Of a stretch of DNA of 64,000 nt, positions 1-64,000 are shown in pieces. The position numbers and the translations under genes were made by a program. Position 1 is the first letter of the stretch, and the number at the start of each line of letters is the position of its first letter. Below the pieces are notes generated by a model. That model had not been told where the DNA came from and did not search any database. It worked only from the letters and a program-made list of their open reading frames with translations. This DNA is from Naegleria gruberi (taxonomy: Eukaryota): NCBI GenBank assembly GCA_000004985.1, contig GG738902.1; one strand, written 5' to 3'.

Positions 1-103
1 AAGAAGAGTTCTTCCAATATAGCAGAAATGAAACACTAATTGTAAATATATTGAATTCAATTTTTAAATTCCAATAAATTCTTGTAAAAAAAATCAAAAA
101 AAA

Positions 104-1834
104 ATGCAAGAACGATCTTTGGTTTCCTTGCTCATCACTCAAGAGAACGAGAGAAACAAGCAACAAGCCAAGAAGAAAAAGATTAAAGCCCTGACCGAGG
201 AAATTTCCTCTAAAATACAACAAATTAATTTATTGATGGAGGATGAATGTGATGAGCAATTTTGTTTGGATGATGATGATGGAAACACTTCTGATGATGG
301 AGAAATTATTAAATTAAAGACTAGTCTTTTAAATTGGAAGAAATCTGTAAATAGTAAACTTGAACAAGATCCTAAAGGATTGGCCATAGTCGGTGGTGAA
401 AATTATTACCAAGCTAGAGATACAATATTCGAATTGGATGAATGTAGAATGATTTTGAGAAAGGAAGTTATTAGAGCAATTTTTAAAAAAGTACCACCAG
501 AATTGCTCCGTAATATTTTCCTGTTTATAGATCCTATTGATATCTATCAATCTGTAAGTCAGGTTTCAAGAGAATGGTTGACCATTTGTGAGAATTTGCA
601 ATTTTCTGCGAATTTGGTTCAGAAAATTCCAGTTTTAAGATTGAACTTGAAAAAATTTTGTGATTCTCCACTAGTTGGACGAACCTTGACTAAACTAGAT
701 CTTTCATACAATGATATCCATAATGAAGACATTAAAGCAATTACACAGAGCAAGGAGTTAAAAAATCTTACTTCACTAATTCTATGCAACGAATCATTGA
801 CTGCCAAGGGTGCCGAATACATTGCCAAGAGTAAAATCTTGTCAAATCTAACTGAACTAGATTTGGATTTTAATTATTTAGACGATGAAGGAGTAGAGTA
901 TATCGCAAATAGTCATTATATGTCCAAGTTGACTTCTTTGAAAGTTGGTGATAGTGGATTAACTTCTCAATCCATTAGTGCGGTTTGTTCAAAGCTCAAA
1001 CTGAAAACATTTGGAGTTTATCTTAATGAATGTTTGTCCGAGGGTATAAAGCCAATATGTGAAAGTTCAAAATTGTCTAAGCTCACTGATCTTAGCATTG
1101 GATGTAATATTATTGAAGACAAGGGCATGAAAATTTTTGTGAACAGTAATAACATTGCAAATCTTACCAGACTTGACGTTTCATGCAATATAATGACAGA
1201 TATAAGTTTGATTTTGTTATCTAACTGTAATAAGCTATCTAATTTGACCGATTTAGACATTGGTGAAAATGATTTTACTATCAAAGGAATGAAATCATTT
1301 TGTGAAAGCAAGTATATTACAAAGTTAGTCACTTTGAAAGCTAAGGACTTGAAGTTTGGAAATGCTGGTATGCTGATGTTGGGCTCCTCTTCTAATATGA
1401 AAAACCTGACACATTTGAGCTTGCAATCAAATGCATTGACTGAAGATGGACTGAAAGTATTCTCTCAATCAAAAACATTTGAAAACCTGAAGTATCTTGA
1501 TATGTATGGTAATCCTTGCAGTTCGGGAATAAGACATATTTTACAATCCAAATTTTTACCCAATTTGACCTATCTGAATGCCTCATCATGTTCCATTGGC
1601 AATGATATTTTATCCAAGCATTTCAACTCTATAGAACTTCCTAAACTCAAAACATTAGAATTGGAACTTAATAAGATTTCATCAGAGGGAGTCAAATTTA
1701 TTGCCAAACACAAGAAATTATCCAAAGTAGATAGAATATATCTTGGAAATAATTCGTTAGATCCAAAATATGAAAGATTTTTCTCCATGTATCCTTTCAT
1801 TCGTATGGATAGAAATTGGGATGTTGTTATATAG
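104..1834 (+). CDS. F-box / leucine-rich-repeat (RNI-like) protein, single exon
   Basis: 576-aa ORF. It has an F-box-like motif (PPELLRNIFLFIDPIDIYQSVSQVSREWL) followed by at least 12 tandem ~26-28-aa cysteine-containing LRRs (LT.L.L..N.I.D.G...I), as in FBXL-type proteins. Confidence 0.7.
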   Translation: MQERSLVSLLITQENERNKQQAKKKKIKALTEEISSKIQQINLLMEDECDEQFCLDDDDGNTSDDGEIIKLKTSLLNWKKSVNSKLEQDPKGLAIVGGENYYQARDTIFELDECRMILRKEVIRAIFKKVPPELLRNIFLFIDPIDIYQSVSQVSREWLTICENLQFSANLVQKIPVLRLNLKKFCDSPLVGRTLTKLDLSYNDIHNEDIKAITQSKELKNLTSLILCNESLTAKGAEYIAKSKILSNLTELDLDFNYLDDEGVEYIANSHYMSKLTSLKVGDSGLTSQSISAVCSKLKLKTFGVYLNECLSEGIKPICESSKLSKLTDLSIGCNIIEDKGMKIFVNSNNIANLTRLDVSCNIMTDISLILLSNCNKLSNLTDLDIGENDFTIKGMKSFCESKYITKLVTLKAKDLKFGNAGMLMLGSSSNMKNLTHLSLQSNALTEDGLKVFSQSKTFENLKYLDMYGNPCSSGIRHILQSKFLPNLTYLNASSCSIGNDILSKHFNSIELPKLKTLELELNKISSEGVKFIAKHKKLSKVDRIYLGNNSLDPKYERFFSMYPFIRMDRNWDVVI

Positions 1835-1988
1835 GCCTACTTCTCTCATCAACAAAAATAATGCCCATAGAAATACATAGAAATATCTTTTTTTCTTGTT
1901 GGAAATAGAGCTGTATTGTATAATACGGAATTGTAAGATTGGTTTAAAATCCAAGATATAAGAAGAATAACGGAAAGGTGATGAAAAG

Positions 1989-2013
1989 TTTCCCGCCACA
2001 ACACTTTGCGCCC
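1989..2013 (+). promoter_or_regulatory. Two GC-rich E2F-like motifs (TTTCCCGCC at 1989-1997; TTTGCGCCC at 2005-2013), 55-80 bp upstream of the ATG at 2069
   Basis: They are isolated GC-rich octamers in an otherwise AT-rich spacer and match the E2F consensus TTTSSCGC. The downstream gene encodes an N-terminal D-box, so it may be cell-cycle regulated. Confidence 0.3.
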
Positions 2014-2068
2014 TTAATTTTCATAAACGACCGTTTAAAATGATTAAGAAAATCATCTTTAAAAAAAT

Positions 2069-5000
2069 ATGTCGACCACCACTAGGAAGCCATTGCAAGA
2101 CATTTCCAATAAGGTACACCTTGTGAAGTCTACTACTAGCCAATCCACTAGTAGTCAGATGAAGAGTAAAGCTAAGGAAATGATACCTGTAAAACAATCA
2201 AAGAGCTCTAGGATGTTTGATATCAGGGCCAACAATAACAAATACGATACTCCGGAACGTGATAATGATATGGATTATGGTTCTCCAACATCGATTGGTT
2301 CCTTGGAAGAGGAATTTGGGGAATTGTCTGATTTAAGGGAGTTTTATGATGAAGTCTCATCAGACATTAACGAAAAAATTGTAAAGTCTCTTGAAAGAGA
2401 AAAGGAAAAGAATACACGATTAGAGTTACAAAGCGAGAGGGATAGAGCTCAAATTATAGAACTCCAACAAGAAAAGAACAAGCTATCACGCACTATTGAA
2501 CAACTAAAAAAACCTGCAAAGGTTGAAAAGCCAGAAATTGATTTTAATGGGCAAGTTAATCAACTAAATGAAAAGATTTCCAAATTGGAAAAGAAGGTTG
2601 AAATTGAAACTCAACAAAAAGAAAGACTATCTAACTTGTTAAAAACTAAGGAACAAGCACTCTCTAAAATTAAAGAAGAAAACGATAAGGCAGTAACAAA
2701 AGGGCCAATAGAGGAAAAGTGCTCTAGAAAACTCCAAGATCAAATCAAAATCAAGGAAGAAAAGATTGAGCGTATGAGTAAGGAAATTGAAAAGGAAAAG
2801 AACACAAAACAAGAATATGAAAACCTTATTCAAGGGCTTCAAGAAGTTTCAGACAATCTGAGAATGAAATTATCTGCCTCCAACGAAGAAATTGAAACTT
2901 CCAACAAGCTGATCGAGATTTTGGATGCCAAGCTCAAGATTGCCAACGATAGATGTAAGGACTTGGATGAGCGATTGAAAAAAGGAGAAGAAAAGAGAGA
3001 AGAGGAAAGTTCAGAACTGTTAGCACTCAGAGAAGAGATGTCACATTTATGTGATTCAGTGTTGAAGGAAAAGCAGGAATCAGAGAGAAAGACTCAACAA
3101 CTCAATCACATCCAAGCAGCTAAAGAAAAATATGAAAATGAATATACAAGAACTTGCACCAAGCTGAAAGAAAAAGAGGAAGAAACTGAAGAACTCAAAA
3201 AGGTTATTGAAAGGCTTGAACAACAAATCGAACAAATGGGCCACGATATTGATGATTCTTCAAAGGAACTTGAAGAAATCGAGAATAACTTTAGAACAAG
3301 GCTTACTGACGCAGAAGAACAACTTGCTGAAAAAGAGGAAGAAATACAGTCCATGAAAGTGAAGGAAGAAAGAACAATGGAACAATTAAAAGAGCTTGAT
3401 GTATTTGTAGAGAGAACTAAACGAAAGATTGACAAGGAGAAAGAAAAGACCAAAGACTCTGAAGAAAGAGCCAATGCAGAATATGAAAAGGCCCTTCAAA
3501 TGATTGAAAGAAACAATGCTTTGATGAGAAAGTTAGAAGCTGTAACAAGAGCAAACCATTCCTTGGAGGAAGAAGTCAAGGAAAAGGAAGACTTAATGTT
3601 AAGATTCAAGAACTATATCGAAGATGTTGAAAATAAGCTCCACAATAAGGAAGATGAATGTAGTCAAACAGTATCCAGATTAAACTCAACATATGAAGAG
3701 TTACAAAAGGAGAAGGCAAAATCAGACAGATCATGGAAAGAGCTTGAGGAGACTGTCAAAATGCTCCATCAAATCCAAGCTGAGAAGGAAGTTTTGGAAA
3801 AGAAGAGCAGCCACTCAAAGGAAGTATTGGAAATGAAGATGAATAATAAGATTTCCATGTTAGAAAAGAAGTGTGACTACCTCAAACGTTTGCATGAAAT
3901 GAATGGAGCAAGTGAAAGCGATCAAATCAAGGAAATGGAAGGGTACATTGAAAGATTAACAAAGGAAAATGAAAAATCAGGTGAAGCTGTTTCTCAACTA
4001 GAGATTACCCTTTCCGAAAAGGAATCTGAAATTTCAGTCTTGCAAGAAAAGGTAAGACAATTAGAAGATCTCCTCAACAATCAAAATCAATTACATTCAG
4101 CAAATCTTAAACCTAATGATCTCAAGAAGAGACTCATGACTGTTGAAAAATCCATGGATGAAATAATTATTGACCTTTCTATTGAAGGAATAACTTTGAG
4201 TCAACTTAATCCAAGAGAAAAAGCTGTTGTCATTCTAGAAAAGTTTACTGACATCAAGAAGGAGTGTCAATCTTTGGCTAGTATTAAGGATCAATATAGC
4301 GCAGAATTACAAAGACTTCGTGAAGCCAAAGCAAATTCTGAACGCCAAATGATCTCCCTCAGAGATGCTCTAACCAACGAAGTTGTTGAGAGAAACGAAG
4401 GGTGTATTACCGATCTCACTGACAGTTGTACCTTCCTTTACAATACTCTCACAGATGCTATTGAACAAAGAGAACTAGAAGATGCAAATATTCCACTGAG
4501 TTCTGAACTCTTGGATGAATTGTTGGAATCTGTTCTCTCTATTCAAGTTAACTTGAAGAAAGTTAGTAACCATTTGAATCAAGTTGATACTCTTCAACAA
4601 GTGATGGATTCTCAAAATGTATTTAATAAGGACTTTGTTTCTTTATGTGGGGAATTGGAAAACAGAGTAAGATCATTAATAGAAGAAAGAGATACTTTGC
4701 TAACTGCTCAATTCCAATTAAAGGACAAGGAAAAAGGAATCTCGAATGGTGTAAAGAAAAAGCTTGACAAGTTAATGTATAAGAATGTTATGATTCAAAC
4801 AAGTTCACAAACTCAATCTGCAGAGGGTGAAACCCAAACAGTGGAAAGTGGAGTTGGTTGTGAAGCAGAACAAGATCAACCAACCAACGCAGAAAGAGAA
4901 CAAAACACTCACACAGAGCAAGAACATGAGAGCCTTAAGAATAAGTATCAAAAGCTTTTGGCTACCTGTCACAAGTATAAGAAGCTCATGCTTAAATTTA

Positions 5001-5467
5001 CTCAACTCCACACCAAAGAAAAAACCAATGTCAGACAATCCATCCCAAGAGTGACCAATCAATCGAATATTTCACAACAAGATTCTATTCACAATGAAGA
5101 TGAAACTCATCAAGATCAATATGAAGAAGAACAAAATGAGGTGGTTGACCATGATGATTATCAAGACAATTACCAAGATAATTATCAAGAAAATGTTCCA
5201 GTCATTCGTGCCTCTCTTCACCACCCACTTTCATTTGATAAGGAAAATACCACACCAAAATCAACAAGACATAACCAATCAAATGGTGACAGTAGTGATA
5301 ATAGCCCTTCCAATGCCTCTGTTTCATCTGTAAGATCTGTCTCTACAACATTGAGTGTAGCATCTGAAAGAAGTTCCTTCTCTACCATTTCCTCCAAATT
5401 TAGAAAAAATCAAGCTCCAAACTCTTACCTTTCCAGTCATATGTCAGTAAGAAACAGACTCAAATAA
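2069..5467 (+). CDS. Large coiled-coil protein (1132 aa) with an N-terminal destruction box and a Ser-rich acidic tail
   Basis: An uninterrupted ORF with heptad-rich, charged E/K/L/Q content over about 850 aa. A perfect RxxLxxIxN D-box (RKPLQDISN) lies at aa 6-14. The C-terminus carries acidic DYQDNYQ repeats and a Ser-rich tail. Confidence 0.7.
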   Translation: MSTTTRKPLQDISNKVHLVKSTTSQSTSSQMKSKAKEMIPVKQSKSSRMFDIRANNNKYDTPERDNDMDYGSPTSIGSLEEEFGELSDLREFYDEVSSDINEKIVKSLEREKEKNTRLELQSERDRAQIIELQQEKNKLSRTIEQLKKPAKVEKPEIDFNGQVNQLNEKISKLEKKVEIETQQKERLSNLLKTKEQALSKIKEENDKAVTKGPIEEKCSRKLQDQIKIKEEKIERMSKEIEKEKNTKQEYENLIQGLQEVSDNLRMKLSASNEEIETSNKLIEILDAKLKIANDRCKDLDERLKKGEEKREEESSELLALREEMSHLCDSVLKEKQESERKTQQLNHIQAAKEKYENEYTRTCTKLKEKEEETEELKKVIERLEQQIEQMGHDIDDSSKELEEIENNFRTRLTDAEEQLAEKEEEIQSMKVKEERTMEQLKELDVFVERTKRKIDKEKEKTKDSEERANAEYEKALQMIERNNALMRKLEAVTRANHSLEEEVKEKEDLMLRFKNYIEDVENKLHNKEDECSQTVSRLNSTYEELQKEKAKSDRSWKELEETVKMLHQIQAEKEVLEKKSSHSKEVLEMKMNNKISMLEKKCDYLKRLHEMNGASESDQIKEMEGYIERLTKENEKSGEAVSQLEITLSEKESEISVLQEKVRQLEDLLNNQNQLHSANLKPNDLKKRLMTVEKSMDEIIIDLSIEGITLSQLNPREKAVVILEKFTDIKKECQSLASIKDQYSAELQRLREAKANSERQMISLRDALTNEVVERNEGCITDLTDSCTFLYNTLTDAIEQRELEDANIPLSSELLDELLESVLSIQVNLKKVSNHLNQVDTLQQVMDSQNVFNKDFVSLCGELENRVRSLIEERDTLLTAQFQLKDKEKGISNGVKKKLDKLMYKNVMIQTSSQTQSAEGETQTVESGVGCEAEQDQPTNAEREQNTHTEQEHESLKNKYQKLLATCHKYKKLMLKFTQLHTKEKTNVRQSIPRVTNQSNISQQDSIHNEDETHQDQYEEEQNEVVDHDDYQDNYQDNYQENVPVIRASLHHPLSFDKENTTPKSTRHNQSNGDSSDNSPSNASVSSVRSVSTTLSVASERSSFSTISSKFRKNQAPNSYLSSHMSVRNRLK

Positions 5468-5529
5468 GAATGATTCTCCAAATTACTGAACATAAATTGT
5501 AAATCAAAATAAACTTAAAATAAAAAAAA

Positions 5530-6297
5530 ATGAAAAACGAGTATTCTGCTATTTGTGAAATTTTCCAGAAAGATTTTATTGTTCACATTCTGCAATCTAA
5601 ACTGTTAGCAAGGAAGGATCCAATGTCTTTGGGAACATCTAATGGAAATCAATTGTTGTACAGATATTTATTCCGACATGTTGAACCGAATTTTGGAAAA
5701 ATTAAATCATCACCAATTTCATCCTCCGAATTATTGGATGATAATTTCGAAATTGGACAAACAAATAGCAGAGACACTGTACTAACAAGTTTATCACGAG
5801 CCGAATATGAAATAATAATTTCTAAATTCTTAAAATTACAACATTTTCTCGCAAAGGAAAATATTAATCCTTTGACCTTACTCAAAACCATGGAAGTAAC
5901 AACAGAGGAAGAACAAGCCAAACAAAATCATTTGCAAAATATTTACAATTTCATGAAGGATAAGTTGGAAGAGGCTTTTATTGATTCTATGAGTGAATAC
6001 TACTTGTTGGATGAAAATCAAGTGGACAAGTTGTGGAGATTTGGTCTATTAGAGTATATTCTCATTGGATCCATGTCTGCATTCCAAGCCAATAGACTTA
6101 CCGGTATCATTGATGAAATTGTACAAGGACAAGTTCCTAACACATTTCCAGAGACCTTAGATCTTACTGATGCAAATAATCAAATTGTAGATGTAAAGAA
6201 AACACCAACTCAAATCTATGTAACTCCAAAATTCGAAAAGGAAACTTGGAATTGGCAAGTTGAAGACGAAACTGAAAGAAAATCAAAAAAAGATTAA
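5530..6297 (+). CDS. Hypothetical protein, 255 aa
   Basis: A long ORF with codon usage like neighbouring genes and no recognisable domain. Confidence 0.45.
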   Translation: MKNEYSAICEIFQKDFIVHILQSKLLARKDPMSLGTSNGNQLLYRYLFRHVEPNFGKIKSSPISSSELLDDNFEIGQTNSRDTVLTSLSRAEYEIIISKFLKLQHFLAKENINPLTLLKTMEVTTEEEQAKQNHLQNIYNFMKDKLEEAFIDSMSEYYLLDENQVDKLWRFGLLEYILIGSMSAFQANRLTGIIDEIVQGQVPNTFPETLDLTDANNQIVDVKKTPTQIYVTPKFEKETWNWQVEDETERKSKKD

Positions 6298-6317
6298 TAT
6301 TTTTGTTTTTATTGAAA

Positions 6318-7430
6318 TTATGAGTATAACTTGATCAACTCATCAGAAACTCCACTCGGTGTCATGATACCAAAATCTGTGAAAAGCATAGTAATATACT
6401 TTGGTGGAGTGAAATCACTTGTTGGATTACTGATTTGAATAGAGTCTGATTCCAATACTGATTCATCCTCAAATCCTAAAGCTGGAATCATCTTGAATTC
6501 TGGCTTATTAATATAATAAATCCATCCCTTTTCTTCAAGTTCAAGAATATCTTTTTGGTTAACTGGATATTGTCTAGCAAATCTAAATCTTTCAGCAGCA
6601 ACATAGAATGGTTTCTTGTGTTCCTTTGCCAAAATTGCAGCTTGATATGTACCAATCTTATTAATAATACCACCACTTTCAACAACACCTTCAGCACCAG
6701 TCAAAACAAAGTCAAGATCATGACTGGACATGTGATAAGCAATACTGGCATCAGTAATAATAGTAACTGGAATATTACAACTTGAAAGAGCCTTTGCAAG
6801 ACGATAACCACTTCCATCTGGTCTACCTTCTGGAACGAGAACACTCTTAAAACGATAAGCACTTTGTTGCATATATGTAGCAATACCAGTTAACACACTA
6901 ATAACAGTTTCACTATATCCACCAACAATCATCACTTTCATATTATCTCTACTAAAGAATGGTCTAAATAATTCTGTAATACGTTCCTTAGCTTGAGCAC
7001 TGACAAGTTGAATTTCGTTTCCTCTTTCTGTTAATCTCTTTCTACAAGCTTTGAAATCTGTAATTTCCTCTGTTAATCTTCTTGTAACAAAACGTCTATA
7101 TAATTCACAAGCAGATCGGAGAGGAATACTAGATTGGAAGAAGAGTGGGAAATCCTTCAATTCATGTCTAGCACATTTAAGTATTTCTTCTGTTGCATGA
7201 TCAAGTTCGTTTGCCATTTCCATGATTGTTGATGATTTACTATGTTCAACAACACTTGTTAAAAGTGAAATACCAACAACTGCTAAATCAGTAGTATTAT
7301 TCTTAATCAATTCACGTAATTTACTCTTAATATCAACACATAATTCGAAAGTTTGTGGAAAAGGTGAAGAACTTCCTGTTGGAGTCAATGGTGATTCTAC
7401 AATTATTCCGACATTTAATTTCCAAATCAT
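6318..7430 (-). CDS. Translation initiation factor eIF-2B subunit alpha (IF-2B family)
   Basis: The C-terminal half aligns closely with eIF2B-alpha. Examples are [13 protein letters not shown]...[42 protein letters not shown] and [24 protein letters not shown], matching human EIF2B1 motifs [17 protein letters not shown] and [22 protein letters not shown]. Confidence 0.8.
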   Translation of the reverse strand: [370 protein letters not shown]

Positions 7431-7829
7431 CGTCCAATATTAATATTAATAATAATAATAAATAATCATCATCACAATTTTTCATCATCCATCATCATAA
7501 ATATTGACACAATCATCATCAAGAATAACAACAATATTAAATCCTTCCGCAACCAAATTCAAACTCTTCTCTTACCTTCTTCAATATTTACTTCACTTCT
7601 TGCGCTTCTCATTTTTTTATTTTCGTTTTATTTTAAAAATAAATTTTTCTATGAATAATTTAAATCAATTTTTGGAAGCATTTCGAAATTGTTGTGTTTT
7701 TATTATTACTGAAAGAATTAATATCATCACACATTTGAATTTCAGAATGGAGAAGTTATCCAGCCAGTAGAGATTATTTTGAAAATTTTCGTGGAGCTTT
7801 TTTCATGAGAGAATTAAGAGAGCTTTCGT

Positions 7830-8747
7830 TTAACATATTGAGAGAGTGGCTTCTCCTTGTATTCCTCTTGTGCTGACAATTATGGCATGCTTTGGAGTGA
7901 GTGTAGGAGACCATTCACAGACAGCCATAAACAGTTGTTGTAAAACTTCATCATCTCTTTGCAGTATTATATTAAAGGAAAGGTAGCAGTCAAGAATATT
8001 TCCAGTTACTTTGCCCTTCTGTGAGCCATTCTCAAAGGTTCCTTGTACGTATTTGGTATTTTCTTTAAATTTAAGAGTGAAGACATCTCCACCAGCAATA
8101 CTCAACTTCCAATCTTGTTTTCTTAATAATAATAAGGAATTCTTCTCATATTCAAAATCAAATGTATCATAATTAATCTTGATGAGCTTGTTATTGATGT
8201 CCACCACATTGAAATTTTTGAATTGTCTTTGATTGACATTTTCAGAACTACAGAAACCACTTCTATTGATTGAATCACACCAAACTCCATGAATGGCAAC
8301 GTCTATATTTGCTCCCTTATCTTCTCTCATATTGTATTTGTAATTCTTTTCCTGTGTCCACAATTCCTCTTTACCTTGGCCTTCTCTCTTTTTCTTGGCC
8401 TTATAAACAATTTTTCTACCCAAAACATTTGTAATGAGATCTGTTGAGGTATGCCAAATCTGAAAAATTGAAATATATAAACCCCATGATATTCCAAAAT
8501 AAATGTAGTTATCAGAATCGGGAGCATCAATTGCAAAACATTTTCCTGTAAAGAACTCAATATTGTACAACTTGGCTTTCTTAAGAGATGACTCAACCCA
8601 TGAAAAATCACCCAAATCATAGGAGCCATAGTAATCTACAATTGATCTCATACTTTCATAAGCAGTAATATCAGTTTTCAAAATATAAGTGTAAGACTGA
8701 GCAACTACTTTATGAGTTCCACAATTGTAAAATCTTAAACCAGCCAT
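7830..8747 (-). CDS. Hypothetical protein, 305 aa. It may be the 3' exon of the F-box gene that starts at 9181.
   Basis: A long ORF with no recognisable domain. A 38-nt GTTTAT...ATAG candidate intron (about 8748-8785) would join it in frame to the upstream F-box ORF. The donor is non-canonical, so the join is tentative. Confidence 0.5.
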   Translation of the reverse strand: MAGLRFYNCGTHKVVAQSYTYILKTDITAYESMRSIVDYYGSYDLGDFSWVESSLKKAKLYNIEFFTGKCFAIDAPDSDNYIYFGISWGLYISIFQIWHTSTDLITNVLGRKIVYKAKKKREGQGKEELWTQEKNYKYNMREDKGANIDVAIHGVWCDSINRSGFCSSENVNQRQFKNFNVVDINNKLIKINYDTFDFEYEKNSLLLLRKQDWKLSIAGGDVFTLKFKENTKYVQGTFENGSQKGKVTGNILDCYLSFNIILQRDDEVLQQLFMAVCEWSPTLTPKHAIIVSTRGIQGEATLSIC

Positions 8748-8779
8748 TTTACCATCAACTATTTGCCATCAGATGATCA

Positions 8780-9181
8780 TTAGTCCAATAATAAACAAAG
8801 AAACATACCAAAAACTGATCGGATCAATTTTTTGTAACTAATATCTTTCATACTAATATTCATCATAGATGTTTTTGATATACTAGTTTTTCCCAACAAG
8901 GAACTCTTCCAAACACTTTCAAAATGTTTATCGGTTAACATTTGTAATTGCCAATCAGGAAAGATACGATAAAACTTTTCCTTCCAACACTCATTGTCAT
9001 CCAACATTATTCTTGCTCTTTTACATAACAAAAACAATGAAAGAACATCAGATACTCCAATAAATGGAAAAATTGAGTGTTTAATCAATTCGGGTGGCAA
9101 AACATTTAACCAATTAACGCGTGATTCATTAGAATCAAGTTGTGGCATTTTTTTTGAGGTTTTTTTAAACAAGTTCACCAC
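8780..9181 (-). CDS. F-box-like protein N-terminal segment (the ORF-caller start is GTG; the true ATG is internal)
   Basis: The motif LNVLPPELIKHSIFPFIGVSDVLSLFLLCKRARIML fits an F-box. The ORF ends with a TAA stop at 8780-8782, immediately before a possible micro-intron. Confidence 0.4.
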   Translation of the reverse strand: MVNLFKKTSKKMPQLDSNESRVNWLNVLPPELIKHSIFPFIGVSDVLSLFLLCKRARIMLDDNECWKEKFYRIFPDWQLQMLTDKHFESVWKSSLLGKTSISKTSMMNISMKDISYKKLIRSVFGMFLCLLLD

Positions 9182-9382
9182 TTTGGAAATGATTAAGCTA
9201 TTTACAATCTAAAAAAACTTCAAATTGATTAGTAGTTGGGACGGTGCAAAACACATGAAAAACACTGTAGTTGGTTCAAGTTGAAAAATGTGTTTGGATT
9301 CTTTTTTTTGAAATGGAATGAACACACAACAATTTGGAACTTTAATAGTGATTGTTGAAGGTACACTACGGAAAAAGAGAAT

Positions 9383-11192
9383 TTAATAGAGGGTAGTGTT
9401 TGGTCTTGGATTTGGAAGAACACCTTTCGATTCAAAATATGTGACCATTTGTTTAGGTATTTCGGCTAAGACTTCTGAGGCCAATTCTGTTAAATTAGAG
9501 CATTTTGAAAAGCTCACAAATTGAACAATGTCTCTGGTCATCTTCTTTCCATTGCTGTGGACGAGTGGTTCATCATCTGCGTCGAATTTTCTACAACTAG
9601 GGAATCTACTATCACCAACACCAACAATGATAATTGAAATTGGTTTGTCATTGGCCTCAACGATTGAATCTATTGTGCCTTGCATGTCAAATGCATCACC
9701 ATCAATAATTAACAATAAAATATTGTAGAATTGTTGGTGTTGAGTTATTGGAGGAGTTTTTTCTACAACGTGTTCAATTACACGATAAAAGTCATCACCA
9801 CGATATGCCTTTCCAGTTTTTGGATTGGTAGCAGAGCCCATATCTCCAAAACTTAATTTTGGAACTGCCTTAACGTAAGCATCCAGAATTTCTTCAGCTC
9901 CACACAATTCTTCCTTATCAGAAAGTGAAAGGTTAAACATTGGGTGCATTTTGGATTCCTTCTCTATAGTAGCACCGTATCCATAAGCTTCCAATAATTG
10001 GTGTAAAACGATTGTAGATTGTATAGTACTTACCGCCATACATCTTGTCAGAATCGTAAGGCTCCAAAATATGCAATACTTGCTCAAGAGCTTGTTGATA
10101 ATCATTCTTGTTTTTGGCGTTCAAATGGTGGAGGGAATAGGGATAAGTGTAAGTACCGTTTGATGCTGTAAAGTCAATTCCAACTGATACTGAAATATTA
10201 CATCCTCCAAACAGATAATCCAAAAATTCAGTTTGTCTGTTTTCCTTTCGTGCAATTGTTGATTCATATATTTCATGGATAGGATTGGGAATTGGAACTT
10301 GTACCACATCAATAGCACATAAAGAAAACTCAAATATTCCAGAATTTTTGTACTTCTTCTTCTTTAGTTGTATGGTTGGCTCAATCAAGTCAAATTGCTT
10401 TACCTTGTTATTCAATACTTGATCTAGAGTGAACCTGAACTCTCCTATCAAATCATCTTTAGAAAATTTGTCCTTATCAAAGCATTTTACAAATATTTCC
10501 TTTTGATAATCGTTATTGAACTCATCAAGATTGATTTTGAATGGTAACCAAGACGGGTTCAATGTCTTGCAGATAACTTCACTAGTATAGAGAGGGACTC
10601 TTCTTCCAGCCACATCCTTCTCAAAATAAAAATATGGATCTGATTTTCCAAGTAAATCCTTCTTGTCTAACCCAATTCCTCTACATTCGAATGAAATAAT
10701 TTTCATTTCCGAGTTAACAGTTAATGGTATCTCAGAATGTAAACCATTCAATTCATCCAAGCTCATATTTGCAAATCGGATCATCATGGCATTCTTTTCA
10801 GCCTCAACAACATCTACATTCGAATCAGATTGTCTCACCACCTTCTCAACATGAACAAAAACTTCACCTTTAACTTCTCCACTCTTCAAAACCAAATCTA
10901 ATTTTAATTTACCATCTCTAGCACAAACAGCTTGTGATAGAGTAAATTCTTTGGTCTTTCCAATAAGTCTATTACTATTTCCTGTATCTTCATCAAATAT
11001 TTCAATATATAATTTCTGCACACACTCAAAGTAATAATGAACACTAAACTTGGTTTTGAATACTGGGTTATGATTATTCTGAATAGTTTCAGTTGAACCG
11101 AGACATGAAAAATCAGTTGATATCAAAGTTTGTGAATTTTCCTGTGGGCCACTATAGTAAAGCTTTGCAAACGGATCACTCTTAGAGTACAT
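9383..11192 (-). CDS. Copine (C2-C2-vWA). Two exons: complement(join(9383..9987,10034..11192)), about 587 aa.
   Basis: Two C2 domains precede a vWA domain. A 46-nt GTAAGT...AG intron at 9988-10033 joins DSDKM-YGA-YGYGA, which parallels the conserved copine DSDKMFPAFGFGA. The downstream vWA motifs (IIIVGVG, DIVQFV) are intact. Confidence 0.85.
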
Positions 11193-11268
11193 CCATTCGT
11201 ACCAAATTACTACATGATAGGTAAATATCGACCGATTCTCTGTAGTTCATACTTTGTCAAAGTAATGT

Positions 11269-13930
11269 TTGTTAGGAAGACGTGTGGTCGATTTTTTTTT
11301 TGCTTTGTTTGATCGAATCCCAAAATGTAAACTACCTGAAGAATTAGGAAAACTTGCTCAATTTAAAAAAAAATCAAACACAAAAAAATACAACAGACCT
11401 GTTATGAAAGAATCATCAGCGTCTCTCGCACAGAGTTGTGTTGAACAAAAGGATTGGAATCATCAGCAGCAGCAACAAGAACAACTGCAACATCATGAGA
11501 GGGATTTATTTTCATCAATAGCAACAACTAACAATGAAACGTGTTGTCAACAAGAACATACAAGTAAAATAGGAAAGTTAATATCATCATTATGTATATA
11601 TAATTCGAAGAGTCATAATCGGATCAGAGTTTCAAAATTTTGCAATGTAAAATTATGGATAATAATTGTATATTTATTAATATTATTAGATTTATTTTCT
11701 GTACAATACATTCATGCGGAGGTTTTATCATTTGAGAACAAACATCATCACGAAACCGATGTTTTAAAAAAGTTTAGGGAAATGATACGGAAAAGTGATT
11801 ATCCATTAGAAAATTTAAAATCACCCTCTGATAATCATCCTCTGATATTTCCGATTTTTGATAAGAAACGAAATTCTTATCATTCCAAAGGATTTTGGAG
11901 GACAATAGAAGGATTTTATCCTGTTTATAACGAGCAACCAAAGAGAGTTAGCAATAGTGAAAAGAAGACATCTACTACATTGAAACTTTTTACTGCTTTA
12001 CAAAAAGAGAATGGATTGGCAGATGCTGTTGGAAATTATCTAAACAAAGGTTTAGATATCGAGTCTATGGTCAATCCAAATGAATTAATTACGAGAACTG
12101 ATTATCTTCCAGAAGACAAATCTAAATTATTTTACACTAATGTGCATGTTGCAGGTTCACTCAAGATGAATCTGGTTTTTAAAAAAACTATTTTGAGAGA
12201 TTATTACTTTGTGTATGGAACAGTTGCCATGAGGAATGGTAAATATTTCCTTGAGCGAGAAAATTTGCTCTTTCTAGAAGGAGTCTACTCTCTCTTTACC
12301 AATCAATTTCATTTCATTTTAAAACCTAAGAAATACTTATTTTATAGAATGCCAGATTATCTAGATAAGGAATTATTGAATCAAACAGTATTTAATGGAG
12401 ATGCTGGAGCAGAGTTGGCCTATCATTCCTATGTGGATCATTATATTGAAGAATTACAAGAAATGGGTATGGACTATGACTCATACTCTTACTATAGCTC
12501 AGCCTACCATTCTCAACAAGACTCTGTCAACTTTGAAAAATCTAAAAGAGAGAGTTGCGTATTTAAAGGACTAGGTATTGGAAAAGCTAATATTCACGAT
12601 CAAAAACTTAAAAACTTTGTTGAATCATTTGAAACCAATGATTTTAATGAAATTTTGGAGTGGAGTCTCTCAGGAATTGTTACTGGTATTAATTGTAATC
12701 ATACCCTCATGTTCTCTCAAACATTCCATGATAATAGTGAATTTACTCATGAAGTCAAGATTTTCTTGAGAATCTCTACACTTCTTTCCATCTTTCTCAT
12801 ATTTGGCATGTTGAGACAGATCAAGAGTACTGCTACAAGATCAGCAGCACAAAGGATCTCAATTCTGTTCGTCGGCTTTACATTTACACTTTCTTTCCTT
12901 TTCTTCTCTGGATCTCTCATTTTCCTTTTCAACTTTTACTCAGTTTTTAGTATTTCATTGGCTCTTTCCTTTATGAGTTTCCTCTACCTAACTTGCAGCA
13001 TTCAGTATGTGCTTTACATTTGGAAGTCTCACTATCCAAATCATTACGAGAATGTGGTGAGAGCCTCTGTTTTCTTTTTCTTTTGGGGATTTTTAATGAC
13101 TGTATTATTTGGAGGGTACGTATTAGAAATAATTGTTAATTTAACATTTGAGAAAGTTATTACCTTTCACACGTATATCCACACTTACTGAGATATATTT
13201 TATTTATTGGATTTTCATTCATTGTTCCTCAAATTATTTCAAACTTTGTTTACAATACCAGAAAGTCGGTGGATTTGGTCTATTTGACCTCTCTTGTGGT
13301 ATTCTTTTCATTCCTGGTACTATGTAAGTTTCATTTATTAATTCATTGAATTGATTGGTTGAACTTCTGTTATTGTAGACTTTGGAACAAGACCTGAAAA
13401 CTTTTTGGAATTTAAAACAAACTATACTTACTGCTTCCTAATTCTATCCTACATGTATATTCAGTATGGTATCTTTTTAGCACAAAACTTGATTGATCCT
13501 AGATTGAATATTTTGAGTACTCACTTATTTGGATTTATGCTTCCACCAAAATACAATTATCATAGACCAATTCCAGAATCGATGTTGGAAGAGGGAGAGT
13601 GTAAATGCGTTATTTGTATGTCGGAAATTGAAATACCTGAAAATGATACAACCAGTGATGCCTTACTAGTGGAGGTCAATAACAATTCAACTCTAACAAA
13701 TAGAAAAAAGAAAGCAGAAAATTATTCGTCAAAAGACTTTATGGTCACACCTTGCAATCACGTTTTCCACACAGTTTGTCTGGAGAAGGTTAGTTTTTTC
13801 TGATTTAAATTAATTTTTAATATTTCTATTGTGATAATTCTCAATAATTATATATTTATTTTAATAATTAAAGTGGAAGGAATATAAGCTAGAATGTCCT
13901 TTGTGCAAAAAGGATTTGCCAATGAACTAG
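11269..13930 (+). CDS. Transmembrane RING-H2 E3 ubiquitin ligase of the Tul1/Dsc1 family (multi-exon)
   Basis: It has a large lumenal N-domain, a block of multiple TM helices, and a C-terminal RING-H2 split by an 85-nt intron (13789-13873). The joined RING reads CVICMSEIEIPEN...MVTPCNHVFHTVCLEK|WKEYKLECPLCKKDLP, closely resembling yeast Tul1 CAICMSDV...MVTPCNHVFHTSCLENWMNYKLQCPVCR. Further exons are 13379-13788 and about 13193-13323. The internal structure around 13150-13195 is unresolved. Confidence 0.7.
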
Positions 13931-13979
13931 AAATTAGTTTTGTGATAAATAAATAATTGGTATTTCATGGTTGATTTAT

Positions 13980-16679
13980 TTACATAAATTCATCAATATC
14001 AACATTGACAATGGCGATATCCAAAAGATTTTGTCCCTTCTTAGTAGTACTGACATTTAGGTCGTGGAGAACTGGTCTTTCAAACTCATCTGTTGGCACA
14101 CTCTCAATTGAGTGAACAACCTCCATTCCTTTGATCACTTCACCAAACAGGGTATGCTTATTATCCAACCAAGGAGTTGGTACAGTAGTTATAAAGAATT
14201 GAGAGCTGTTTGTTCCTGGTCCTCTGTTGGCCATTGATAACTTTCCAGGTCTGTCGTGTTTGAGACTTGGTGAAAATTCATCCTCAAATTCCTTTCCAAA
14301 TATTGAGGTACCTCCAGTACCATCACGATTATCATTATCACCTGTTTGAATCATAAAGTTCTTAATAACTCTATGGAAAATACAATTATCATAATATCCA
14401 TTCAAAGAAAGTTGAGTAAAGTTTTCCACAGTCTTTGGACAAACATCAGGGAATAATTTAACTTGAATATCTCCAAATGATGTGTGAATGGTGGCAATCT
14501 TGGCAAGTTTTCCAATCTTTTTCTTTCCTCCAAATCCACTAAGAGATGATGCAGATTCTCCAATAGCATTAGCAATTTCCATTTCTTCCTTTGATGGTTT
14601 TTCGTTGAAAATGTCTCTACCAATGCTAGCACTAGCTGTAATGTAGGCAAATCGTTGATGAACAGATCCTGTATGTTCATCATCTTCTGATGGTTCTCTC
14701 TTGCTAAACATGTAAAATCTATTCTTCTTGTAGGCTGAACAGAATAAAGTAGGGTCCAAATAGTCCAATTTAATAATACTGGCCTCGTCGGAGTCACCCA
14801 TTGTAAACATTTGAGAGGAACCATTGGAATTTTTTGAGGCATTATGTTTTGAAAGTTCTGCTCTAGATATTTTAATAATACCTTGGAAGAGCCCAATATT
14901 CATAAATCGTTCAGTACTTTCCACTTTACCCAAAAGTCTATCGACACGATTCGTCCTAATATTTCTAAATTTGATACCAAAGATAGTTGGATAAATTAAA
15001 AATTGTGAGCTATCATCAAAGAGAACATGTGGTGTTGAATGATAATCCTTGAAGAGAGGATTACTAATTGGTTTGGAAGAATGTTTGCTATCAATAACCT
15101 GCTCAATTTCATGTTCAATAGCAACTCTTCTACCAAAATCAAAGTTGTCAGTGGCATACAGTTCCAAATCATTAGTCTCCATTTTGAGTTTTTCTAAAAG
15201 AATCTTAGATTTTTTGATTTCCTCGCTTTGGGTTGGATCTTCAGATGTTGTTGATGCTATATTTTCCAAAGTTTCAATAAAGGCCTTGTTAGTGGCAGCT
15301 TTTTGTAAATTTTCTTGGAGTGGCAAAGATTCATCATAATCTCTCACCATTTTACCAGATAAAAAGTCAAAAACTCTAACATGACCATCTCTACACAAGA
15401 CAACAAACGATTTTCCATCCTTTGAAATATCCAAGCTGATGGCATAGGTTTTTTGTTTGGCCAATTCAAAGAGTGAAGTTTCAGACTTGTACTTGAAAGT
15501 AAAGAGATTAGTTTGCTTTGTAGATAAATATTTGTTTGCTTCCTCAAGTGTTGGGAATTTACCAGTATGTGGATTCCAGTATTCAATCATTCCCTTTTCA
15601 TCACAACTAATCATAGCTCCAAAAACTGAATTGAACTTGCAACAAGTAATCTTAGAACGATGTATCATTATAGATCCAGCAACGTTGTACTTGTAAATTG
15701 GGTCATTGGATGTAGCATCAGGATTACATGGATCATAAAATTCAATAGCTCCATCTTCAAAGAATATTCCTAGTATTTTGTCAGTAGCACTTCCTTGTTT
15801 CTTAGTGATATATTCACATAGATGCAATTCTCTCTTTTGAGTTGGTTCTTCAGGTTTTGTAAAACTAAAAACATTAATCATATCAAAGTTTGTAACATCA
15901 TAAACCTTTAAATCACTTCTAGTCATACTTGCTGCCAATAATCCATCACATGCCATGGTACCATATTTCAAAGGACCCATCACTGAAGTATTATGAGCAG
16001 TAAAATGTTTCACATATTCAATATTATCAATTGTTTTTCTCCAGAATTTAACATGACCATCCTTAGACATGGTAATTATGAAATGAGTAGAACTGTGTGA
16101 ACTACTGGTTGTTACCTTTGATGGTGGAGCTACAAGTACATAACAAATATAATCACGATGCATATAAGACCATTCATACATTAATCCTTCTGGTAATTGT
16201 CCTAAATGTAATTGATCAATTCTCTCTTCCTTTGATAATTTAATTTTAGATCCTAGATTATTATTACTAATTTCCTGTTGTTGAATACTTGATGAGGAGG
16301 CTTCAATACCATCGGAGGAGGAGGAAACAGCTAGTGATGATTGATTATTATTTGTTGTTGTTGTTGGAGGTAATGAAGGAATACTTGGTCCATAACCATC
16401 ATCATCAGATTCCTCTGCTGATGATTTTGTATTACTAGTTGTTGTTGGTTGCATACCTGGAATGGCAGGGCCATAATCATCTTCATCCTCCTCTTCTTCA
16501 TTATTTACTTCTTGATCATCACTCTTTACAGCAGTATTTAATTTAGCAATTTGTTCTTCCAATTGTCTCTTCTTTTTTAATTGTCTTTCAAAGTCATCGT
16601 CCGATTCCGATGATGATAAAGCCGATGATGAGGACGATGAATAACTTGATGAAGAGGACGAAGAATTTCTTCTTTTCAT
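13980..16679 (-). CDS. Peptidyl-prolyl isomerase domain and WD-repeat protein (PPWD1/CYP71-like)
   Basis: An 899-aa ORF. After a Ser/acidic N-terminal extension it carries WD40 repeats, then a C-terminal cyclophilin domain ([13 protein letters not shown]...[34 protein letters not shown]). Confidence 0.85.
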
Positions 16680-16822
16680 TTTTTTCTACTTTGTTGAACA
16701 TGAAGGAATGATGATAATCTTCTAATTCTTTCTTCTTTGTGCAATGAATGATATTCATGAGCAGAATAATCTCTGAGGAATGTTTACAAATGGATGTAAT
16801 ATAGAGTTTGAGATTTGATAAT

Positions 16823-17740
16823 TTATTTGTAAATTTGAATTCTATTATTCTTATTATCCACAACATATAATTCACCAGTTCTAATATTGATGGTGAGTCC
16901 TGTTGGATTGACGAGTTCGAGAGGTCCATTTCCCTTACTTCCAAATGATTTGATAAATTCACCTCTTGGTGAGAAAACCTGAATGCGATTATTACTGCTG
17001 TCACAAACAATGATATTCCCTGTTGGCTTGTCAACAGTTAATCCTGTTGGATATAAGAAATCAGAATTAGAAATACCCTTCTTACCGAACATGTAAATAA
17101 AATCGTCACCATTCTTTGACATGATCTGAACTCTATTGTTTTTCATATCGGTCACAATTAAGAAATTGTCTCTATTTGAAATACCAATACCATTTGGTGC
17201 GTGGAATTGCATTGGGCCTTTACCTTCACCTCCTATGTGTCTAATGAATTTACCTTGACGGGATACAAGAACAACCTTACTGTCACTCACAAAAATGTTG
17301 CCATTTGTATCATCAACAGCAATACCTTGTGGTTTTGATAAGAGTTCTTTTGATTCCAAAGACCAAAGTAAATTGTGATCATTACACAAACTATACTTAT
17401 ATACACAACTATTTTCACAAGTGACAATGAGGGAATCATCCTTGTGATCAACAGCCATATACAATGGCTTATCGGGAGTGTCAATTGTATATTTAAATTC
17501 TTGTGAAAACAAATCAAAAGCTTGAATTCTTTGATTTCCATTATCGCTTACAAATATTGTGTGATGTTCAAAGCTAATTTTTACATCAATAGGATTATTA
17601 AAGTTACCAGGTTGATCCGAAACAGGTAAACCTCCTATCGTACCAGTATGTAAAAAGTCTAATCTAAAAGAAACAATATTAGTTGTTGCTCTTTCAGCTT
17701 CGTGATTGCTGATAATCTCGTGTTTCAAGTGCATAGACAT
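16823..17740 (-). CDS. NHL-repeat (six-bladed beta-propeller) protein
   Basis: There are about six repeats of the NHL signature (P.G.A.D..G...V.D..N.R.Q.F), for example PTGLTVDKPTGNIIVCDSSNNRIQVF. Confidence 0.7.
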   Translation of the reverse strand: MSMHLKHEIISNHEAERATTNIVSFRLDFLHTGTIGGLPVSDQPGNFNNPIDVKISFEHHTIFVSDNGNQRIQAFDLFSQEFKYTIDTPDKPLYMAVDHKDDSLIVTCENSCVYKYSLCNDHNLLWSLESKELLSKPQGIAVDDTNGNIFVSDSKVVLVSRQGKFIRHIGGEGKGPMQFHAPNGIGISNRDNFLIVTDMKNNRVQIMSKNGDDFIYMFGKKGISNSDFLYPTGLTVDKPTGNIIVCDSSNNRIQVFSPRGEFIKSFGSKGNGPLELVNPTGLTINIRTGELYVVDNKNNRIQIYK

Positions 17741-18329
17741 TTTGTATAGAGTTTAATGTGTTGTTATTAAAGAAGTGTGTATTGTACAAATTCAAATTGT
17801 AAGATGATGATTTTCCAGATGATAAAGTATTATAAAGCCTATCAATATATTCTTCTTCTTGTGTCGGTCGAGGTAATCAGTACGAAATGATGATATTGGT
17901 GAGGAAGATATGTTGTTGTATTGTTGAGGCCTTTTTTTGTGGTGTATTAGCAAAAAATAATATTGCGGCTTTGTGTGTGTTTTGTTCAGATTTGAGTTTG
18001 GCACATAAAAGGATCTTTGGCAACAGACACAAAAAAGCTACTGGGCCAAAACTATTTTAACACAATGAGGATGATTATGGACACGGTCAATGAAAATTAG
18101 TAAGATTGTGAGGTGGCCTTATAAAGCATTGTTGGATTGCTTTCATTGTTGTGTGTGAAATGTGTGAAATGTTTCAAGTTATAAGAGATTATCAGTGCTT
18201 TCATTTTTGGAATATTTGACGATTATGGATTGTTCTCCTTTTAAAATTAAAAACACTTACTGGAATAAACGCCATATTTTTGTACATTTATACAATAGAT
18301 TTCACCAGGTTGACCTCTGTAGATGAAAT

Positions 18330-20156
18330 TTACACAAGTTGTTCTCTGGATGGAGACAATCTTCTAGTTGGAGAGCTTTCATTGTCATCAGTACTTGTGG
18401 TTGGTGAAGTAATACTGCTTACAAGAGGGGAGAGAGTTGGAATTTCAACACCCATATTTCTCTTGGCAAGACTGAAAGCATAAATTCCAAGATTTGTACA
18501 CAATTCTCTTACAACAGAAACAGCAAAGAATGAATAAGCCAAAGCAGACCAAACAATGGAAATAGAAAGGAGGGCAACTGAATTAATGAGAGTTGCACCA
18601 GTTTTTGAGAAAATAACTGTAAGTCCATTCAAGATAAAGACAATCATTGGAAGGACAATGACAAGATATTGCTTAGTATATCTTGGATAAGGTTGATTAC
18701 TGACACGGGCAATATTCATTGTTGTCAAGAAGATGCCAAAAGCAAAACCACCAACAACCATAATTCCAATCCAGTGAGTTTGATAGAATGATCTATCACC
18801 AATAACATCAGATGGAATAACTCTAGCAATAAGACTCATACATAAATATAAAACAGCCATAACTACCAAAACACCTAAATCCAATGTGGCAGTACCAATT
18901 TCTTGTTTGGTTTTGATGATATTACTCTTTTGAGAATCTTTGAATTCCTTGGTTTGCAAACCAGATTCCAAATCAATAGGCTCATTATTGCTATCCTCGT
19001 CCAATGAAACTGTCTTTGACTTTTGTTTGTAGAAATTGAAAACATGATAAATTGAAGTGATTGGAGACATTGCAGAACTAAACATGGTGAGTAAAATAAC
19101 CCAAAATCCAACATTAGCTCCTAGGAATGAAATATTACCCAATCCAACAACTGAATAGCTTGGAACAATAATGTTATAAATGAAAGCAGCCAAATGTGCA
19201 CCAATAACAGCAAATTGACCATCACTAGCAGAAACAAAACCCATGTAAAATCTTCCAGTGTGATAGTGTTCCCAGTGAGCAGTGTAGAAGGCAAACATCA
19301 TAACAATATGAAGAGCAGGCACAATAATATCACCGATAAAGTATCCAAATTCGCTTGAAGCTATTCTGAACGGTGTTTCTCCTAAGACAATGAGGAAAGA
19401 CAATGGTAAAATTGTCAAACTCAAAGCATCGACACCATGGTCAAAGATTTCTCCTAAAGGGCTACTACTACCAGTTCTTCTAGCTTGTTTTCCATCACAT
19501 CCATCCAATGTATTATAACAGAAAATCAATAATGAAATTAAAAGTAATGTAAAGTTATAAAAAGCTTGTGATGTAACTGAAGTTATCACATAGGAATAAT
19601 AATTAATAACGGAAATTGTAAAAACTAGGGCAACACAAAAGAACCCAGAAAGAGTGATTGCATTAGGAGCTAACCACTCTGGGAAAATTCTACTAGTAAT
19701 GAAATTCCAGAAAGGATTCAAAATATAATTTTCAGCTACGGAATTGTTTTGAACATCAAACTTGTAGAGAGCAGCAACCAAGTTTGGAGTGTCAGCACTA
19801 TTATTATTGGCAGCAGCAAGGGCTTGTTGTTCACGTTTTGCTCTCATGATGGATTGTAAATATTCCTTTCCTTGTGGTGAAATGAATGAGTACCACTTTG
19901 GTCTAGTACTAACTTCAGTTATATATGACCACATTAAATTCAAGTTGGCCATAAATCCACTTCCTGATGAAAGAGGGAGAGTAGCTGGATCAAAACGTTC
20001 ACCTGATGATTTTTGAATCATCGGAGAAGAAGATGAAATAAATTCATTTTGGAAAGTTGGTGATACTGCTTGAGATCTTTCATGGTCTCTTTGGGAATGA
20101 CTATCAACTTCTTCAATAGAAAGTTCTTCCGATGATGATTGTCTAGAATTCATCAT
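18330..20156 (-). CDS. Choline/ethanolamine phosphotransferase (CDP-alcohol phosphatidyltransferase family) with N- and C-terminal extensions
   Basis: The CDP-OH phosphotransferase motif DGCDGKQARRTGSSSPLGEIFDHGVDALS is present (D-G-x2-A-R-x8-G-x3-D-x3-D). The protein has multiple TM helices and is 608 aa, versus about 400 aa for typical CEPT/EPT. Confidence 0.8.
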   Translation of the reverse strand: MMNSRQSSSEELSIEEVDSHSQRDHERSQAVSPTFQNEFISSSSPMIQKSSGERFDPATLPLSSGSGFMANLNLMWSYITEVSTRPKWYSFISPQGKEYLQSIMRAKREQQALAAANNNSADTPNLVAALYKFDVQNNSVAENYILNPFWNFITSRIFPEWLAPNAITLSGFFCVALVFTISVINYYSYVITSVTSQAFYNFTLLLISLLIFCYNTLDGCDGKQARRTGSSSPLGEIFDHGVDALSLTILPLSFLIVLGETPFRIASSEFGYFIGDIIVPALHIVMMFAFYTAHWEHYHTGRFYMGFVSASDGQFAVIGAHLAAFIYNIIVPSYSVVGLGNISFLGANVGFWVILLTMFSSAMSPITSIYHVFNFYKQKSKTVSLDEDSNNEPIDLESGLQTKEFKDSQKSNIIKTKQEIGTATLDLGVLVVMAVLYLCMSLIARVIPSDVIGDRSFYQTHWIGIMVVGGFAFGIFLTTMNIARVSNQPYPRYTKQYLVIVLPMIVFILNGLTVIFSKTGATLINSVALLSISIVWSALAYSFFAVSVVRELCTNLGIYAFSLAKRNMGVEIPTLSPLVSSITSPTTSTDDNESSPTRRLSPSREQLV

Positions 20157-20573
20157 AAATAAGTTGCTTTAAATAAATAGTTTTGTTTTTCTATATTCAA
20201 TTGTGCGATCCAACCTTTAAATGTAAAAAACTGCTCTTGCGTTATTGTTGTTGGCAGTAAATAAATGTAACAGCGAAATTTACACTCTAGCTTCTTTTTT
20301 TTAATTTAAATTTTTTAAATAAATTTTAAACGTTGAAGGTTTTGAATTATTTTCAAGGCTAAAAAGCAGAAGTTCTATTTGTTATCCATCTTCATCTGAA
20401 GTGACCTCGATACAACAGTTGTTTCATTGGGAGATGGATAATATTTTGAAGGAAGAGGAACTTTTGAACATGTGCTATTTTCCAAAGTTACGAATGTTCA
20501 AAAAGTTCAAATTAATTCAAGAATGAAAATTAATGAAATTGTTATTACTACTGTTGTATTAGAGTTAATTGAT

Positions 20574-21425
20574 TTACAAATTCAATTCTTTGAATGCTTT
20601 ATAACCAGAAGCTAATGCTTCATAGACTTCTTCAAGTTCAGATTCAGAATAATCCTCTGGAATGTAAGTTGTTCGATTGAATGGATACATGTAGTTTTCA
20701 TATCCCTCACTCTCAGCTCCTGATTCAGGGTCAGCACAAATCTTGTTGTAATATTCTTCTCCTTCAGAGATGATTTTACACACAGCATACATTCCACCAT
20801 CATCTAATCAAATTGTCATTTGACAAGCTCAATAATAAAAAAACAAACCTTCAAAATCATCCATATCATTATCTCTTCCAATACTAACCAAATGATCCAA
20901 AACCTTATAGAATTTAGTTTCAATCCTAGCAGCAATGTCAACCAATGAATTATCCACAATAATCTTTTCAACATTATCACATTTTCCTTCTGATTTTCCA
21001 ACAATCCACCAAAACAATCTCTCAAGTCTCTCATCATCATTCTTTGTTACAAATCTTCTCTTCAACAATTTCATCACCAAGCCATTAAACTCATTTAAAT
21101 GCTTTAATCTTCTAGAATACAATGGAAACTCCTCCATCATGGCCTTCTCATAACGTTTATCCATCACAGAAAGGTCATAAAAACTCTTCGAAACCAATTT
21201 AATGTTTTGCAATGCCTCAACATTTGCATAATCAAGAATTAAGGAGAGAATTTCCTGAGGACACTCAACATTATTCAATTTAATGGACGATAGAGTTGCT
21301 GATTCGGATCCGAATACAAGAACCTGATCAGTCATTGCCAACTCTATCATTTCATTCATGTTCATTTCGTCGCGTTTTGTTTTTTTTGCACCTTTAGTGG
21401 ATTCTTCTTTTAATTGTCGTTTCAT
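20574..21425 (-). CDS. Hypothetical F-box-like protein; the 198-aa ORF 20829..21425 is possibly joined to the exon 20574..20792
   Basis: The 198-aa ORF carries an F-box-like stretch (ILSLILDYANVEALQNIKLVSKSFYDLS). A 45-nt GTTTGT...TTAG candidate intron (about 20793-20837) would join it in frame to an acidic 72-aa C-terminal exon. The join is tentative. Confidence 0.45.
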
Positions 21426-21667
21426 TTTTTTATGGAAGAGATGAACTTGGTTTTTTAAACTATCTTTTTAAATATGATGAACTTGGTGAACTCTACAAAA
21501 TTCGAGATTATGAAGGAAAATTCAAAAAGTAGGAGTCCCCATTGTATTCCAGAAGATTAACAATTTTCTTTAAATATAATTGAGGTTACGTAGCAATGAT
21601 GTCATCCACTGTTTTTCAAATCATTTCTGTATGCCACTATTTCATATTGAAATCAAAATAGAAAAAA

Positions 21668-22498
21668 ATGAAAGGAAACTCAACCCAAACAATCACCCGA
21701 TCGAATGCAAATTCATCCTCATCACTGACACAACCAATATTCGATAATTCAAGTGATGGAATATTGACTTCAATCCGAAGAGGAAATATCAAACATATAG
21801 AGCATGCCATTGCGCATCGTGAACACATTCCCGATCACTATTTTAATATTCATGTGGCTGCAGAGTGTGGAGAGTTGAGTATTTTGGATTTAATGATTAG
21901 GAAAATACCATGCAAGGATATTAATGCAGTGAATGGAGAGGTAGGTTATTGAGATTGGATAGTTCTTCTCAGTTGAATCGATTGAATGTGTGTTTGTGCG
22001 TGTGGATGAATTGGATGATTAGGGAATGACTTGTTTAACGTTGGCTTGTTGGAGGAATAGAGCTAATGTGGTGAGATATTTGTGTTCGTTTGAAAATTTG
22101 GATTTGAATAAGAAAGTGACGAGGGCAGAGAATACAGCTCTTCATGTTGCTGCTTCGTATAATTATGTGGATGTTGTTTTGATATTGTTGAGATCTGGTG
22201 CTGAGAAAACAATTGAGAATTATGTAAATATTTTTAATTTTTTAAACTTAATTGCTAAATTTGGATAATAGTATGGAAGAAATGCTGAGGATGAAGCATT
22301 GAATAGAGGACTTTCTAATATTGCTGAGTTGATTGCAAGATTTGAAAAGAATTTGGTAAGTTTAGTTTAAATATTCGAAAGGAATTTAAAATATGTTTTA
22401 GGCAATTAAATTGAAATTAAAAAGACAAATTCTTGATCAAGAATCTTACTCAAATTATCGTATTTGGGATATTTCCATAAATATTTCTGAAGATTAAT
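21668..22498 (+). CDS. Ankyrin-repeat protein, about 4 short exons
   Basis: Ankyrin repeats include ENTALHVAASYNYVDVVLILLRSGAEK. Exon ends coincide with GTAGGT or GTAAAT (near 21943 and 22231) and GTAAGT (near 22358) donors. The exon boundaries are approximate. Confidence 0.55.
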
Positions 22499-22523
22499 AA
22501 ATTTCAAACTTTACAATAATTGT

Positions 22524-24132
22524 TTACAATTTATTCTCAAAAACAAACATATTCTCACCTGTCTTATATTGAACAGATGGCAAAATGGTAGTTTGAACAA
22601 AGTGACTTCTACTTTCCCATAAATCAAGGAATACACGATATTTGAGAGTTTGTTCTAAATAATCAACTCCAGAACTGCCACCAGTTCCAACACGAGTTCC
22701 AATCATTCTCTCAACCATACGAACGTGACGAGTTCTCCACATCAATAGAGCTTCTTCCAAAGCAACTAATTTATCCAATAAATTGGCATAGTCCCACAAC
22801 ATGTGATGATGTCTGTAACTCATAATAAAGAGGAGTGCAGTACGACGTTTCTTAATACGTTCAATCTTTTCATTCACTGATCTCTTCATTGGTTTTTCTT
22901 CTTCTTCAGCAGCAGGAGTATTACTTTCAGAGCTAGCTCCAGTAACTGGACATTTTTCTTCAGTAGTGACATTTTCTTGTTGAGCAAAGAATGGACAACC
23001 TCTTGTGGATGGTTTCTTAAATTTGAATTGTTGTCTTCCCTTAATATGAGTTTCAGTATCCTCAATATGAATCCATTGCTTGGCAGGTTTCATTTCTCTT
23101 TCAATTTGTTCTTGAATAGTTTGCATCTCAGTTTCTGGATTAAACCATCGACATTTTTGGAACATTAAATGATCCTTCTTTCTTTCCAAAAAGATTTGAA
23201 TGAATTGATTTGCAGGAATCTTTGGATAAACAACTTCTTCTAACCATCGATAAACCAACTTTCTAACAGACATTTCAGATTGTCTTTGTTTCAATCTCTT
23301 CATACCAATCAAATCATGTTGTAAATCTTCTTCAAAACTATTTCTACTTCCCATATTTCTGTTACAATCTCTCAATCCAAGCATGACTTCCAATTCACGC
23401 ATTTGAATAGATTGGAAACCACTTGCTGGTCCAATTACTGAACGATATTCCAAAAAGTCAGCTGGATGCATGGTTTCTAAAATGTCAAAAGTTCCCAAAG
23501 TGTAACGAAGAATTTGATCAGCTCTATTTAATCTGTGAACAAGAATTTGAGTTTGTTCAACTGTCAAATCAACATCTTCATTGGAATGACTGGTTGCATA
23601 ATTAACTACCTTTCTCAAAACAGTTTGAACAGAATCCAATTCGAATAATATTTGTTTAAACCATAATTCGAAACTTTGATGAACAACAATGAATAAATGT
23701 TCATCTATTTTAAATTATTTACCACCAAACATCAACCATTATCATGACGATCACATTAATTTTTACATTTCCGATAATATTTAAAAATTCTATTCGAAAC
23801 CAAATAACAAACACTCTCAACTTACCATGATGATTCAATCCACCCTTACAATCACCATTTTGCAATTTCAACAACTCATCAGTCATAATATAATTATTAT
23901 AAGTAACAATAACTTTCTTTGCATTTTCCAATGGATGCAATCCATGCAATTCTTCATACGAAATTGAATGATCGGAGGAGGAGGATGAGGATTTTGAACG
24001 TTCTTGACCAATTTGTGAATTGTTGGATGAGAGAGGATGGGAAGGAGGTGGAGAAGAGGTGGTGGAAGAACCGTTGATTGGTTGTGTTTCTTCAAAGTGT
24101 GGTGGAGTGATTGGATGAGTGTGGGAATCCAT
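22524..24132 (-). CDS. Tryptophan 2,3-dioxygenase, two exons: complement(join(22524..23704,23826..24132)), about 495 aa
   Basis: Exon 1 encodes a Ser-rich N-terminal extension and then YNNYIMTDELLKLQ...GLNHH. A 121-nt GTAAG...AG intron follows. Exon 2 starts [20 protein letters not shown], which matches TDO [20 protein letters not shown]. Downstream are ILETM...GPASGFQSIQMR and the TGGSSGVDYL...YRVFLDLW signature. Confidence 0.85.
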
Positions 24133-24752
24133 TGTTGACAGTTGGCTGGTGATGTGAAATTAAAATATTTTTTTTATATTCGAAAGTGGATTTGAGGTGA
24201 AATGGGTTTTACAATGTGCTGAGTTGGACATTTATGGGCAAATGGAGAAAAACTCCTTTTACTGTTTGTCAACCGAATGATTGAAATCAAAAATTATGTA
24301 AAAATTTTTAAAAACGAAATTTAAAAGATGAAATTGCAGGAACCAAAGTTGGGGAGCATTCATTTATTCACATAAACAATCGCATCAAGTTGCAGTACAG
24401 TTCCTTGAAATTCTATGAGTCCATACGTTTCGAATAATTATTCTATTCTTCGGTCCAACGAAATTGTGGTTTCTAAAATTGAAATTTTTGAAATTGAAAC
24501 TTCGTATTTTGGCCATGTTTAAAAATCGTGACATGCGCACTCTTTCAATAAGAATATTTCACTAACAAGATTAGTCTACACTATTAGAATCTATCCAATA
24601 GGGTGCATTGCATTCTGCTGGAGTAGTTGGAGATCATTGTTGGATTCGAACGAGATTTCTCAATCAATTGCAGCAATTATCCAATTGTGGAAGTTTCCAA
24701 AAAGATTATTCTTTGAATATCCAACGAAACCAAACGAAACTAGATAGAAAAA

Positions 24753-26513
24753 ATGTCCTCAAACCTATTTTCACAACCATTCATGCCTCTGAGTGGTACA
24801 TCCTCTAATGTATCCCAATCAGTTGCATCATCTTCAGCACCAACTTTGAAAAAAAGACGAAACTCTGCAATTATGCAACATTTCGAATTGGAAAAGGAGA
24901 ATTTAGAAGAAAGTATAACTGGCAACAATAGTGGTCCTTCTTCAAAGTTTAGATCTTCATTCAATTTTACAAATCCCAATGAAAAAGCTAAACCAAATTT
25001 GGGTAAGAGAAGAGCTTCCCTTCCAGAAGATAAGATTTGCCTTCAGTTGGAAGATATCGTAGAAGCACCTGGACATTTCATGACTAGTGATCCGATATTC
25101 GATATTTTCAAGAAGATTTCTCAATACATGACAGATAAGGATTGTTTCGAATCGTCACTTTCGTTAGCTTGTTCAAGTGCTAGAGAAGCTGTTTTGCAAA
25201 CACATTTCCTTGGAAAACCTTCGATTATTAATAATTATTTGAAGAATTGGATTGTTTCGTAAGTAGTTTGTTAGAATTTAATATTCGAAAGTTTACAATA
25301 TAGAAAAACATATCAAGATCATTCAAGAAAGGAATTGCCAGAACTTGTTCTTAGATTTAACAATGCGTTGTTTGTTCATATGAATCCAATTCTATTAGTA
25401 TTGTGTGCACAACATGGGTAAGTAGTTTACAACAATTTTTTGGTCAACCACCAATTTATTGTAAACCAAAATTGATCAATCCTCAGCTGTGAAGCCATTC
25501 TATTCGATACAATCAACCATCCCTTCCTCACATTTTCCCTCTTCCGTCAATTGAGCACTCATGACATTGGAGAGTTGATGCAATTCACAGATATGAAATT
25601 TTACAGCATCTTCCATCCACTTGATTTATTCTCAATTCTGTTGTGTGAATCTGTGAATTGTAACTTTTACAATTTGGCCACAACTTTACATAATAATCAC
25701 TTGGTGAATGCTACTTGTCCACTTCATGCTAAGGAAAAGGTTTCCAAGCTTGAGATTATGCTGGAAATTGCATTAGAAAGAGATTTGCCGAAAGCATACT
25801 TCTTCCTGTTGGAGAAACTGGTCGAAATGAAGAGATTGTACATTGAAGAATTGACAGATACCTACAATCGATTGAGTCAATCTCTAGATTCGAATCCAAT
25901 TCGTGAATTAGTTGAAGGTGAAGATGCGTCAAATGTTGGCTGGGTTCCAATCTTTGAAGAAGAAGAACAGGAAATGGAATGGAGTGTCGAGAAGAAACTA
26001 GTCCAACGCTATTTCCACACCAAATTCAAACACTTTGTCTTGGATTGTCCACGAATTTTCTATGAAGGATTTTTGGGCAGTGGAAAAGTTGATGAGCACA
26101 TCTTGCAAGTTCTCAAGAGATTTGTTGGACATTGCTCGACCATTCCAGAGAGGGAGTTTATTGTAGAGAAGTTTGTTTTGGCACTTGTTAGAAATTTGGA
26201 TAAGGATCTTCCATATGTGATTGATTGTTTGTCTGAGCATGTGAATGAGTTTTCGTATGGTTTCTCCAGAGCTGTATTTGGTAATGAAGGTGTTGTAAAG
26301 AATGGCATTCTCAAATCAGTTCATATCTTTAAAACAATTGGTCATCTATTAGAAAGAGAGAAGAATGAGAAGGAAAACAATTCACAAGACTATATATTTA
26401 GTATTGATCAATTGAAAAGAATTTTCGAGGAGATGGAATTCAGACACAACTTTATGGCCCTTGACAACTTTAGAAAGAAACTTCTCTCCTATAGAGATAA
26501 GGATTTAGTTTAA
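24753..26513 (+). CDS. Hypothetical protein, at least 3 exons
   Basis: ORF 24753..25262 ends at a GTAAGT donor and there is a second GTAAGT at about 25418. Acceptors precede an exon at about 25308-25417 and the 320-aa ORF at 25551..26513. No recognisable domain. Confidence 0.45.
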
Positions 26514-26636
26514 TGAAGTGTCGTCCTTGAATAAGATAATAAAAGCATACCTATTGTTCAGTAGTAAAATTATTGAGTCATCCTTTTATCAAGAGAAATT
26601 ACTGGCAAATTGGTGAAATGAAACTTTATATGTACA

Positions 26637-28064
26637 TTATTTTGTAACAGCCTTCTTCTTAATGAAGAACTGTTTGAGCCAAAGTGAGAATAATTGTTCA
26701 TTATCCTTTCCATCCTTAAATTTCATAATCCATGGATGAGTCAGTAATTCTTCAGCGAAAGGTCTCTTATCCTTAGTTGGTTCACAACACTTCAATATAA
26801 AGTCCTTAAATTCTGCACTCAGTTTCTTTTCTGGTTTTAGTGTGGCATCATAATTATTCAATATTTGTAACAGTTCATTCTGGATATTTTCCAATTTATC
26901 TACAATATCAAAATGTGAGAGAGTTGTTAGTGTGCTTAGAGGGTGAACACCAGTCATTAATTCAATAGTTAATACACCCAAACTCCAAATATCAGAATTA
27001 TAATTGTAGGAATACCCTTGTAATCTTTCGGGTGAAAGGTAAATTTTGGTACCATTCACAGTACTAAACATTGTTTTTCCAATATCCTTGTTAGATTCCT
27101 TCTTGTGACCGCAAAGACCAAAATCTCCAATTTTAACTTCAGCTTTTTGTGTATTTTGATCATAGTCCACTAAAATATTCTCAGGTTTAATGTCTCTGTG
27201 AACAATATGTTTTTCCTTTTGCAAATATTGGAGACCCTTCAAAATTTTCTCTACAATTACAGACATCATTCTTTCAGTTGTTCCTTCTGTTACTTTGAAC
27301 ACATCTTTCAAACTTCCACAATTGCAATAATCAAGCAACATGTAAAAACACAAATCTTTGAAATAGCAATTGTACACTTTGAGTAGATTAGGATGATCAC
27401 TTTCGTAAATGGCCTTAAACTCTGCCCATATAAGTTTGTTTTGATCAGATTCATCATCACCAAATGGATTTTCTCCCTTCTTTTCTCTAATAGTTTTCAG
27501 AGCAAACTTTTGACCAGTTTGTTTATGCTTTGCGAGTACTACAGTTCCAAAACTACCACTTCCCAAAGTACCCAACTTGAAACATTCCAAATCATCATAT
27601 GGGATATTCATTTGTTTTTTAGCTTCGTTAGATGTATCATCATCATTAAAGATGAGACCATTAGGACCAATATAATATGATTGTGTTTCTCCGAATGAAG
27701 ATCCCTTTACTAACAAATTCCATCATGTAATTTCATCATTAATTCATAAAAATTCATTTAAATTCCATATTTGATTTGAATTAATTATTCATCTACCAAT
27801 AATTAAAAACTTACATGCTTTACTACCACTCACTGGCGTAGTCAAATCCAAATGAGTTTCGACTCTCAAAATCAAATTCGAGACAAAATTTGTATTTCTA
27901 AATCCAGTTGCTGGTTTATGAGCAGCAACAACTGGTGCTTTTTCCTCCTCATCATCACTATCACATCTGAAATTATCCAATCCGTAGGCAATCATTGGTT
28001 TACCCAACGGTTGTTGTTTTTGTTCTTGTTGATCGCCAAATGTTGAATCATCAAAGGCAGACAT
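26637..28064 (-). CDS. MAP kinase kinase (MEK)-like dual-specificity protein kinase, two exons: complement(join(26637..27709,27815..28064)), about 440 aa
   Basis: Kinase motifs GTLGSGSFGTV, HRDIKPENILV and DFG are present. The activation segment YLSPERLQGYSYNYNSDIWSLG matches MEK1 [22 protein letters not shown]. A 105-nt GTAAGT...TTAG intron at 27710-27814 joins an 83-aa N-terminal exon in frame. Confidence 0.8.
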
Positions 28065-28501
28065 TTTTTTCTACTTGTTTTGTTGTTTGTGTTTGTGATG
28101 ATGAATTACAGTTTGTTTTGAGCCTATTGGAGCGGTTTTGTTTCCTATATTATCAGGTTCATCATCAGTGAAATTCGTGCATGTTTTTGAGATGCGAATC
28201 AAGAGTTTTGTTAGCTAATTGCTGTTTTTATATGTTAGGACGTATTTGTGCTTGTTGGATTTTTAAATGTGATGATTGAAAAACAAAATAGTTTGTTATA
28301 TTATACGTTGTAAAAATTCTATTCTTCTTCTTTTCAATAATAATAATTGATGATGATCAAGTCCGTTCATAATACTACTTCCATGTTCATTCAATCGGAA
28401 GATCAATTATTTAAAAAAATAGATTGACGTTAATAATACTACTTTAACTATTTAAAAAACAACAATAACACTCCAATATTGGCCAATACAGCAATTTTTA
28501 A

Positions 28502-29131
28502 ATGGGAATGAGTTATTCACAATCAGTTAGAGAATTAATAAAACAAGTCGAATCGGAGGATGCTATCATTGTTGATGATCATAGTAAGCTTCCACCTGCA
28601 CTTGTACAACATTCGGATGTTGAGTGGATGAAGATTCTCACCTCTAAACAATATGAAGTGTTGAGAAGGGCTGGAACAGAGCCTAGTTTCTGCTCTGGAT
28701 ACAAGGTTTTCAAAGATCAATTGAAGGAAAACAATCAGGAGGAGGGAGTTTTTCATTGTTCGGGATGTGATGCTCCTCTTTTCTCTGCTAAAACAAGTTT
28801 TGATTCTGGTAAGTGTTTTATTAACAATTCTGTGTAATTTATTTCATACATCAATGATTCAATTATTTGTCAATTTGAATTTATTGGAATGCATTCGTCC
28901 ATTATTTGGAATGAATTTTATAAAGGTTCTGGTTGGCCATCATTCTGGGCTCCTTTTAAGCCAAAAGCCATTGGATATGTAGTCGATAAAAAGTTTGGAA
29001 TGGAACGTGTTGAAGTTGTTTGTACAAATTGTCACTCTCATTTGGGTCACGTATTTGAGGATGGACCTCGTGATAAAACCAAATTGAGATATTGCATCAA
29101 TGCTGTTTGCCTTGCTTTGAAGAAATTGTAA
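28502..29131 (+). CDS. Methionine-R-sulfoxide reductase B (MsrB/SelR, Cys-type), two exons: join(28502..28808,28926..29131)
   Basis: It carries zinc-binding CxxC pairs (CSGC, CTNC), the conserved FDSG|SGWPSFW junction across a 117-nt GTAAGT...AG intron, and HLGHVF...RYCIN with a catalytic Cys rather than an in-frame TGA. Confidence 0.85.
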
Positions 29132-29179
29132 ATTAATAATATTTCCAAAATTGTAAATATGATTTTTGTGAAATGATTT

Positions 29180-29971
29180 TTATTGTGCAACGGTGTAATA
29201 TTTAACCTTTCGTTTTATTTTCTTTTCTTCCTGTCGTTTGGACTTTTGGTCATGGAGACTTTTACTCCTAGCATTTGCAGTTGATTCTGCTGGTTCTTGT
29301 GGTGGTATTACATAAATAGGAAGTGATTTGGTGCCATGATTATGAAAAGCTCCACCCAAATTGATTGCAATTTTGGGAGATGGTTCTGCTTGAGGATAGG
29401 AAATGGAAGGTGGTGTTAAATTTAATACAGGCAAAGTGTTTCTCTTAAATCTTAATACCGATTTGTTTGGTAAATTACCTCCATTCGAGAGGAATATTAA
29501 ATTCTTATTCGAGCTGGACCTCAGTTTTCTAGTGAGAGGTGAGAATTGTTCAAGGTTTCCAGAGGAGGACATATCTTTCATGGAACTGTAAATCTTAGAT
29601 TGTTTTTCGAGTGTGATTGTTGTATTCGAAGAAGAAGAGGAAGATGAGGAGGAAGATGATGATGATGAGGATGAAGTAGATGGCCTATAAAAACTCAAAG
29701 ACTCTTCACCCATGTGTGAGGTAATATCTACACTTGGCAAGGACCTTGCTGATGAGGAGTATCTTGTTACACTCTTTCCACGTCTGAACATGGCATCATT
29801 GAGGGAATGATGTTTTCTGTAAATATCTTGTACTTTCTTTCTTCTCTCCTGAGAAAGAACTCGTTTGCAGAGAGGACAAAATTTGTGCTTGTGAATGGCA
29901 CTGGTGCTATAGGATAAATGTTCCAACTCGCAGGAACACTCTGTTATGAAGGAGGACTGGCTAAGACCCAT
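29180..29971 (-). CDS. Hypothetical Ser-rich protein with an N-myristoylation-type start (MGLSQS) and an (S)17 tract
   Basis: A 263-aa ORF. The pattern MGxxxS, the CxxC...CPLC cysteines and the long poly-Ser encoded by mixed TCN/AGY codons are consistent with coding. There is no recognisable catalytic domain. Confidence 0.5.
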   Translation of the reverse strand: MGLSQSSFITECSCELEHLSYSTSAIHKHKFCPLCKRVLSQERRKKVQDIYRKHHSLNDAMFRRGKSVTRYSSSARSLPSVDITSHMGEESLSFYRPSTSSSSSSSSSSSSSSSSNTTITLEKQSKIYSSMKDMSSSGNLEQFSPLTRKLRSSSNKNLIFLSNGGNLPNKSVLRFKRNTLPVLNLTPPSISYPQAEPSPKIAINLGGAFHNHGTKSLPIYVIPPQEPAESTANARSKSLHDQKSKRQEEKKIKRKVKYYTVAQ

Positions 29972-30467
29972 GTTAAATATATAATGTTTAATGATGAAAA
30001 GTAAGGCGGAATTATTTAAGGATTCTCATACGAGGGTTATTGTTGAAGTGTATGTACAGCAGCAATTATATAACTTGATATTTTGAGAGAGTATTGCTGA
30101 AACTTGTGAAGTTTGTTTTTTTTTGTGTTGTGAAAAAGCAAGGTCTGTTGGTGTTGATTTTATATTGTTCGATGAAATTTCGCGTAGTTGAAGTTTCCTT
30201 TCATCACTTCGCTTAAGGAGGGTCGCTTTTATACATTTTAGCACACTACCTGATAAGGTGGTGGTCTCTTCTTTTATGCAATCCATGCATGGAGTTGTGT
30301 GCAATAAGGTTCCCCTTCAATTTACAATTACCTTAATATGTATCTAAAGGACGTCTGTCCACTCACAAGATTCAATTTCTGTGTGGATAATAACTCGAAA
30401 TGGTATTAAGGATTCTTGAATATGCGGTTTACCTTAATAACAAGGTTAATGCCTGATTCTTAGAAAT

Positions 30468-32462
30468 TTAGAACTGTCGGTAGTGGGAACTGTTGGTGGT
30501 TTTGGGTTTTGCTAAACGGATGATAGCACATACTATGAGGGATATAAGTAAACAAAAGAGGAAAGCGAGCAACAAACTGCCAATCACCACTGGTGCTATT
30601 ATCCAATTAAGATTCTCCTCAATGCATTTTGATGGCGTTACTGGCTGCCCAACAGACACCTTATATCCTGCATTGCACTGCGAGATGATACAACTATCGA
30701 GCAGGAATCCGTCAATGCATTTCCTTACTGAATTACCGTTCTCAGTTGGACAAGACTTATCTGAATTACATTCATTACCACTGGTTGATCTTTGGCCAGT
30801 GAGAGTATACATTGTATTTGATGATAAATCTAGAATGGATCCAGTCATTGAGGAAAGGAGACAGTTTCCATCTCCTGATGAGGATCCTTCTTTAAGAACA
30901 ACGTTGAAGGTGGCTGTCTTGTCATCAATTTGCATAGATCCTTTCCACTTATCTCCAAAGTATGTACCATTCATATTGAATCTGGTTGAGTAAGCTTGCC
31001 AATTGTATGACTCTCTAATGAATACTGTTTCAACACTTGTCTTGTTATAGGAATCTTTGAGAGTGATGGACCAAGTACCAATGATATAACAATTGAGTCC
31101 AAGGTAATACTTGATAGCCTGATGTGAATCAATATTCTTCAAAATACCATTGTGTGAATATGGGAATGAGAGTCTTTGGGTTGCTTCGAAACCATCTGCT
31201 TCCACAGATTGATAAGTGGCCAATCCATCACCAGAAATGTAGTCATCCATGGCATAGAAAATATTACTAAAGTTGGAAATTACTACATTACTGTTGGCAT
31301 CAACAGAAATGCCTTCACCTTTGAGAATGATAGAAATTGGAGTTGGTTTATCCATGCCAATAATGTTGTAGAAATAGCTTGGCTGATCGAGTTTTGAAGA
31401 ATCATAGATTTGTTTGATAATATTGTTGGAAGCTTTCGATGTGTAAATATCATCTCTGAATGGAATAACTCGTGACTTGGCATTATTTTCACCATAGTAT
31501 ACAGTATTTTCTTTCAGGAAAGATTTCAAACCTTGAATCACTTGATCTTCAGTTACTGAAACTCCATTAATTACAATTCTTGGAGTGAGAGAACCTCCAA
31601 CATTCTTTGCCTTGTTGCTGAGTGCCATTCTTTCATAATGTGCAATAGAACCTAACGAAACATCTCTCACAGCCAAAGCATCCAACTTGATATTATTCAA
31701 ATTTCCTCCAAAAAGTGATGAAGCAATCCAATCTCTTCCTGTTCCTTGCCAGGGAGTGGCAAAACTAATGTGAACATTGACAGACTTGTAAAGTTCACGG
31801 TTAACAACATATGCTGTTTTTGAGACGTAGCCTCCCATACTGTGAGAAATGAGATTGACCTTGTTCGCCTTGGTTAGAGTCTTAATATTTGCAATATAAG
31901 TTGACAATTTGAATGCTGAGTTAATGATAGAATCTCTCCAATCATATGGAAATGCAAACAAAGTCACTCCTTCCTCATATCCAATTGACTTTAAATATTC
32001 AATCAGTTCATGAAAATAGTATCTCTTCGGACCAACTCCATTATCAGAATCTGGATTTAAATTATCAACAGCATAGAGACCAGATCTTTGCATTGGTGAC
32101 ACAATATTCCATCCATTCTCCTTGGCAGCAAATGAATCCATTTCCACATCACCCACAATCGAACTAGACATCATTTTCATGCCAAATGTCGAATCAGGAT
32201 AAGTTTCATATAAATTTCTCACAATTTTCCCCGGGTTTGCTATTTCTTCAACGGATAACATTGAAGCTGCATATCCAGGAATTAATATAATTGGCAATCT
32301 ATAATTGTTATTACTAGTAGTAGCACCATTCAAAAAAACTCTCTTTAAATTATTTAAATTAATTGTAGGCTTTGATGATGACAGGGATGAAAATAAATTC
32401 ATCATGAAAAGTAATACTACTATCAATCCCCAATAATAATTAATTATTGTTGCTCTCTTCAT
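30468..32462 (-). CDS. LCAT/PDAT-family phospholipase (PF02450-like) with a C-terminal Cys-rich module and TM anchor
   Basis: An N-terminal signal peptide is followed by PIILIPGYAASML, AFPYDWRDS and the lipase GxSxG motif NLISHSMGGY (matching LCAT PYDWR and IGHSLG). A C-terminal cysteine cluster (CNSDKSCP...CIDGFLLDSCIISQCNAGYKV) and a hydrophobic helix IAPVVIGSLLLAFLFCLLISLIV follow. Confidence 0.7.
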   Translation of the reverse strand: MKRATIINYYWGLIVVLLFMMNLFSSLSSSKPTINLNNLKRVFLNGATTSNNNYRLPIILIPGYAASMLSVEEIANPGKIVRNLYETYPDSTFGMKMMSSSIVGDVEMDSFAAKENGWNIVSPMQRSGLYAVDNLNPDSDNGVGPKRYYFHELIEYLKSIGYEEGVTLFAFPYDWRDSIINSAFKLSTYIANIKTLTKANKVNLISHSMGGYVSKTAYVVNRELYKSVNVHISFATPWQGTGRDWIASSLFGGNLNNIKLDALAVRDVSLGSIAHYERMALSNKAKNVGGSLTPRIVINGVSVTEDQVIQGLKSFLKENTVYYGENNAKSRVIPFRDDIYTSKASNNIIKQIYDSSKLDQPSYFYNIIGMDKPTPISIILKGEGISVDANSNVVISNFSNIFYAMDDYISGDGLATYQSVEADGFEATQRLSFPYSHNGILKNIDSHQAIKYYLGLNCYIIGTWSITLKDSYNKTSVETVFIRESYNWQAYSTRFNMNGTYFGDKWKGSMQIDDKTATFNVVLKEGSSSGDGNCLLSSMTGSILDLSSNTMYTLTGQRSTSGNECNSDKSCPTENGNSVRKCIDGFLLDSCIISQCNAGYKVSVGQPVTPSKCIEENLNWIIAPVVIGSLLLAFLFCLLISLIVCAIIRLAKPKTTNSSHYRQF

Positions 32463-33039
32463 GTTGAATCACGGTAATGTGTTGTTGATTTATAAAATTA
32501 AAGCCTGTGATGATTCTTTTAATTTTCGCAAAATCAGAACAAAAAAGTTTTTAGATTTTTTTTTGAAATGTTTGGTGAATGAAAATTTCAACATGAAATT
32601 CAAAGATTGAATATAAATTGTAATCGTCCAATGATTACAAACAGTGTATTTTACCGGTAAAAGTGAATCTAAATGCTTCAAGTTTGAACTTGTGGAAGGT
32701 GGCTGGTTATTGATGTGGCTGCTGATTTGAGTCTATTTAAGGCTGTTGCTTATTGTTACAAATTTACTTAATCATATCTAATCTTCGTGAAGTGCATGTA
32801 TGCGTCCACAATGGTGGAGATAAGATTATAATGTGGCTGTACGAAATTAATCAGCACTAAATTTTTCAAGCGAAATTAACTAAGTGTTTGGTCCCTTAGA
32901 AGATAGGTCCGGCAAGAATGAGATATTTTGCGGAAACAATGATACACCAGCAAAATAGTGCCTTGTTAATTTCCTACAGATGCAAAATATATCTATCGAT
33001 TTAATTATTTGCTTCTATTGTGTCTTTCAAGTTATGCAT

Positions 33040-33786
33040 TTATAAATCCACTCCGATGATATTCTTTGTACATTTCATCAAGTCCTTATCAGAGGAAATA
33101 CATTGATAGAAATCAACATCTACTGAATCATAGTTGAAACATTTTTGAATTTGTTTTGCACACACGACGCTAGTAGTGCATGTTGAGAAGCTGACAATAT
33201 TGATTCGATCATCTCCAGCAATCCATTCTTCCAAGCTTCTTTCCTTGTCGCAATGACGGCTAACCATTTCAAACATTTGTTGAGCTATTTGAGGGTTGAG
33301 AGGATTCTTCTCATCCACATTGACAGTAGATCCAAACTTTTTCAAGCTCAATTCGGACAACTTGTTCCACTTGGCGAAAGCTTGCTTTGGGTTCATATGT
33401 AAAATCTGATCAATTCTACTTCCCATTTCTCCAATATTGTCTTGATTCTTTGTTAGGAATAAATCAATATTTCTACTTGGTTTTCTCAAGTCTCCATCAA
33501 ACAATTCTGAAATTTTCTGTTGTGCTTCATCATCACTCTTTGTTTTGTAAATTTCCTCAGTGACCTTATCAAGTTGAACCAAATCCAAATCCAAAACATC
33601 TTTCTTATTCACATTCGGAGTCTTGGATGTTTGCATTGGTGATCCCAATTCTCTGTTCATCAAATAGCACATGCAAGTATTATAGAGGGAAAGAATAACA
33701 GTGTGTTTTAAGGTATTTTGAGGTTCTTTCACGCGAACAGCTTCGGCCATGATTGCTTGCTTGTTGCATGGAAAATTCTTAATCAC
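33040..33786 (-). CDS. Hypothetical protein, 248 aa
   Basis: A long ORF with no recognisable domain. Confidence 0.4.
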   Translation of the reverse strand: MIKNFPCNKQAIMAEAVRVKEPQNTLKHTVILSLYNTCMCYLMNRELGSPMQTSKTPNVNKKDVLDLDLVQLDKVTEEIYKTKSDDEAQQKISELFDGDLRKPSRNIDLFLTKNQDNIGEMGSRIDQILHMNPKQAFAKWNKLSELSLKKFGSTVNVDEKNPLNPQIAQQMFEMVSRHCDKERSLEEWIAGDDRINIVSFSTCTTSVVCAKQIQKCFNYDSVDVDFYQCISSDKDLMKCTKNIIGVDL

Positions 33787-34031
33787 TGTGGCGTTCAGTT
33801 TTTTAAAGTGAATACGTGGAATGAAAGTGTCGGAAGGCTTAAACTAATCAAACATTTTTTATTAAGTTGAAATTTGAAAAACCTTAAAAAATTTACGTTC
33901 ACCGTTAGTACTAATTACTACAATTAGTCGTTTTGTAAACTCTAAAGTGACCAATTTTCAAGGAAAAGAATTCAGTAAACCATCCACTGGAAGAAGATAG
34001 TTCGGAAAAATATTAAAACTTTACAAAAAAA

Positions 34032-34871
34032 ATGCTCAACTTTGATGAACTGGGCATTGTTATTCAATTCTTATCAATTCACGAGCTTGTTTCCTATAGG
34101 GTTGTATCTAGACAGTGGAATAAATTCATCACTCACAATAATATTCTCTGGCAACACTTTTGCAATCAGTACCTGAGGAATGATTTATTCCACTTTGATA
34201 AAGATGATGAAATTCTAAACGAACTAATGCAACAAGATGAAGATCATACATTAGATTCCGATTCAACTTTTTATTACAGATTATTTAGAAAATTATTCTT
34301 CTTTCCGAAACTAATTGCTATGAGGGAAGGCCAATATAATATTGATGAGATAAAGATCATGAGTTTACCAGAGGGATTTGAGAGATTCTTTCTTGAAGAT
34401 GAATATTCGGGGAGGGTTTCAAGATTTGGATTTATTGCCATGCTGATTAGCTGCTTGTCTGGAAAGCATCAAAACTTGGTCGAGTTGGATTACTGGAATG
34501 ATTTGATTCAGATAGGAAATTCGGATGGAAAGGTAGTTGTGATGGAGATTCCTTTGTGTTCATTGTTTGCTGCCATTCTGTTTGCTCTTCCACGGCTGAG
34601 TTCTCTGTGTGGAGATGAAATGTTTGTTCTCACACCAAAAAGATTGAAAAGGTATGAGAGATTTCCTGCTTTTTGTGATTTGTGGTATGCCTTTGAGGAT
34701 AGACCAAGGAAGAATAATATTTTGGAGTGGGATGTGGATGATGATAGAGAAATATTTCCATATTCTCTTAATGTGAGCTATTCTATTTTCAAAAAGGTCA
34801 GTTTTAGCATTGAGTTTACAAACGACTGGAAAGAGTTGAAATTGGAAGTGGGATTTTGGATTGATTACTAG
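34032..34871 (+). CDS. F-box-like protein, 279 aa
   Basis: The N-terminal LGIVIQFLSIHELVSYRVVSRQWNKFITHNNILWQHF fits an F-box. The rest of the protein is unknown. Confidence 0.5.
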   Translation: MLNFDELGIVIQFLSIHELVSYRVVSRQWNKFITHNNILWQHFCNQYLRNDLFHFDKDDEILNELMQQDEDHTLDSDSTFYYRLFRKLFFFPKLIAMREGQYNIDEIKIMSLPEGFERFFLEDEYSGRVSRFGFIAMLISCLSGKHQNLVELDYWNDLIQIGNSDGKVVVMEIPLCSLFAAILFALPRLSSLCGDEMFVLTPKRLKRYERFPAFCDLWYAFEDRPRKNNILEWDVDDDREIFPYSLNVSYSIFKKVSFSIEFTNDWKELKLEVGFWIDY

Positions 34872-34891
34872 CTCTGTGAACATAAATTGTT

Positions 34892-36865
34892 TCATGGATA
34901 CATCCTCTTGAATTCACTTTTCAATTCATCTCCCTTCTTTAAAGCTACACATTGATGAAAACAATTGTCACAATCGAGCATTGGAATGAATTTGTGTTCA
35001 AAGCGACAAAAACATTGAGCAATACATAGTAACCATTTAGGCAATCCTAAAGGATTATTCCCTCCTTCTTGGCCTTCAGCTTCATTAGAGTAGCAGCAGC
35101 AACAAGTTGCACACCAACATGAGGTAATTGCACAACAATTACACAAAGCACAAATCCTACTTAGGCAACACAATCTTCTATAATTACTATCCATCACACC
35201 AACTGCAGTTAATTCAGTCATATTTTCATTTGGAGATGTATCTTCCTTAACTTGCCCTATTAAAACACTTGGAAAAGAGGGGAAACTAAAAAGGTGATGA
35301 TCAAAAATTGCTCGCTCTCTTTTGAATGTAATCTTTTCAAAATCAACCTTAATTGACTCAGAATCGTTCGCTATGGAAAATAATTCATTTCTATGATCAA
35401 TTTTGAATTTCTCAAAGAATTCTTGCCTCTTTTCATCGGATAGTAATAAATCAGAATTGTAAATGTGCTTGAAAAACTGTTTGATGAATTGTACTCTCTG
35501 CTTATCATTCATTGTTTCTAATGAGGCATAGATGAGAAATTCAGGAATTATACCTCCATTAATTTTAAAATATCTATGTGTGTTGAGATGAGGAAATTTA
35601 ACACTACCTCTCAAAAGTCCATCCCTGTATTTCTTGATAATATTGTTTCGAACTGTAAGGTAATAGTAAACGTCTTCTCTGTCCATTAGTTTGATATCAT
35701 TTACAATACTTTTGGAATATAATTGCGTCAAGTCTATTGAGAATTCGTCCATTCTTGGTATTATCTTGTGTCTTAATAAGTAGTATGCAATTATAAGAGA
35801 GTTGTTTCGGTAAGTTTCAATATGACTCATAAACTTGTATAATTTCCTGTGTTCATTGCATATAGATCCCACGTACAAATTAATTTCATCTCGTACTGTC
35901 TCTGAAATGAAAAAACCTTTCCTTCTCCTCTTAGTACAGAATATGGTTGATTCTGTGCTAATTCTGTCTGATCGATCTGGTCCATTTGAATCCTCAAATC
36001 TCAAATGGAGTATCACTTTTTTAGTCAATCTACATGGATTTACCTTCATATCTTTATCCATGAACGGTTGAGATTTCCAATTTTCATATAAATTAATTAA
36101 TGAAATATGTTTCTTAAGCTTTTTCTCCTGATCCTCTGCATTTTTCACCACATGAAATAGCTTGTAAGCTTCCTCATCTGATGGTCTAGCATTAACTGTT
36201 GCCAAATAACTATACAAGTTCTCGTTCTTTGGAACGGCAACCTCCCTATGTATCACCTTCTCCATATCTTCCAACAATTCACTTCCCATCTCAAAATCAA
36301 TCTCAATTTCCGAATCAGATATCTTTCTAAATGAACTGCCAAATATCGTATTAAAAGCACGACAGTAAAACTCCACAACAGATGGCTTTCTATCTTCCAG
36401 AATATCCTCCTGAGTGAAATCTGATACAAATACTTTTGGTGCATCTTGAAATGGAACGAAAATATGAAAGAACAATCGTGGCATGTATGCTTCTTCAATT
36501 CTATGCAATAATGATGTACTTCTAATCGATTCCTTGACACTTTTCGATATTGATTCCTTCGTTGAGGGATTATCCATGATTCCCGAACCTTCCATTAGTG
36601 AATTCCACGTTCTGCAGCATGCCTTGAGCGATTGCATTTCATAACTTGCCCTATTGGGACAATATGATAATATATTCTCCAAGGAATCATGATCTAAATT
36701 AGTAATATTATTAGCATTGCTTGATTTTTTCACAATTAATTGATGATGAATGTCCTCTTCGTGATTGCTAATAATCGGAGGAATAGTAGCAGTTGCTTCA
36801 ATCTCTTCTTCTTGTTTGTGATGATTGTTTGGAGAGAGTTCGTCCAAGAGAACGTTTTCTTCCAT
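34892..36865 (-). CDS. Hypothetical 657-aa protein with an extremely Cys-rich C-terminal tail
   Basis: A long ORF. The last ~90 aa contain about 25 Cys (CCLSRICALCNCCAITSCWCATCCCCY...CIAQCFCRF...CDNCFHQC). Its stop lies 20 bp from the stop of the convergent gene. Confidence 0.5.
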   Translation of the reverse strand: MEENVLLDELSPNNHHKQEEEIEATATIPPIISNHEEDIHHQLIVKKSSNANNITNLDHDSLENILSYCPNRASYEMQSLKACCRTWNSLMEGSGIMDNPSTKESISKSVKESIRSTSLLHRIEEAYMPRLFFHIFVPFQDAPKVFVSDFTQEDILEDRKPSVVEFYCRAFNTIFGSSFRKISDSEIEIDFEMGSELLEDMEKVIHREVAVPKNENLYSYLATVNARPSDEEAYKLFHVVKNAEDQEKKLKKHISLINLYENWKSQPFMDKDMKVNPCRLTKKVILHLRFEDSNGPDRSDRISTESTIFCTKRRRKGFFISETVRDEINLYVGSICNEHRKLYKFMSHIETYRNNSLIIAYYLLRHKIIPRMDEFSIDLTQLYSKSIVNDIKLMDREDVYYYLTVRNNIIKKYRDGLLRGSVKFPHLNTHRYFKINGGIIPEFLIYASLETMNDKQRVQFIKQFFKHIYNSDLLLSDEKRQEFFEKFKIDHRNELFSIANDSESIKVDFEKITFKRERAIFDHHLFSFPSFPSVLIGQVKEDTSPNENMTELTAVGVMDSNYRRLCCLSRICALCNCCAITSCWCATCCCCYSNEAEGQEGGNNPLGLPKWLLCIAQCFCRFEHKFIPMLDCDNCFHQCVALKKGDELKSEFKRMYP

Positions 36866-36941
36866 TTTTTAAAGATCCAAACAAAGAACATGCAAGATGT
36901 TCTGTGATGTGGTGTGAAAATTTACTACAGAGCTCTTCGAT

Positions 36942-37976
36942 CTAGTTGAGAGAAGGATTGATGTGAAAAAGTTTGGCTTGTTGGGATTTGTCATTCTCTG
37001 AGAAGGTTTGTAATAGTCTGAGTTTCCATGGGATTGGCTCGCCACCCAATTGATAATCTTTCAATTCTTGTAGGGAACGAGTGGAGGAAGGTGGCGTCCT
37101 TCCTTTAGTGAGGATTTTGGAAATGTTGATATATTCAGTTTGGTCAATTGAATTTTCCTTTGATAATCCAGACAAGACGCCATGAAAGTAGAGATTAATT
37201 TCAGAGAGGAAGTTAATGTACTGATTTCTTTCCTCATTTGAGCCATATCTCCATTGATCGAGTTGTGAAACAGTTGATTCTGAAAGTATTTGAAAAGCAC
37301 ATTGAATATCCCCGTTAGAAAATTGAAACCTCTGAACCACTGTATATAAGAAATTATCCAAGAAGGCATTCGATTCCTGATACAATGCAACCATTGAATT
37401 AAAATCACACACCAAACCCATATCTAAAATGGTTGCCAAATCCAACAATTTAATTCCTCTCACTGACACTGATCCAAATATCGATGTTGGAACATTTGGT
37501 ATTCCAATATTTCCACAACTATTCTTTCCACTCGCTATTGATATTTTAAAAACAATTCTTGGCACACCTTCACCTTGTCTTTCACTCAAAAAGGAAATGG
37601 CCTCAATCTCTGCCTTAATTTTCAAAGCATTCTTCATAATATTATTCATTCTCTGATGTTTATACATTATCTGACAATACAATTGAGGAATTGATGATAT
37701 TGAGACTTGTCCCTCATCTTCCTCTCCAAGCTTTCTAATCTTTTCAAAAAGTTTACTTGTAATATACTCAACAAAGTCATCGGGAATCTCATGAATATTA
37801 CCGAATTGTATAATTACTAGAGTCATTATTTGTGTTCGGATGGGTTCTCTATCGAGAATACTACTACTCGGAGGAGATGAAGGCTTTGAATTATTAGTAT
37901 TTGATGAAGAAGCCTTCTTTACGGAAACTTGATTGGAATGTTTATCCTTTTTACCAAATAAACCACATAGAACCAT
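36942..37976 (-). CDS. Hypothetical protein, 344 aa
   Basis: A long ORF with a Ser/Asn-rich N-terminus and no recognisable domain. Confidence 0.45.
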   Translation of the reverse strand: MVLCGLFGKKDKHSNQVSVKKASSSNTNNSKPSSPPSSSILDREPIRTQIMTLVIIQFGNIHEIPDDFVEYITSKLFEKIRKLGEEDEGQVSISSIPQLYCQIMYKHQRMNNIMKNALKIKAEIEAISFLSERQGEGVPRIVFKISIASGKNSCGNIGIPNVPTSIFGSVSVRGIKLLDLATILDMGLVCDFNSMVALYQESNAFLDNFLYTVVQRFQFSNGDIQCAFQILSESTVSQLDQWRYGSNEERNQYINFLSEINLYFHGVLSGLSKENSIDQTEYINISKILTKGRTPPSSTRSLQELKDYQLGGEPIPWKLRLLQTFSENDKSQQAKLFHINPSLN

Positions 37977-38245
37977 CTTTCAATCTCTTTTTACTTAGAA
38001 TTTGAATTTTACTAATAATTAATATTAATGTTATCGAAAATTAATTTCAAATGGAAGGAATTTAATTCGATTTTTTGTGATGAAAGAGATACACTGCTCT
38101 TTGTTCTTTCATGATTCTTTGTAATTCGGAACCACTAATTATACGAGTCGCCGAAACATAAAGGTTCATATCACATTATTTTTTTTAATTTTATTTTTAA
38201 TTATTTAAAACAATCGTTTATGGCGGGAATTTATTCAATAATTTA

Positions 38246-39246
38246 TTAATACAGATAAGGTAACATGTACTGAACTACCAATTGTTCACTTTCAATCCAT
38301 AACATGTGATTAATACCGGGAACAACATGAACGATCAATCTTTTCTGAGAATCCAATGTCTTTAATCCAAAAACATCGTTCTTATAAATTTGTTGATCTG
38401 GCATGAGTGATTGTGCTAATTGATTTTGATTATTCAATGCGTAAAATCCAAATAATGCAGAGTAGTAAGGTTTGATAACTTCATCATCTGGACTTGTTGT
38501 CAAAACCATCTTGTCAATTTGAAGGAAATTGGAACGGAATTGATATTTACTGGCATAGTCATGAATTAAGGAATCATTATTCACAACTGCTAGAAATTGA
38601 CTGTTTTGTCTATATTCATCATAGTGGAATGGCTAAATAATTCCAAAATTTCCAATAATTCAATTTTTTTACAATACAAATAAGAATTTTGTAATGATAA
38701 GATTTACAATGTTCAACCTACATCTTTCCAATAACCGGCAACTGACATGGTCTTTTGAAAGAAATCTGTATAAAAGAAATGGAATGCTTCCTCTTTTGTT
38801 AAATTCCAAAGAAATGGAAAGTTCTTTTTCCATTCTTGTTCCCAGCTCAAAATTCCAGGAATTCCAAATTGACCATTTTGAACACCAGATAAACTGATAA
38901 ATACCTTAACTCCATGATTAGGATATAATTGAATAAATGATCTACAAATCAATCCACCTTGTGAATGGCAAATCAAATGATAATTCTTGAAATTGTAAAG
39001 ATTTTGTAATTCTTGAACTTTGGAAGCAAAATCTTCAACTTGATCCATCATATTCATTAAGAGTGATGTTTCAGTATTGGTGCTAGGTACTGAATAGATG
39101 AGAGTCCCTTGAGGAACATACTTTGCAAGATACTTTTTGACATCTGACATTGAATTATTATCAGCAGTAACACCATGCATCAAAAGAATCGGAAGAAAAG
39201 GTCCTTTGACATCTAAATGATGTTTTTTGTTCTTCCCTCCTGTCAT
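38246..39246 (-). CDS. Palmitoyl-protein thioesterase (PPT1-like), two exons: complement(join(38246..38632,38722..39246)), about 303 aa
   Basis: Motifs PILLMHG and ICHSQGG (PPT GxSxG FSQGG) are present. The junction YWKD|PFHYDEYRQNSQFL matches human YWHDPIKEDVYRNHSIFL across an 89-nt GTAGGT...AG intron. Confidence 0.85.
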
Positions 39247-39576
39247 ATGATCTTATAGAAATTTGTGATGACAAGACATTGACAGTTAATAAAGAAACAA
39301 TAAACACTAAACAATAAACAGTTAATCTCGTGACTTCTCTCCCGTTGTTGTTGAAGAGTTTCATCTTTTTTTTCTGATGTTTTTTGTAATTTCAAGAGCA
39401 GAATCCGAATTGTGAAATTTCAAGGGATTCTTCTGCCGAATCTCAATTATCCACACACAAGTTCACTATCCTGTTTCCACCTTTTTAACAGTTACGGATA
39501 ATCATCTCCTAAATCCAATGAAGAAATTACAAAATTTTCTTCCTTTCAAAATCACAAAATTACAAAGTTTAAAAAA

Positions 39577-40368
39577 ATGAAAAATCCTCAACGACTCTGC
39601 ACCACTTGCCTTGAAGAAGAGAATGAGGAGTTGCTGGCTACTCATTCATGTTCGACATGTTCATTGAAAGATCTTTGCTCATATCATGCTAAAAAACATG
39701 AGAGAAATTTGCATCAAATTATTCAATTAATTCCCGGAATGATTGGAGGAGGAGTAGATGGTGAGGAGAAGGCTCCATTTTGTAAGGATCATTTCATTCC
39801 GATTAATTGTTATTGTAGTGATTGCAATGTTTTAATTTGTTCAACTTGTATTGTGAGTGGTGGACATTTAACTCATGGAATTTCATTGATTTCGGAAGTT
39901 GTTATGAAGGAAAGGAAGATTATAGGGGAAGAATTGGAGAGATTTATAAATCGGGTGGAGGAATGGAGAAGTATTCATCAAATGGAAGAAAATCATCTTT
40001 TGGCAGAAATTGAAAAAGTAAAAACGAAAGGAAAAGAATTGGAAAAACAAATTCATTTAAAATTTGATGAATTACACAATAATTTGACGAGTAGGAAACA
40101 GGAGTTGATAACTCAAGTTTACTCAGTAGTAGAGAGACAGTGTGCAATTGTAAATTATGTTAAGAAAAATGTTAATGTGGAAGAATTGAAGCAAGAATTT
40201 AAAGATTTGTTAATTATGGATGGATATACAATGATGGAAAAGAAAACTAGAGTTTTGAAAAAGTCAATTGCTGATTTCGATCTCTTATTGGATCAATTAT
40301 TGCATCATGTTAGCTTGGAATGTCTTGATAATTTTACAATTCGAAATATTGACACGGATGATATATAA
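39577..40368 (+). CDS. B-box zinc-finger / coiled-coil (TRIM-like, RING-less) protein
   Basis: Two B-box-like Cys/His clusters are present (CTTC...HSCSTC...CSYH; CKDHFIPINCYCSDCNVLICSTCIVSGGHLTH), followed by about 130 aa of predicted coiled coil. Confidence 0.65.
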   Translation: MKNPQRLCTTCLEEENEELLATHSCSTCSLKDLCSYHAKKHERNLHQIIQLIPGMIGGGVDGEEKAPFCKDHFIPINCYCSDCNVLICSTCIVSGGHLTHGISLISEVVMKERKIIGEELERFINRVEEWRSIHQMEENHLLAEIEKVKTKGKELEKQIHLKFDELHNNLTSRKQELITQVYSVVERQCAIVNYVKKNVNVEELKQEFKDLLIMDGYTMMEKKTRVLKKSIADFDLLLDQLLHHVSLECLDNFTIRNIDTDDI

Positions 40369-40729
40369 TTAAGAATTGCAACTCTGGGACAAATAGCTGT
40401 TGAAAAGGATGATGATGAACAAGACATCAAGATTGAGTAGTGACTCTTTTCTGAAAATATAGATACAGTCCCATTCACTTTTCCACACAGTAATGCCTGG
40501 TTGATATGAATTTCAAAAATTAGATTCCAAAATAGAGTAATCATGTTTTTGTGATTGTTCCTCCAAACATTTACCCACAGAAAAATGATTACGTGTTTTG
40601 ATTCAATTAACTTAGGATTATCATTTTGTATTTAAGGAATTTAACAGCTGCAGGTTATCTATATGGATTCTATATATTAGATTTTGATCATTTTTTGCCA
40701 GTTTTTATGATTTTACATATTTTAGTTTG

Positions 40730-42090
40730 TTATCTCAATATATATATATATTTCAAATGGAAACCCCACTTATTAATTAGTAGCTTAATTTTTTTTTTGT
40801 TATAAATGGAGAAAAACCTAAATTATTGATCAATAGGAGTTGCTTAATGACTACTAAAACAGAAAAATTGTTCAAGATGAATAGAAACAATATCAGACTC
40901 GTATCATTTCGTTCTGTTGGTAATCTGTTGAAATACCTTTTACTCCTTAAACACAAAGAAGAACAATTCTTGGAGTTTTTTTGCAAACTTTCCCTTACTG
41001 TAGTGCCATAAAAATTGAACATTCAAATATATATATATATTGATAAAAATAGAACTCGTTACTAATTTCACAACACAACACCCCATAAATTGGATAGTTG
41101 TAATTTTCTAATATATATATATAACAGAATTATTACAATATTCGCCTTTTTTAAGGTGTTCTATTTGTTTTCTATCTAGTAATTTAACTTTAATGTGGTA
41201 TGTTTTGCTTTTCAAAGAGAAAATCTTACTAAATAATCTTGAATGTAATCTCTCCTGTTTCTTTTCACCCTTATTGAATAATATTTTCTTGATTGCTCTC
41301 CTTTTATGAGAAGAAGTTTGGGTAACCTAATATATATTTTCATTTATTTAACATGGCTAAAAAAAATACAATAAATTTCAATTTCTGCATTAATTGGATT
41401 GTAGAGGGTCAATATTTACTGAGGGTGTTGAAGGCTTACCTTTACAGGAAGTTTGTACAACAAGATTTATTGTTCTCTCCTAAAAAACCTGTAATGGGAT
41501 GTTTGAAAATCGTTGACAAGAACGTTTGTACGTTTTTAATTATTGATAGAGAATGCTGCTTACCAAGATGTAAGTAGTACATGTTGAACAGCATTGAAAA
41601 CAATACAACTGAGTGCATTGTGATATGTTGATATCACCAAATCGGTATCACTATTTTAGGGTGTTGTTCAAAGAGGAAATACTTTTTCTGAAAAACAGTA
41701 CATTTAAACTCTTTCGTAGTTTGTTATATATATATATATTACAAAAAGTTCTCCTATTCCTAAATACTTACTTGTTGTTTTTTTGTAAGTTTTGATCCTC
41801 TTCAAGTCAGATTGAATTAGTCCAATTATTGTTTAAATAAACAAGATTATCTGCTGAAATTCCTGAAATCGGAATTCATTAAACTGATTTTGTCATAATG
41901 CATGTTGTTGAAAATATTTCAATTTAATAATCTTTAAATATTGATTAAGAAAGGAAACCAGTAAATTTATCTTTAAATAATATATTAGTTTCTTTATGGA
42001 AAGGTATGAGTTTTCGTGGTTATTTCAGTGATCAAATTATCTTTATTTAGCTTCCTTATTACCTTTTGTTCTAATATATATATATATTTC
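40730..42090. repeat. Cluster of six (TA)4-8 microsatellites in a 2-kb gene-poor AT-rich spacer
   Basis: (TA)n tracts lie at about 40741, 41029, 41111, 41330, 41733 and 42074. Several share flanks (TTCTAATATATATATA; ATATATATTTCAAA). No (TA)n of at least 5 was seen outside this interval. Confidence 0.6.
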
Positions 42091-42397
42091 AAAATAAATC
42101 AAGAGTATACATTTTTCGCAAAGTTTAATCTCTTGATAGTTAGTAATCTGAAAGGGAATCTTCACCTATTTATCTCTCAGTTTTCATAAAGAAAAATATA
42201 TAAAACAAAATGATAATCCTAAGATTAATTGGTCAACCAGACAATTTTATACAAAGTTTTGATTTTTACAATTTTCAACTGACAAGAGAAAATAAAATCT
42301 AATAAAATCAACAAAATTGCAAATCTTCTTCATTTATTCCTCGATATTTTCCAATTATGACAATTATTTAATAAATTAGTTTAATCATTACAAAAAA

Positions 42398-43961
42398 ATG
42401 GCACAACATAATTCTTCATCCTCTCCGATCACTGCTTCAAACAATGACCATCAGCAACGAATTCTCAGCAATAATAATAATAATAAGGAAAAGGAAGAAT
42501 TGGGAGAAGATGAAATTTCGATTCCGATCATGGCAACAAACAATGATCAATTAAATAATAAGAATGTAGAAAATGTAATTATTAATAATAATGAAGAAGA
42601 AGAGGATGATCCGATAAGTAATATTGAGGAAAATGTTGAAGAGAAAGGACTTTTACAAGAAACAAGCACGGAACAATCAACAACAGGTTTAACAAGAGGA
42701 AATATTCTTCTCATTTTGCAATATATAGTTTTGTATTTTACCTCGAGTATAGTATTGACGAGTTTTATTAAATTTACTGTCTCGTATAGTAATTTTAGGT
42801 TTCCATTGACGTTCCTAACTCTGCAGATGGGATTGAACACAATTGTTTGTGGAATTATCTCGTTTTTCATTATTAAGAGGAGAGTGACTAGTGTGGCGTT
42901 TGTGAATAGATCGGAGGAAGAGGGAATGTCTGGTGTATCAGCTGTTCCAAATAATAAGGAAATTTACTCACATTTATTCAATTGGAATTCATTCAAATCA
43001 TTGGCACCTTTTGGTGTTCTGACTGGTTTTGACTATGCATGCTCAACTCTTGGTTTGAAATTTATTACCATCTCGCTGTATACAATGCTGAAATCTTCCG
43101 TTCCTGTATTTGTAATGATTATTTCATTTATTTGCAAAATGGAAAAAGTGAAATTTATTTTAATTATTTCAATAGTTTTGATTTCAATTGGAGTTGGAAT
43201 GACATCGAAGGGTACAATTCATTTTGATATTATTGGATTTGTACTAGTAATGGTTGCTGTTGTTTTTACTGCACTACGTAAGTTGTTCAACTTGAAAATC
43301 TCATTCATCATTTTTAGGTCTTGTGATTGCACAATATGTTTTACAACGTAGTAATACTCAAATTATCTACACAAGATTGAGCTCTGCAGAGTCTTTGGAC
43401 TCTCCAACCATTGGAAATCCAAGTACTCCTACGGCTCAACCTTCAACTGCTGCAGCAAGTATTGAAACTGGACAAACATTTGAGTATTTCTATGCCAGGG
43501 ATAGTGGAGAGCAATTCAGAGCTTCTAAAGTAGAAATTTCATCTGTGCAAATCTTCTTCTATACTGCACCTGTCATTGCCCTAACTGTGTTACCAATTGC
43601 TCTCATATTGGAATTGAATTCAATTATATCTGTTTTTTCCAATCTGCAACAAGCAGTCGATGCAACTCACAGTATTCACATGTTGAGATTCCTCTTCATT
43701 TTGAAATTTGTTGCAATGGTATTTGTTGGATCAATGTTAGGTATAATATTGAATGTGAGTGAATTTCTCCTCATCAAACAAACATCATCACTCACTCTCA
43801 CAGTCCTCTCAATCTTTAAAGAATTGCTAATGATTGCCATTGCAGTAATGATATTTGGTGATCATATTGGAGTGTTGGGCTACATTGGATATGGACTCTG
43901 TTTAATAGGCCTAATCATTTACAAGGTCCACCGATTTCTAGATTCTAAATCTTCACATTAG
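42398..43961 (+). CDS. Triose-phosphate/nucleotide-sugar transporter family (SLC35-like) protein, two exons: join(42398..43277,43318..43961)
   Basis: A ~95-aa low-complexity N-terminus is followed by about 9-10 TM helices with TPT-family spacing. A 40-nt GTAAGT...TTTTTAG intron restores the frame (TALR|LVIAQYVLQ). Confidence 0.7.
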
Positions 43962-44218
43962 ACTGTTCAATTCTATCATCTTCTAACATATTCATCGAAA
44001 GTGAGCTATTGTGACTTTATAAACTTCATTTCTGTGTGCAATAGTTAAATTGTTTTTGTTTTCATAAAATCCATATTAACATGTGCCGATTCCATTTGCA
44101 CTTCAAAATAAATTTCCAAATTGCGGACATTAAGGGTAACCTTGTAATTTTTGCTGAAATCCCACTAATAGAAGAAGTAAAAAGGAAGATAATTGAAGAA
44201 AAAAAATTGATAATCAAA

Positions 44219-44737
44219 ATGAGCGGTGAAAAGGACGTTATGATTGCCTACTTGTTGTGGTTCTTTGTGGGTATGCTTGGTATTCATAGGTATGTGGATA
44301 GTGTTTGTTGCATTATTAATTGTGTCCCGTATGATTTTTTATATTGTTGTTATTGATGATGATCAAATTGATAATGTTGATGGTATGATGCTGATCATTT
44401 TGTGTAGATTCTACTTGGATTCACCAGTGATGGGTATTGTTTACTTCTTAACCGGTGGTTTATGTGGTGTAAGTTTATAATATTATTAGTACATATTAAC
44501 ATGTTTAATTTATCTTTATTAATTTTGATCATCTTCACATCTAATATTTAGATCGGTTGGTTAATTGATATCTGTTTAATTCCGGGTATGGTTGAAGATT
44601 GCAATAGACAATTCTCTACCATTCATCACACTACCACCACTACCTATGTTACTACTTCACCAACTCCTCAACAACCAATGTATGGTTCAGGCTACAGTCA
44701 ACCAACTGTTTATCAACAACCAACTACCTATGTTTAA
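44219..44737 (+). CDS. TM2-domain protein, three exons: join(44219..44289,44408..44468,44552..44737), about 105 aa
   Basis: The TM2 signature is split over exons: AYLLWFFVGMLGIHR|FYLDSPVMGIVYFLTGGLCG|IGWLIDICLIPGM. GTATGT and GTAAGT donors and AG acceptors are at the stated positions. The C-terminus is a Thr/Gln/Tyr-rich tail. Confidence 0.65.
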
Positions 44738-44989
44738 ATAACATGAAGCATCATTCTAACAATTCATTAATAACAACAAATATTTGGCTTATTAGAGTTT
44801 CATCTAATTTTCCAAAAATTGCAATAATAAAAAAACAAATCTATTTATTAAATCGATAATTATTTGACCATCTAATTCAAATTACCAGTAGTATCCGGTC
44901 AACATTCTTCACTTATCATTCGAATCTATTAATTGATCAAACCAATTAAATAATTAATAAATTGCCAATCATCAATATTATATTAAAAA

Positions 44990-46669
44990 ATGAATAATCA
45001 ACAACCGCCTCCATTTCTCAACTCTTCCCAATATCAGCAGCAACAACAACAATACTCGAATAATACAACAGGATCGGGTGTTGTTGGAGGCTATTCAAAT
45101 GTTCCTCATCCACTTGATCCACTCTCTTCGCAGAGAATGACCACTTCCTTTTCAGCATCACCTCTTCCACCACTTCCTCAGGGTCATCATCATATTAATC
45201 ATCAACATTATCAATCATTTAATCAGCCTTCACCAACACTTTCTGGCGGTATGAATACGAGTGGTTATTTAAGTACGACAGGAGGTATGCCACACTCTCA
45301 TAGTTCTTCATCAATTGCTTCTGCAACTTCATCGGTTGGTGTTGGACAACCACCAGAATATATGATGCGTTCGGGAACTGTATTTACTGCTGGTCCTGGT
45401 ATTGGAAGTTCAATTTCACTCTCACAACAACATGAAGCTGTCAGAGCCTTTTTGAAGGGAAATGATTTTCCAATTAGAACACCTAAAAAAGTACAAGACA
45501 TCAAGGGAACTTCATTGGAAGAATGTGTAGAATTGGCAAAAAGTGAATCATGGAAAGAATTTTTAAAAGTATGTGAAAAACAAGTCAAAGAACCTGGTCA
45601 ACAGCATATTATGTTACAATGGAGATTATCTCAATTGGTCACACTTTTGAGATTGAATCAAACTGAATATGCTCAAATGTGTATCGATAGTATGGGAGAT
45701 TTGGAAAACAATTCCACCTATTTCTATGAGAAATATCCAAATATTTACAATGTAAATCAACAAAGCAAGACTGGTAACATGATGCCATTTACAATTTTGA
45801 TTATCAAGGCCATTCTTCCACTATTACAATATTTAAAGAATCCAAATGCTCAACAACAACAACAACAGCAGCAACAGAGTCAAAATCCAAATCTCCCTCC
45901 CCTTCCAGGGAGTGATGGATCTGCAATTGCTATGGAAAGATTGTATGCCCTGTTGAAGATTTGTGCAGATCAAATCAAAGAAGGTGGTGGATTTTTGTAC
46001 AGTAAGAGATGTAAACTTCATTCCAAAATGACTATTGTCTACACACCATTCGAAGGAACACAAGAAGAATGGAAGTTGAGAGAACAAAGAGTTGTATTTT
46101 ATATTATTACTTGTCACATTGCTAGAAAGGAATACTATTTGGCAATTCAAATTTTGGAAAAGCTGTTAAAGCATTACTCTGGTTTGATAGAATCAGATTT
46201 TAGTACTTATCAAAGACTCGAGTCATTGTTGGGTTGTTTATATCTTCAACAAGGTCTTTTGAAACCAGCAAGAGATCACTTTGTAAATGTAGAAAAGAGA
46301 GAAACAAATCCAGAAAGATCAACCCTTGTCAGAGCAAACAGTGGTTATCTCAAGTTTGCTTATGGCCATTTTGTAGATGCTTGTAAAGAGTTTACATTCA
46401 TTCTTACAGAGTTGGATCCTCTCAGTGTCAATGCTGCCAATAATAGATCTATTTGCATGTTGTATATGTGTGAACTTGGGAAGGCTATTGATGGCGTTGA
46501 GGAATTTGTGAGACAAGATCCAGCTGTTACTTTGGAACATAATTTAGTCTATAACCTCTGTACATTATACGATTTGGAGAGTACTGAGAGCAGTGAAAAG
46601 AAGATGATTATTAGCTCTCTAGCTCACAGATTTAAAGGAGACGATTTTGGAAATTGGATTATCCAATAA
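44990..46669 (+). CDS. TPR-like helical-repeat protein with poly-Q tracts (possibly TRAPPC12/TTC15-like)
   Basis: A 559-aa ORF. The N-terminus is Q/S/P-rich and low-complexity; the C-terminal ~250 aa have TPR-like periodicity. Homology is not certain. Confidence 0.45.
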   Translation: MNNQQPPPFLNSSQYQQQQQQYSNNTTGSGVVGGYSNVPHPLDPLSSQRMTTSFSASPLPPLPQGHHHINHQHYQSFNQPSPTLSGGMNTSGYLSTTGGMPHSHSSSSIASATSSVGVGQPPEYMMRSGTVFTAGPGIGSSISLSQQHEAVRAFLKGNDFPIRTPKKVQDIKGTSLEECVELAKSESWKEFLKVCEKQVKEPGQQHIMLQWRLSQLVTLLRLNQTEYAQMCIDSMGDLENNSTYFYEKYPNIYNVNQQSKTGNMMPFTILIIKAILPLLQYLKNPNAQQQQQQQQQSQNPNLPPLPGSDGSAIAMERLYALLKICADQIKEGGGFLYSKRCKLHSKMTIVYTPFEGTQEEWKLREQRVVFYIITCHIARKEYYLAIQILEKLLKHYSGLIESDFSTYQRLESLLGCLYLQQGLLKPARDHFVNVEKRETNPERSTLVRANSGYLKFAYGHFVDACKEFTFILTELDPLSVNAANNRSICMLYMCELGKAIDGVEEFVRQDPAVTLEHNLVYNLCTLYDLESTESSEKKMIISSLAHRFKGDDFGNWIIQ

Positions 46670-46674
46670 ATTTA

Positions 46675-49600
46675 TTATTGGCTTGTCATTTTGACCACTT
46701 CAGATGTTGGAATTGTCAATGCTTCCATATTGTCGTCGTGATATATTTCAGTAGCATTTTGTACTGGTGGTAAAATAATAGTGCTGTATGGAGGAGGTAA
46801 TATTCCATTACTTACTGGCATATTTCCATATGCTGTAGTGTTGACAGAAGGAGGTTCATAAGAATAATATGCAGTTCTTGGTGGAGATCTTGGAGGACTC
46901 GAAGTAAATGCTGATAATGGTTGAGGATATGGAGTATAGATTGGAGGTGGAGTATTGAGTATTGGTACATCAAACATTTCATACTCATTTCTTCTCTTGT
47001 TGAGAGGAGTATTGGCTTCCTTAGTTGGGAAGAAGACTTCATAGTCAGCAAAGGTATGTGTAGTCTTATTGGTTGAACTAGTTGGACTTCTGTGAACAGA
47101 TTGTTGTTGAGGAGTAGTATAGATTGACTGCTGTTTCTTATTGAGTGGTTTACCACTGGTTGATTTGATTGATTTAGAACTACTACTTGGAGGAGCTTTG
47201 ATGGCACACTTCTTTCTCTTTGGTGCTTGAATGCAAGCAATGAAAAGGAATAAAAAGAACCAAATAGCAAAACCAAGAAGGAATAACCCAAAGGTTGCTG
47301 CAATACATAGATATCTTGCAAGCTCAAATTTGTTTGGAACATAGAGAACCTTTGATCCTTTGCATTGTAAATTACTCCAACCAACAGCACTCAAACCACC
47401 CTCAATGTTTGCCACTTCGAGTGGAGTGGTTGGTTTGTTGGAATTTACGAAAAACTCAGTAATAGGATTAGATGTTGAATGTACATTCAAACACTTGTAA
47501 GTATTTCCAAGTGTGATCATCTCAAAATCAGTATACACTGAATCAGTATAAGTACCAGATTGGACAACACAACAAGCATAGGCAGAATTACTTAATAACA
47601 ATTCGACGTTTGTGTCTTTCATCAAGCTTACTGTTTCAAAGATGGTGATACCTACAACAGATCCAAATCCTCCCAACCATAACACTGCAAGTAGTAAAAG
47701 CATTGTTCCCACTATAAACACAGAGCAATACCTCCTTTTTCTTTCATCCTGACTTTTAACACATCCTCTGCAAACTCTGATGGCAAGAAACATGGGAAGA
47801 GTTGCGAACAGAGCAGGAATGAATGATTCCCACTCCTTTTCATTTTCAATGTTAATCTTCTTTTTCCTGATTGTTTGAATACAGAATACGCAAGTGAAAA
47901 AGAGAGAATACAAGAGAACAATACCAACAATACATCCAGCAGTAATATACGACTCAAAGAAGTAATTTTCAAGGTACACGTTTTCCCCAGATTCTACATT
48001 TTCAGCAGTTCCTCTGAACGAAGCACTTGCAAACGTTTGATCTGTTGGGAATCTTATTAAAATCTTTGAGTATGTTGCAAGTTTGGAAGCATCAACATCC
48101 AAGATGAATTTGAGGGCTTTCAAGGTTGTTTGATGTTGCTTGTAGACATAGTCGTTTCTTGTGGGAGTAATTGTTTCCAACTTGTTTGGATATAACGAAA
48201 TTGCGTATACTGTTGGAGTCGGAACTGAGGTAAATTGTTGACTGAATAATTCAATCAAATACTGTCCAGTGTCTTTGGCATCACTGTAATCCACTTCAAC
48301 AATAGTTCCAGGGTTTACAACAAATTTGGTCAAGTAAGAAGATGATGAGATTGAAGCCTTTGATGGGGTTGTTGTCATTAAATAACTGAACTTGGCTTGA
48401 GAGGAAAAAGAGGAAGAATCGCATGATTGGGGAGAATATGTTTCCAGAGGATGTATGAGCATATAGATAGCCTTATCTTGTAGTTTCAAATATGGAGTGT
48501 TCACAAAAGATGTACCTGAACTAGTCTCAAAGATTATTCCATTTTCGTATCCAATAATGTTGACCTTGTAATTGGTTTGAGATGAAATATCTAGCTTAAT
48601 ATTATAGTTATTAGAGTCTACAGGTTTTCCTACCCCAAGATAAATATTGTACTTCCTACCTGATAACATTAAATTTTGACTGTCCATCAACATTGTAATT
48701 TGGAAATTATTAGAAACAGTATTTACAACCATTCGTTGCGTTACATCTTCTGTTGGAGAAGCATAATATGGTAATTGAATTGTATTATATCCAGGTGAGG
48801 AGAGAGAGAAGGCAAGTTGAGGGGAAGATATGGATTGTACAACATAGTTAACTGTTGTATTTGAAATTGTAAAGGCAGGATCTAATTGAAGGTTAAATTT
48901 CCAAACTCCATTAAGGGATGGCTGAAGCCATGTCGAAATACCAATAGTGTTTGTGAATTCATTCAGACAGTTAACAGTGACAGTCTTAGAAAAAGCAAGA
49001 ACAAATCTCTGAAGAGTTCCTTGTGCGGCTGTTAATTTCAATGTTGGAGGTGTTAAATTGAATTGACCCTGACTTATTACCGGTTGTAAATTCTGAACAG
49101 TTACAAAAGCAAGAAGGTAACTGTCCTCTGTTGGGTTATAGGAGATATAGTAAGGGTAGGATCCTGTTGAAGATTGAGGCAAAGCTTGGCTGTAAACACC
49201 ATCAAGGGGCAGGGAGGGTGGATTTAAGTACATGTTTGGAATTGAAAAGGACAATACTGCAGAACAAGTATCACAATTGTTCTCTACAATCACTATCAAT
49301 GATCCAATAGGAATTTGCTTAAATGAGATTATGTGTGTATAAGTGTTTGAAGCAGAAATGACTTGGTGGGCTTTTGAAACATCGAGAGTGATAGGCATTT
49401 CACCACTTTGGATAATGAATAAATAGTATGGACGAGTGGAGAGTGCAGACGTAGAAATTTCTATATCTTGTGGTGTATTATCCCGAGTGGAGTAGCTTAT
49501 AATTTTTAAGGCATTTACCTCACCATTAACAATTGGTTTAGGAATTGTAAAAGATTGATCAATAGCCATACTCTTAATGCCTTAGTAGTTGAGTTAATTA

Positions 49601-51143
49601 TTTTAACAATTGGCTTATACTTACTCTTTTTCAACATTGTAATAGTACCTGTGGTGTTAGAAACTTTACTATTCGTGATCTTGAAAGTTAGAGATGTTGC
49701 TCCATTCAGTTTAGAATTTAACAATGTTGATGGAATAATAAAGGAAGTGGTTGTGACAGAGATTTGAGGAATCGTTATTGTCTGTAATGTGGCGGAAGAT
49801 GATACAACAATCGTTCCGTTGAAGGTGCTGTTAAAACTAATGTAGGTCTGAATGAAAGCAATCGCTGTGGTAGTGACATACGAAGCAATGATAACTCTCT
49901 TTGAATTATCAACCTTGAATGCTAGTGCTTTTTCATAAACTGAATAATAGGTATTGGGAGAATAAGGATCGACATTGACTGTCGAGTTGCTATTTGTTGT
50001 GGTATTATTATTACTTGCAGTATTGTTGGATGTCTGGGTTGAATTTGTGATTACATTACTAGTAGAATTGACAGACGAATTGGGTATGCCAGTATTATTT
50101 GTTTTAGACAAGTATGTGAGCGAGATTGAGGAGGATTGAACTCTTGAGCTTATCAAAGGATCATAATATTTTCCATTCATACGAGTTGCGTAAGTAACAG
50201 TGGAAGTGGTATTTGTTGTGATATTGCTGTCGTTTCTCCATTTATACATGATGTAAACTTGAATTGATTGACTGGCTTGTAATGTCACATAACTGACATA
50301 AAGACTGGCTGTGTTTGAGCTGCTTATTGGTATGAGAGTATATGATTTGATGGCTGTTTGTACATTTGTTGAATGATTAACCCTAACAAGCTTTACAATT
50401 GAAATATCGAGGTTTGAAATGCTTAGAGATTCGAACTTGATATCCAGATATACGTCTGTTATTGTATCTATACCAGAGTTTTTAATGGTCACAACATTGG
50501 TTGAATTTCTATTTGATTGATTTGATGCAATGACTACCGTTGATGGTTTTGAAGTGATACCCAAATCCACAACAGGTGTTGTTGAAGGAACATAACACAG
50601 ATACAAATACATGGATTGAATTAACAATTCCTCTGGTGTCAATCTCTTCAATGTCAGCTTGTTAGAATAATCTTTCAAATACACATACGAAAGACCAGTA
50701 ACATCCACACTTGATGCTTTCGAAATTCCCAAATTACAAGCATCCTTCGTACCACAATAAACACTGGGATTCAGATAGGGATATTTCATTATATTCAAAT
50801 CATTAATAAGCATTGAATAATTTGCTGAAAAACTCGATGAGGAGGAACATGAAGTAAATCGATAATTAATTTTCGATCCAACCATTCCCTGATAAATCAA
50901 TACTTTCCTACTCGACCCACCAGTATATGAAAATGTTCCATTCAATGAGGTACTTTTCCAACTCTTGTTATAATCATTGCAAACGTAGGAATAATAATTA
51001 TTGGGTGTAAAGAAAACTTCAACATTCTCGCATGTGGGTGAAACATTCTGACCGAAGACTGTAATGTTATTATGTATTACTAGGAAGAATAATACAAGGA
51101 AGACTATTTGATAAGCATTTAAAACTTTTGCAATATTTATCAT
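46675..51143 (-). CDS. Giant Ser/Thr/Asn-rich mucin-like multipass membrane glycoprotein, two exons: complement(join(46675..49580,49625..51143)), about 1474 aa
   Basis: It has an N-terminal signal peptide (MINIAKVLNAYQIVFLVLFFLVIHN). A ~1100-aa ectodomain is packed with N-x-S/T sites and S/T runs. Three to four TM helices follow, then a Pro/Tyr-rich cytoplasmic tail with PPxY-like motifs (PPPIYTPYP, LPPPYSTI). A 44-nt GTAAGT...AG intron at 49581-49624 merges the 542-aa and 964-aa ORFs in frame (TMLKK|SIKSMAIDQ). Confidence 0.65.
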
Positions 51144-51654
51144 GTTGATGTTGTTGGTAATAGTTGTATTTAAGAGTTAGGTATTTATGATGATTGTTGT
51201 TTTTATAATCCGATAATGATTATAGCATCATTAAGAGACTATGTTTTTCAGCTATTCTTTTAATGTTGTTATTGTGCTTATTTAAAAATTCTAGTGGAGG
51301 GATAATTCATTTCCATTTGAGAAAAAAATCCCAACTCAGAATTTGCATCTCCTATTCTCTCTGTAGTAAAAAATGGCGCCTTTAAAAAAACATCAACAAG
51401 CCTATCAAAGCACATTAAGGTCAATGTTGATAAAAAAACTGTATTGTGTAAAGGGAACTCGAGTTTGTCGTTGAGGATGTATAGTTGAATACAATGACAA
51501 TATATTCGGATCCCTTTGAAAGGGAATACGTTTCATGTAACATGTTGTGATGCCTTTTCATGAACAAAAGATATTAAGCTGGTCTGGTTAATACATCTAT
51601 TAGTGTTATTCTCAATTAAAATGATGGGATTGGATTAAAAAATGGTCAGTTTTA

Positions 51655-51897
51655 TTATAAACCAGGGTAACTATCAACAAACTCAACAGTGAAATCAGGA
51701 TAATCCTCAACGATTTGAATCTTGAAATCTGGGTAGCTGTCAACTTCTTCCCAAAGACCAACACTGATTGGATAACTATCAACCATTTGAACTCTGAGAT
51801 CAGGATAACCGTCAACTACTTGTACCTTATAATCAGGGTAGCTATCAACAAATTCAATCTTTCCAAAGATTTTAGCAAGTTCTGATTTAGAAACCAT
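51655..51897 (-). CDS. 80-aa micro-protein made of about 7 tandem decapeptide repeats ([IV]VD[SG]YPD[YLF][KRT]VQ)
   Basis: MVSKSELAKIFGKIEFVDSYPDYKVQVVDGYPDLRVQMVDSYPISVGLWEEVDSYPDFKIQIVEDYPDFTVEFVDSYPGL. The ORF is intact and its period-10 repeat is maintained at protein level with varied codons, which suggests selection on the peptide. Confidence 0.45.
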   Translation of the reverse strand: MVSKSELAKIFGKIEFVDSYPDYKVQVVDGYPDLRVQMVDSYPISVGLWEEVDSYPDFKIQIVEDYPDFTVEFVDSYPGL

Positions 51898-52319
51898 TTT
51901 TTTTTGTTTTGTGTAATGAATAAACGTGTGCGGTTTTATCCACTTGCAGAATGCATGTGTGTTAGTTGCAGTGAGGAATAATCGGAACTAATAATGTTTG
52001 ACCTTAATTCTCTGTTCACTGAATGTTACATGCATTTGGAGACAAAACTGGATCTAACCAAAGACCAGGATGAGGGTGGGATTTTCTTTGTAATCCTCTC
52101 TCTTCTCAGTTAAACAATAAGAACACCCTCAGAGAAAATTCAATTTCTATCATGGGTCAACTACAAGTATAGGATACTTCTGACAAACATAATTCAGTTG
52201 ACCTTCACTGGAAAGTTCATACCTTGATCCAAAACCAGTCCTCAAAAGTTCATTATTTTTATTATTAAAAAAAATTGCCAAGTCCTTTGTTGGAGGTTTG
52301 AAATTCATCGTCGTCGTCT

Positions 52320-55300
52320 TTGAGAAGGATAATAATAATGGCCAGTAGCAGTAATAATAATTGTATTCTCACCACATCGGATGATGGTGACTCTATCTAT
52401 TTTGTCTCATCACGGGATAAGCAACATACACTCAAGCAATTACAAACGAGTACGGAACATTTTCAAAAGAAGGAATACAAAGTAGCCATTGAAATATTGG
52501 AGAAGTGTGTTCAGATACCCTCGGATACATTGATCACTGTTTCAGGGTGTGATTTCAATGATGGAGAATGTATCAAGGGAATAGCTGAACAAGCTGATAA
52601 ACAAATTGTTGAATTAATTGGAAAGATGTTTATCACTAAAGGACTTTGCTATTTTAATTCGACAATTGTTGCTGAGAGTGATGAAAAGAAGGATCTGTAT
52701 TTTACTAAAGCACTGCAAGATTTTGCTGCAGTTGCCAGACACTACAAACTGTACAAACAATTGTATTATTATGATAATCAACAATCACTCTTGCAAGATA
52801 TCGATGGCTTGTATGTATTTGTTACAACTATGAAGTCGTACTTCCTTGAGGGAAGATGTCTTCAACAATTGAGGGGATATCAAGTGGACGGAATTTCATC
52901 TCTGGAGAAGGCAGTCATTGCATTTAGTGAGGCAATTCAAATGGCCGAGTATTTGAAGAGTAATTCATCAGGGGTGGCCAGTGAGAAGGTTTGTCTCTCT
53001 GCTCTCGAACAATTGCCACAATATTATCTCAATAGAGCCCTCTCTCATAATGATATCAATTCTTACAGACCAGCAGAGGCCGATTTTACGAGTTACATCT
53101 CACTGATTGGTAATACTAACGATAAAGAAAGAAAATCTACATTATTCATGATTGCTTATCATAATAGAGGAATTTCACTTTCCTACATGCAAAAGTACGT
53201 GGAGGCAATTGAGGATTTCACAAAATCAATTGAACATTACCAGGAAATTCCACAAAATAGTCCAGACAAGAAACAACAATTTGATAGCTTTTTAGAAACT
53301 CACTCCAAAAGGGCTAAAGCAATTCATAGATTCATTGTGGATCATGTACACGACTGCAGAGATAATAACGACAAAGCAATGATGGACAAGATTTTGAAAC
53401 TCAAAACTCTTGCATGTGAAGATTTTGAATTTGTAAGCAAACACAAGCCTAATAGTGTTTATAATAATCATTTCAACACGAGCCAAATTTTGAATATGGT
53501 GGCAACCATTCTCTCCCCAATATTACCAAAGGAAGTTCAATTTGAGCTTTACTCTCAATCTATTCCACACTTGAGAGAATGCATCAAACAGGGAAATAAC
53601 TACAAGACAAGTTTGGATCTTGCTAAAGCATTGTCAAAAACTGGAACTGGTCAAAATGAAGAAATTCTCGATTTGTATAATAGAGCTGTGAAATTATTGG
53701 ATGTTGAATCAAGCAAAAAAGTTTCTGGAGAGCAGAAGGCAAATATATTCTTTGAGAGAGGAGTTTTGTACAACAAAATGGAAAGAGTAGAACAAGCCAT
53801 TATGGACTTTACTACTTCTATTGATTTACATCAACAGTTTTTGGAAGCTTACTTTAATAGAGCCATTCTTTATTATACTAAAAGTAGAAATACAATTTTA
53901 GCTATTAAGGATTTGGAAAAAGTTATTGAAATCGATCCTAAAGATACCACTGCCTTGATAGAACTGGCAGTTTTATTGGCCTCTAATGGTCAAGTTGAGG
54001 AAGGTACCAAGAGATTGAATCAAACCTTAGAATGTGACCCAAACAATGAAACAGCTCACAAATATTTGAAAATTCTCCAAGAAAATGAATCTCCTCTTCC
54101 CTCCAATGATATTTTCGAGATTAGAGAAGATCATGTCGAGGAAGTGCCTTTCACTATTCGTCAAGTTCAAAGACCCACTTCTGACAACTTTGGATTCAAA
54201 CTCTTCAAAAAGAAGACTAAGGAGGTTGATCCTGAAGAACAACTGAAGCAGTCAGTACCTCCACCAAAAACAAGATCTACCAATTCAATGTTTTTGGACA
54301 ACTCTCTTCCACCAATAACCAGTTCCATTCTAGGAGCTGGAACTAGAGCAGATTTTGATCTTCCACCTCACATTGTAAATTTGGATACAGATCTTGTCTG
54401 GTTACGTCCTTCACAAATAACTGGTGTAACCAAGCCAGCACTTTTTGTCGATGGTTCCAATTATAAGGATGTCATTCAAGGTTCTCTTGGTAATTGTTGG
54501 ATGCTTAGTGCAATGGCCATTGTTGCTTCTCATGATTTTGTAATGAAAAAGGTTGTTGTTGAATCAAAAACAAACTCTGCAATTGGAAAATACACATTTT
54601 GCCTTTTCAAGGAGGGACGGAATAAGGAAATTACTATTGATGACTTGATTCCTTGTGATGTAACTACAAATTCGTATGTGTTCTCCAGATCAGCAGATCC
54701 CAACGAGTTGTGGGTGCCACTGTTGGAGAAGGCTTACGCAGCTCTCTATGGAAATTATTTCTCCTTGAAGGGAGGTCATTTGAAAGATGCTCTCGTTGAT
54801 CTTACTGGTGGTATTTCATTTTCATATGATATTGACCCAAAAAAGATTGAGGAAGTGTGGCAATACCTTTCGTGCCTACCAAAGCAAAACAGCTCAAGTA
54901 GCTCCTTCAAATTGATGGGTGCAAGATCCGAGACATCAGCTTCTGACTATACTGGTATTATCAATTTCCATGCCTATGCTATTTTGGATGCTATAGAGTT
55001 CCCTCCACATTTAACCAATAGTCAGAGAGTAAGATTAATCAAAATGAAAAATCCTTGGGCTAACGGAATTGAATGGAAGGGAGAGTGGTCAGATTATTGC
55101 CCTCGCTGGAGTCCAGAGCTTAGAAAATATGTAGGAAATGACTTTAATTCTCAAGATGGTATTTTTTACATGTCATTGGAATATTTTGTTGTCCAATGGA
55201 ATATGATTGAAGGTGTGGAAATTTTCGTAAATGGAAAATGGAATGAATTCTTAGCGACTGGAAGATTTGATTCAAATATTAGAAGCGATAACAATTGGAT

Positions 55301-55679
55301 GTTAGATGTTTTGGAAGAAACCCAATTCTTTATTGAAAACCCATATGAAAATAATCGTTTGGTAATTTCACTCACTCAGTTGGACACCAGATATGTTCAC
55401 GATTCAAAGGATGATGATTCATGTATTGCAGTTCATTTGATTAGAGTTGATCAGCCATCCCCATCTAGATTGATCAAGATCAACAAGAAGGATATCATAG
55501 TTCAAGGTGATTACAAATACGACAGAGAAATAGTCGTTGATTGTTGTCTTCCATCAGGTTCCTACGTTGCCATACCTCACGAATATTTTACTACCAATTG
55601 TAAAAATACTGAACTGGGAGCATATACCATTAGAATTTTATCAGAAAGTAAGGTAAAGGTCACTACGATCAATCCTTAA
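52320..55679 (+). CDS. TPR-repeat / calpain-family cysteine protease fusion, 1119 aa
   Basis: The N-terminal ~560 aa contain multiple TPR repeats. The C-terminal calpain catalytic core has the Cys site GSLGNCWMLSAMAIVAS, His in INFHAYAILDA and Asn/Trp in MKNPWANGIEWKGEWSD, followed by a domain-III-like beta sandwich. Confidence 0.85.
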   Translation: MRRIIIMASSSNNNCILTTSDDGDSIYFVSSRDKQHTLKQLQTSTEHFQKKEYKVAIEILEKCVQIPSDTLITVSGCDFNDGECIKGIAEQADKQIVELIGKMFITKGLCYFNSTIVAESDEKKDLYFTKALQDFAAVARHYKLYKQLYYYDNQQSLLQDIDGLYVFVTTMKSYFLEGRCLQQLRGYQVDGISSLEKAVIAFSEAIQMAEYLKSNSSGVASEKVCLSALEQLPQYYLNRALSHNDINSYRPAEADFTSYISLIGNTNDKERKSTLFMIAYHNRGISLSYMQKYVEAIEDFTKSIEHYQEIPQNSPDKKQQFDSFLETHSKRAKAIHRFIVDHVHDCRDNNDKAMMDKILKLKTLACEDFEFVSKHKPNSVYNNHFNTSQILNMVATILSPILPKEVQFELYSQSIPHLRECIKQGNNYKTSLDLAKALSKTGTGQNEEILDLYNRAVKLLDVESSKKVSGEQKANIFFERGVLYNKMERVEQAIMDFTTSIDLHQQFLEAYFNRAILYYTKSRNTILAIKDLEKVIEIDPKDTTALIELAVLLASNGQVEEGTKRLNQTLECDPNNETAHKYLKILQENESPLPSNDIFEIREDHVEEVPFTIRQVQRPTSDNFGFKLFKKKTKEVDPEEQLKQSVPPPKTRSTNSMFLDNSLPPITSSILGAGTRADFDLPPHIVNLDTDLVWLRPSQITGVTKPALFVDGSNYKDVIQGSLGNCWMLSAMAIVASHDFVMKKVVVESKTNSAIGKYTFCLFKEGRNKEITIDDLIPCDVTTNSYVFSRSADPNELWVPLLEKAYAALYGNYFSLKGGHLKDALVDLTGGISFSYDIDPKKIEEVWQYLSCLPKQNSSSSSFKLMGARSETSASDYTGIINFHAYAILDAIEFPPHLTNSQRVRLIKMKNPWANGIEWKGEWSDYCPRWSPELRKYVGNDFNSQDGIFYMSLEYFVVQWNMIEGVEIFVNGKWNEFLATGRFDSNIRSDNNWMLDVLEETQFFIENPYENNRLVISLTQLDTRYVHDSKDDDSCIAVHLIRVDQPSPSRLIKINKKDIIVQGDYKYDREIVVDCCLPSGSYVAIPHEYFTTNCKNTELGAYTIRILSESKVKVTTINP

Positions 55680-55704
55680 TAGTAATTGTTTCATCAACAT
55701 TTAT

Positions 55705-57282
55705 CTACATTTTGACTTTCTTTGTTGATGGTTCTGTTTCATAGTCAGTTAGAGTGTCGCAATTATCCCTCTTTTTAGAAATTTCCTCTCCATCCTTAAC
55801 CAGTAACTCCGCAAGTTTAGTTTTGTTCACTTTGCATTCCTCTAGCGTATATTCATTTATATGGGGTGAATAAAGTGATTTTTCAATAGTTAAACGACCT
55901 TGACCTGTTTGGTATGACAGACATTTGACTGGAGCGAATTTGCTCTTGATATGATTCTTAACTTGGTAGTTTTGCTGAAATGTTTTGGAAAGTAAGGTTG
56001 GTGAATTAACAAATTCCAATACCTGTTGACAATCGTAACATGTACAATCAGTTGTTGCTCCAAGATTAAAAGTGACTGGAACTGGGATTTTCTCTTTGCC
56101 ATTCGTAAGATCATCACAATAATTCAAACACATCTTGACAAGTTTCTGCATTAAAGGATCTTTGATATTTTCAGGAGTTTGTGAAATATGGAAAAGGAGT
56201 GGAATAATGATATGATGATAATGTGCTTTTCCTACAAGTGTAATTAGAGTTCTTTCATGATTTTTGGAGAACAAAATCGGTGTTTCACTATAAACAGTCT
56301 GTTTGTTGTAATGGTGTCCATTAGAAAAACCATCAACTGTTATTTTACCAATAAATTCTTCCAATTCAGTTTTTCTATTACAAGCCAAGCAAATTTCGAA
56401 TATTTTCACTAGCTCATCAACTTCATAAAAGTCGTCCTTTAGTAACAGAGTAACTAGCTTATTCAAAACAAGCCCAAGTATACTTCTCTCCTTATCATTC
56501 TTTCCAATGTAATTGTGAAATTTCATAACTAAATTCAATTTGTTTGATTTCTCAGCATGCTTCCAAAAATCTTCTGAAATTACATCAAAGAAACCAGTAC
56601 AATCACTCAATTTCAAAAAAGAAATGCACTGTAGCATATTCTCAATATCAACAGTTTTTACAGTCCAACATCTTCTCAACGCCTCAAATATGAATGTTAT
56701 GTTACTATGTTTGATTCCTGTCAAGAGCAATTTGTCAATATCCATCCTGATTTTTGAAGTAATATTCCTCATGGAACTGTAGTCCAATTCTATATTGCTT
56801 TGTATATAAACCTCCATGAATAAATCAAAATTAAGATTGACAGAACCGCAACGTGATCTATAAATCTCTTCCAATTTGTATTTGATAATTTCGTTTTTAA
56901 GGTCATACCTATCTGCAGCCGAAACGAAACGAAGAACACTATTAATATCTAATGTTTTCAAATATCCTTGAAGTGCTAGATGGATTTGTTTGTTAAAATA
57001 TTTTTCCAATTGAATCAAATCTTCAATACTGCACTTGCTACCTTTGATAGATAATAGTTTGTTAACAAGTCCAACATCTTTGAGTTTTTTAAGGTAATTA
57101 ACTTCCATTTCTTTGTAATTTGCAATAATATACTCCATGTATTTTTTAATCTTATTGAGAAGCTCTGTATTGGAATTATTCTTGTTATATTCACTCCACA
57201 ATTTAGCAAGATATTCCATTGCAACTTGTATTCCAAGACGAAGGGATAATTCTCCCATCTTTTTCTGAGAACAAATCATCAC
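55705..57282 (-). CDS. Hypothetical protein, 525 aa
   Basis: A long uninterrupted ORF, largely alpha-helical in composition, with a Cys cluster near the C-terminus (CTCYDCQ). No recognisable domain. Confidence 0.45.
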   Translation of the reverse strand: MMICSQKKMGELSLRLGIQVAMEYLAKLWSEYNKNNSNTELLNKIKKYMEYIIANYKEMEVNYLKKLKDVGLVNKLLSIKGSKCSIEDLIQLEKYFNKQIHLALQGYLKTLDINSVLRFVSAADRYDLKNEIIKYKLEEIYRSRCGSVNLNFDLFMEVYIQSNIELDYSSMRNITSKIRMDIDKLLLTGIKHSNITFIFEALRRCWTVKTVDIENMLQCISFLKLSDCTGFFDVISEDFWKHAEKSNKLNLVMKFHNYIGKNDKERSILGLVLNKLVTLLLKDDFYEVDELVKIFEICLACNRKTELEEFIGKITVDGFSNGHHYNKQTVYSETPILFSKNHERTLITLVGKAHYHHIIIPLLFHISQTPENIKDPLMQKLVKMCLNYCDDLTNGKEKIPVPVTFNLGATTDCTCYDCQQVLEFVNSPTLLSKTFQQNYQVKNHIKSKFAPVKCLSYQTGQGRLTIEKSLYSPHINEYTLEECKVNKTKLAELLVKDGEEISKKRDNCDTLTDYETEPSTKKVKM

Positions 57283-57364
57283 TGCCCAAACTTCCTCATA
57301 TGTTTCCGTTGATATATGGTCGAACGTATCAACCTAAACACAAATGAAAGATTAGTATGAAATT

Positions 57365-58681
57365 TCACAAAAACATTACCTTTTTCGAAACTGACTTGGC
57401 ATTTTCCAAGGCATCTTCTGGACTAATCTTTTCCTCTGATATTTCGTATTTGCAAATGGACGGTTTATCCTTTCTTAAAGCACTGGTAATGAAATAATCT
57501 GGTGAATCTGAGCCATATCTATCTTCGTCAGATCCTTCAACTTCTTTTTGTAATTTCACCAATAATATTCCCAAGTCATGAAACTTTTCAGTGTAACGTT
57601 TGAGAGTTGAGACTAAATTCTGGTCTTTTCCCTTTAAATGACTATAAGACAACTCTTGTCTTTTGTATTTTTCAGCTAATACTCTTATCATATATGAATC
57701 ATTTTTGAATTGGTCAACTATTAACTTTACAGTATTCAAAAATGGAGAATTTTCAATAGCTGGTGGTTCAGTTTCATTATAATCCATAATATAAACCATA
57801 AATACTCGGTGTCCTCTAGTAACTTTTGGTATTTTGATTTCACAATCAGGGTGAAAGGCAATATAATAAGTTGTGAATGTGGAATTTTCTGTAAAGTTGA
57901 ATTTCTCCACATGTCCATTATATTCGACACAAATATCTGTATCTTCTGATTCAAAATCAGATGGCAATTGAATTAGCATTGCTGAAAAAACATTGTCGTC
58001 AATTGGTGATCCAGAGAAACTGCATCCTTCACTTAATACCATTATTGAATCTTCATACATGTTAAACCTTATAGATTCGTCAATTCCCAACTTGTTCCTA
58101 ATCTCAGAGTTTACAAATTGCTCCCAAGCACGACTCCAATTATTGTTTTTCACACAACACATAAAATTGTAAGGATTATTAACATTAGTTTTGGTACATG
58201 TATAGGAAAATCTCTTCAAATCATTCATATATTCATTGGATATTATTGGCAAACTGAGCATCATACTGTTTTGTTTATCAGAATAATCACCACTTGCATT
58301 GCGCACTTCAATACCTGGAAGAAAACTCATCGAATCATCCAATTTACCTCCACATGCAAAATTTGCAAATTGTAAACTTCCTTCCGAAACCAAACCACAA
58401 AATCTCTCAAGTGCTTCATGTACCTTTCCACCTCCAATCAATTCTTGTATTTGTGAATCAATTCGTGTTGCAACTTTGGTTTTATATAGAATTTTCTCTT
58501 GTTCAATTTCTTCTTCTTCGGAATCAACAATTTGATTCGAATTGGCTTCTTCTTCTTCAGAGGAGATGATCATTGTATGAGGCAAAGTATCGCCATTGAT
58601 CATCATTTCTTCATCAGCATCATCAATGATGATAATGGGACCGTTTGGTGCTTGCATTTTTTTTGTCTTTGGTTTTTCCAT
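57365..58681 (-). CDS. Hypothetical protein with an acidic N-terminus, 438 aa
   Basis: A long ORF with acidic D/E runs at the N-terminus and no confident domain. Confidence 0.45.
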   Translation of the reverse strand: MEKPKTKKMQAPNGPIIIIDDADEEMMINGDTLPHTMIISSEEEEANSNQIVDSEEEEIEQEKILYKTKVATRIDSQIQELIGGGKVHEALERFCGLVSEGSLQFANFACGGKLDDSMSFLPGIEVRNASGDYSDKQNSMMLSLPIISNEYMNDLKRFSYTCTKTNVNNPYNFMCCVKNNNWSRAWEQFVNSEIRNKLGIDESIRFNMYEDSIMVLSEGCSFSGSPIDDNVFSAMLIQLPSDFESEDTDICVEYNGHVEKFNFTENSTFTTYYIAFHPDCEIKIPKVTRGHRVFMVYIMDYNETEPPAIENSPFLNTVKLIVDQFKNDSYMIRVLAEKYKRQELSYSHLKGKDQNLVSTLKRYTEKFHDLGILLVKLQKEVEGSDEDRYGSDSPDYFITSALRKDKPSICKYEISEEKISPEDALENAKSVSKKVMFL

Positions 58682-58987
58682 TCATTGTTGGAATTTTCTA
58701 GTGATCAATTTGGCCTAATGAAGCACCAATAAATTTGTTTCAGTAAATCACCATTTCATCTGAATTTGAATTCATCGGATTACTAGTATAATTACTTTCT
58801 TCACAAGTTTTGTCTTCACTTTCCTCCAAAAATTTAAAGAGCTTTGTGGGAAGGCTGAATACCACCTTGTTGAGAGTTGGCAAATTCCATTAGTTTGTTT
58901 AAATTGTTGGTTTTCTATTAGAAACATAGTAAATTATTGTTATCATTAAAAGAGGAGAATTTATGTACAATGTTAAAATCAAATCAT

Positions 58988-61528
58988 TTAGCAAGATTTG
59001 TTGACTAGTTCAGCAAGAAGTTTTTTCATGTCCTCTCTATTAAAAACATCCAAAGTTACAATTTGAATTTGATTTCTCTTTTCATCATTCGAAACTTGAT
59101 TTAAAAATTGTTTGATAATGTACTTGGTATTCAATTCTAGATATTCATCAGTGACTTGAATTGATTGCTCAGGTTCTTTGAGGTCATCTTCGGTGAGTGG
59201 AATAATTCTCTCAGGAGGGTTGTTGAATTTGAGACAAGAATCAATCATTTCTTGAGTGATTCCTTCCTCAGATTGTTCATGCGTAAGAGATTCCTTAATT
59301 TGCTTTCGTTGACTTTCTAATTGTTGCTCCAATGTAGATAAATTAATGGAAACACTCACACAACGATTGTCTTGGAATCTTCTGGTCTTTCCTGAAGAGG
59401 CTTCAATAGAAACCTCAATGAAACTGCTTTGTCTTGAATGAGATTCATCCAATGATGATGAGCTTTCGTCAGTGACATTTCTTGTTGTTGCTGGCTTAAT
59501 GACTTGATCGGAAAGTTTTGGTTCTTCAAAGGTTTCAACCTTTTCCATACAAACAACTGGAGAATCCACAGAATCTTCGTCTCTCAAATGAGATGGAATT
59601 GGAGATTTCTTTTCTGGAGTGGCAGGAGGTGGAATTTGTGGGCTAACTTGAATAGTTTCCTTCTTTTCTGGCATGGTTGTTGGGTCAATTTTAGATGTTC
59701 TCTTTTGCATAATTTCCTCTGGGAATGGATCAAGACGAACGAAATTTTCTGGAGTTTCAGATAGTAAATTAGAAAGATAGGCATCTGACAAGTCGCAGTA
59801 AACTAATTTTCTCTTGAGTGATTCCTTCTTTGTAAAGACGAGAATGAATGGAACATGTTCCAATTCTGGCATGTTAACAGTTCTGTTGAAAAATTCCAAC
59901 GAATCAATTAATTGATTTTTCAATGTCAACAAATGGTTGTGTTGTAAACTTTGATGACGTGATAGGAAATTAGATGAAGCACTGTCGATGAGTGGCTTGA
60001 ATTTTGGTGATTTCAAAGTCTTTTTCTTGGCTCTTTCCTTTTCCAATAGATCAGTATGTTTCACATTGACACTACTACCAGTTGGTGATGTCAAGGTGGA
60101 AATGAGCTTGTCATTGGATGAGGCATCACTACCACTTTCATAAACTGGTTTTTCAAGAGTCAATACCTTATCTACAAGTGGAGAACCAGGAGTTCTCGAA
60201 TCAGTTATTGAAATTGTGGAGCCGTACAATCCCAAAATATCATCAACTGAATACTGATTGTAACAAGTGAGTGAAACAAAGTACAAAATGGCAACTCCCT
60301 GAGTTTTGATTGGTTTCTTACTGGAAGTAGCATTTTGTTCACTTGAATTGGCGGATGTATTGCTGTCAGTTGTGGTATTGAGTGGAGTAGATGAAGCATT
60401 TACAGATGATGAGCTAGGTGCTGTATTTTCAGATTTCTTCTTCTTCTTCTCTTCCTTTTCCTTATCCTTTCCAGAGGAGGTTGTTGAACTTGTCAATGGT
60501 TGAGATTCTTCATAGAGCTTGGAGAGCAAAATCTTCTTCCACTTTTTTCTATCTGATCTAACACCTGCACTGTCAATCATGTGAAGTGAACGAATGATTG
60601 GTTTTGGTTTTTGAGGGAGTGCATTCTTTTCAGAGTCCTTACTCTTTTTAGAGGAGCTTGTTGATGTGGTTGCATTCTCAGTGGTAGATGTGCTCTTTCT
60701 CTCTGTAATGATTTTAATTTCACTCTCATAGAAACCTCGAGTCATATTCGAAGCTAACAAGTATTCAGTTTCAGATTTCAATTCTGTATCAGAAAATCCC
60801 TTTCTAGCTCTTCTCAATCTTTCTGCTATTTGATTACAATGAGTAATGACATAATTGAAATGTTCGAAATGTTGCCATTGTGGTTGTTTTGGAACTGTAT
60901 TCACATTTCCATTTTTATCCAACACATTTCCTGAAATAATCGATCCCACTTGAGTATTTCCAAACAAGTACAATAATTCTGGTGAAATTTTGTTATAATA
61001 CAAGATGGTGTAAATTTTGTGTAAAATTGTCTCAGTTGCCCACAACATTGAAATTTGTTGCATCATTCCTGCATCACTCCATAACAATTCTGGCTTAACA
61101 ATTGCTTGTTGCAGTAAACACCGAGAAGCATCTCCCTGTTCTCCACCATTCTCATTCTCACCTGCCCCTGCCTCATTCGAGCACTGTTCCACGATTGAAA
61201 TTTTTACAATTTTCAACAATTTTTCATCAATTAAATTTTTTGATGATGGAAATCGATAATCAATTTCGTTGAAAATTTTCTTCTTGACACAAATAATGAA
61301 CAATAACCATGAGAACATGCTGCTGAGTAATTCTTCGTGGAATTTTAGTGAATTTTTGGACATGCTGCCACCCAATAGGAGATTGGACATTTTGCAGAAG
61401 GATGTCTTTCCCGAATTGCTTACACCCATAAGGAGAAGGTGATGGAGTTGTTGTTGTTGTTGCTGTTGTTGGAGATTATAGTCGAAGGGTTGATCTTCGT
61501 CTCCGTGCCGACTCATTTGTTGTCCCAT
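58988..61528 (-). CDS. Highly divergent heterotrimeric G-protein alpha-subunit-like protein (846 aa) with degenerate catalytic motifs and large Ser/Lys-rich insertions
   Basis: Features map onto G-alpha as follows:
- An MGQQMS N-myristoylation-type start.
- G1: HLLLMGVSNSGKTSFCKM, versus KLLLLGAGESGKSTIVKQM.
- G3 / switch II: MIDSAGVRSDRKKWKKIL, versus FDVGGQRSERKKWIHCF.
- G4: FILVFTKKESL, versus IILFLNKKDL.
A helical-domain-sized segment separates G1 from G3. Confidence 0.5.
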   Translation of the reverse strand: MGQQMSRHGDEDQPFDYNLQQQQQQQQLHHLLLMGVSNSGKTSFCKMSNLLLGGSMSKNSLKFHEELLSSMFSWLLFIICVKKKIFNEIDYRFPSSKNLIDEKLLKIVKISIVEQCSNEAGAGENENGGEQGDASRCLLQQAIVKPELLWSDAGMMQQISMLWATETILHKIYTILYYNKISPELLYLFGNTQVGSIISGNVLDKNGNVNTVPKQPQWQHFEHFNYVITHCNQIAERLRRARKGFSDTELKSETEYLLASNMTRGFYESEIKIITERKSTSTTENATTSTSSSKKSKDSEKNALPQKPKPIIRSLHMIDSAGVRSDRKKWKKILLSKLYEESQPLTSSTTSSGKDKEKEEKKKKKSENTAPSSSSVNASSTPLNTTTDSNTSANSSEQNATSSKKPIKTQGVAILYFVSLTCYNQYSVDDILGLYGSTISITDSRTPGSPLVDKVLTLEKPVYESGSDASSNDKLISTLTSPTGSSVNVKHTDLLEKERAKKKTLKSPKFKPLIDSASSNFLSRHQSLQHNHLLTLKNQLIDSLEFFNRTVNMPELEHVPFILVFTKKESLKRKLVYCDLSDAYLSNLLSETPENFVRLDPFPEEIMQKRTSKIDPTTMPEKKETIQVSPQIPPPATPEKKSPIPSHLRDEDSVDSPVVCMEKVETFEEPKLSDQVIKPATTRNVTDESSSSLDESHSRQSSFIEVSIEASSGKTRRFQDNRCVSVSINLSTLEQQLESQRKQIKESLTHEQSEEGITQEMIDSCLKFNNPPERIIPLTEDDLKEPEQSIQVTDEYLELNTKYIIKQFLNQVSNDEKRNQIQIVTLDVFNREDMKKLLAELVNKSC

Positions 61529-61759
61529 TTTGTGATGATGAGGTTATTGTTTTGTGGTTGTGATGATTTGATTGTTTTGTGTTTGTTGGAAAGTAGACGA
61601 AAGAGATTCGTATTTTTTTTTTAAAGTCAAGGTCTTGATGGTTGATGGACGTTTTGCAAGTTTGAATAAACAAATTGGGAATTTGAACGAATTCGGAAAA
61701 GCTTAAACTATGTCGTTGGCAAGTTTTATTCTTTCAATTTGCTTTCTAATAATTTTCTG

Positions 61760-63235
61760 TTATTGGAAACCTACAAATGCAAAAATCAATAATAAAACCA
61801 AGTAGGTGAAAGTAAATAATGAATTGCTAGACGATTCTCTAATGCTCTTTCCAGGTTGAATATTCTTGGATTGTTGTGGAATCAAAATACTATTCGAAAC
61901 TTTAGGAGTAATTGGTGAGCTTTCTTTTGGAACTATTTCAATAATTGACATTGTGTCACTAGCAAGGAAAGTTACATTACTTGAAAAACTCAAACTTTCA
62001 TTACTCATGTTTCCATCCAAATCGAATGTATATTTCGAAACTCGAGAAATTTCCATGGAAACATTAAGGTTGACTGAAACTGGAGAGAAACTCATGATTC
62101 CATTATTGTATGAGAAAACTTCTTGCCAAATCAATAGATACTTATTTCCATTACTCTTTTGAAGCCACAATTTTTGTAAGTTTGCATTTTTAGTTTCGTT
62201 TGTTCTCAATTCGAAACTCAATTCTTTCAACCCAAAAATAGCAAGTTTAGGATTTTCACTCAATACTTGAATCATTCCCTTCAGTGCTCTATAAACTGGT
62301 TTTGGAGATGGAGAATCAATATTATCAGTCGAATTATATCTCAACAATCCAAAGAACTCGCCATCATCACACATTTCGTATAGATAAGTCTTTGAGATTC
62401 CTCTCATGTATTGCAACACCAAAGATCTCAAAGTATATCTCGCTTGGATAATCTCAGGAACCCAATAAATTACATGAGCAGGCAATGTTTGCCATCCAGT
62501 TTCAGTTGTAATAATAGGTTTCGAATAACCACCCTGCAAGAGTGTTAAATTCTTGAAATAATCAATGGTTCCAGTGAATCCATATTGAGTCTGAGGTCCC
62601 CATCCCTTCACAGGATTATAAGTTCCATAATAATTATGCATATTCACATAGTCAACCCATTTACTGACATCACCCAAAGCTTCGTAAGCAGAAAGTGAGG
62701 TTAACGAAGGAGCGTAAACTGGAAAACTCGAGTTGTGATTTTCCCAAAGGAATTGAGTCCAGTTTCGTGTGATTTCAACCCAATTAGAGAGTCCTTTCAA
62801 ATCATATTCGTTGACTCCTTCGTAAGCTTCGAAAATGTCTGGAACTTTCTGTGGATAGTTTCGAATTAAATCTGCTGGTCTAGAAGGGTTATCTGTTAGG
62901 AAAACACCTTTGATTCCGTTTCGTCCGAGGTAGTTGTGTCTGTCGTAGTAATATTGTGGACCATCACGTAACGAATCTCTGATATGTCTAATGCCAGACT
63001 CTATTAGAAACTTGGCGAAAGTTTCCCAGTGATTATTGTAACAACTATTTGGATACGACAAGTGTGTATTAACTCCGATTGTGTCCACGAAAGCGTCAGC
63101 ACTTTGTGGAATGGCAATACTTGCTTTCGTTCTTGAACTAGTTTCGAACAGCAGAATCGCGAGAAGTAACAACCAAGCGTTTAGTTTCACCATTTTTTTT
63201 AACTGGAACCACAAGATCTCATCAAAAATCAACAT
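61760..63235 (-). CDS. Secreted or GPI-anchored clan GH-A (TIM-barrel) glycoside hydrolase, GH5/GH128-like
   Basis: It has a signal peptide (MVKLNAWLLLLAILLFETSSRTKA). A candidate acid/base sits in VNEYD (NEP-like) and a nucleophile in IITTETGW. A C-terminal Ser-rich stretch precedes the hydrophobic tail LFTFTYLVLLLIFAFVGF, which is typical of a GPI signal. Confidence 0.55.
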   Translation of the reverse strand: MLIFDEILWFQLKKMVKLNAWLLLLAILLFETSSRTKASIAIPQSADAFVDTIGVNTHLSYPNSCYNNHWETFAKFLIESGIRHIRDSLRDGPQYYYDRHNYLGRNGIKGVFLTDNPSRPADLIRNYPQKVPDIFEAYEGVNEYDLKGLSNWVEITRNWTQFLWENHNSSFPVYAPSLTSLSAYEALGDVSKWVDYVNMHNYYGTYNPVKGWGPQTQYGFTGTIDYFKNLTLLQGGYSKPIITTETGWQTLPAHVIYWVPEIIQARYTLRSLVLQYMRGISKTYLYEMCDDGEFFGLLRYNSTDNIDSPSPKPVYRALKGMIQVLSENPKLAIFGLKELSFELRTNETKNANLQKLWLQKSNGNKYLLIWQEVFSYNNGIMSFSPVSVNLNVSMEISRVSKYTFDLDGNMSNESLSFSSNVTFLASDTMSIIEIVPKESSPITPKVSNSILIPQQSKNIQPGKSIRESSSNSLFTFTYLVLLLIFAFVGFQ

Positions 63236-63486
63236 TCAAACTCTTGAATTTTCCAACATTGCATTGTAAAAAGTTAACTTGACTTTCAAAGATTCGGCAA
63301 AGAACAACAAGGAACAACAAAGTTGGATTGAAACAAATTGATGATACACAGAAATCCATTAGAATGGATTTTTTCTCTTTTTAAGATTGATATTAACTCT
63401 AATAACACACCCTTTGGAACTTTGGCGTAACATTCCAGGAACAATGAATTCAATTCTTATTACAATTTTTCATTTTAAAAAAAAAA

Positions 63487-64000
63487 TGCTCAACACATCT
63501 GCTGCTACCGGAATCAACCAATCTAATAATAGCATCAATAATAACCTAAAAGACGAGAAGAATGATGATGAAATAACTAGTGAAGTGTGTCCTCTTTCAT
63601 TCTATGAAGAATCTGGTTTTTATCACAATCATTTAGAATATACAAACAAGTATTTGTATGATCCGAATCAATTTGTTGATCAATTTCATAAGAGTATAAA
63701 GGAGAAGAATTTTAACAAGTTGAGAAGTTTGAGAATTTTAATTCAACAGCAAACAATTGATATTTGTAGAAGTAGAGTGTATAATTATAGACCTATTGAT
63801 GGAGAATTTTCATTGGATAAGAAGAAGAGGATAGAATTGAGTGAGAAGATTCTCGTGAATGCCTCTGTAAAGAGTAAATATTATAAGAATGAAGGATTGG
63901 AGGTGAGTGAGAAGGTTGGAGATTTGGAAAAAACTCAAGTTTTGGTTATTAATGGTGATTGTATTGATATTGCATTCCATATTCAAGATTTGTTGATTAA
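63487..64000 (+). CDS. 5' part of a hypothetical protein-coding gene that runs off the window
   Basis: The ATG at 63487 opens a frame (MLNTSAATGINQSNNSINNNLKDEKNDDEITSEV...) that stays open to the window end at 64000. Codon usage is like neighbouring genes. Confidence 0.35.

Follow-up and report, generated by a model that had tools for sequence, protein, structure and literature searches.

Introduction

Among the membrane proteins with PY motifs that act as cargo or adaptors of the Nedd4/Rsp5 ubiquitin ligases are NDFIP1/2 and yeast Bsd2, which span the membrane three times and carry PPxY motifs, as well as LAPTM4/5. In animals and fungi, the PPxY motif of membrane proteins is the canonical ligand of Nedd4/Rsp5 (PMC3673628). 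A survey that included Naegleria gruberi placed the C2/WW/HECT Nedd4 group in Opisthokonta only (PMC2770060), and another one, likewise including N. gruberi, placed the C2-WW-HECT ligases in Opisthokonta and Apusozoa only; the HECT proteins of N. gruberi that are described there individually contain other domains (GL-Bikonta, with kinase domains; PMC3673628). Because both surveys place the group elsewhere, a cognate Nedd4 family is not known in N. gruberi.

The gene described here is located in a window of 64,000 nucleotides from N. gruberi (assembly GCA_000004985.1, contig GG738902.1), which represents the whole stretch of DNA analysed. All features are encoded on its minus strand and are given in its coordinates. 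The product is best regarded as an ordinary orphan protein of the cell surface, which stands out by a single feature, the conserved PPPY of its tail.

Results

Two ORFs at 46675..49569 (964 aa) and 49515..51143 (542 aa) are read in different frames and overlap by 55 nt. As judged from the sequence, they are parts of a single protein-coding gene with two exons, which is already annotated publicly. Excision of a spliceosomal intron of 44 nt in phase 1 (49581..49624; GTAAGT...TTAAC...AG) results in a CDS of 4425 nt with a lone terminal stop and a product of 1474 aa (...TMLKK-S-IKSMAIDQ... at the junction). This product is identical to XP_002671902.1 (100% identity, 100% coverage, 1474 aa), corresponding to NAEGRDRAFT_73124 and UniProt D2VVS5, a public N. 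gruberi model named "predicted protein". Exon 1 (49625..51143) starts with the ATG at 51143 and encodes residues 1-506 and the first base of codon 507, while exon 2 (46675..49580) supplies the last two bases of this codon, residues 508-1474, and, at its end, the stop codon (46675-46677). No paper mentioning the locus tags or accessions was found in the literature, and searching assembled contigs for the exact N. gruberi protein gave no match.

The intron, read from 49624 to 49581, has the sequence GTAAGTATAAGCCAATTGTTAAAATAATTAACTCAACTACTAAG and is preceded by AAG A (phase 1). An in-frame join alone is weak evidence for splicing, because 24 GT..AG pairs around the junction leave the frame open; among these frame-keeping pairs, the one at 49581..49624 alone has a GTAAGT consensus and uses the AG nearest to it. 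Decisive for the predicted splice is the comparative evidence, consisting of an alignment with the orthologues that runs through the junction free of gaps (KKSIKS / KKEISV / KKEMST) and of a shared intron position and phase. The corresponding introns of N. fowleri (51 nt, locus L001 9948-9998), N. lovaniensis (50 nt, locus L004 7433-7482) and a metagenome homologue (37 nt, with GTAAGT, contig L005) are all in phase 1 and located in the codon directly after KK. A citable figure for Naegleria intron lengths was not found in the literature. The proposal of the earlier note that the two ORFs form one gene, joined across a GTAAGT...AG intron at 49581-49624, is therefore borne out by the match to the public model, the single open frame after removal, and the conservation of the intron in the orthologues.

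An exhaustive HMMER search over 1.84 billion (1.84e9) representatives retrieved N. lovaniensis (E 7e-100) and N. fowleri (E 3e-57) sequences as well as a single fragment from a metagenome (E 1.5e-11), and no homologue beyond these three relatives. Two metagenome scans for more relatives found none, a word-indexed search for homologues of the complete protein yielded the self-match only, and no paralogue was detected in the window by tblastn. The orthologues, all uncharacterised, are CAG4709022.1 of N. fowleri (equivalent to FDP41_010764 plus FDP41_010765) and C9374_010341 of N. lovaniensis, and the translations of the three-exon models of both genes match the deposited full-length proteins exactly. 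They are flanked by a TPR-calpain gene and a gene of ~550 aa, with the relative orientation kept. The gene had previously been said to have no obvious orthologue, whereas these two are syntenic and none were found outside the lineage. Sequence identity of the N. gruberi protein to its orthologues is ~28-30%, compared to 57-67% where the neighbouring genes are well conserved and 39-40% in the TPR half of the calpain gene. Comparison of N. fowleri with N. lovaniensis gives a dN/dS ratio of ~0.17 over the whole length, indicating purifying selection. The best reading is that of a fast-evolving family of surface or endocytic glycoproteins which appears limited to Naegleria and close relatives. A Spirosoma protein of 50 aa that is listed in the N. 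fowleri cluster has no relation to this family.

The protein begins with a signal-peptide-like N-terminus (residues 1-31, MINIAKVLNAYQIVFLVLFFLVIHNNITVFG; 51051..51143) with a Kyte-Doolittle (KD) peak of 2.19, which may be cleaved after VFG; an equivalent hydrophobic N-terminus is present in N. fowleri P0007. The following ectodomain comprises ~1020 aa, and its best-conserved module, residues 32-200 (50544..51050), shares 41-46% identity with the orthologues, compared to 17-35% elsewhere, and contains six Cys that are invariant in three species (PTCEN..VC..C..YC..D.CNLG..CY). The AF2 model of this module is unusable (pLDDT 30). The signal peptide and the very large ectodomain of the earlier description thus stand, but the term "mucin-like" does not fit: only ~55 residues qualify, in a poorly conserved, low-complexity N/S/T-rich linker (approximately residues 340-395; 49959..50126), while the remaining ectodomain is conserved, and an all-beta structure is predicted for it (AF2 model, pLDDT 48). 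Moreover, self-BLAST of the ectodomain found no internal repeats, its Pro content is 4.7%, and its 23 N-x-S/T sequons correspond to the 20.9 +/- 3.8 expected from composition in shuffled sequences.

Searches with four family members against Pfam, and against NCBIfam and the PDB (by sequence and by profile), gave no credible match; sub-threshold matches to SLAC1 and DUF5337 were dismissed, as they fall on TM helices. The structure models matched the fold of the SID1/SIDT extracellular domain and other tandem beta-sandwich modules (jelly-roll, PPC/collagen-binding, GOLD), with sequence identities of 6-13% at a model mean pLDDT of 48. Given the low confidence of the models (pLDDT values of 48 and 30), these matches indicate just a "beta-sandwich-like" fold, and all that the modelling suggests is that beta-sandwiches are the likely building blocks of the ectodomain.

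Hydropathy was compared in three species and agrees with the 3-4 membrane segments noted before, three of them being strong and one weaker. TM helix 1 (residues 1052-1075; 47875..47946; KD 2.64) is conserved in the orthologues and is followed by the weaker hydrophobic segment H2 (residues 1092-1113; 47761..47826), with KD values of 1.77 (N. gruberi) and 2.33 (N. fowleri). H2 contains an invariant central Pro, and precedes a stretch rich in Cys and Arg/Lys; it may represent a re-entrant or lipid-anchored segment on the cytosolic face. An IPA..P motif and Cys clusters of this region are invariant. TM helix 2 (residues 1125-1150; 47650..47727; KD 2.44) contains an invariant GFG.V.G and leads into a putative extracytoplasmic loop of ~110 aa (47317..47649), in which four Cys (CC..C..CKGSKV) and a PTTP are invariant, and which ends at TM helix 3 (residues 1262-1290; 47230..47316; KD 2.85). 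The Lys/Arg clusters are strongest around H2/TM2 and after TM3, leaving a three-span model with the N-terminus outside and the C-terminus inside as the only fit to the positive-inside rule, and this is the most likely topology predicted from the sequence.

The tail of 184 aa (46678..47229) begins with KRKK, is predicted to be cytosolic, and contains 15% P and ~25% S+T. Its description as a Pro/Tyr-rich tail with PPxY motifs applies to two sites, namely PPPIY (residues 1384-1388; 46936..46950), which is specific to N. gruberi and has no counterpart in the orthologue tails, and the conserved ILPPPY (residues 1433-1438; 46786..46803), whose tyrosine Y1438 lies in the segment NGILPPPYSTII. The cytosolic placement of both motifs depends on the topology proposed above. 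The tails of the three species are alignable at ILPPPY alone, which precedes the C-terminus by 40 residues in N. gruberi, 46 in N. lovaniensis and 48 in N. fowleri. The chance of finding PPPY in shuffled tails is 0.036 for N. gruberi, 0.002 for N. lovaniensis and 0.003 for N. fowleri, while PP.Y is found in 22% of the shuffled, Pro/Tyr-rich N. gruberi tails.

Discussion

We slightly favour the reading of this protein as a membrane glycoprotein of the Naegleria lineage with a beta-rich ectodomain, three membrane spans and a cytosolic PPPY docking motif. It would be encoded by a single-copy gene, and its signal peptide would be followed by the ~1020-aa non-repetitive, beta-rich ectodomain, probably consisting of several beta-sandwich modules and one short N/S/T linker. 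TM1 would then lead into a basic, Cys-rich cytosolic loop holding the proline-kinked hydrophobic segment, TM2 into the outside loop of ~110 aa with two probable disulfides, and TM3 into a disordered cytosolic tail of ~184 aa, which would be free to evolve save for a single short linear motif close to its end, ILPPPY. The ectodomain may act in contact or recognition, either on the cell surface or within the phagosomal/endosomal lumen. The PPPY motif might be the docking site of a cytosolic module that recognises proline/tyrosine, most plausibly of a WW domain, and this module in turn could control the endocytic sorting or turnover of the glycoprotein.

Different views of the gene and of its topology are conceivable. 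The N. fowleri reference annotation contains the orthologue as two models, FDP41_010764 and FDP41_010765, and the two frames in N. gruberi could also be joined by a 1-nt indel at any point of 49518-49581, as would be expected for two separate genes or for one ORF split by an assembly frameshift instead of an intron. However, in four independent assemblies the identical codon and phase hold an interval of 37-51 nt that is bounded by GT..AG and contains an in-frame stop, the alignment to the orthologues is unbroken over the junction, the second ORF by itself would be without a signal peptide, and N. fowleri has a second annotation, CAG4709022.1, that covers the full length, which renders either view extremely improbable; both were dropped on comparative grounds. 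An unlikely variant of the topology would regard H2 as a true TM helix, creating a tetraspanin- or sarcospan-like bundle of four helices after the ectodomain. H2 is indeed strongly hydrophobic in N. fowleri, and the low-confidence AF2 model packs four helices, but the Lys/Arg clusters fit the three-span model only. Note that a four-span topology would place the Cys loop in the cytosol and the tail with its PPPY motif outside the cell.

The tail itself may be regarded as a generic disordered spacer, or as a ligand for SH3, EVH1, profilin or, via YxxPhi, AP-2, so that the shared PPPY would be coincidental or not related to WW domains. This is possible, though not probable, given how often PP.Y occurs in shuffled N. 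gruberi tails and the presence of further candidate signals, such as YEVF, YEMF, YGNM and YSTI (YxxPhi-type) as well as YPQPL in N. gruberi, and NPF in N. lovaniensis and N. fowleri. From these differences, the two lineages appear to use different candidate endocytic signals. However, YxxPhi is not kept at the motif site (YSTI, YAQA, YSHA), whereas ILPPPY (PPPPY in N. fowleri) recurs at a nearly equal distance from the C-terminus in otherwise unalignable tails, with a joint chance of the order of ~1e-4 according to the tail shuffles. The conserved PPPY is still best seen as a docking motif, but the further step of the earlier note, regulation through a Nedd4-type (C2-WW-HECT) ligase, which would ubiquitinate the protein and cause its down-regulation, is quite unlikely. 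The conservation of PPPY in three species and its canonical role as Nedd4/Rsp5 ligand in animals and fungi (PMC3673628) would agree with such a regulation, but the surveys confine the Nedd4 group to Opisthokonta (PMC2770060) or to Opisthokonta and Apusozoa (PMC3673628), and the N. gruberi HECT proteins described singly in the latter carry other domains. It is rather doubtful, too, that a PPxY sorting or turnover signal works on a membrane protein of a heterolobosean (discobid) reported to be without Nedd4 ligases. If it did, either a WW-domain E3 or adaptor has gone unrecognised in Naegleria, or the recognition of PY cargo evolved independently outside the opisthokonts, and the family would represent a new heterolobosean-specific class of three-span surface receptors.

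The annotation of N. gruberi is little changed by this analysis, since the spliced model is already public. In contrast, the comparative proof of the splice implies that the N. fowleri reference annotation wrongly splits the orthologue into FDP41_010764 and FDP41_010765, and the start of the N. lovaniensis gene model is probably wrong. As a lineage-restricted and fast-evolving family, these proteins are relevant to the search for surface antigens that are specific to the lineage of the pathogen N. fowleri, and the conserved ILPPPY provides a testable handle on membrane-protein sorting in organisms where PY/WW biology is not described.

A view on known protein classes indicates partial resemblances only. 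Proteins of the SID1 family contain 11 TM helices, compared to 3-4 hydrophobic segments in the N. gruberi protein, which gives no SID1 match in Pfam. The tetraspanin profile PF00335 does not match any of the four family members at E <= 1, the CCG motif of the tetraspanin loop is missing (the loop reads ACCVVQ / ACCEVQ / SCCETQ), and tetraspanins have a cytosolic N-terminus instead of a signal peptide and a 1020-aa ectodomain. With mucins, the protein shares a high S+T content (25.7%), numerous N-x-S/T sequons and one N/S/T low-complexity stretch, but it is devoid of Pro/Thr/Ser tandem repeats, and its conserved sequence is predicted to fold. The closest counterparts are the orthologues of N. 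fowleri and N. lovaniensis, which are likewise syntenic and show the same domain order, the same intron, the invariant Cys, Pro and Gly of the membrane region and the PPPY of the tail; they differ by an additional upstream intron and by shorter tails with NPF and one PY motif instead of two. NDFIP1/2, Bsd2 and LAPTM4/5 show no sequence similarity and no Pfam match to the N. gruberi protein, whose PY motif is C-terminal rather than N-terminal, whose ectodomain is huge, and which comes from a genus with no reported Nedd4 family. Nevertheless, they resemble it in being polytopic proteins with PPxY motifs, which are cytosolic in these proteins and would be so in the N. gruberi protein under the three-span topology favoured for it.

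Gene Structure and Splicing

The AT-rich, eukaryotic DNA of the window (~33% GC) contains two long minus-strand ORFs, of 542 aa (49515-51143) and 964 aa (46675-49569), which lie in different frames and overlap by 55 nt. The minus-strand junction reads ...ATG TTG AAA AAG A-GTAAGTATAAGCCAATTGTTAAAATAATTAACTCAACTACTAAG-GC ATT AAG AGT ATG GCT..., where GTAAGTATAAGCCAATTGTTAAAATAATTAACTCAACTACTAAG represents the intron, and excision of 49624-49581 (44 nt, phase 1) leaves a CDS of 4425 nt with a sole, terminal stop codon and a product of 1474 aa. The sequence of this product matches a public "predicted protein [Naegleria gruberi]" (EFC39158.1, XP_002671902.1, NAEGRDRAFT_73124, UniProt D2VVS5) end to end at 100% identity. 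The proposal of the earlier note that both ORFs form one spliced gene thus reproduces an existing public model exactly; the protein itself is an uncharacterised orphan, and a literature search for its identifiers found no paper mentioning them.

The in-frame join by itself is weak evidence, because 24 GT..AG pairs near the junction would leave the frame open and the window is not enriched in GTAAGT; the two frames could also be fused by a 1-nt assembly error. However, the comparative data settle the matter in favor of an intron. The three Naegleria orthologues align without a gap across the junction (KKSIKS, KKEISV, KKEMST), and matching introns occur in N. fowleri (9948-9998 of VFQX01000007.1, 51 nt, GTACGT..CAG) and N. 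lovaniensis (7433-7482 of PYSW02000041.1, 50 nt, GTACGT..TAG), both of phase 1 and splitting the codon directly after KK. A distant homologue on a metagenome contig likewise carries GTAAGT at the same position after FKK, and excising 37 nt restores its frame. Moreover, when the genes of N. fowleri and N. lovaniensis are rebuilt with three exons each, their translations match the deposited full-length proteins exactly, and retention of the intron would soon lead to a stop codon in every species. We regard the splice at 49624-49581 as established on these comparative data, and two separate genes, or an assembly frameshift in place of the intron, as scarcely conceivable. A second short intron of phase 1, located after STS/D, is common to N. 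fowleri (9757-9803, 47 nt) and N. lovaniensis (7238-7288, 51 nt) and is absent from N. gruberi, which amounts to an intron gain or loss within the genus.

The orthologues show some annotation problems of their own. In the reference annotation of N. fowleri, the gene (8397-12769) is broken into two models, FDP41_010764 (460 aa), which runs into the first intron, and FDP41_010765 (922 aa), which begins just past the second one, so that the 144-nt exon between these introns (9804-9947) is missing; the exons 8397-9756, 9804-9947, and 9999-12769 translate exactly to CAG4709022.1. The N. lovaniensis protein C9374_010341 (6001-10235) begins with MMNRKDLWAISAAGIPPTCEN and lacks the hydrophobic signal peptide seen in the N. 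gruberi and N. fowleri proteins; its start codon or 5' exon has probably been mis-called.

Distribution, Evolution, and Genomic Context

An exhaustive HMMER search of 1.84 billion representatives recovered only four proteins at E <= 0.001, including the query; the orthologues found were those of N. lovaniensis (1377 aa) and N. fowleri (CAG4709022.1, 1424 aa). A 50-aa Spirosoma protein in the 90% cluster of the N. fowleri protein has no similarity to the family and looks like a database or tool artefact. The 1952-nt environmental contig MLSBCLC_10274469 (37% GC) of JGI metagenome 3300002220 encodes a fourth, more distant member (~26% identity) whose intron lies at the same position, which suggests an unsampled Naegleria-like heterolobosean as source. 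Metagenome scans for further relatives found none and did not recover this contig either. No paralogues were found in the window, and Pfam (for all four members), NCBIfam, and PDB (by sequence and by profile) gave no credible matches. We consider the gene structure and the restriction of the family as described here to be nearly certain.

The gene order of the window recurs at the syntenic loci of N. fowleri and N. lovaniensis, with a divergent gene upstream that codes for a large fusion of TPR repeats and calpain (Peptidase_C2, Calpain_III; 52320-55679, +) and a convergent gene of ~550 aa downstream (559 aa in N. gruberi, 44990-46669, +). The N. gruberi glycoprotein shares only 28-30% identity with those of the other two species, compared to 57-67% for the conserved parts of the flanking genes; in the fusion protein, the calpain half is 56-58% and the TPR half 39-40% identical. 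The glycoprotein evolves fast, yet purifying selection acts on it from end to end (dN/dS ~0.17 for the N. fowleri-N. lovaniensis pair).

The stop codons of the 559-aa gene (46669, +) and the glycoprotein gene (46675-46677, -) are just 5 nt apart, so their 3' UTRs must overlap; the equivalent gap is about 43-45 nt in the other two species. Between the glycoprotein and calpain genes lies an ORF of 80 aa (51655-51897, -) consisting almost entirely of 11-aa repeats (VDSYPDYKVQV, VDGYPDLRVQM, VDSYPDFKIQI, VEDYPDFTVEF...). It has no credible match in Pfam or NCBIfam (one NCBIfam match at chance level, E 0.15) and no equivalent in the corresponding region of either N. fowleri or N. lovaniensis.

Architecture and Membrane Topology

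The protein starts with a signal-peptide-like N-terminus (residues 1-31), followed by the module that is conserved best, which contains six invariant Cys (32-200), and by a long stretch (201-1050) that is free of repeats, rich in beta-formers, and interrupted by a single N/S/T low-complexity linker (about 340-395). The membrane region comprises the helix TM1 (1052-1075), a weaker hydrophobic segment (H2, 1092-1113) that has an invariant Pro at its centre and precedes a stretch rich in Cys and Lys/Arg, the helix TM2 with an invariant GFG.V.G (1125-1150), a ~110-aa loop in which four Cys are invariant (CC...C...CKGSKV, 1151-1261), and the helix TM3 (1262-1290). The tail of 184 aa (1291-1474) is Pro/Ser/Thr/Tyr-rich and begins with KRKK. 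The label "mucin-like" of the earlier note is not supported: the content of Ser plus Thr is high (25.7%), but that of Pro is just 4.7%, internal repeats were sought and not found, N-x-S/T sequons occur at the level expected from composition (23 observed vs. 20.9 +/- 3.8), and the sequence is both conserved and under constraint.

Basic residues cluster most strongly on either side of H2/TM2 and after the last helix, and the large loop holds the invariant Cys quartet. From this placement, the inferred topology is N-out, C-in with three spans, the sole arrangement fitting both the positive-inside rule and the signal peptide, with H2 probably forming a re-entrant or acylated segment at the cytosolic face. 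A four-span topology with an extracellular tail would gain from the greater hydrophobicity of H2 in N. fowleri (Kyte-Doolittle value 2.33), but conflicts with the distribution of charges and appears unlikely. AlphaFold2 runs on very shallow alignments yielded models of low confidence, with a mean pLDDT of 48 for residues 508-1300 and of 30 for residues 32-345.

Tail Motifs and Their Potential Reader

The tail of N. gruberi does not align significantly with those of N. lovaniensis and N. fowleri (local scores as high as those observed occur in 68 and 23 of 300 shuffles). The sole exception is ILPPPY (residues 1433-1438; PPPPY in N. fowleri), which is kept in all three species at 40 (N. gruberi), 46 (N. 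lovaniensis), and 48 (N. fowleri) residues from the C-terminus; PPPY arises in 3.6, 0.2, and 0.3% of the respective shuffled tails. That it persists while the tails otherwise vary freely speaks for a functional short linear motif. A non-functional motif, or one read by a non-WW module, seems rather doubtful. The second, species-specific PPPIY (1384-1388) carries little weight, because the looser PP.Y appears in 22% of the shuffled Pro/Tyr-rich N. gruberi tails. This tail also contains YxxPhi-type motifs (YEVF, YEMF, YGNM, YSTI) and a YPxnL-type YPQPL, whereas an NPF and a AFDRAISVYNLDD block are conserved in those of N. lovaniensis and N. fowleri. Such lineage-differing candidate sorting signals would fit an endocytosed protein, which is not evidence in itself.

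As to the reader of ILPPPY, the Nedd4-type ligase proposed previously was drawn from animal and fungal biology. Two genome surveys including N. gruberi place the origin of the C2/WW/HECT Nedd4 group elsewhere, either in the opisthokont ancestor (PMC2770060) or in the opisthokont-apusozoan ancestor (PMC3673628), and the only N. gruberi HECT proteins described individually in the latter carry other domains. A Nedd4-type ligase is unlikely as the specific reader, and Nedd4-dependent ubiquitination of the glycoprotein is distinctly improbable; a WW-domain protein of other architecture is the most economical guess.

Taken together, we propose a single-copy, lineage-specific, fast-evolving polytopic glycoprotein of N-out/C-in orientation, whose site of action would be the cell surface or the endocytic/phagocytic pathway and whose conserved cytosolic PPPY may recruit a proline/tyrosine-recognition partner governing its sorting or turnover. 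This overall account seems moderately probable, and the function assigned to the motif is put forward tentatively. By-products of the analysis are a correction of the N. fowleri annotation, a probable wrong start in N. lovaniensis, and a testable motif. As a membrane glycoprotein that is confined to its lineage and bears a PY-type motif, the protein itself remains within known kinds and would hold no surprise for a specialist.

What the first reader, a model, noticed from the sequence alone, without database searches (positions are those of the whole stretch)
52320..55679. TPR-repeat array fused to a complete calpain protease core
Classical calpains pair the CysPc core with C2-like, penta-EF-hand, MIT or zinc-finger modules. 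Here roughly 560 aa of TPR repeats precede an apparently active CysPc (the Cys, His and Asn triad residues are all present) plus a domain-III-like sandwich. A TPR scaffold suggests recruitment of the protease by partner proteins rather than by Ca2+/EF-hand regulation.
Basis: partly seen in the sequence, partly recalled or inferred. Interest (0 to 1): 0.5.

Follow-up and report, generated by a model that had tools for sequence, protein, structure and literature searches.

The report
Known Naegleria TPR-calpain protease gene
This is a real, intact gene of the amoeba Naegleria gruberi that joins a TPR protein-binding scaffold to a calpain protease, but this exact protein and its domain layout were already listed in published calpain surveys, so it is a confirmed catalogue entry and not a discovery.

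Summary
Window 52338-55679 (+) is one uninterrupted 1113-codon ORF. It encodes an all-helical TPR-like N-terminal region (residues ~28-583), a disordered linker, a calpain CysPc core and a C2-like (domain III) beta-sandwich. The core keeps Cys720, His878 and Asn905. There is no EF-hand module.

The protein is 100% identical to Naegleria gruberi XP_002671835 / D2VVS6. That accession is already listed as "TRP[sic]-CysPc-C2L, 1113 aa, C,H,N" in Zhao et al. 2012, and as "TPR 1 ~ TPR 11 ~ pC2 ~ Calpain III" in Rawlings 2015.

- The fusion is not a gene-model artefact.
- It is conserved full length in N. fowleri, N. lovaniensis and Willaertia magna, in a second N. gruberi paralog, and in two environmental contigs.
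- These seven proteins form one clade (96/100 bootstrap).
- Only four TPR motifs are detectable by sequence, not 560 aa of them.
- All five acidic Ca2+ ligands of the calpain core are invariant in the clade, so Ca2+ control is not excluded. The Arg104-Glu333 switch pair is replaced.
- The TPRs lack the Hsp70/90 carboxylate clamp.

No functional study was found. Interest is low and the novelty class is "already known".

The parts
52338..55679 (+). Complete single-exon CDS (1113 aa plus TAA) of Naegleria gruberi XP_002671835 / D2VVS6 / NAEGRDRAFT_52656, a TPR-CysPc-C2L non-classical calpain
   Evidence: ORF. ATG and stop checked. 100% identity and 100% coverage to P0001, with accessions.
52419..54086 (+). 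N-terminal all-helical, TPR-like superhelical region (residues 28-583, 25 predicted helices)
   Evidence: AF2 secondary structure, with pLDDT above 80 only for residues ~250-583. Foldseek top hits are SPY, OGT, CTPR and APC/C TPR superhelices.
53154..53240 (+). Isolated canonical TPR motif (residues 273-301)
   Evidence: Pfam TPR_1 and TPR_2 best stretch. AYHNRG is invariant in the orthologs.
53733..54068 (+). Three tandem canonical TPR motifs plus capping helix (residues 466-577)
   Evidence: Pfam TPR_1/2/8/11/17/19 above cutoff. PDB sequence hits to CTPR, SPAG1, SGTA, NlpI and Tom70.
54087..54287 (+). Disordered linker (residues 584-650) containing a conserved short motif (TSD..LFKxK..E.DP.E, residues 614-634)
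   Evidence: pLDDT about 20-25 with no secondary structure. Invariant residues T614, S615, D616, L622, F623, K624, K626, E629, D631, P632 and E634 among the three Naegleria orthologs. The motif is also recognisable in environmental contig L002.
54291..55211 (+). Calpain protease core CysPc (residues 652-958; PC1 + PC2) with Gln714, Cys720, His878, Asn905 and Trp907
   Evidence: Pfam Peptidase_C2, E = 5e-69. PDB calpain-1 core, E = 6e-42. Residue mapping, codons, AF2 and Foldseek.
55242..55673 (+). C2-like / calpain domain III beta-sandwich (residues 969-1112)
   Evidence: Pfam Calpain_III is borderline here (21.2 against 21) but clearer in the orthologs (25.5-31.8 bits). The AF2 model shows eight strands with high confidence. 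Foldseek aligns the model across the core plus domain III of 3bow_A and to 2qfe.

Best explanation
**What it is.** It is the single-exon Naegleria gruberi gene for a non-classical calpain with the architecture TPR-like superhelix, disordered linker, CysPc protease core and C2-like domain. There is no penta-EF-hand domain, so no small-subunit pairing is expected.

**Most likely mechanism.**
- The protease core is a working papain-like Cys/His/Asn endopeptidase.
- As in other calpains, it is held misaligned until Ca2+ binds the two intrinsic core sites. This is inferred from the retained ligands.
- The N-terminal TPR superhelix serves as the protein-protein interaction module that selects substrates, partners or a cellular location. 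This is analogous to the MIT domains of calpain-7/PalB, which bind ESCRT-III.

**Shown:** gene integrity, domain identity, triad and ligand conservation, conservation of the fusion in Vahlkampfiidae, and a single origin of the fusion.

**Inferred:** catalytic activity, Ca2+ dependence, and the recruiting role of the TPRs.
For: **Gene integrity.**
- One uninterrupted ORF identical to the annotated 1113-aa protein.

**Domain identity.**
- Peptidase_C2 at 232.9 bits, with TPR families above cutoff.
- The triad plus oxyanion Gln and Trp align to calpain-1.
- The C-half model (pLDDT 89.7) superposes on m-calpain core plus domain III.

**Ca2+ sites.** The ligand list for 1KXR (VGDE / EDMDE) comes from PMC4057710 Table 3. 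Here the pattern is VGDE / EDSDI, and positions 329 and 333 are backbone ligands in that paper's figure legend. The triad and the five acidic ligands are invariant in all seven TPR-calpains.

**Conservation of the fusion.**
- Full-length collinear orthologs in N. fowleri (1139 aa), N. lovaniensis (1145 aa) and Willaertia magna (1150 aa), all with TPR + C2 + Calpain_III.
- The paralog D2V3V2 aligns end to end.
- Two metagenome contigs carry the same order of parts.
- The clade is monophyletic in 96 of 100 NJ bootstraps.

**TPR region.** It resembles the peptide-binding superhelices of OGT and SPY.

**Prior listing.** Published in Zhao 2012 and Rawlings 2015.
Against: - There is no biochemical, expression or localisation data for this protein in the searched literature.
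- Arg104 and Glu333 form the inter-site salt bridge of the Ca2+ switch in calpain-1 (my recollection of Moldoveanu et al. 2002). They are replaced here by Tyr709 and Ile942, and by hydrophobic or Asn residues throughout the clade. Ca2+ coupling may therefore differ or be weaker.
- Only four TPRs are sequence-detectable. The model of residues 1-250 has low confidence.
- No partner can be named.
Confidence: 0.6

Rival explanations
1. Ca2+-independent, partner-activated protease. Binding of a partner to the TPR scaffold, and not Ca2+, switches the core on.
For: - No EF-hand/PEF module.
- The Arg104-Glu333 pair is replaced in all clade members.
Against: - All five acidic side-chain ligands of both core Ca2+ sites are invariant across seven diverged sequences, some only about 30% identical. 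That is hard to explain without selection for metal binding.
- Isolated calpain cores without PEF are known to be Ca2+-dependent, as in the Ca2+-bound core structure 1KXR.
Confidence: 0.2
2. Autoinhibitory scaffold. The TPR superhelix, or the conserved linker motif docked in its groove or in the active-site cleft, keeps the protease off until the linker is autolysed or displaced.
For: - A disordered ~65-residue linker carries a conserved short motif (TSD..LFKxK..DP.E) between the TPR and the core.
- TPR grooves bind extended peptides, as in the OGT and SPY matches.
Against: - No confident inter-domain contact could be modelled. The full-length model has pTM 0.39.
- The motif is weaker in Willaertia and in the paralog.
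Confidence: 0.15
3. Gene-model or assembly artefact. Two neighbouring genes (a TPR protein and a calpain) have been wrongly merged. Rawlings 2015 raised this as a possibility for such rare domain combinations.
For: - The caveat in Rawlings 2015.
- In an N. fowleri read assembly, the ortholog is called as two genes of 582 aa and 575 aa.
Against: - In this window, both halves lie in one stop-free frame with no splicing needed.
- The N. fowleri split is caused by a 61-nt GT..AG intron that changes frame. It lies inside the last TPRs (between residues 563 and 564), not at the domain boundary.
- The same order of parts occurs in four species, one paralog and two metagenome contigs.
Confidence: 0.01
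4. Catalytically dead pseudo-protease used purely as a scaffold.
For: Many protist calpains lack triad residues, as shown in the Zhao 2012 table.
Against: Cys, His, Asn, the oxyanion Gln and the Trp are all present and invariant in the clade.
Confidence: 0.04

Closest known systems
TPR-CysPc-C2L calpain variant of Naegleria gruberi, as catalogued by Zhao et al. 2012 (BMC Evol Biol 12:193, Additional file 1) and Rawlings 2015 (Biol Direct 10:66)
   Same: It is the same protein. XP_002671835 / D2VVS6, 1113 aa, is listed with Cys, His and Asn present and with the architecture TPR ~ pC2 ~ Calpain III.
   Different: Nothing differs in sequence. The surveys gave no orthologs, no check of gene integrity, no analysis of Ca2+ sites and no function.
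N. gruberi paralog D2V3V2 (XP_002681002, 1037 aa)
   Same: It has the same order of parts and aligns end to end (32% identity over 1036 columns). The triad and Ca2+ ligands are kept, and it belongs to the same clade.
   Different: It is shorter. Calpain_III is not detected by Pfam, and the linker motif is not conserved.
Calpain-7 / PalB (MIT-MIT-CysPc-C2L-C2L)
   Same: It is a non-classical calpain without PEF. It has an N-terminal all-helical protein-interaction module followed by CysPc and a C2-like domain. The C2-like domain of this protein matches the calpain-7 distal C2L structure 2qfe.
   Different: There is no significant MIT match here (E = 0.26), and there is one C2L, not two. The CysPc does not group with the MIT-calpain in the NJ tree.
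Classical calpains 1/2 (anchor helix-CysPc-C2L-PEF plus small subunit)
   Same: The core plus domain III superposes (3bow_A, TMq 0.77). The triad and all acidic core Ca2+ ligands are conserved.
   Different: There is no PEF domain and so no small-subunit dimerisation. Arg104 and Glu333 are replaced, and sequence identity is about 24-30%.
Ectocarpus TPR-C2-TML-CysPc calpain (Zhao et al. 2012)
   Same: It is another calpain with N-terminal TPRs.
   Different: It is a membrane-anchored DEK1-like TML calpain in a stramenopile. It was not recovered among proteins matching both halves of this query, so it is presumably an independent fusion.

Membership tests
Calpain family (MEROPS C2 / Pfam Peptidase_C2) | CysPc domain match above the curated threshold | tested here: met
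   232.9 bits against a cutoff of 23.8, covering profile positions 1-294 of 297. PDB calpain-1 core, E = 6e-42.
Calpain family (MEROPS C2 / Pfam Peptidase_C2) | Catalytic Cys, His and Asn at the aligned positions | tested here: met
   C720, H878 and N905 align to C115, H272 and N296. They are invariant in seven clade members.
Calpain family (MEROPS C2 / Pfam Peptidase_C2) | Two-subdomain (PC1/PC2) papain-like fold | tested here: met
   AF2 model with pLDDT 89.7. Foldseek matches to calpain cores have TMt 0.8-0.87. This is a predicted structure, not a solved one.
Calpain family (MEROPS C2 / Pfam Peptidase_C2) | Ca2+-dependent proteolytic activity | not testable with these tools
   Only ligand conservation could be checked. 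The pattern is VGDE / EDSDI against VGDE / EDMDE in calpain-1.
Classical calpains (CysPc-C2L-PEF) | C-terminal penta-EF-hand domain | tested here: not met
   No EF-hand family appears in Pfam at E <= 1. The protein ends at the last strand of the C2-like sandwich.
Classical calpains (CysPc-C2L-PEF) | C2-like / domain III after the core | tested here: met
   Calpain_III at 21.2 bits against a cutoff of 21. Structural match to 3bow_A across domain III and to 2qfe.
TPR repeat proteins | Tandem 34-residue TPR motifs above the Pfam threshold | tested here: met
   TPR_1 at 56.5 bits against 27.8, with three stretches. Motifs lie at 273-301, 466-499, 501-534 and 537-575.
TPR repeat proteins | The whole ~560-aa N-terminal region consists of TPRs | tested here: inconclusive
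   Pfam gives no significant TPR signal in residues 1-270 or 300-460. The AF2 model is all-helical and matches TPR superhelices over 350-680 columns, but confidence is low for residues 1-250.
Hsp70/Hsp90 EEVD-binding (carboxylate-clamp) TPR domains | Clamp residues equivalent to HOP TPR1 K8, N12, N43, K73 and R77 | tested here: not met
K73 aligns to T and R77 to E. By manual register, K8 and N12 correspond to F and V.
Calpain-7 / PalB subfamily | N-terminal MIT domain(s) and two C2-like domains | tested here: not met
   MIT scores E = 0.26 and 11.8 bits against a cutoff of 30. There is a single C-terminal sandwich.
Published 'TPR-CysPc-C2L' calpain variant (Zhao 2012) | The accession itself is listed with that architecture | tested here: met
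   The entry reads XP_002671835, D2VVS6, TRP-CysPc-C2L, 1113, C,H,N. Identity of the window protein to that accession is shown.

The most novel reading that the evidence does not exclude
The TPR-calpains of Vahlkampfiidae might work as coincidence detectors, which would be a regulatory logic not described for any calpain. The conserved linker motif (or a partner peptide) would occupy the TPR groove and gate the active site, so that cleavage needs both Ca2+ at the retained core sites and ligand exchange on the TPR superhelix. The clade-wide replacement of the Arg104-Glu333 switch pair by hydrophobic residues would reflect this rewiring.
Probability: 0.1. Interest if true: 0.4.

Novelty: already known. 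Interest (0 to 1): 0.12.

Why it matters
It matters little beyond bookkeeping. The architecture is one of 41 calpain domain arrangements already catalogued for protists, and this accession is named in two papers.

The modest additions are these:
- The fusion is real at the DNA level, which answers Rawlings' caveat about gene models.
- It is conserved across Naegleria (including the pathogen N. fowleri) and Willaertia.
- It arose once.
- It keeps the intrinsic Ca2+ ligands.

If someone wanted to study how non-EF-hand calpains are targeted, this lineage-restricted protease in a tractable amoeba, with an ortholog in N. fowleri, would be a reasonable but not unique model.

Tried and rejected
- **Exact look-up of the protein in the contig index:** nothing on record.
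- **Full-length word-index homology search:** swamped by generic TPR proteins. The calpain half had to be searched separately, and an exhaustive HMMER search was run.
- **Full-length AF2 with a 3-sequence alignment:** unusable model for the calpain half and for residues 1-250. This was solved for the C-half with a 56-sequence alignment.
- **Co-chaperone-type (EEVD clamp) TPR:** considered and rejected.
- **MIT-like N-terminus:** rejected (E = 0.26).
- **Other calpains with long N-terminal extensions among the top hits:** they carry Cofilin_ADF, EF-hands or a second CysPc, not TPRs. One Pfam call failed on the residue limit.
- **Functional literature:** only generic mentions of 'calpain family' proteins in N. 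fowleri extracellular vesicles, with no accession in the held supplements.
- **Neighbouring ORFs:** no Pfam families, so no operon-like context is expected or found in this eukaryote. No tRNAs.
- **Coordinate error:**, I gave minus-strand ORF coordinates shifted by three bases, so the start codon was dropped and the stop codon kept. This is harmless for the profile scans. It invalidates the exact look-up, which was the last one allowed.
- **First NJ/bootstrap script:** timed out and was rerun with numpy distances.
- **Environmental contigs L002 and L003:** their taxon was not determined.
Full report
**Observation.** Window 52320-55679 (+) is listed as a 1119-codon ORF starting at a TTG. The first ATG is at 52338, and from there the frame runs 1113 codons to TAA at 55677-55679 without a stop. 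At the window's composition (33.7% G+C, 7.4% stop probability per codon), a stop-free run of this length has a probability of about 5e-38 per start position. It is therefore a real coding sequence.

**Domains.**
- Pfam finds Peptidase_C2 at residues 652-958 (E = 5e-69, 232.9 bits against a cutoff of 23.8).
- Many TPR families score above threshold.
- Calpain_III matches residues 1003-1083 at the borderline (21.2 bits against 21).
- The PDB sequence search gives the calpain-1 protease core at E = 6e-42.
- Mapping that alignment puts Cys720, His878 and Asn905 on Cys115, His272 and Asn296. The oxyanion Gln (Q714) and Trp298 (W907) are also in place, and the codons were checked.

**Identity of the sequence.** The protein is 100% identical over 100% of its length to 'predicted protein [Naegleria gruberi]'. 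Its accessions are EFC39091.1 / XP_002671835.1 / UniRef100_D2VVS6, locus NAEGRDRAFT_52656. The window is therefore Naegleria gruberi nuclear DNA. That fits the ~34% G+C and the dense, mostly intron-free ORFs.

**Prior knowledge.** Two published surveys already list this protein.
- Zhao et al. 2012 (PMC3563603) report 41 calpain domain arrangements in eukaryotes, including TPR + CysPc. Their Additional file 1 contains the line 'XP_002671835 D2VVS6 TRP-CysPc-C2L 1113 C,H,N', and the paralog 'XP_002681002 D2V3V2 TRP-CysPc-C2L 1037 C,H,N'.
- Rawlings 2015 (PMC4631099) lists 'D2VVS6_NAEGR ... TPR 1 ~ TPR 11 ~ pC2 ~ Calpain III'. The paper states that Naegleria homologues possess TPR domains involved in protein-protein interaction. 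It warns that such rare combinations might be errors of gene assembly.
- No paper in the held library mentions the locus tag or accession otherwise, and none characterises a Naegleria calpain functionally.

**Is the fusion real?** Yes, on four lines of evidence.
1. Here, both halves are in one frame with no splice needed.
2. Full-length collinear orthologs exist in N. fowleri (P0162, 1139 aa, about 48-51% identity), N. lovaniensis (P0002, 1145 aa) and Willaertia magna (P0163 = KAL9645185, 1150 aa, 37-40%). All have TPR + Peptidase_C2 + Calpain_III in Pfam.
3. The N. gruberi paralog D2V3V2 aligns end to end with this protein, including the N-terminal region (32% over 1036 columns).
4. Two metagenome contigs (L002, JGI 3300002220; L003, ENA ERZ27315067) carry a TPR half immediately followed on the same strand by the calpain half.

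The only hint of 'two genes' is an N. fowleri read assembly in which a prokaryote-style gene caller produced a 582-aa TPR protein and a 575-aa calpain four bases apart. Aligning the annotated N. fowleri protein to that contig shows a 61-nt GT..AG intron that shifts the frame. The intron lies between residues 563 and 564, inside the last TPRs and not at the domain boundary. The upstream neighbour (window 49515-51143, minus strand) is homologous to the upstream neighbour in N. fowleri, which supports orthology.

**Distribution and origin.** An exhaustive HMMER search of 1.84 billion representative proteins gave 40,095 hits at E <= 1e-3, mostly generic TPR proteins or calpains. I re-scored all proteins fetched up to that point against the N-half (residues 1-585) and the C-half (residues 641-1113) separately. 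Only the query, the two Naegleria orthologs and the Willaertia protein match both halves. The paralog D2V3V2 was fetched afterwards and was shown to match both halves by its end-to-end alignment. Calpains with long N-terminal extensions among the top hits carry Cofilin_ADF, EF-hands or a second CysPc instead. A neighbour-joining tree of the CysPc core (51 sequences, 263 columns) groups the seven TPR-calpains in 96 of 100 bootstrap replicates. This indicates a single fusion event in the Naegleria/Willaertia lineage, followed by duplication. The tree is distance-based and the outgroup sampling is opportunistic, so the deeper placement is not reliable.

**Anatomy of the N-terminal region.** Scanning five overlapping segments shows significant TPR signal only at residues 273-301 and 466-577 (three tandem repeats plus a capping helix). 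Nothing significant is found in residues 1-270 or 300-460. The full-length AF2 model, built from a 3-sequence alignment, has mean pLDDT 47. It predicts 25 helices between residues 28 and 582 and is confident (pLDDT about 80-94) for residues 250-583. The linker 584-650 is disordered. Foldseek against the PDB returns only long TPR superhelices (SPINDLY, OGT, 8- and 16-repeat consensus TPRs, APC/C subunits, Ctr9, Ski3), with 350-680 aligned columns. The three-repeat module is not of the Hsp70/Hsp90 EEVD-binding type. In an alignment with HOP TPR1 (sequence from my memory, with numbering consistent with the published clamp K8/N12/N43/K73/R77), only N43 is retained.

**Anatomy of the C-terminal half.** With a 56-sequence alignment, AF2 gives pLDDT 89.7 and pTM 0.91. 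The model matches the m-calpain large subunit over about 500 columns that cover the protease core and domain III (3bow_A, E = 6e-37, TMq 0.77). It matches isolated calpain cores with TMt 0.8-0.87, and the calpain-7 distal C2-like domain 2qfe. The protein ends with the sandwich, so there is no PEF domain.

**Calcium.** The ligand list for the Ca2+-bound calpain-1 core (1KXR) is Val99, Gly101, Asp106, Glu185 and Glu302, Asp309, Met329, Asp331, Glu333. In that paper's figure legend, positions 99, 101, 329 and 333 contribute backbone atoms (PMC4057710). The equivalent residues here are V704, G706, D711, E790 and E912, D919, S938, D940, I942. All five acidic side-chain ligands are invariant in the seven TPR-calpains. 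In contrast, Arg104 and Glu333 form an inter-site salt bridge in calpain-1 (my recollection of Moldoveanu et al. 2002, not verified here). They are replaced by Tyr/Phe/Ile/Asn and Ile/Val respectively. Intrinsic Ca2+ activation of the core is the more likely default, possibly with altered coupling.

**Mechanism.** The best-supported reading (identity about 0.95, mechanism about 0.5) is a cytosolic non-classical calpain. Its core is switched on by Ca2+ at the two retained core sites, and its TPR superhelix recruits substrates or partners or fixes its location, by analogy with the MIT domains of calpain-7/PalB. The rivals are partner-only activation without Ca2+, autoinhibition by the TPR and linker (a conserved TSD..LFKxK..DP.E motif sits in the disordered linker), a merged gene model (refuted), and a dead protease (unlikely).

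**Verdict.** The feature is real and correctly described in outline, but it is already catalogued, and nothing found here is surprising for a specialist. The novelty class is 'already known' and interest is low.

Noticed in passing
window 51658-51897 (-): An 80-aa ORF sits about 440 bp upstream of the calpain gene and is divergently oriented. It is made of six ~11-12-residue repeats of (V/I)(D/E)xYPD(F/Y/L)(K/R)(V/I)Q. It has 13 homologs at 43-67% identity, all 64-139 aa. All come from metagenome or read-assembly contigs, and all carry the precomputed Pfam family PF19647 (I recall this as DUF6150, unverified). The local Pfam copy has no matching model. The ORF is absent from the syntenic N. 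fowleri locus. It may be a bacterial-type small repeat protein in the Naegleria genome.
   Followed up: partly
L001 3937-3997 (N. fowleri read assembly SRR29240419): The N. fowleri ortholog has a 61-nt GT..AG intron inside the last TPRs. N. gruberi lacks it. A prokaryote-style gene caller therefore splits the gene into a 582-aa 'TPR protein' and a 575-aa 'calpain'. The metagenome contigs L002 and L003 show a similar frame switch near query residue ~540.
   Followed up: yes
window 54177-54239 (+), protein residues 614-634: A short conserved motif (TSD-x5-LFKxK-x2-E-x-DPxE) lies inside the otherwise disordered and variable linker between the TPR region and the protease core. It is invariant in the three Naegleria orthologs and recognisable in environmental contig L002. 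Its function is unknown; it could be a docking, autolysis or localisation signal.
   Followed up: partly
related proteins P0194 (Stenamoeba stenopodia transcript, 1205 aa) and P0189 (read assembly, 1171 aa): These calpains have an N-terminal Cofilin/ADF actin-binding domain, then about 450 residues, then Peptidase_C2 and two Calpain_III matches. The main texts of Zhao 2012 and Rawlings 2015 contain neither 'cofilin' nor (Zhao) 'ADF' or 'actin'.
   Followed up: no
window 2069-5467 (+): A 1132-aa ORF with no Pfam match. The strong A-over-T skew of the 2-4 kb bin (AT skew 0.36) is explained by an E/K/Q-rich, coiled-coil-like protein encoded on the plus strand.
   Followed up: partly
window 58988-61528 (-): An 846-aa ORF with an N-terminal MG...GVSNSGKTS P-loop. 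It gives only partial G-alpha Pfam matches (53.7 bits, two stretches) separated by long Ser/Thr/Lys-rich low-complexity inserts. It looks like an unusually expanded G-protein alpha subunit.
   Followed up: no
window 13980-16679 (-): An 899-aa ORF combining WD40 beta-propeller matches with a C-terminal cyclophilin-type peptidyl-prolyl isomerase domain. This looks like a PPWD1-like architecture, which is my own attribution.
   Followed up: no

What the first reader, a model, noticed from the sequence alone, without database searches (positions are those of the whole stretch)
58988..61528. G-alpha-like protein with Walker-A retained but catalytic Gln and NKxD degenerate (candidate pseudo-GTPase)
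The ORF aligns to G-alpha at G1, G3 and G4. The P-loop keeps GxxxxGK[ST] (GVSNSGKT). Switch II is DSAGV instead of DVGGQ, so the catalytic glutamine is replaced by Val. NKKD has become TKKE, with loss of the guanine-specificity Asn and Asp. Hundreds of residues of Ser/Thr/Lys-rich low-complexity sequence are inserted, yet the MGxxxS myristoylation start is kept. This combination predicts either a constitutively GTP-locked or nucleotide-free scaffolding G-alpha, a class that is barely characterised.
Basis: partly seen in the sequence, partly recalled or inferred. Interest (0 to 1): 0.6.

Follow-up and report, generated by a model that had tools for sequence, protein, structure and literature searches.

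The report
Catalytically dead extra-large G-alpha of Naegleria
This is a real, evolutionarily maintained gene of the amoeba Naegleria gruberi that encodes an oversized G-protein alpha subunit; it keeps the parts that grip the phosphates of GTP but has lost every residue needed to hydrolyse GTP, so it probably acts as a permanently 'on' (or nucleotide-independent) membrane scaffold rather than a timed switch.

Summary
Window 58988-61528 (-) is an intact 846-aa ORF, identical to Naegleria gruberi XP_002671904.1 (NAEGRDRAFT_81415, 'predicted protein').

**Kept:**
- the P-loop GxxxxGKT
- the switch-I Mg-Thr
- DxxG
- the switch-II RSDRKKW segment

**Lost:**
- Gly42 → Ser
- Arg178 finger → Ser
- Gln204 → Val
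- G5 Ala → Thr

**G4.** G4 is TKKE. Willaertia and a metagenomic orthologue have TKxD, so 'loss of guanine specificity' is overstated.

**Inserts.** 440 of 846 residues are inserts in four loops plus the N-terminus. They are partly low-complexity and partly conserved.

**Not a pseudogene.** Orthologues exist in N. lovaniensis, N. fowleri, a metagenome and Willaertia magna. dN/dS is 0.27 overall and 0.04-0.19 in the core. The non-canonical motif residues are held through synonymous codon changes.

**Distribution.** An exhaustive search of 1.84 billion proteins found no other members. A sister heterolobosean G-alpha subfamily shows an intermediate state.

**Best reading (inferred, untested).** It is a myristoylated G-alpha that cannot hydrolyse GTP and is probably GTP-bound. 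It is analogous to plant XLGs but arose independently. I rate it a new variant of a known kind, of moderate interest.

The parts
58988..61528 (-). Complete single-exon CDS of 846 aa plus stop. Identical to N. gruberi XP_002671904.1 / NAEGRDRAFT_81415 / UniProt D2VVS8.
61511..61528 (-). N-terminus MGQQMS. It fits the N-myristoylation consensus G-{EDRKHPFYW}-x-x-[STAGCN]-{P}. Residues 1-25 are acidic/poly-Q, variable among orthologues and modelled as disordered, so no canonical αN helix is seen.
   Evidence: The consensus itself is from general knowledge (PROSITE PS00008).
61403..61426 (-). G1 / P-loop GVSNSGKT (residues 35-42). GxxxxGK[ST] is kept. Gly42(Gαi1) is Ser37 and Glu43 is Asn38.
60755..61357 (-). 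Expanded all-helical domain (residues 58-258, about 200 aa against about 120 in canonical G-alpha). It includes a disordered acidic loop (111-134) and a conserved extra segment (about 166-217).
60734..60760 (-). Switch I LLASNMTRG (residues 257-265). Arg178(Gαi1) is Ser260 (arginine finger lost). The Mg-coordinating Thr181 is Thr263 (kept). Thr182 is Arg264.
60599..60706 (-). Insert 1 in the β2-β3 turn (residues 275-310). S/T/K-rich (42% S+T), variable and modelled as disordered.
60539..60574 (-). G3 / switch II DSAGVRSDRKKW (residues 319-330). Asp and Gly of DxxG are kept. Gln204 is Val323 (Leu in Willaertia). The Arg/Lys/Trp of switch II are kept.
60305..60508 (-). Insert 2 between switch II (α2) and β4 (residues 341-408). 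S/T/K-rich low complexity. dN/dS is 0.33-0.44.
60203..60304 (-). β4 and the start of switch III (residues 409-442): GVAILYFVSLTCYNQYSVDDILGLYGSTISIT. Nearly invariant among the Naegleria-clade orthologues; recognisable but diverged in Willaertia.
59942..60202 (-). Insert 3, which expands switch III (residues 443-529). Its second half (about 474-529: VNxKHxDLLEK...KPLIDSxSS.FLSRHxSL) is conserved among the Naegleria-clade orthologues and only partly in Willaertia. dN/dS is 0.04. It includes an RxxS motif at 524-527.
59756..59941 (-). α3-β5-G4-αG (residues 530-591). G4 is TKKE at 566-569 (window 59822-59833). Orthologues carry TKKD or TKMD.
59156..59755 (-). Insert 4 between αG and α4 (residues 592-791, 200 aa). 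It is P/S/E-rich and variable, except for conserved helical blocks (about 720-770: NRCVSVSINLxTLEQQL..., CLKF). It is partly alignable with an insert at the same place in sister subfamily B.
58991..59155 (-). α4-β6-G5-α5 (residues 792-846). G5 TCATD(Gαi1) is IVTLD (823-827, window 59048-59062), so Ala326 is Thr825. α5 is about 7 residues shorter than in Gαi1 and the protein ends ...VNKSC.

Best explanation
The locus encodes a functional, selectively maintained but highly divergent G-protein alpha subunit. It belongs to a small family confined, as far as sampled, to vahlkampfiid heteroloboseans (Naegleria species and Willaertia).

**Shown.**
- It has the G-alpha fold, with a Ras-like and a helical domain.
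- It keeps the phosphate/Mg2+-binding and gamma-phosphate-sensing elements: P-loop Lys41/Thr42, switch-I Thr263, Asp319 and Gly322 of DxxG, and the switch-II Arg/Lys/Trp together with its α3 acidic partner Asp542.
- It has lost all three determinants of GTP hydrolysis: Gly42 to Ser37, Arg178 to Ser260 and Gln204 to Val323. In mammalian G-alpha and Ras, mutation at each of these positions gives GTPase-deficient, constitutively active proteins.
- The base-binding motifs are weakened: G4 is TKK[E/D] and the G5 Ala is Thr/Val/Ile.
- About half the protein consists of inserts in four surface loops.

**Inferred.**
- The protein is N-myristoylated and sits on a membrane.
- It exchanges nucleotide readily but cannot hydrolyse GTP, so in the cell it is essentially always GTP-bound and its switch regions are locked in the active shape.
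- Output is therefore not timed by a GTPase cycle. It is set by abundance, by partners, and probably by phosphorylation of the long Ser/Thr-rich inserts and their conserved embedded blocks.
- The missing αN helix and the shortened α5 make classical Gβγ and receptor coupling unlikely.

For: **Motif states.**

**Selection.**
- dN/dS between N. lovaniensis and N. fowleri is 0.265 (dS 0.57), 0.04-0.19 in core blocks and 0.4-0.9 in low-complexity inserts.
- Ser37, Ser260, Ser320, Val323 and TKKE are kept while their codons differ synonymously, including AGC<->TCC serine switches.

**Restricted family.** An exhaustive HMM search of 1.84e9 representatives gave only 11 hits at E<=1e-3. The members are N. 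gruberi, N. lovaniensis, N. fowleri, two environmental fragments (one from a JGI metagenome, one from an ENA assembly) and Willaertia magna.

**Stepwise degeneration.** Sister subfamily B has Arg to Tyr and FTK[KR]N but keeps Gln. The A+B clade has 100% NJ bootstrap support.

**Experimental precedent in the same genus.** A Gly-to-Ala P-loop variant of N. fowleri Gα1 slows hydrolysis and blocks RGS GAP action, and other Naegleria G-alphas are 'self-activating' fast exchangers (PMC9283941).

**No αN helix.** Residues 1-25 are below pLDDT 50 in both models and are T/Q/acidic-rich and variable among orthologues.
Against: - No biochemical or expression data exist for this protein. No paper mentions its identifiers.
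- The G5 alanine is replaced by beta-branched residues. Ala-to-Ser at this site already lowers nucleotide affinity in Gαi1 and Gαs (cited in bioRxiv 10.1101/795088).
- G4 Asp is Glu in the three named Naegleria species, so guanine affinity could be too low for occupancy in vivo, as measured for plant XLG2.
- The AlphaFold model rests on a shallow alignment of 28 sequences and says nothing about ligand binding.
- The sister relation to subfamily B could be inflated by long-branch attraction.
Confidence: 0.45

Rival explanations
1. Nucleotide-free pseudo-G-alpha (class i pseudoGTPase, like plant XLG2). The pocket no longer holds guanine nucleotide at cellular concentrations, and the protein works purely as a nucleotide-independent scaffold or decoy for partners such as Gβγ or RGS-domain proteins.
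For: - The G5 Ala is replaced by Thr/Val/Ile in every family member, and G4 Asp is Glu in three species.
- P-loop Glu43, which pairs with the Arg finger, is Asn.
- XLG2 shows that a G-alpha homologue can work this way: its Kd for GTPγS is about 2 µM, yet it still binds RGS1 and Gβγ.
Against: - Unlike XLG2, which lost the P-loop Gly/Lys and the whole DVGG motif, this family keeps GxxxxGKT, the switch-I Thr, Asp and Gly of DxxG and the switch-II/α3 latch. All are invariant from Naegleria to Willaertia and are held by purifying selection. That is hard to explain if no nucleotide is ever bound.
- The deeper members have a normal TKxD G4.
Confidence: 0.3
2. It is still a switch, but hydrolysis is supplied in trans. 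A dedicated GAP, for example one of the very many Naegleria RGS-domain or other GAP proteins, would insert the missing Arg and/or Gln/Asn. This is how RasGAP gives Ras an arginine finger and Rap1GAP gives Rap an asparagine.
For: - The N. fowleri genome encodes 28 seven-transmembrane RGS proteins plus 79 other RGS-domain proteins (PMC9283941).
- The phosphate and gamma-phosphate-sensing residues are retained, as in Rap and Ras, which also lack one or both cis catalytic residues (general knowledge).
Against: - Known RGS domains do not supply catalytic residues. They stabilise the G-alpha's own Arg and Gln (general knowledge).
- Ser at the Gly42 position usually blocks GAP-assisted hydrolysis too, and the Naegleria Gα1 P-loop variant abolished RGS GAP action.
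- Thr182, a key RGS contact, is Arg264.
- No candidate partner was identified here.
Confidence: 0.15
3. Changed nucleotide specificity. The altered G4 and G5 let the pocket take ATP, XTP or another nucleotide instead of GTP.
For: - G4 is TKKE here and TK[KR]N in sister subfamily B.
- Asp-to-Asn at this site switches Ras and EF-Tu to xanthine nucleotides (general knowledge).
Against: - The family's deeper members have Asp, giving TKKD and TKMD, so any new specificity would be recent and lineage-specific.
- There is no direct evidence.
Confidence: 0.05
4. Decaying pseudogene or gene-model artefact.
For: - The protein is annotated only as 'predicted protein'.
- No expression data could be retrieved.
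- Half of the sequence is low-complexity or insert.
Against: - The ORF is an intact 846 codons, and full-length intact orthologues exist in N. lovaniensis, N. fowleri and Willaertia (two copies), besides two environmental fragments.
- dN/dS is 0.19-0.27 overall and as low as 0.04 in blocks.
- Motif residues are kept across synonymous codon changes.
Confidence: 0.02

Closest known systems
Canonical heterotrimeric G-protein alpha subunits (Pfam PF00503; e.g. human Gαi1 and Gαs, Entamoeba EhGα1, N. fowleri Gα1-7)
   Same: - G1 GxxxxGK[ST], the switch-I Thr, DxxG, the switch-II RxxRKKW and the α3 NxxxDSLxxF segment.
- An N-terminal MG lipidation start.
   Different: - It lacks the Gly42, Arg178 and Gln204 equivalents and the G5 Ala.
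- G4 is TKKE.
- There is no recognisable αN helix.
- α5 is about 7 residues shorter.
- It carries 440 residues of inserts.
- Canonical G-alphas are recovered only at E of about 1e-6 by the family profile.
Plant extra-large G proteins (XLG1-3; Arabidopsis XLG2)
   Same: - An oversized G-alpha homologue without the Arg finger, the catalytic Gln or the G5 Ala.
- It is proposed to act independently of a GTPase cycle (bioRxiv 10.1101/795088).
   Different: - XLGs owe their size to an N-terminal Cys-rich/NLS extension, whereas here the extra length is internal loop inserts.
- XLG2 has also lost the P-loop Gly/Lys and the DVGG motif, whereas here both are kept.
- XLGs are plant-specific, so the origin is independent (convergent).
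- XLG2 binds Gβγ. Here the αN is missing, so Gβγ binding is doubtful.
Heterolobosean G-alpha subfamily 'B' (N. lovaniensis C9374_014751, N. fowleri FDP41_001721, Logan contig protein P0008)
   Same: - It is the nearest relatives' clade (A+B NJ bootstrap 100%).
- An MGQ start and FTK at G4.
- Arg finger lost and G5 Ala lost.
- A helical insert between αG and α4.
- Short α5.
   Different: - Subfamily B keeps DTGGQ (the catalytic Gln) and the P-loop Gly.
- Its G4 ends in Asn.
- Its extra length is an N-terminal S/T-rich extension rather than internal inserts.
- It scores much higher on Pfam G-alpha (150 bits).
Naturally GTPase-deficient small GTPases that stay GTP-bound (Rnd1-3, RhoH); oncogenic Gαs R201C/Q227L, Gαq Q209L, Ras G12 mutants
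   Same: Substitutions at exactly the positions that abolish hydrolysis while nucleotide binding is kept (general knowledge; the G42V, R178C and Q204 effects are quoted).
   Different: These are small GTPases or disease mutants, not a natural G-alpha lineage. They keep intact G4 and G5 motifs.

Membership tests
G-protein alpha subunit (Pfam PF00503) | Profile HMM match above the curated gathering score | tested here: met
   53.7 bits against a cut-off of 48.8, E 2.3e-14. The Willaertia orthologue is just below the cut-off at 43.9 bits.
G-protein alpha subunit (Pfam PF00503) | Ras-like GTPase domain with an all-helical domain inserted between α1 and β2 | tested here: met
   [not shown]
G-protein alpha subunit (Pfam PF00503) | G1 P-loop GxGxxGK[ST] | tested here: met
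   GVSNSGKT keeps GxxxxGKT. The second Gly (Gly42 of Gαi1) is Ser in all members.
G-protein alpha subunit (Pfam PF00503) | Switch-I intrinsic arginine finger (Arg178 of Gαi1) | tested here: not met
   Ser260. It is Ser in the Naegleria-clade members and Thr in Willaertia.
G-protein alpha subunit (Pfam PF00503) | Switch-I Mg2+-coordinating Thr (Thr181) | tested here: met
   Thr263 is invariant in the family.
G-protein alpha subunit (Pfam PF00503) | G3 DxxGQ with the catalytic Gln (Gln204) | tested here: not met
   The motif is DSAGV. Asp and Gly are kept. Gln is Val, or Leu in Willaertia.
G-protein alpha subunit (Pfam PF00503) | G4 NKxD | tested here: not met
   TKKE in N. gruberi, N. lovaniensis and N. 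fowleri; TKKD in the metagenomic orthologue; TKMD in Willaertia.
G-protein alpha subunit (Pfam PF00503) | G5 [TC]-A-[TL] with small Ala | tested here: not met
   IVTLD aligns to TCATD, so Ala is Thr825. It is Val or Ile in the orthologues.
G-protein alpha subunit (Pfam PF00503) | N-terminal lipidation signal | tested here: met
   MGQQMS fits the myristoylation consensus. MGQ is conserved in all full N-termini, but Willaertia has Leu at position 6. This is a sequence consensus only, not a modification assay.
G-protein alpha subunit (Pfam PF00503) | αN helix and Gβγ binding; receptor coupling through the C-terminal α5 | tested here: inconclusive
   - No helix is predicted for residues 1-27 (pLDDT below 50) and the sequence there is variable and T/Q/acidic-rich.
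- α5 is about 7 residues shorter.
- Binding itself is not testable here.
G-protein alpha subunit (Pfam PF00503) | Binds and hydrolyses GTP | not testable with these tools
   This needs recombinant protein assays.
Plant extra-large G proteins (XLG) | N-terminal Cys-rich/NLS extension fused to a C-terminal G-alpha-like half; plant lineage | tested here: not met
   The G-alpha core begins at residue 28 and the extra length is internal inserts. The organism is a heterolobosean.
Plant extra-large G proteins (XLG) | Loss of the P-loop Lys and of DxxG (the XLG2 state) | tested here: not met
   Lys41, Asp319 and Gly322 are retained, in contrast to the XLG2 substitutions listed.
PseudoGTPases that bind nucleotide but cannot hydrolyse it (Rnd/RhoH-like state) | Catalytic residues absent | tested here: met
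   The Gly42, Arg178 and Gln204 equivalents are all substituted and the substitutes are conserved.
PseudoGTPases that bind nucleotide but cannot hydrolyse it (Rnd/RhoH-like state) | Nucleotide still bound | not testable with these tools
   The only evidence is indirect: conservation of G1, the switch-I Thr and DxxG.

The most novel reading that the evidence does not exclude
A G-alpha lineage has been converted, independently of plant XLGs, from a self-timing GTPase switch into a permanently GTP-loaded, myristoylated membrane scaffold. Its activity would be gated by phosphorylation and partner binding on about 440 residues of loop inserts, including conserved RxxS-containing blocks grafted into switch III and the αG-α4 loop. 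That would be a new regulatory logic for heterotrimeric-type G proteins. It is present in the pathogen N. fowleri and absent from its human host.
Probability: 0.25. Interest if true: 0.65.

Novelty: new variant of a known kind. Interest (0 to 1): 0.45.

Why it matters
Heterotrimeric G-alpha subunits are the textbook self-timing switch. Outside plants (XLGs), natural G-alphas that have given up catalysis are hardly documented.

This family offers a second, independent case with a different pattern of decay: catalysis is lost while phosphate binding is kept. It also has a sister subfamily that preserves an intermediate state, so the order of the losses can be read.

It gives a concrete protein in which to test whether a G-alpha can signal without a GTPase cycle. 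It extends the unusually rich G-protein system of Naegleria. The N. fowleri orthologue (FDP41_010794) is a lineage-specific signalling protein of a lethal human pathogen.

The practical weight is modest until binding, hydrolysis and expression are measured.

Tried and rejected
- **Global pairwise alignment to Gαi1.** The long inserts derailed it, so I replaced it with multiple and profile alignments.
- **Word-indexed homologue searches.** The full protein and a trimmed-core profile each returned only 4 proteins, because low-complexity words crowd the candidate list. The exhaustive HMM search was needed to define the family.
- **MAFFT placement of G5 in the 7-sequence alignment.** MAFFT put Gαi1's β6/G5 on the conserved insert NRCVSVSINLSTLEQ. 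I rejected this in favour of the C-terminal IQIVTLDVFN block. That block agrees with the 28-sequence alignment, with the conserved YI..QF of α4 and D..N of G5, and with the AlphaFold topology.
- **Literature.**
  - No paper names this gene or its orthologues.
  - Anantharaman et al. 2011 (Gene 475:63, PMC3396428) may catalogue inactive protist G-alphas, but it is not held and could not be checked.
  - Bosch et al. 2022 list 13 N. fowleri G-alphas. Their alignment figure is an image, so I could not tell whether the orthologue is one of Gα9-13.
- **Gene neighbourhood.** The neighbours are unrelated eukaryotic genes and carry no functional signal. Microsynteny with N. lovaniensis is limited to one gene about 46 kb away.
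- **afdb50 fold library.** It was unavailable.
- **Pseudogene reading.** Rejected on dN/dS and codon evidence.
Full report
**What is there**

Window 58988-61528 (minus strand) is one uninterrupted ORF of 846 codons. Its ATG is the first Met after an in-frame stop 5 codons upstream. The window has about 33% G+C.

The product is 100% identical over its full length to 'predicted protein [Naegleria gruberi]' (XP_002671904.1, EFC39160.1, NAEGRDRAFT_81415, UniProt D2VVS8). The window is therefore N. gruberi nuclear DNA, and the public gene model equals the ORF.

- MGQQMS (residues 1-6)
- GVSNSGKT (35-42)
- DSAGV (319-323)
- TKKE (566-569)

**Is it a G-alpha?**

Yes.
- Pfam G-alpha (PF00503) scores 53.7 bits, above the curated cut-off of 48.8, with E 2.3e-14.
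- A profile built from trimmed cores of the family plus its nearest relative hits solved G-alpha structures at E 1.7e-26.
- I made two AlphaFold2 models. The first used 14 aligned sequences and gave pTM 0.48. The second used 28 and gave pTM 0.61, with core blocks at pLDDT 85-95.
- Both models give the G-alpha order of elements: β1 28-35, α1, a helical domain 58-258, β2 266-275, β3 311-320, switch II/α2 324-342, β4 412-419, α3 539-551, β5 561-566, αG, α4 794-809, β6 822-825 and α5 831-845.
- Foldseek returned only G-alphas among the top 50 PDB hits, at probability 1.00.

That condition is not met, so the claim survives.

**State of the nucleotide pocket**

Equivalences come from the 28-sequence alignment and the PDB profile alignment.

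| Element | Canonical (Gαi1) | This protein | Status |
|---|---|---|---|
| G1 P-loop | GxxxxGK[ST] | GVSNSGKT, Lys41 and Thr42 | kept |
| P-loop Gly42 (Ras G12 position) | Gly | Ser37 | lost |
| P-loop Glu43 | Glu | Asn38 | changed |
| Switch I Mg-Thr (Thr181) | Thr | Thr263 | kept |
| Switch I Arg finger (Arg178) | Arg | Ser260 | lost |
| G3 DxxG | Asp, Gly | Asp319, Gly322 | kept |
| G3 catalytic Gln204 | Gln | Val323 (Leu in Willaertia) | lost |
| Switch II | RSERKKW | RSDRKKW | kept |
| α3 acidic partner (Glu245) | Glu | Asp542 | kept |
| G4 | NKxD | TKKE | changed |
| G5 | TCATD | IVTLD (Ala326 → Thr825) | lost |

- G4 is TKKE in N. gruberi, N. lovaniensis and N. fowleri. It is TKKD in a metagenomic orthologue and TKMD in Willaertia.
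- The G5 Ala is Val or Ile in the orthologues.

The pattern is therefore as follows. Residues that bind phosphate and Mg2+ and sense the gamma-phosphate are kept. All three residues whose mutation gives GTPase-deficient G-alpha or Ras are replaced. Base recognition is weakened.

From general knowledge, TKxD is the normal G4 of Rac/Cdc42, dynamin and SRP GTPases. The family's deeper branches still have Asp.

**Inserts**

440 of 846 residues lie outside the alignable core:
- the N-terminal 25 residues
- an acidic loop in the helical domain (111-134)
- the β2-β3 turn (275-310)
- the switch II-β4 link (341-408)
- switch III (443-529)
- the αG-α4 loop (592-791)

S+T content is 20-42% in the four large inserts.

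They are not uniformly low-complexity. The blocks about 474-529 (VNxKHxDLLEK...KPLIDSxSS.FLSRHxSL) and about 720-770 (NRCVSVSINLxTLEQQL..., CLKF) are nearly invariant among the Naegleria-clade orthologues and only partly recognisable in Willaertia. The first of these has dN/dS 0.04.

**Is it a live gene?**

Yes.
- Full-length intact orthologues exist in three species:
  - N. lovaniensis: C9374_010308, 949 aa
  - N. fowleri: FDP41_010794, 953 aa
  - Willaertia magna: two near-identical copies, 897 and 903 aa
- Two environmental fragments also exist, of 660 and 238 aa. One is from a JGI metagenome and one from an ENA assembly.
- Nei-Gojobori dN/dS between N. lovaniensis and N. fowleri is 0.265 (dS 0.57). 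Core blocks are 0.04-0.19 and low-complexity inserts 0.4-0.9. Against N. gruberi, dS is saturated and the ratio is about 0.19.
- The odd residues themselves are under selection. Ser37 is AGC in N. gruberi and TCC in the other two species. Ser320 is AGT, AGC or TCT. Val323 is GTT or GTG. TKKE uses different synonymous codons in each species.

No expression data could be retrieved, and no paper in the library mentions the gene or its orthologues.

**How isolated is it?**

An exhaustive HMMER search with the four-orthologue profile against 1.84 billion representative proteins found only 11 proteins at E<=1e-3. Five were family members. The rest were G-alphas at E 3e-6 to 7e-4, matching only around G4.

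The best of the full-length non-family hits, P0008, has orthologues in N. lovaniensis (C9374_014751) and N. fowleri (FDP41_001721).

This 'subfamily B' has these features:
- An MGQIESK start and a long S/T-rich N-terminal extension.
- A normal P-loop and DTGGQ.
- Tyr in place of the Arg finger.
- FTK[KR]N at G4, and no G5 Ala.
- A helical insert between αG and α4 that is partly alignable with that of the query family.

A neighbour-joining tree on 330 well-occupied columns groups A+B in 100% of 200 bootstraps. Two caveats apply: both are long branches, and the canonical Naegleria G-alphas were not sampled.

If the grouping is real, the order of events was as follows. First came Asn-to-Thr at G4 and loss of the Arg finger and the G5 Ala. 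Then, in family A only, came loss of Gln and the P-loop Gly and the gain of the large internal inserts.

**Mechanism (inferred)**

The retained residues are exactly those needed to hold Mg-GTP and to couple the gamma-phosphate to switch I and switch II. The replaced residues are exactly those needed to hydrolyse it.

In the same genus there is experimental precedent (PMC9283941):
- The P-loop triplet of N. fowleri Gα1 (23-TAQ-25), which includes Gly-to-Ala at the Gly42 position, slows hydrolysis and abolishes RGS GAP action.
- Gα5 and Gα7 exchange nucleotide faster than they hydrolyse it.

A fast-exchanging G-alpha that cannot hydrolyse would be GTP-bound all the time. Together with the myristoylation consensus at the N-terminus, the best reading is a membrane-anchored G-alpha that is locked in the active conformation.

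Classical coupling looks unlikely for three reasons:
- There is no αN helix. Residues 1-25 are variable, T/Q/acidic-rich and below pLDDT 50.
- α5 is about 7 residues shorter.
- The α2 face after Trp330 is KKILL instead of IHCFE.

Regulation would then have to come from abundance, partners, or phosphorylation of the Ser/Thr-rich inserts. That last step is speculation.

The main rival is an XLG2-like nucleotide-free decoy. It is supported by the bulky residue at the G5 Ala and by the G4 Glu. It is opposed by the strict conservation of the P-loop Lys/Thr, the switch-I Thr and DxxG, all of which XLG2 has lost.

A trans-acting GAP, or an altered nucleotide preference, cannot be excluded.

**Comparison with what is known**

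It is a member of the G-alpha superfamily by HMM score and by fold. It fails four of the family's functional signature features: the Arg finger, the catalytic Gln, NKxD and the G5 Ala.

It works most like plant XLGs, or like naturally GTPase-dead small GTPases such as Rnd and RhoH. It is not an XLG: it has no N-terminal Cys-rich extension, its P-loop and DxxG are intact, it comes from a different kingdom, and its extra mass lies in internal loops.

The protein is in the databases as an uncharacterised protein with a precomputed Pfam G-alpha hit. The sequence itself is therefore not new. What I could not find described is the family, its motif pattern, its restriction to Naegleria and Willaertia, and the intermediate sister subfamily. 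One relevant survey could not be read (Anantharaman et al. 2011).

**Verdict**

I rate it a new variant of a known kind and of moderate interest (0.45).

Identity and selective maintenance are near certain. GTP-locked against nucleotide-free remains open and needs simple biochemistry.

Noticed in passing
Not in the window: P0008 (Logan SRR15442765, locus L003 2280-3959), P0019 (N. lovaniensis C9374_014751), P0020 (N. fowleri FDP41_001721): A second heterolobosean-specific divergent G-alpha subfamily ('B'), of 559-611 aa. It has an MGQIESK start and a long S/T-rich N-terminal extension. The Arg finger is replaced by Tyr, the catalytic Gln is kept, G4 is FTK[KR]N (Asp to Asn, the change that gives xanthine-nucleotide specificity in Ras and EF-Tu) and the G5 Ala is lost. 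It is apparently sister to the family studied here.
   Followed up: partly
window 59942-60202 and 59156-59755 (residues 524-527 RHQS; 722-725 RCVS): The two most conserved blocks inside the inserts each contain an invariant RxxS motif, which is a basophilic-kinase or 14-3-3-type consensus. These are possible regulatory phosphosites. They were not tested.
   Followed up: no
window 61403-61426 (P-loop residues 37-42, SNSGKT): The top PDB sequence hits for the whole protein were engineered mini-Gs/mini-Gq chains whose P-loop reads GADNSGKS. The natural Asn38 coincides with a P-loop Glu-to-Asn substitution present in those engineered, stabilised G-alphas.
   Followed up: no
Willaertia magna KAL9644722.1 and KAL9644768.1 (P0006, P0013): Willaertia carries two near-identical copies of the family on the same 269-kb contig, about 46 gene numbers apart. 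The Naegleria genomes show a single copy.
   Followed up: no
L004 3-338 and 332-2314 (JGI metagenome 3300002220): The metagenomic orthologue P0004 starts inside the helical domain. It is preceded by an overlapping 111-aa called gene. This is probably the same gene split by a frameshift, an intron or an assembly error.
   Followed up: no
window 52320-55679 (+): An ORF of 1119 aa that combines TPR repeats with a calpain cysteine-protease domain and calpain domain III.
   Followed up: no
window 13980-16679 (-), 104-1834 (+), 30468-32462 (-), 18330-20156 (-): Other recognisable genes in the window are a WD40/β-propeller-cyclophilin fusion, an F-box/LRR protein, an LCAT-like lipase and a CDP-alcohol phosphatidyltransferase. 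Several large ORFs have no Pfam match: 2069-5467, 46675-49569, 34892-36865 and 57365-58681.
   Followed up: no
window 11269-13191 (+), compared with L001 10334-12535: Immediate neighbours of the G-alpha gene differ between N. gruberi and N. lovaniensis. The only shared gene is a DUF2921/RING gene. It lies 1.5 kb from the G-alpha in N. lovaniensis but about 46 kb away in N. gruberi, which points to local rearrangement.
   Followed up: partly
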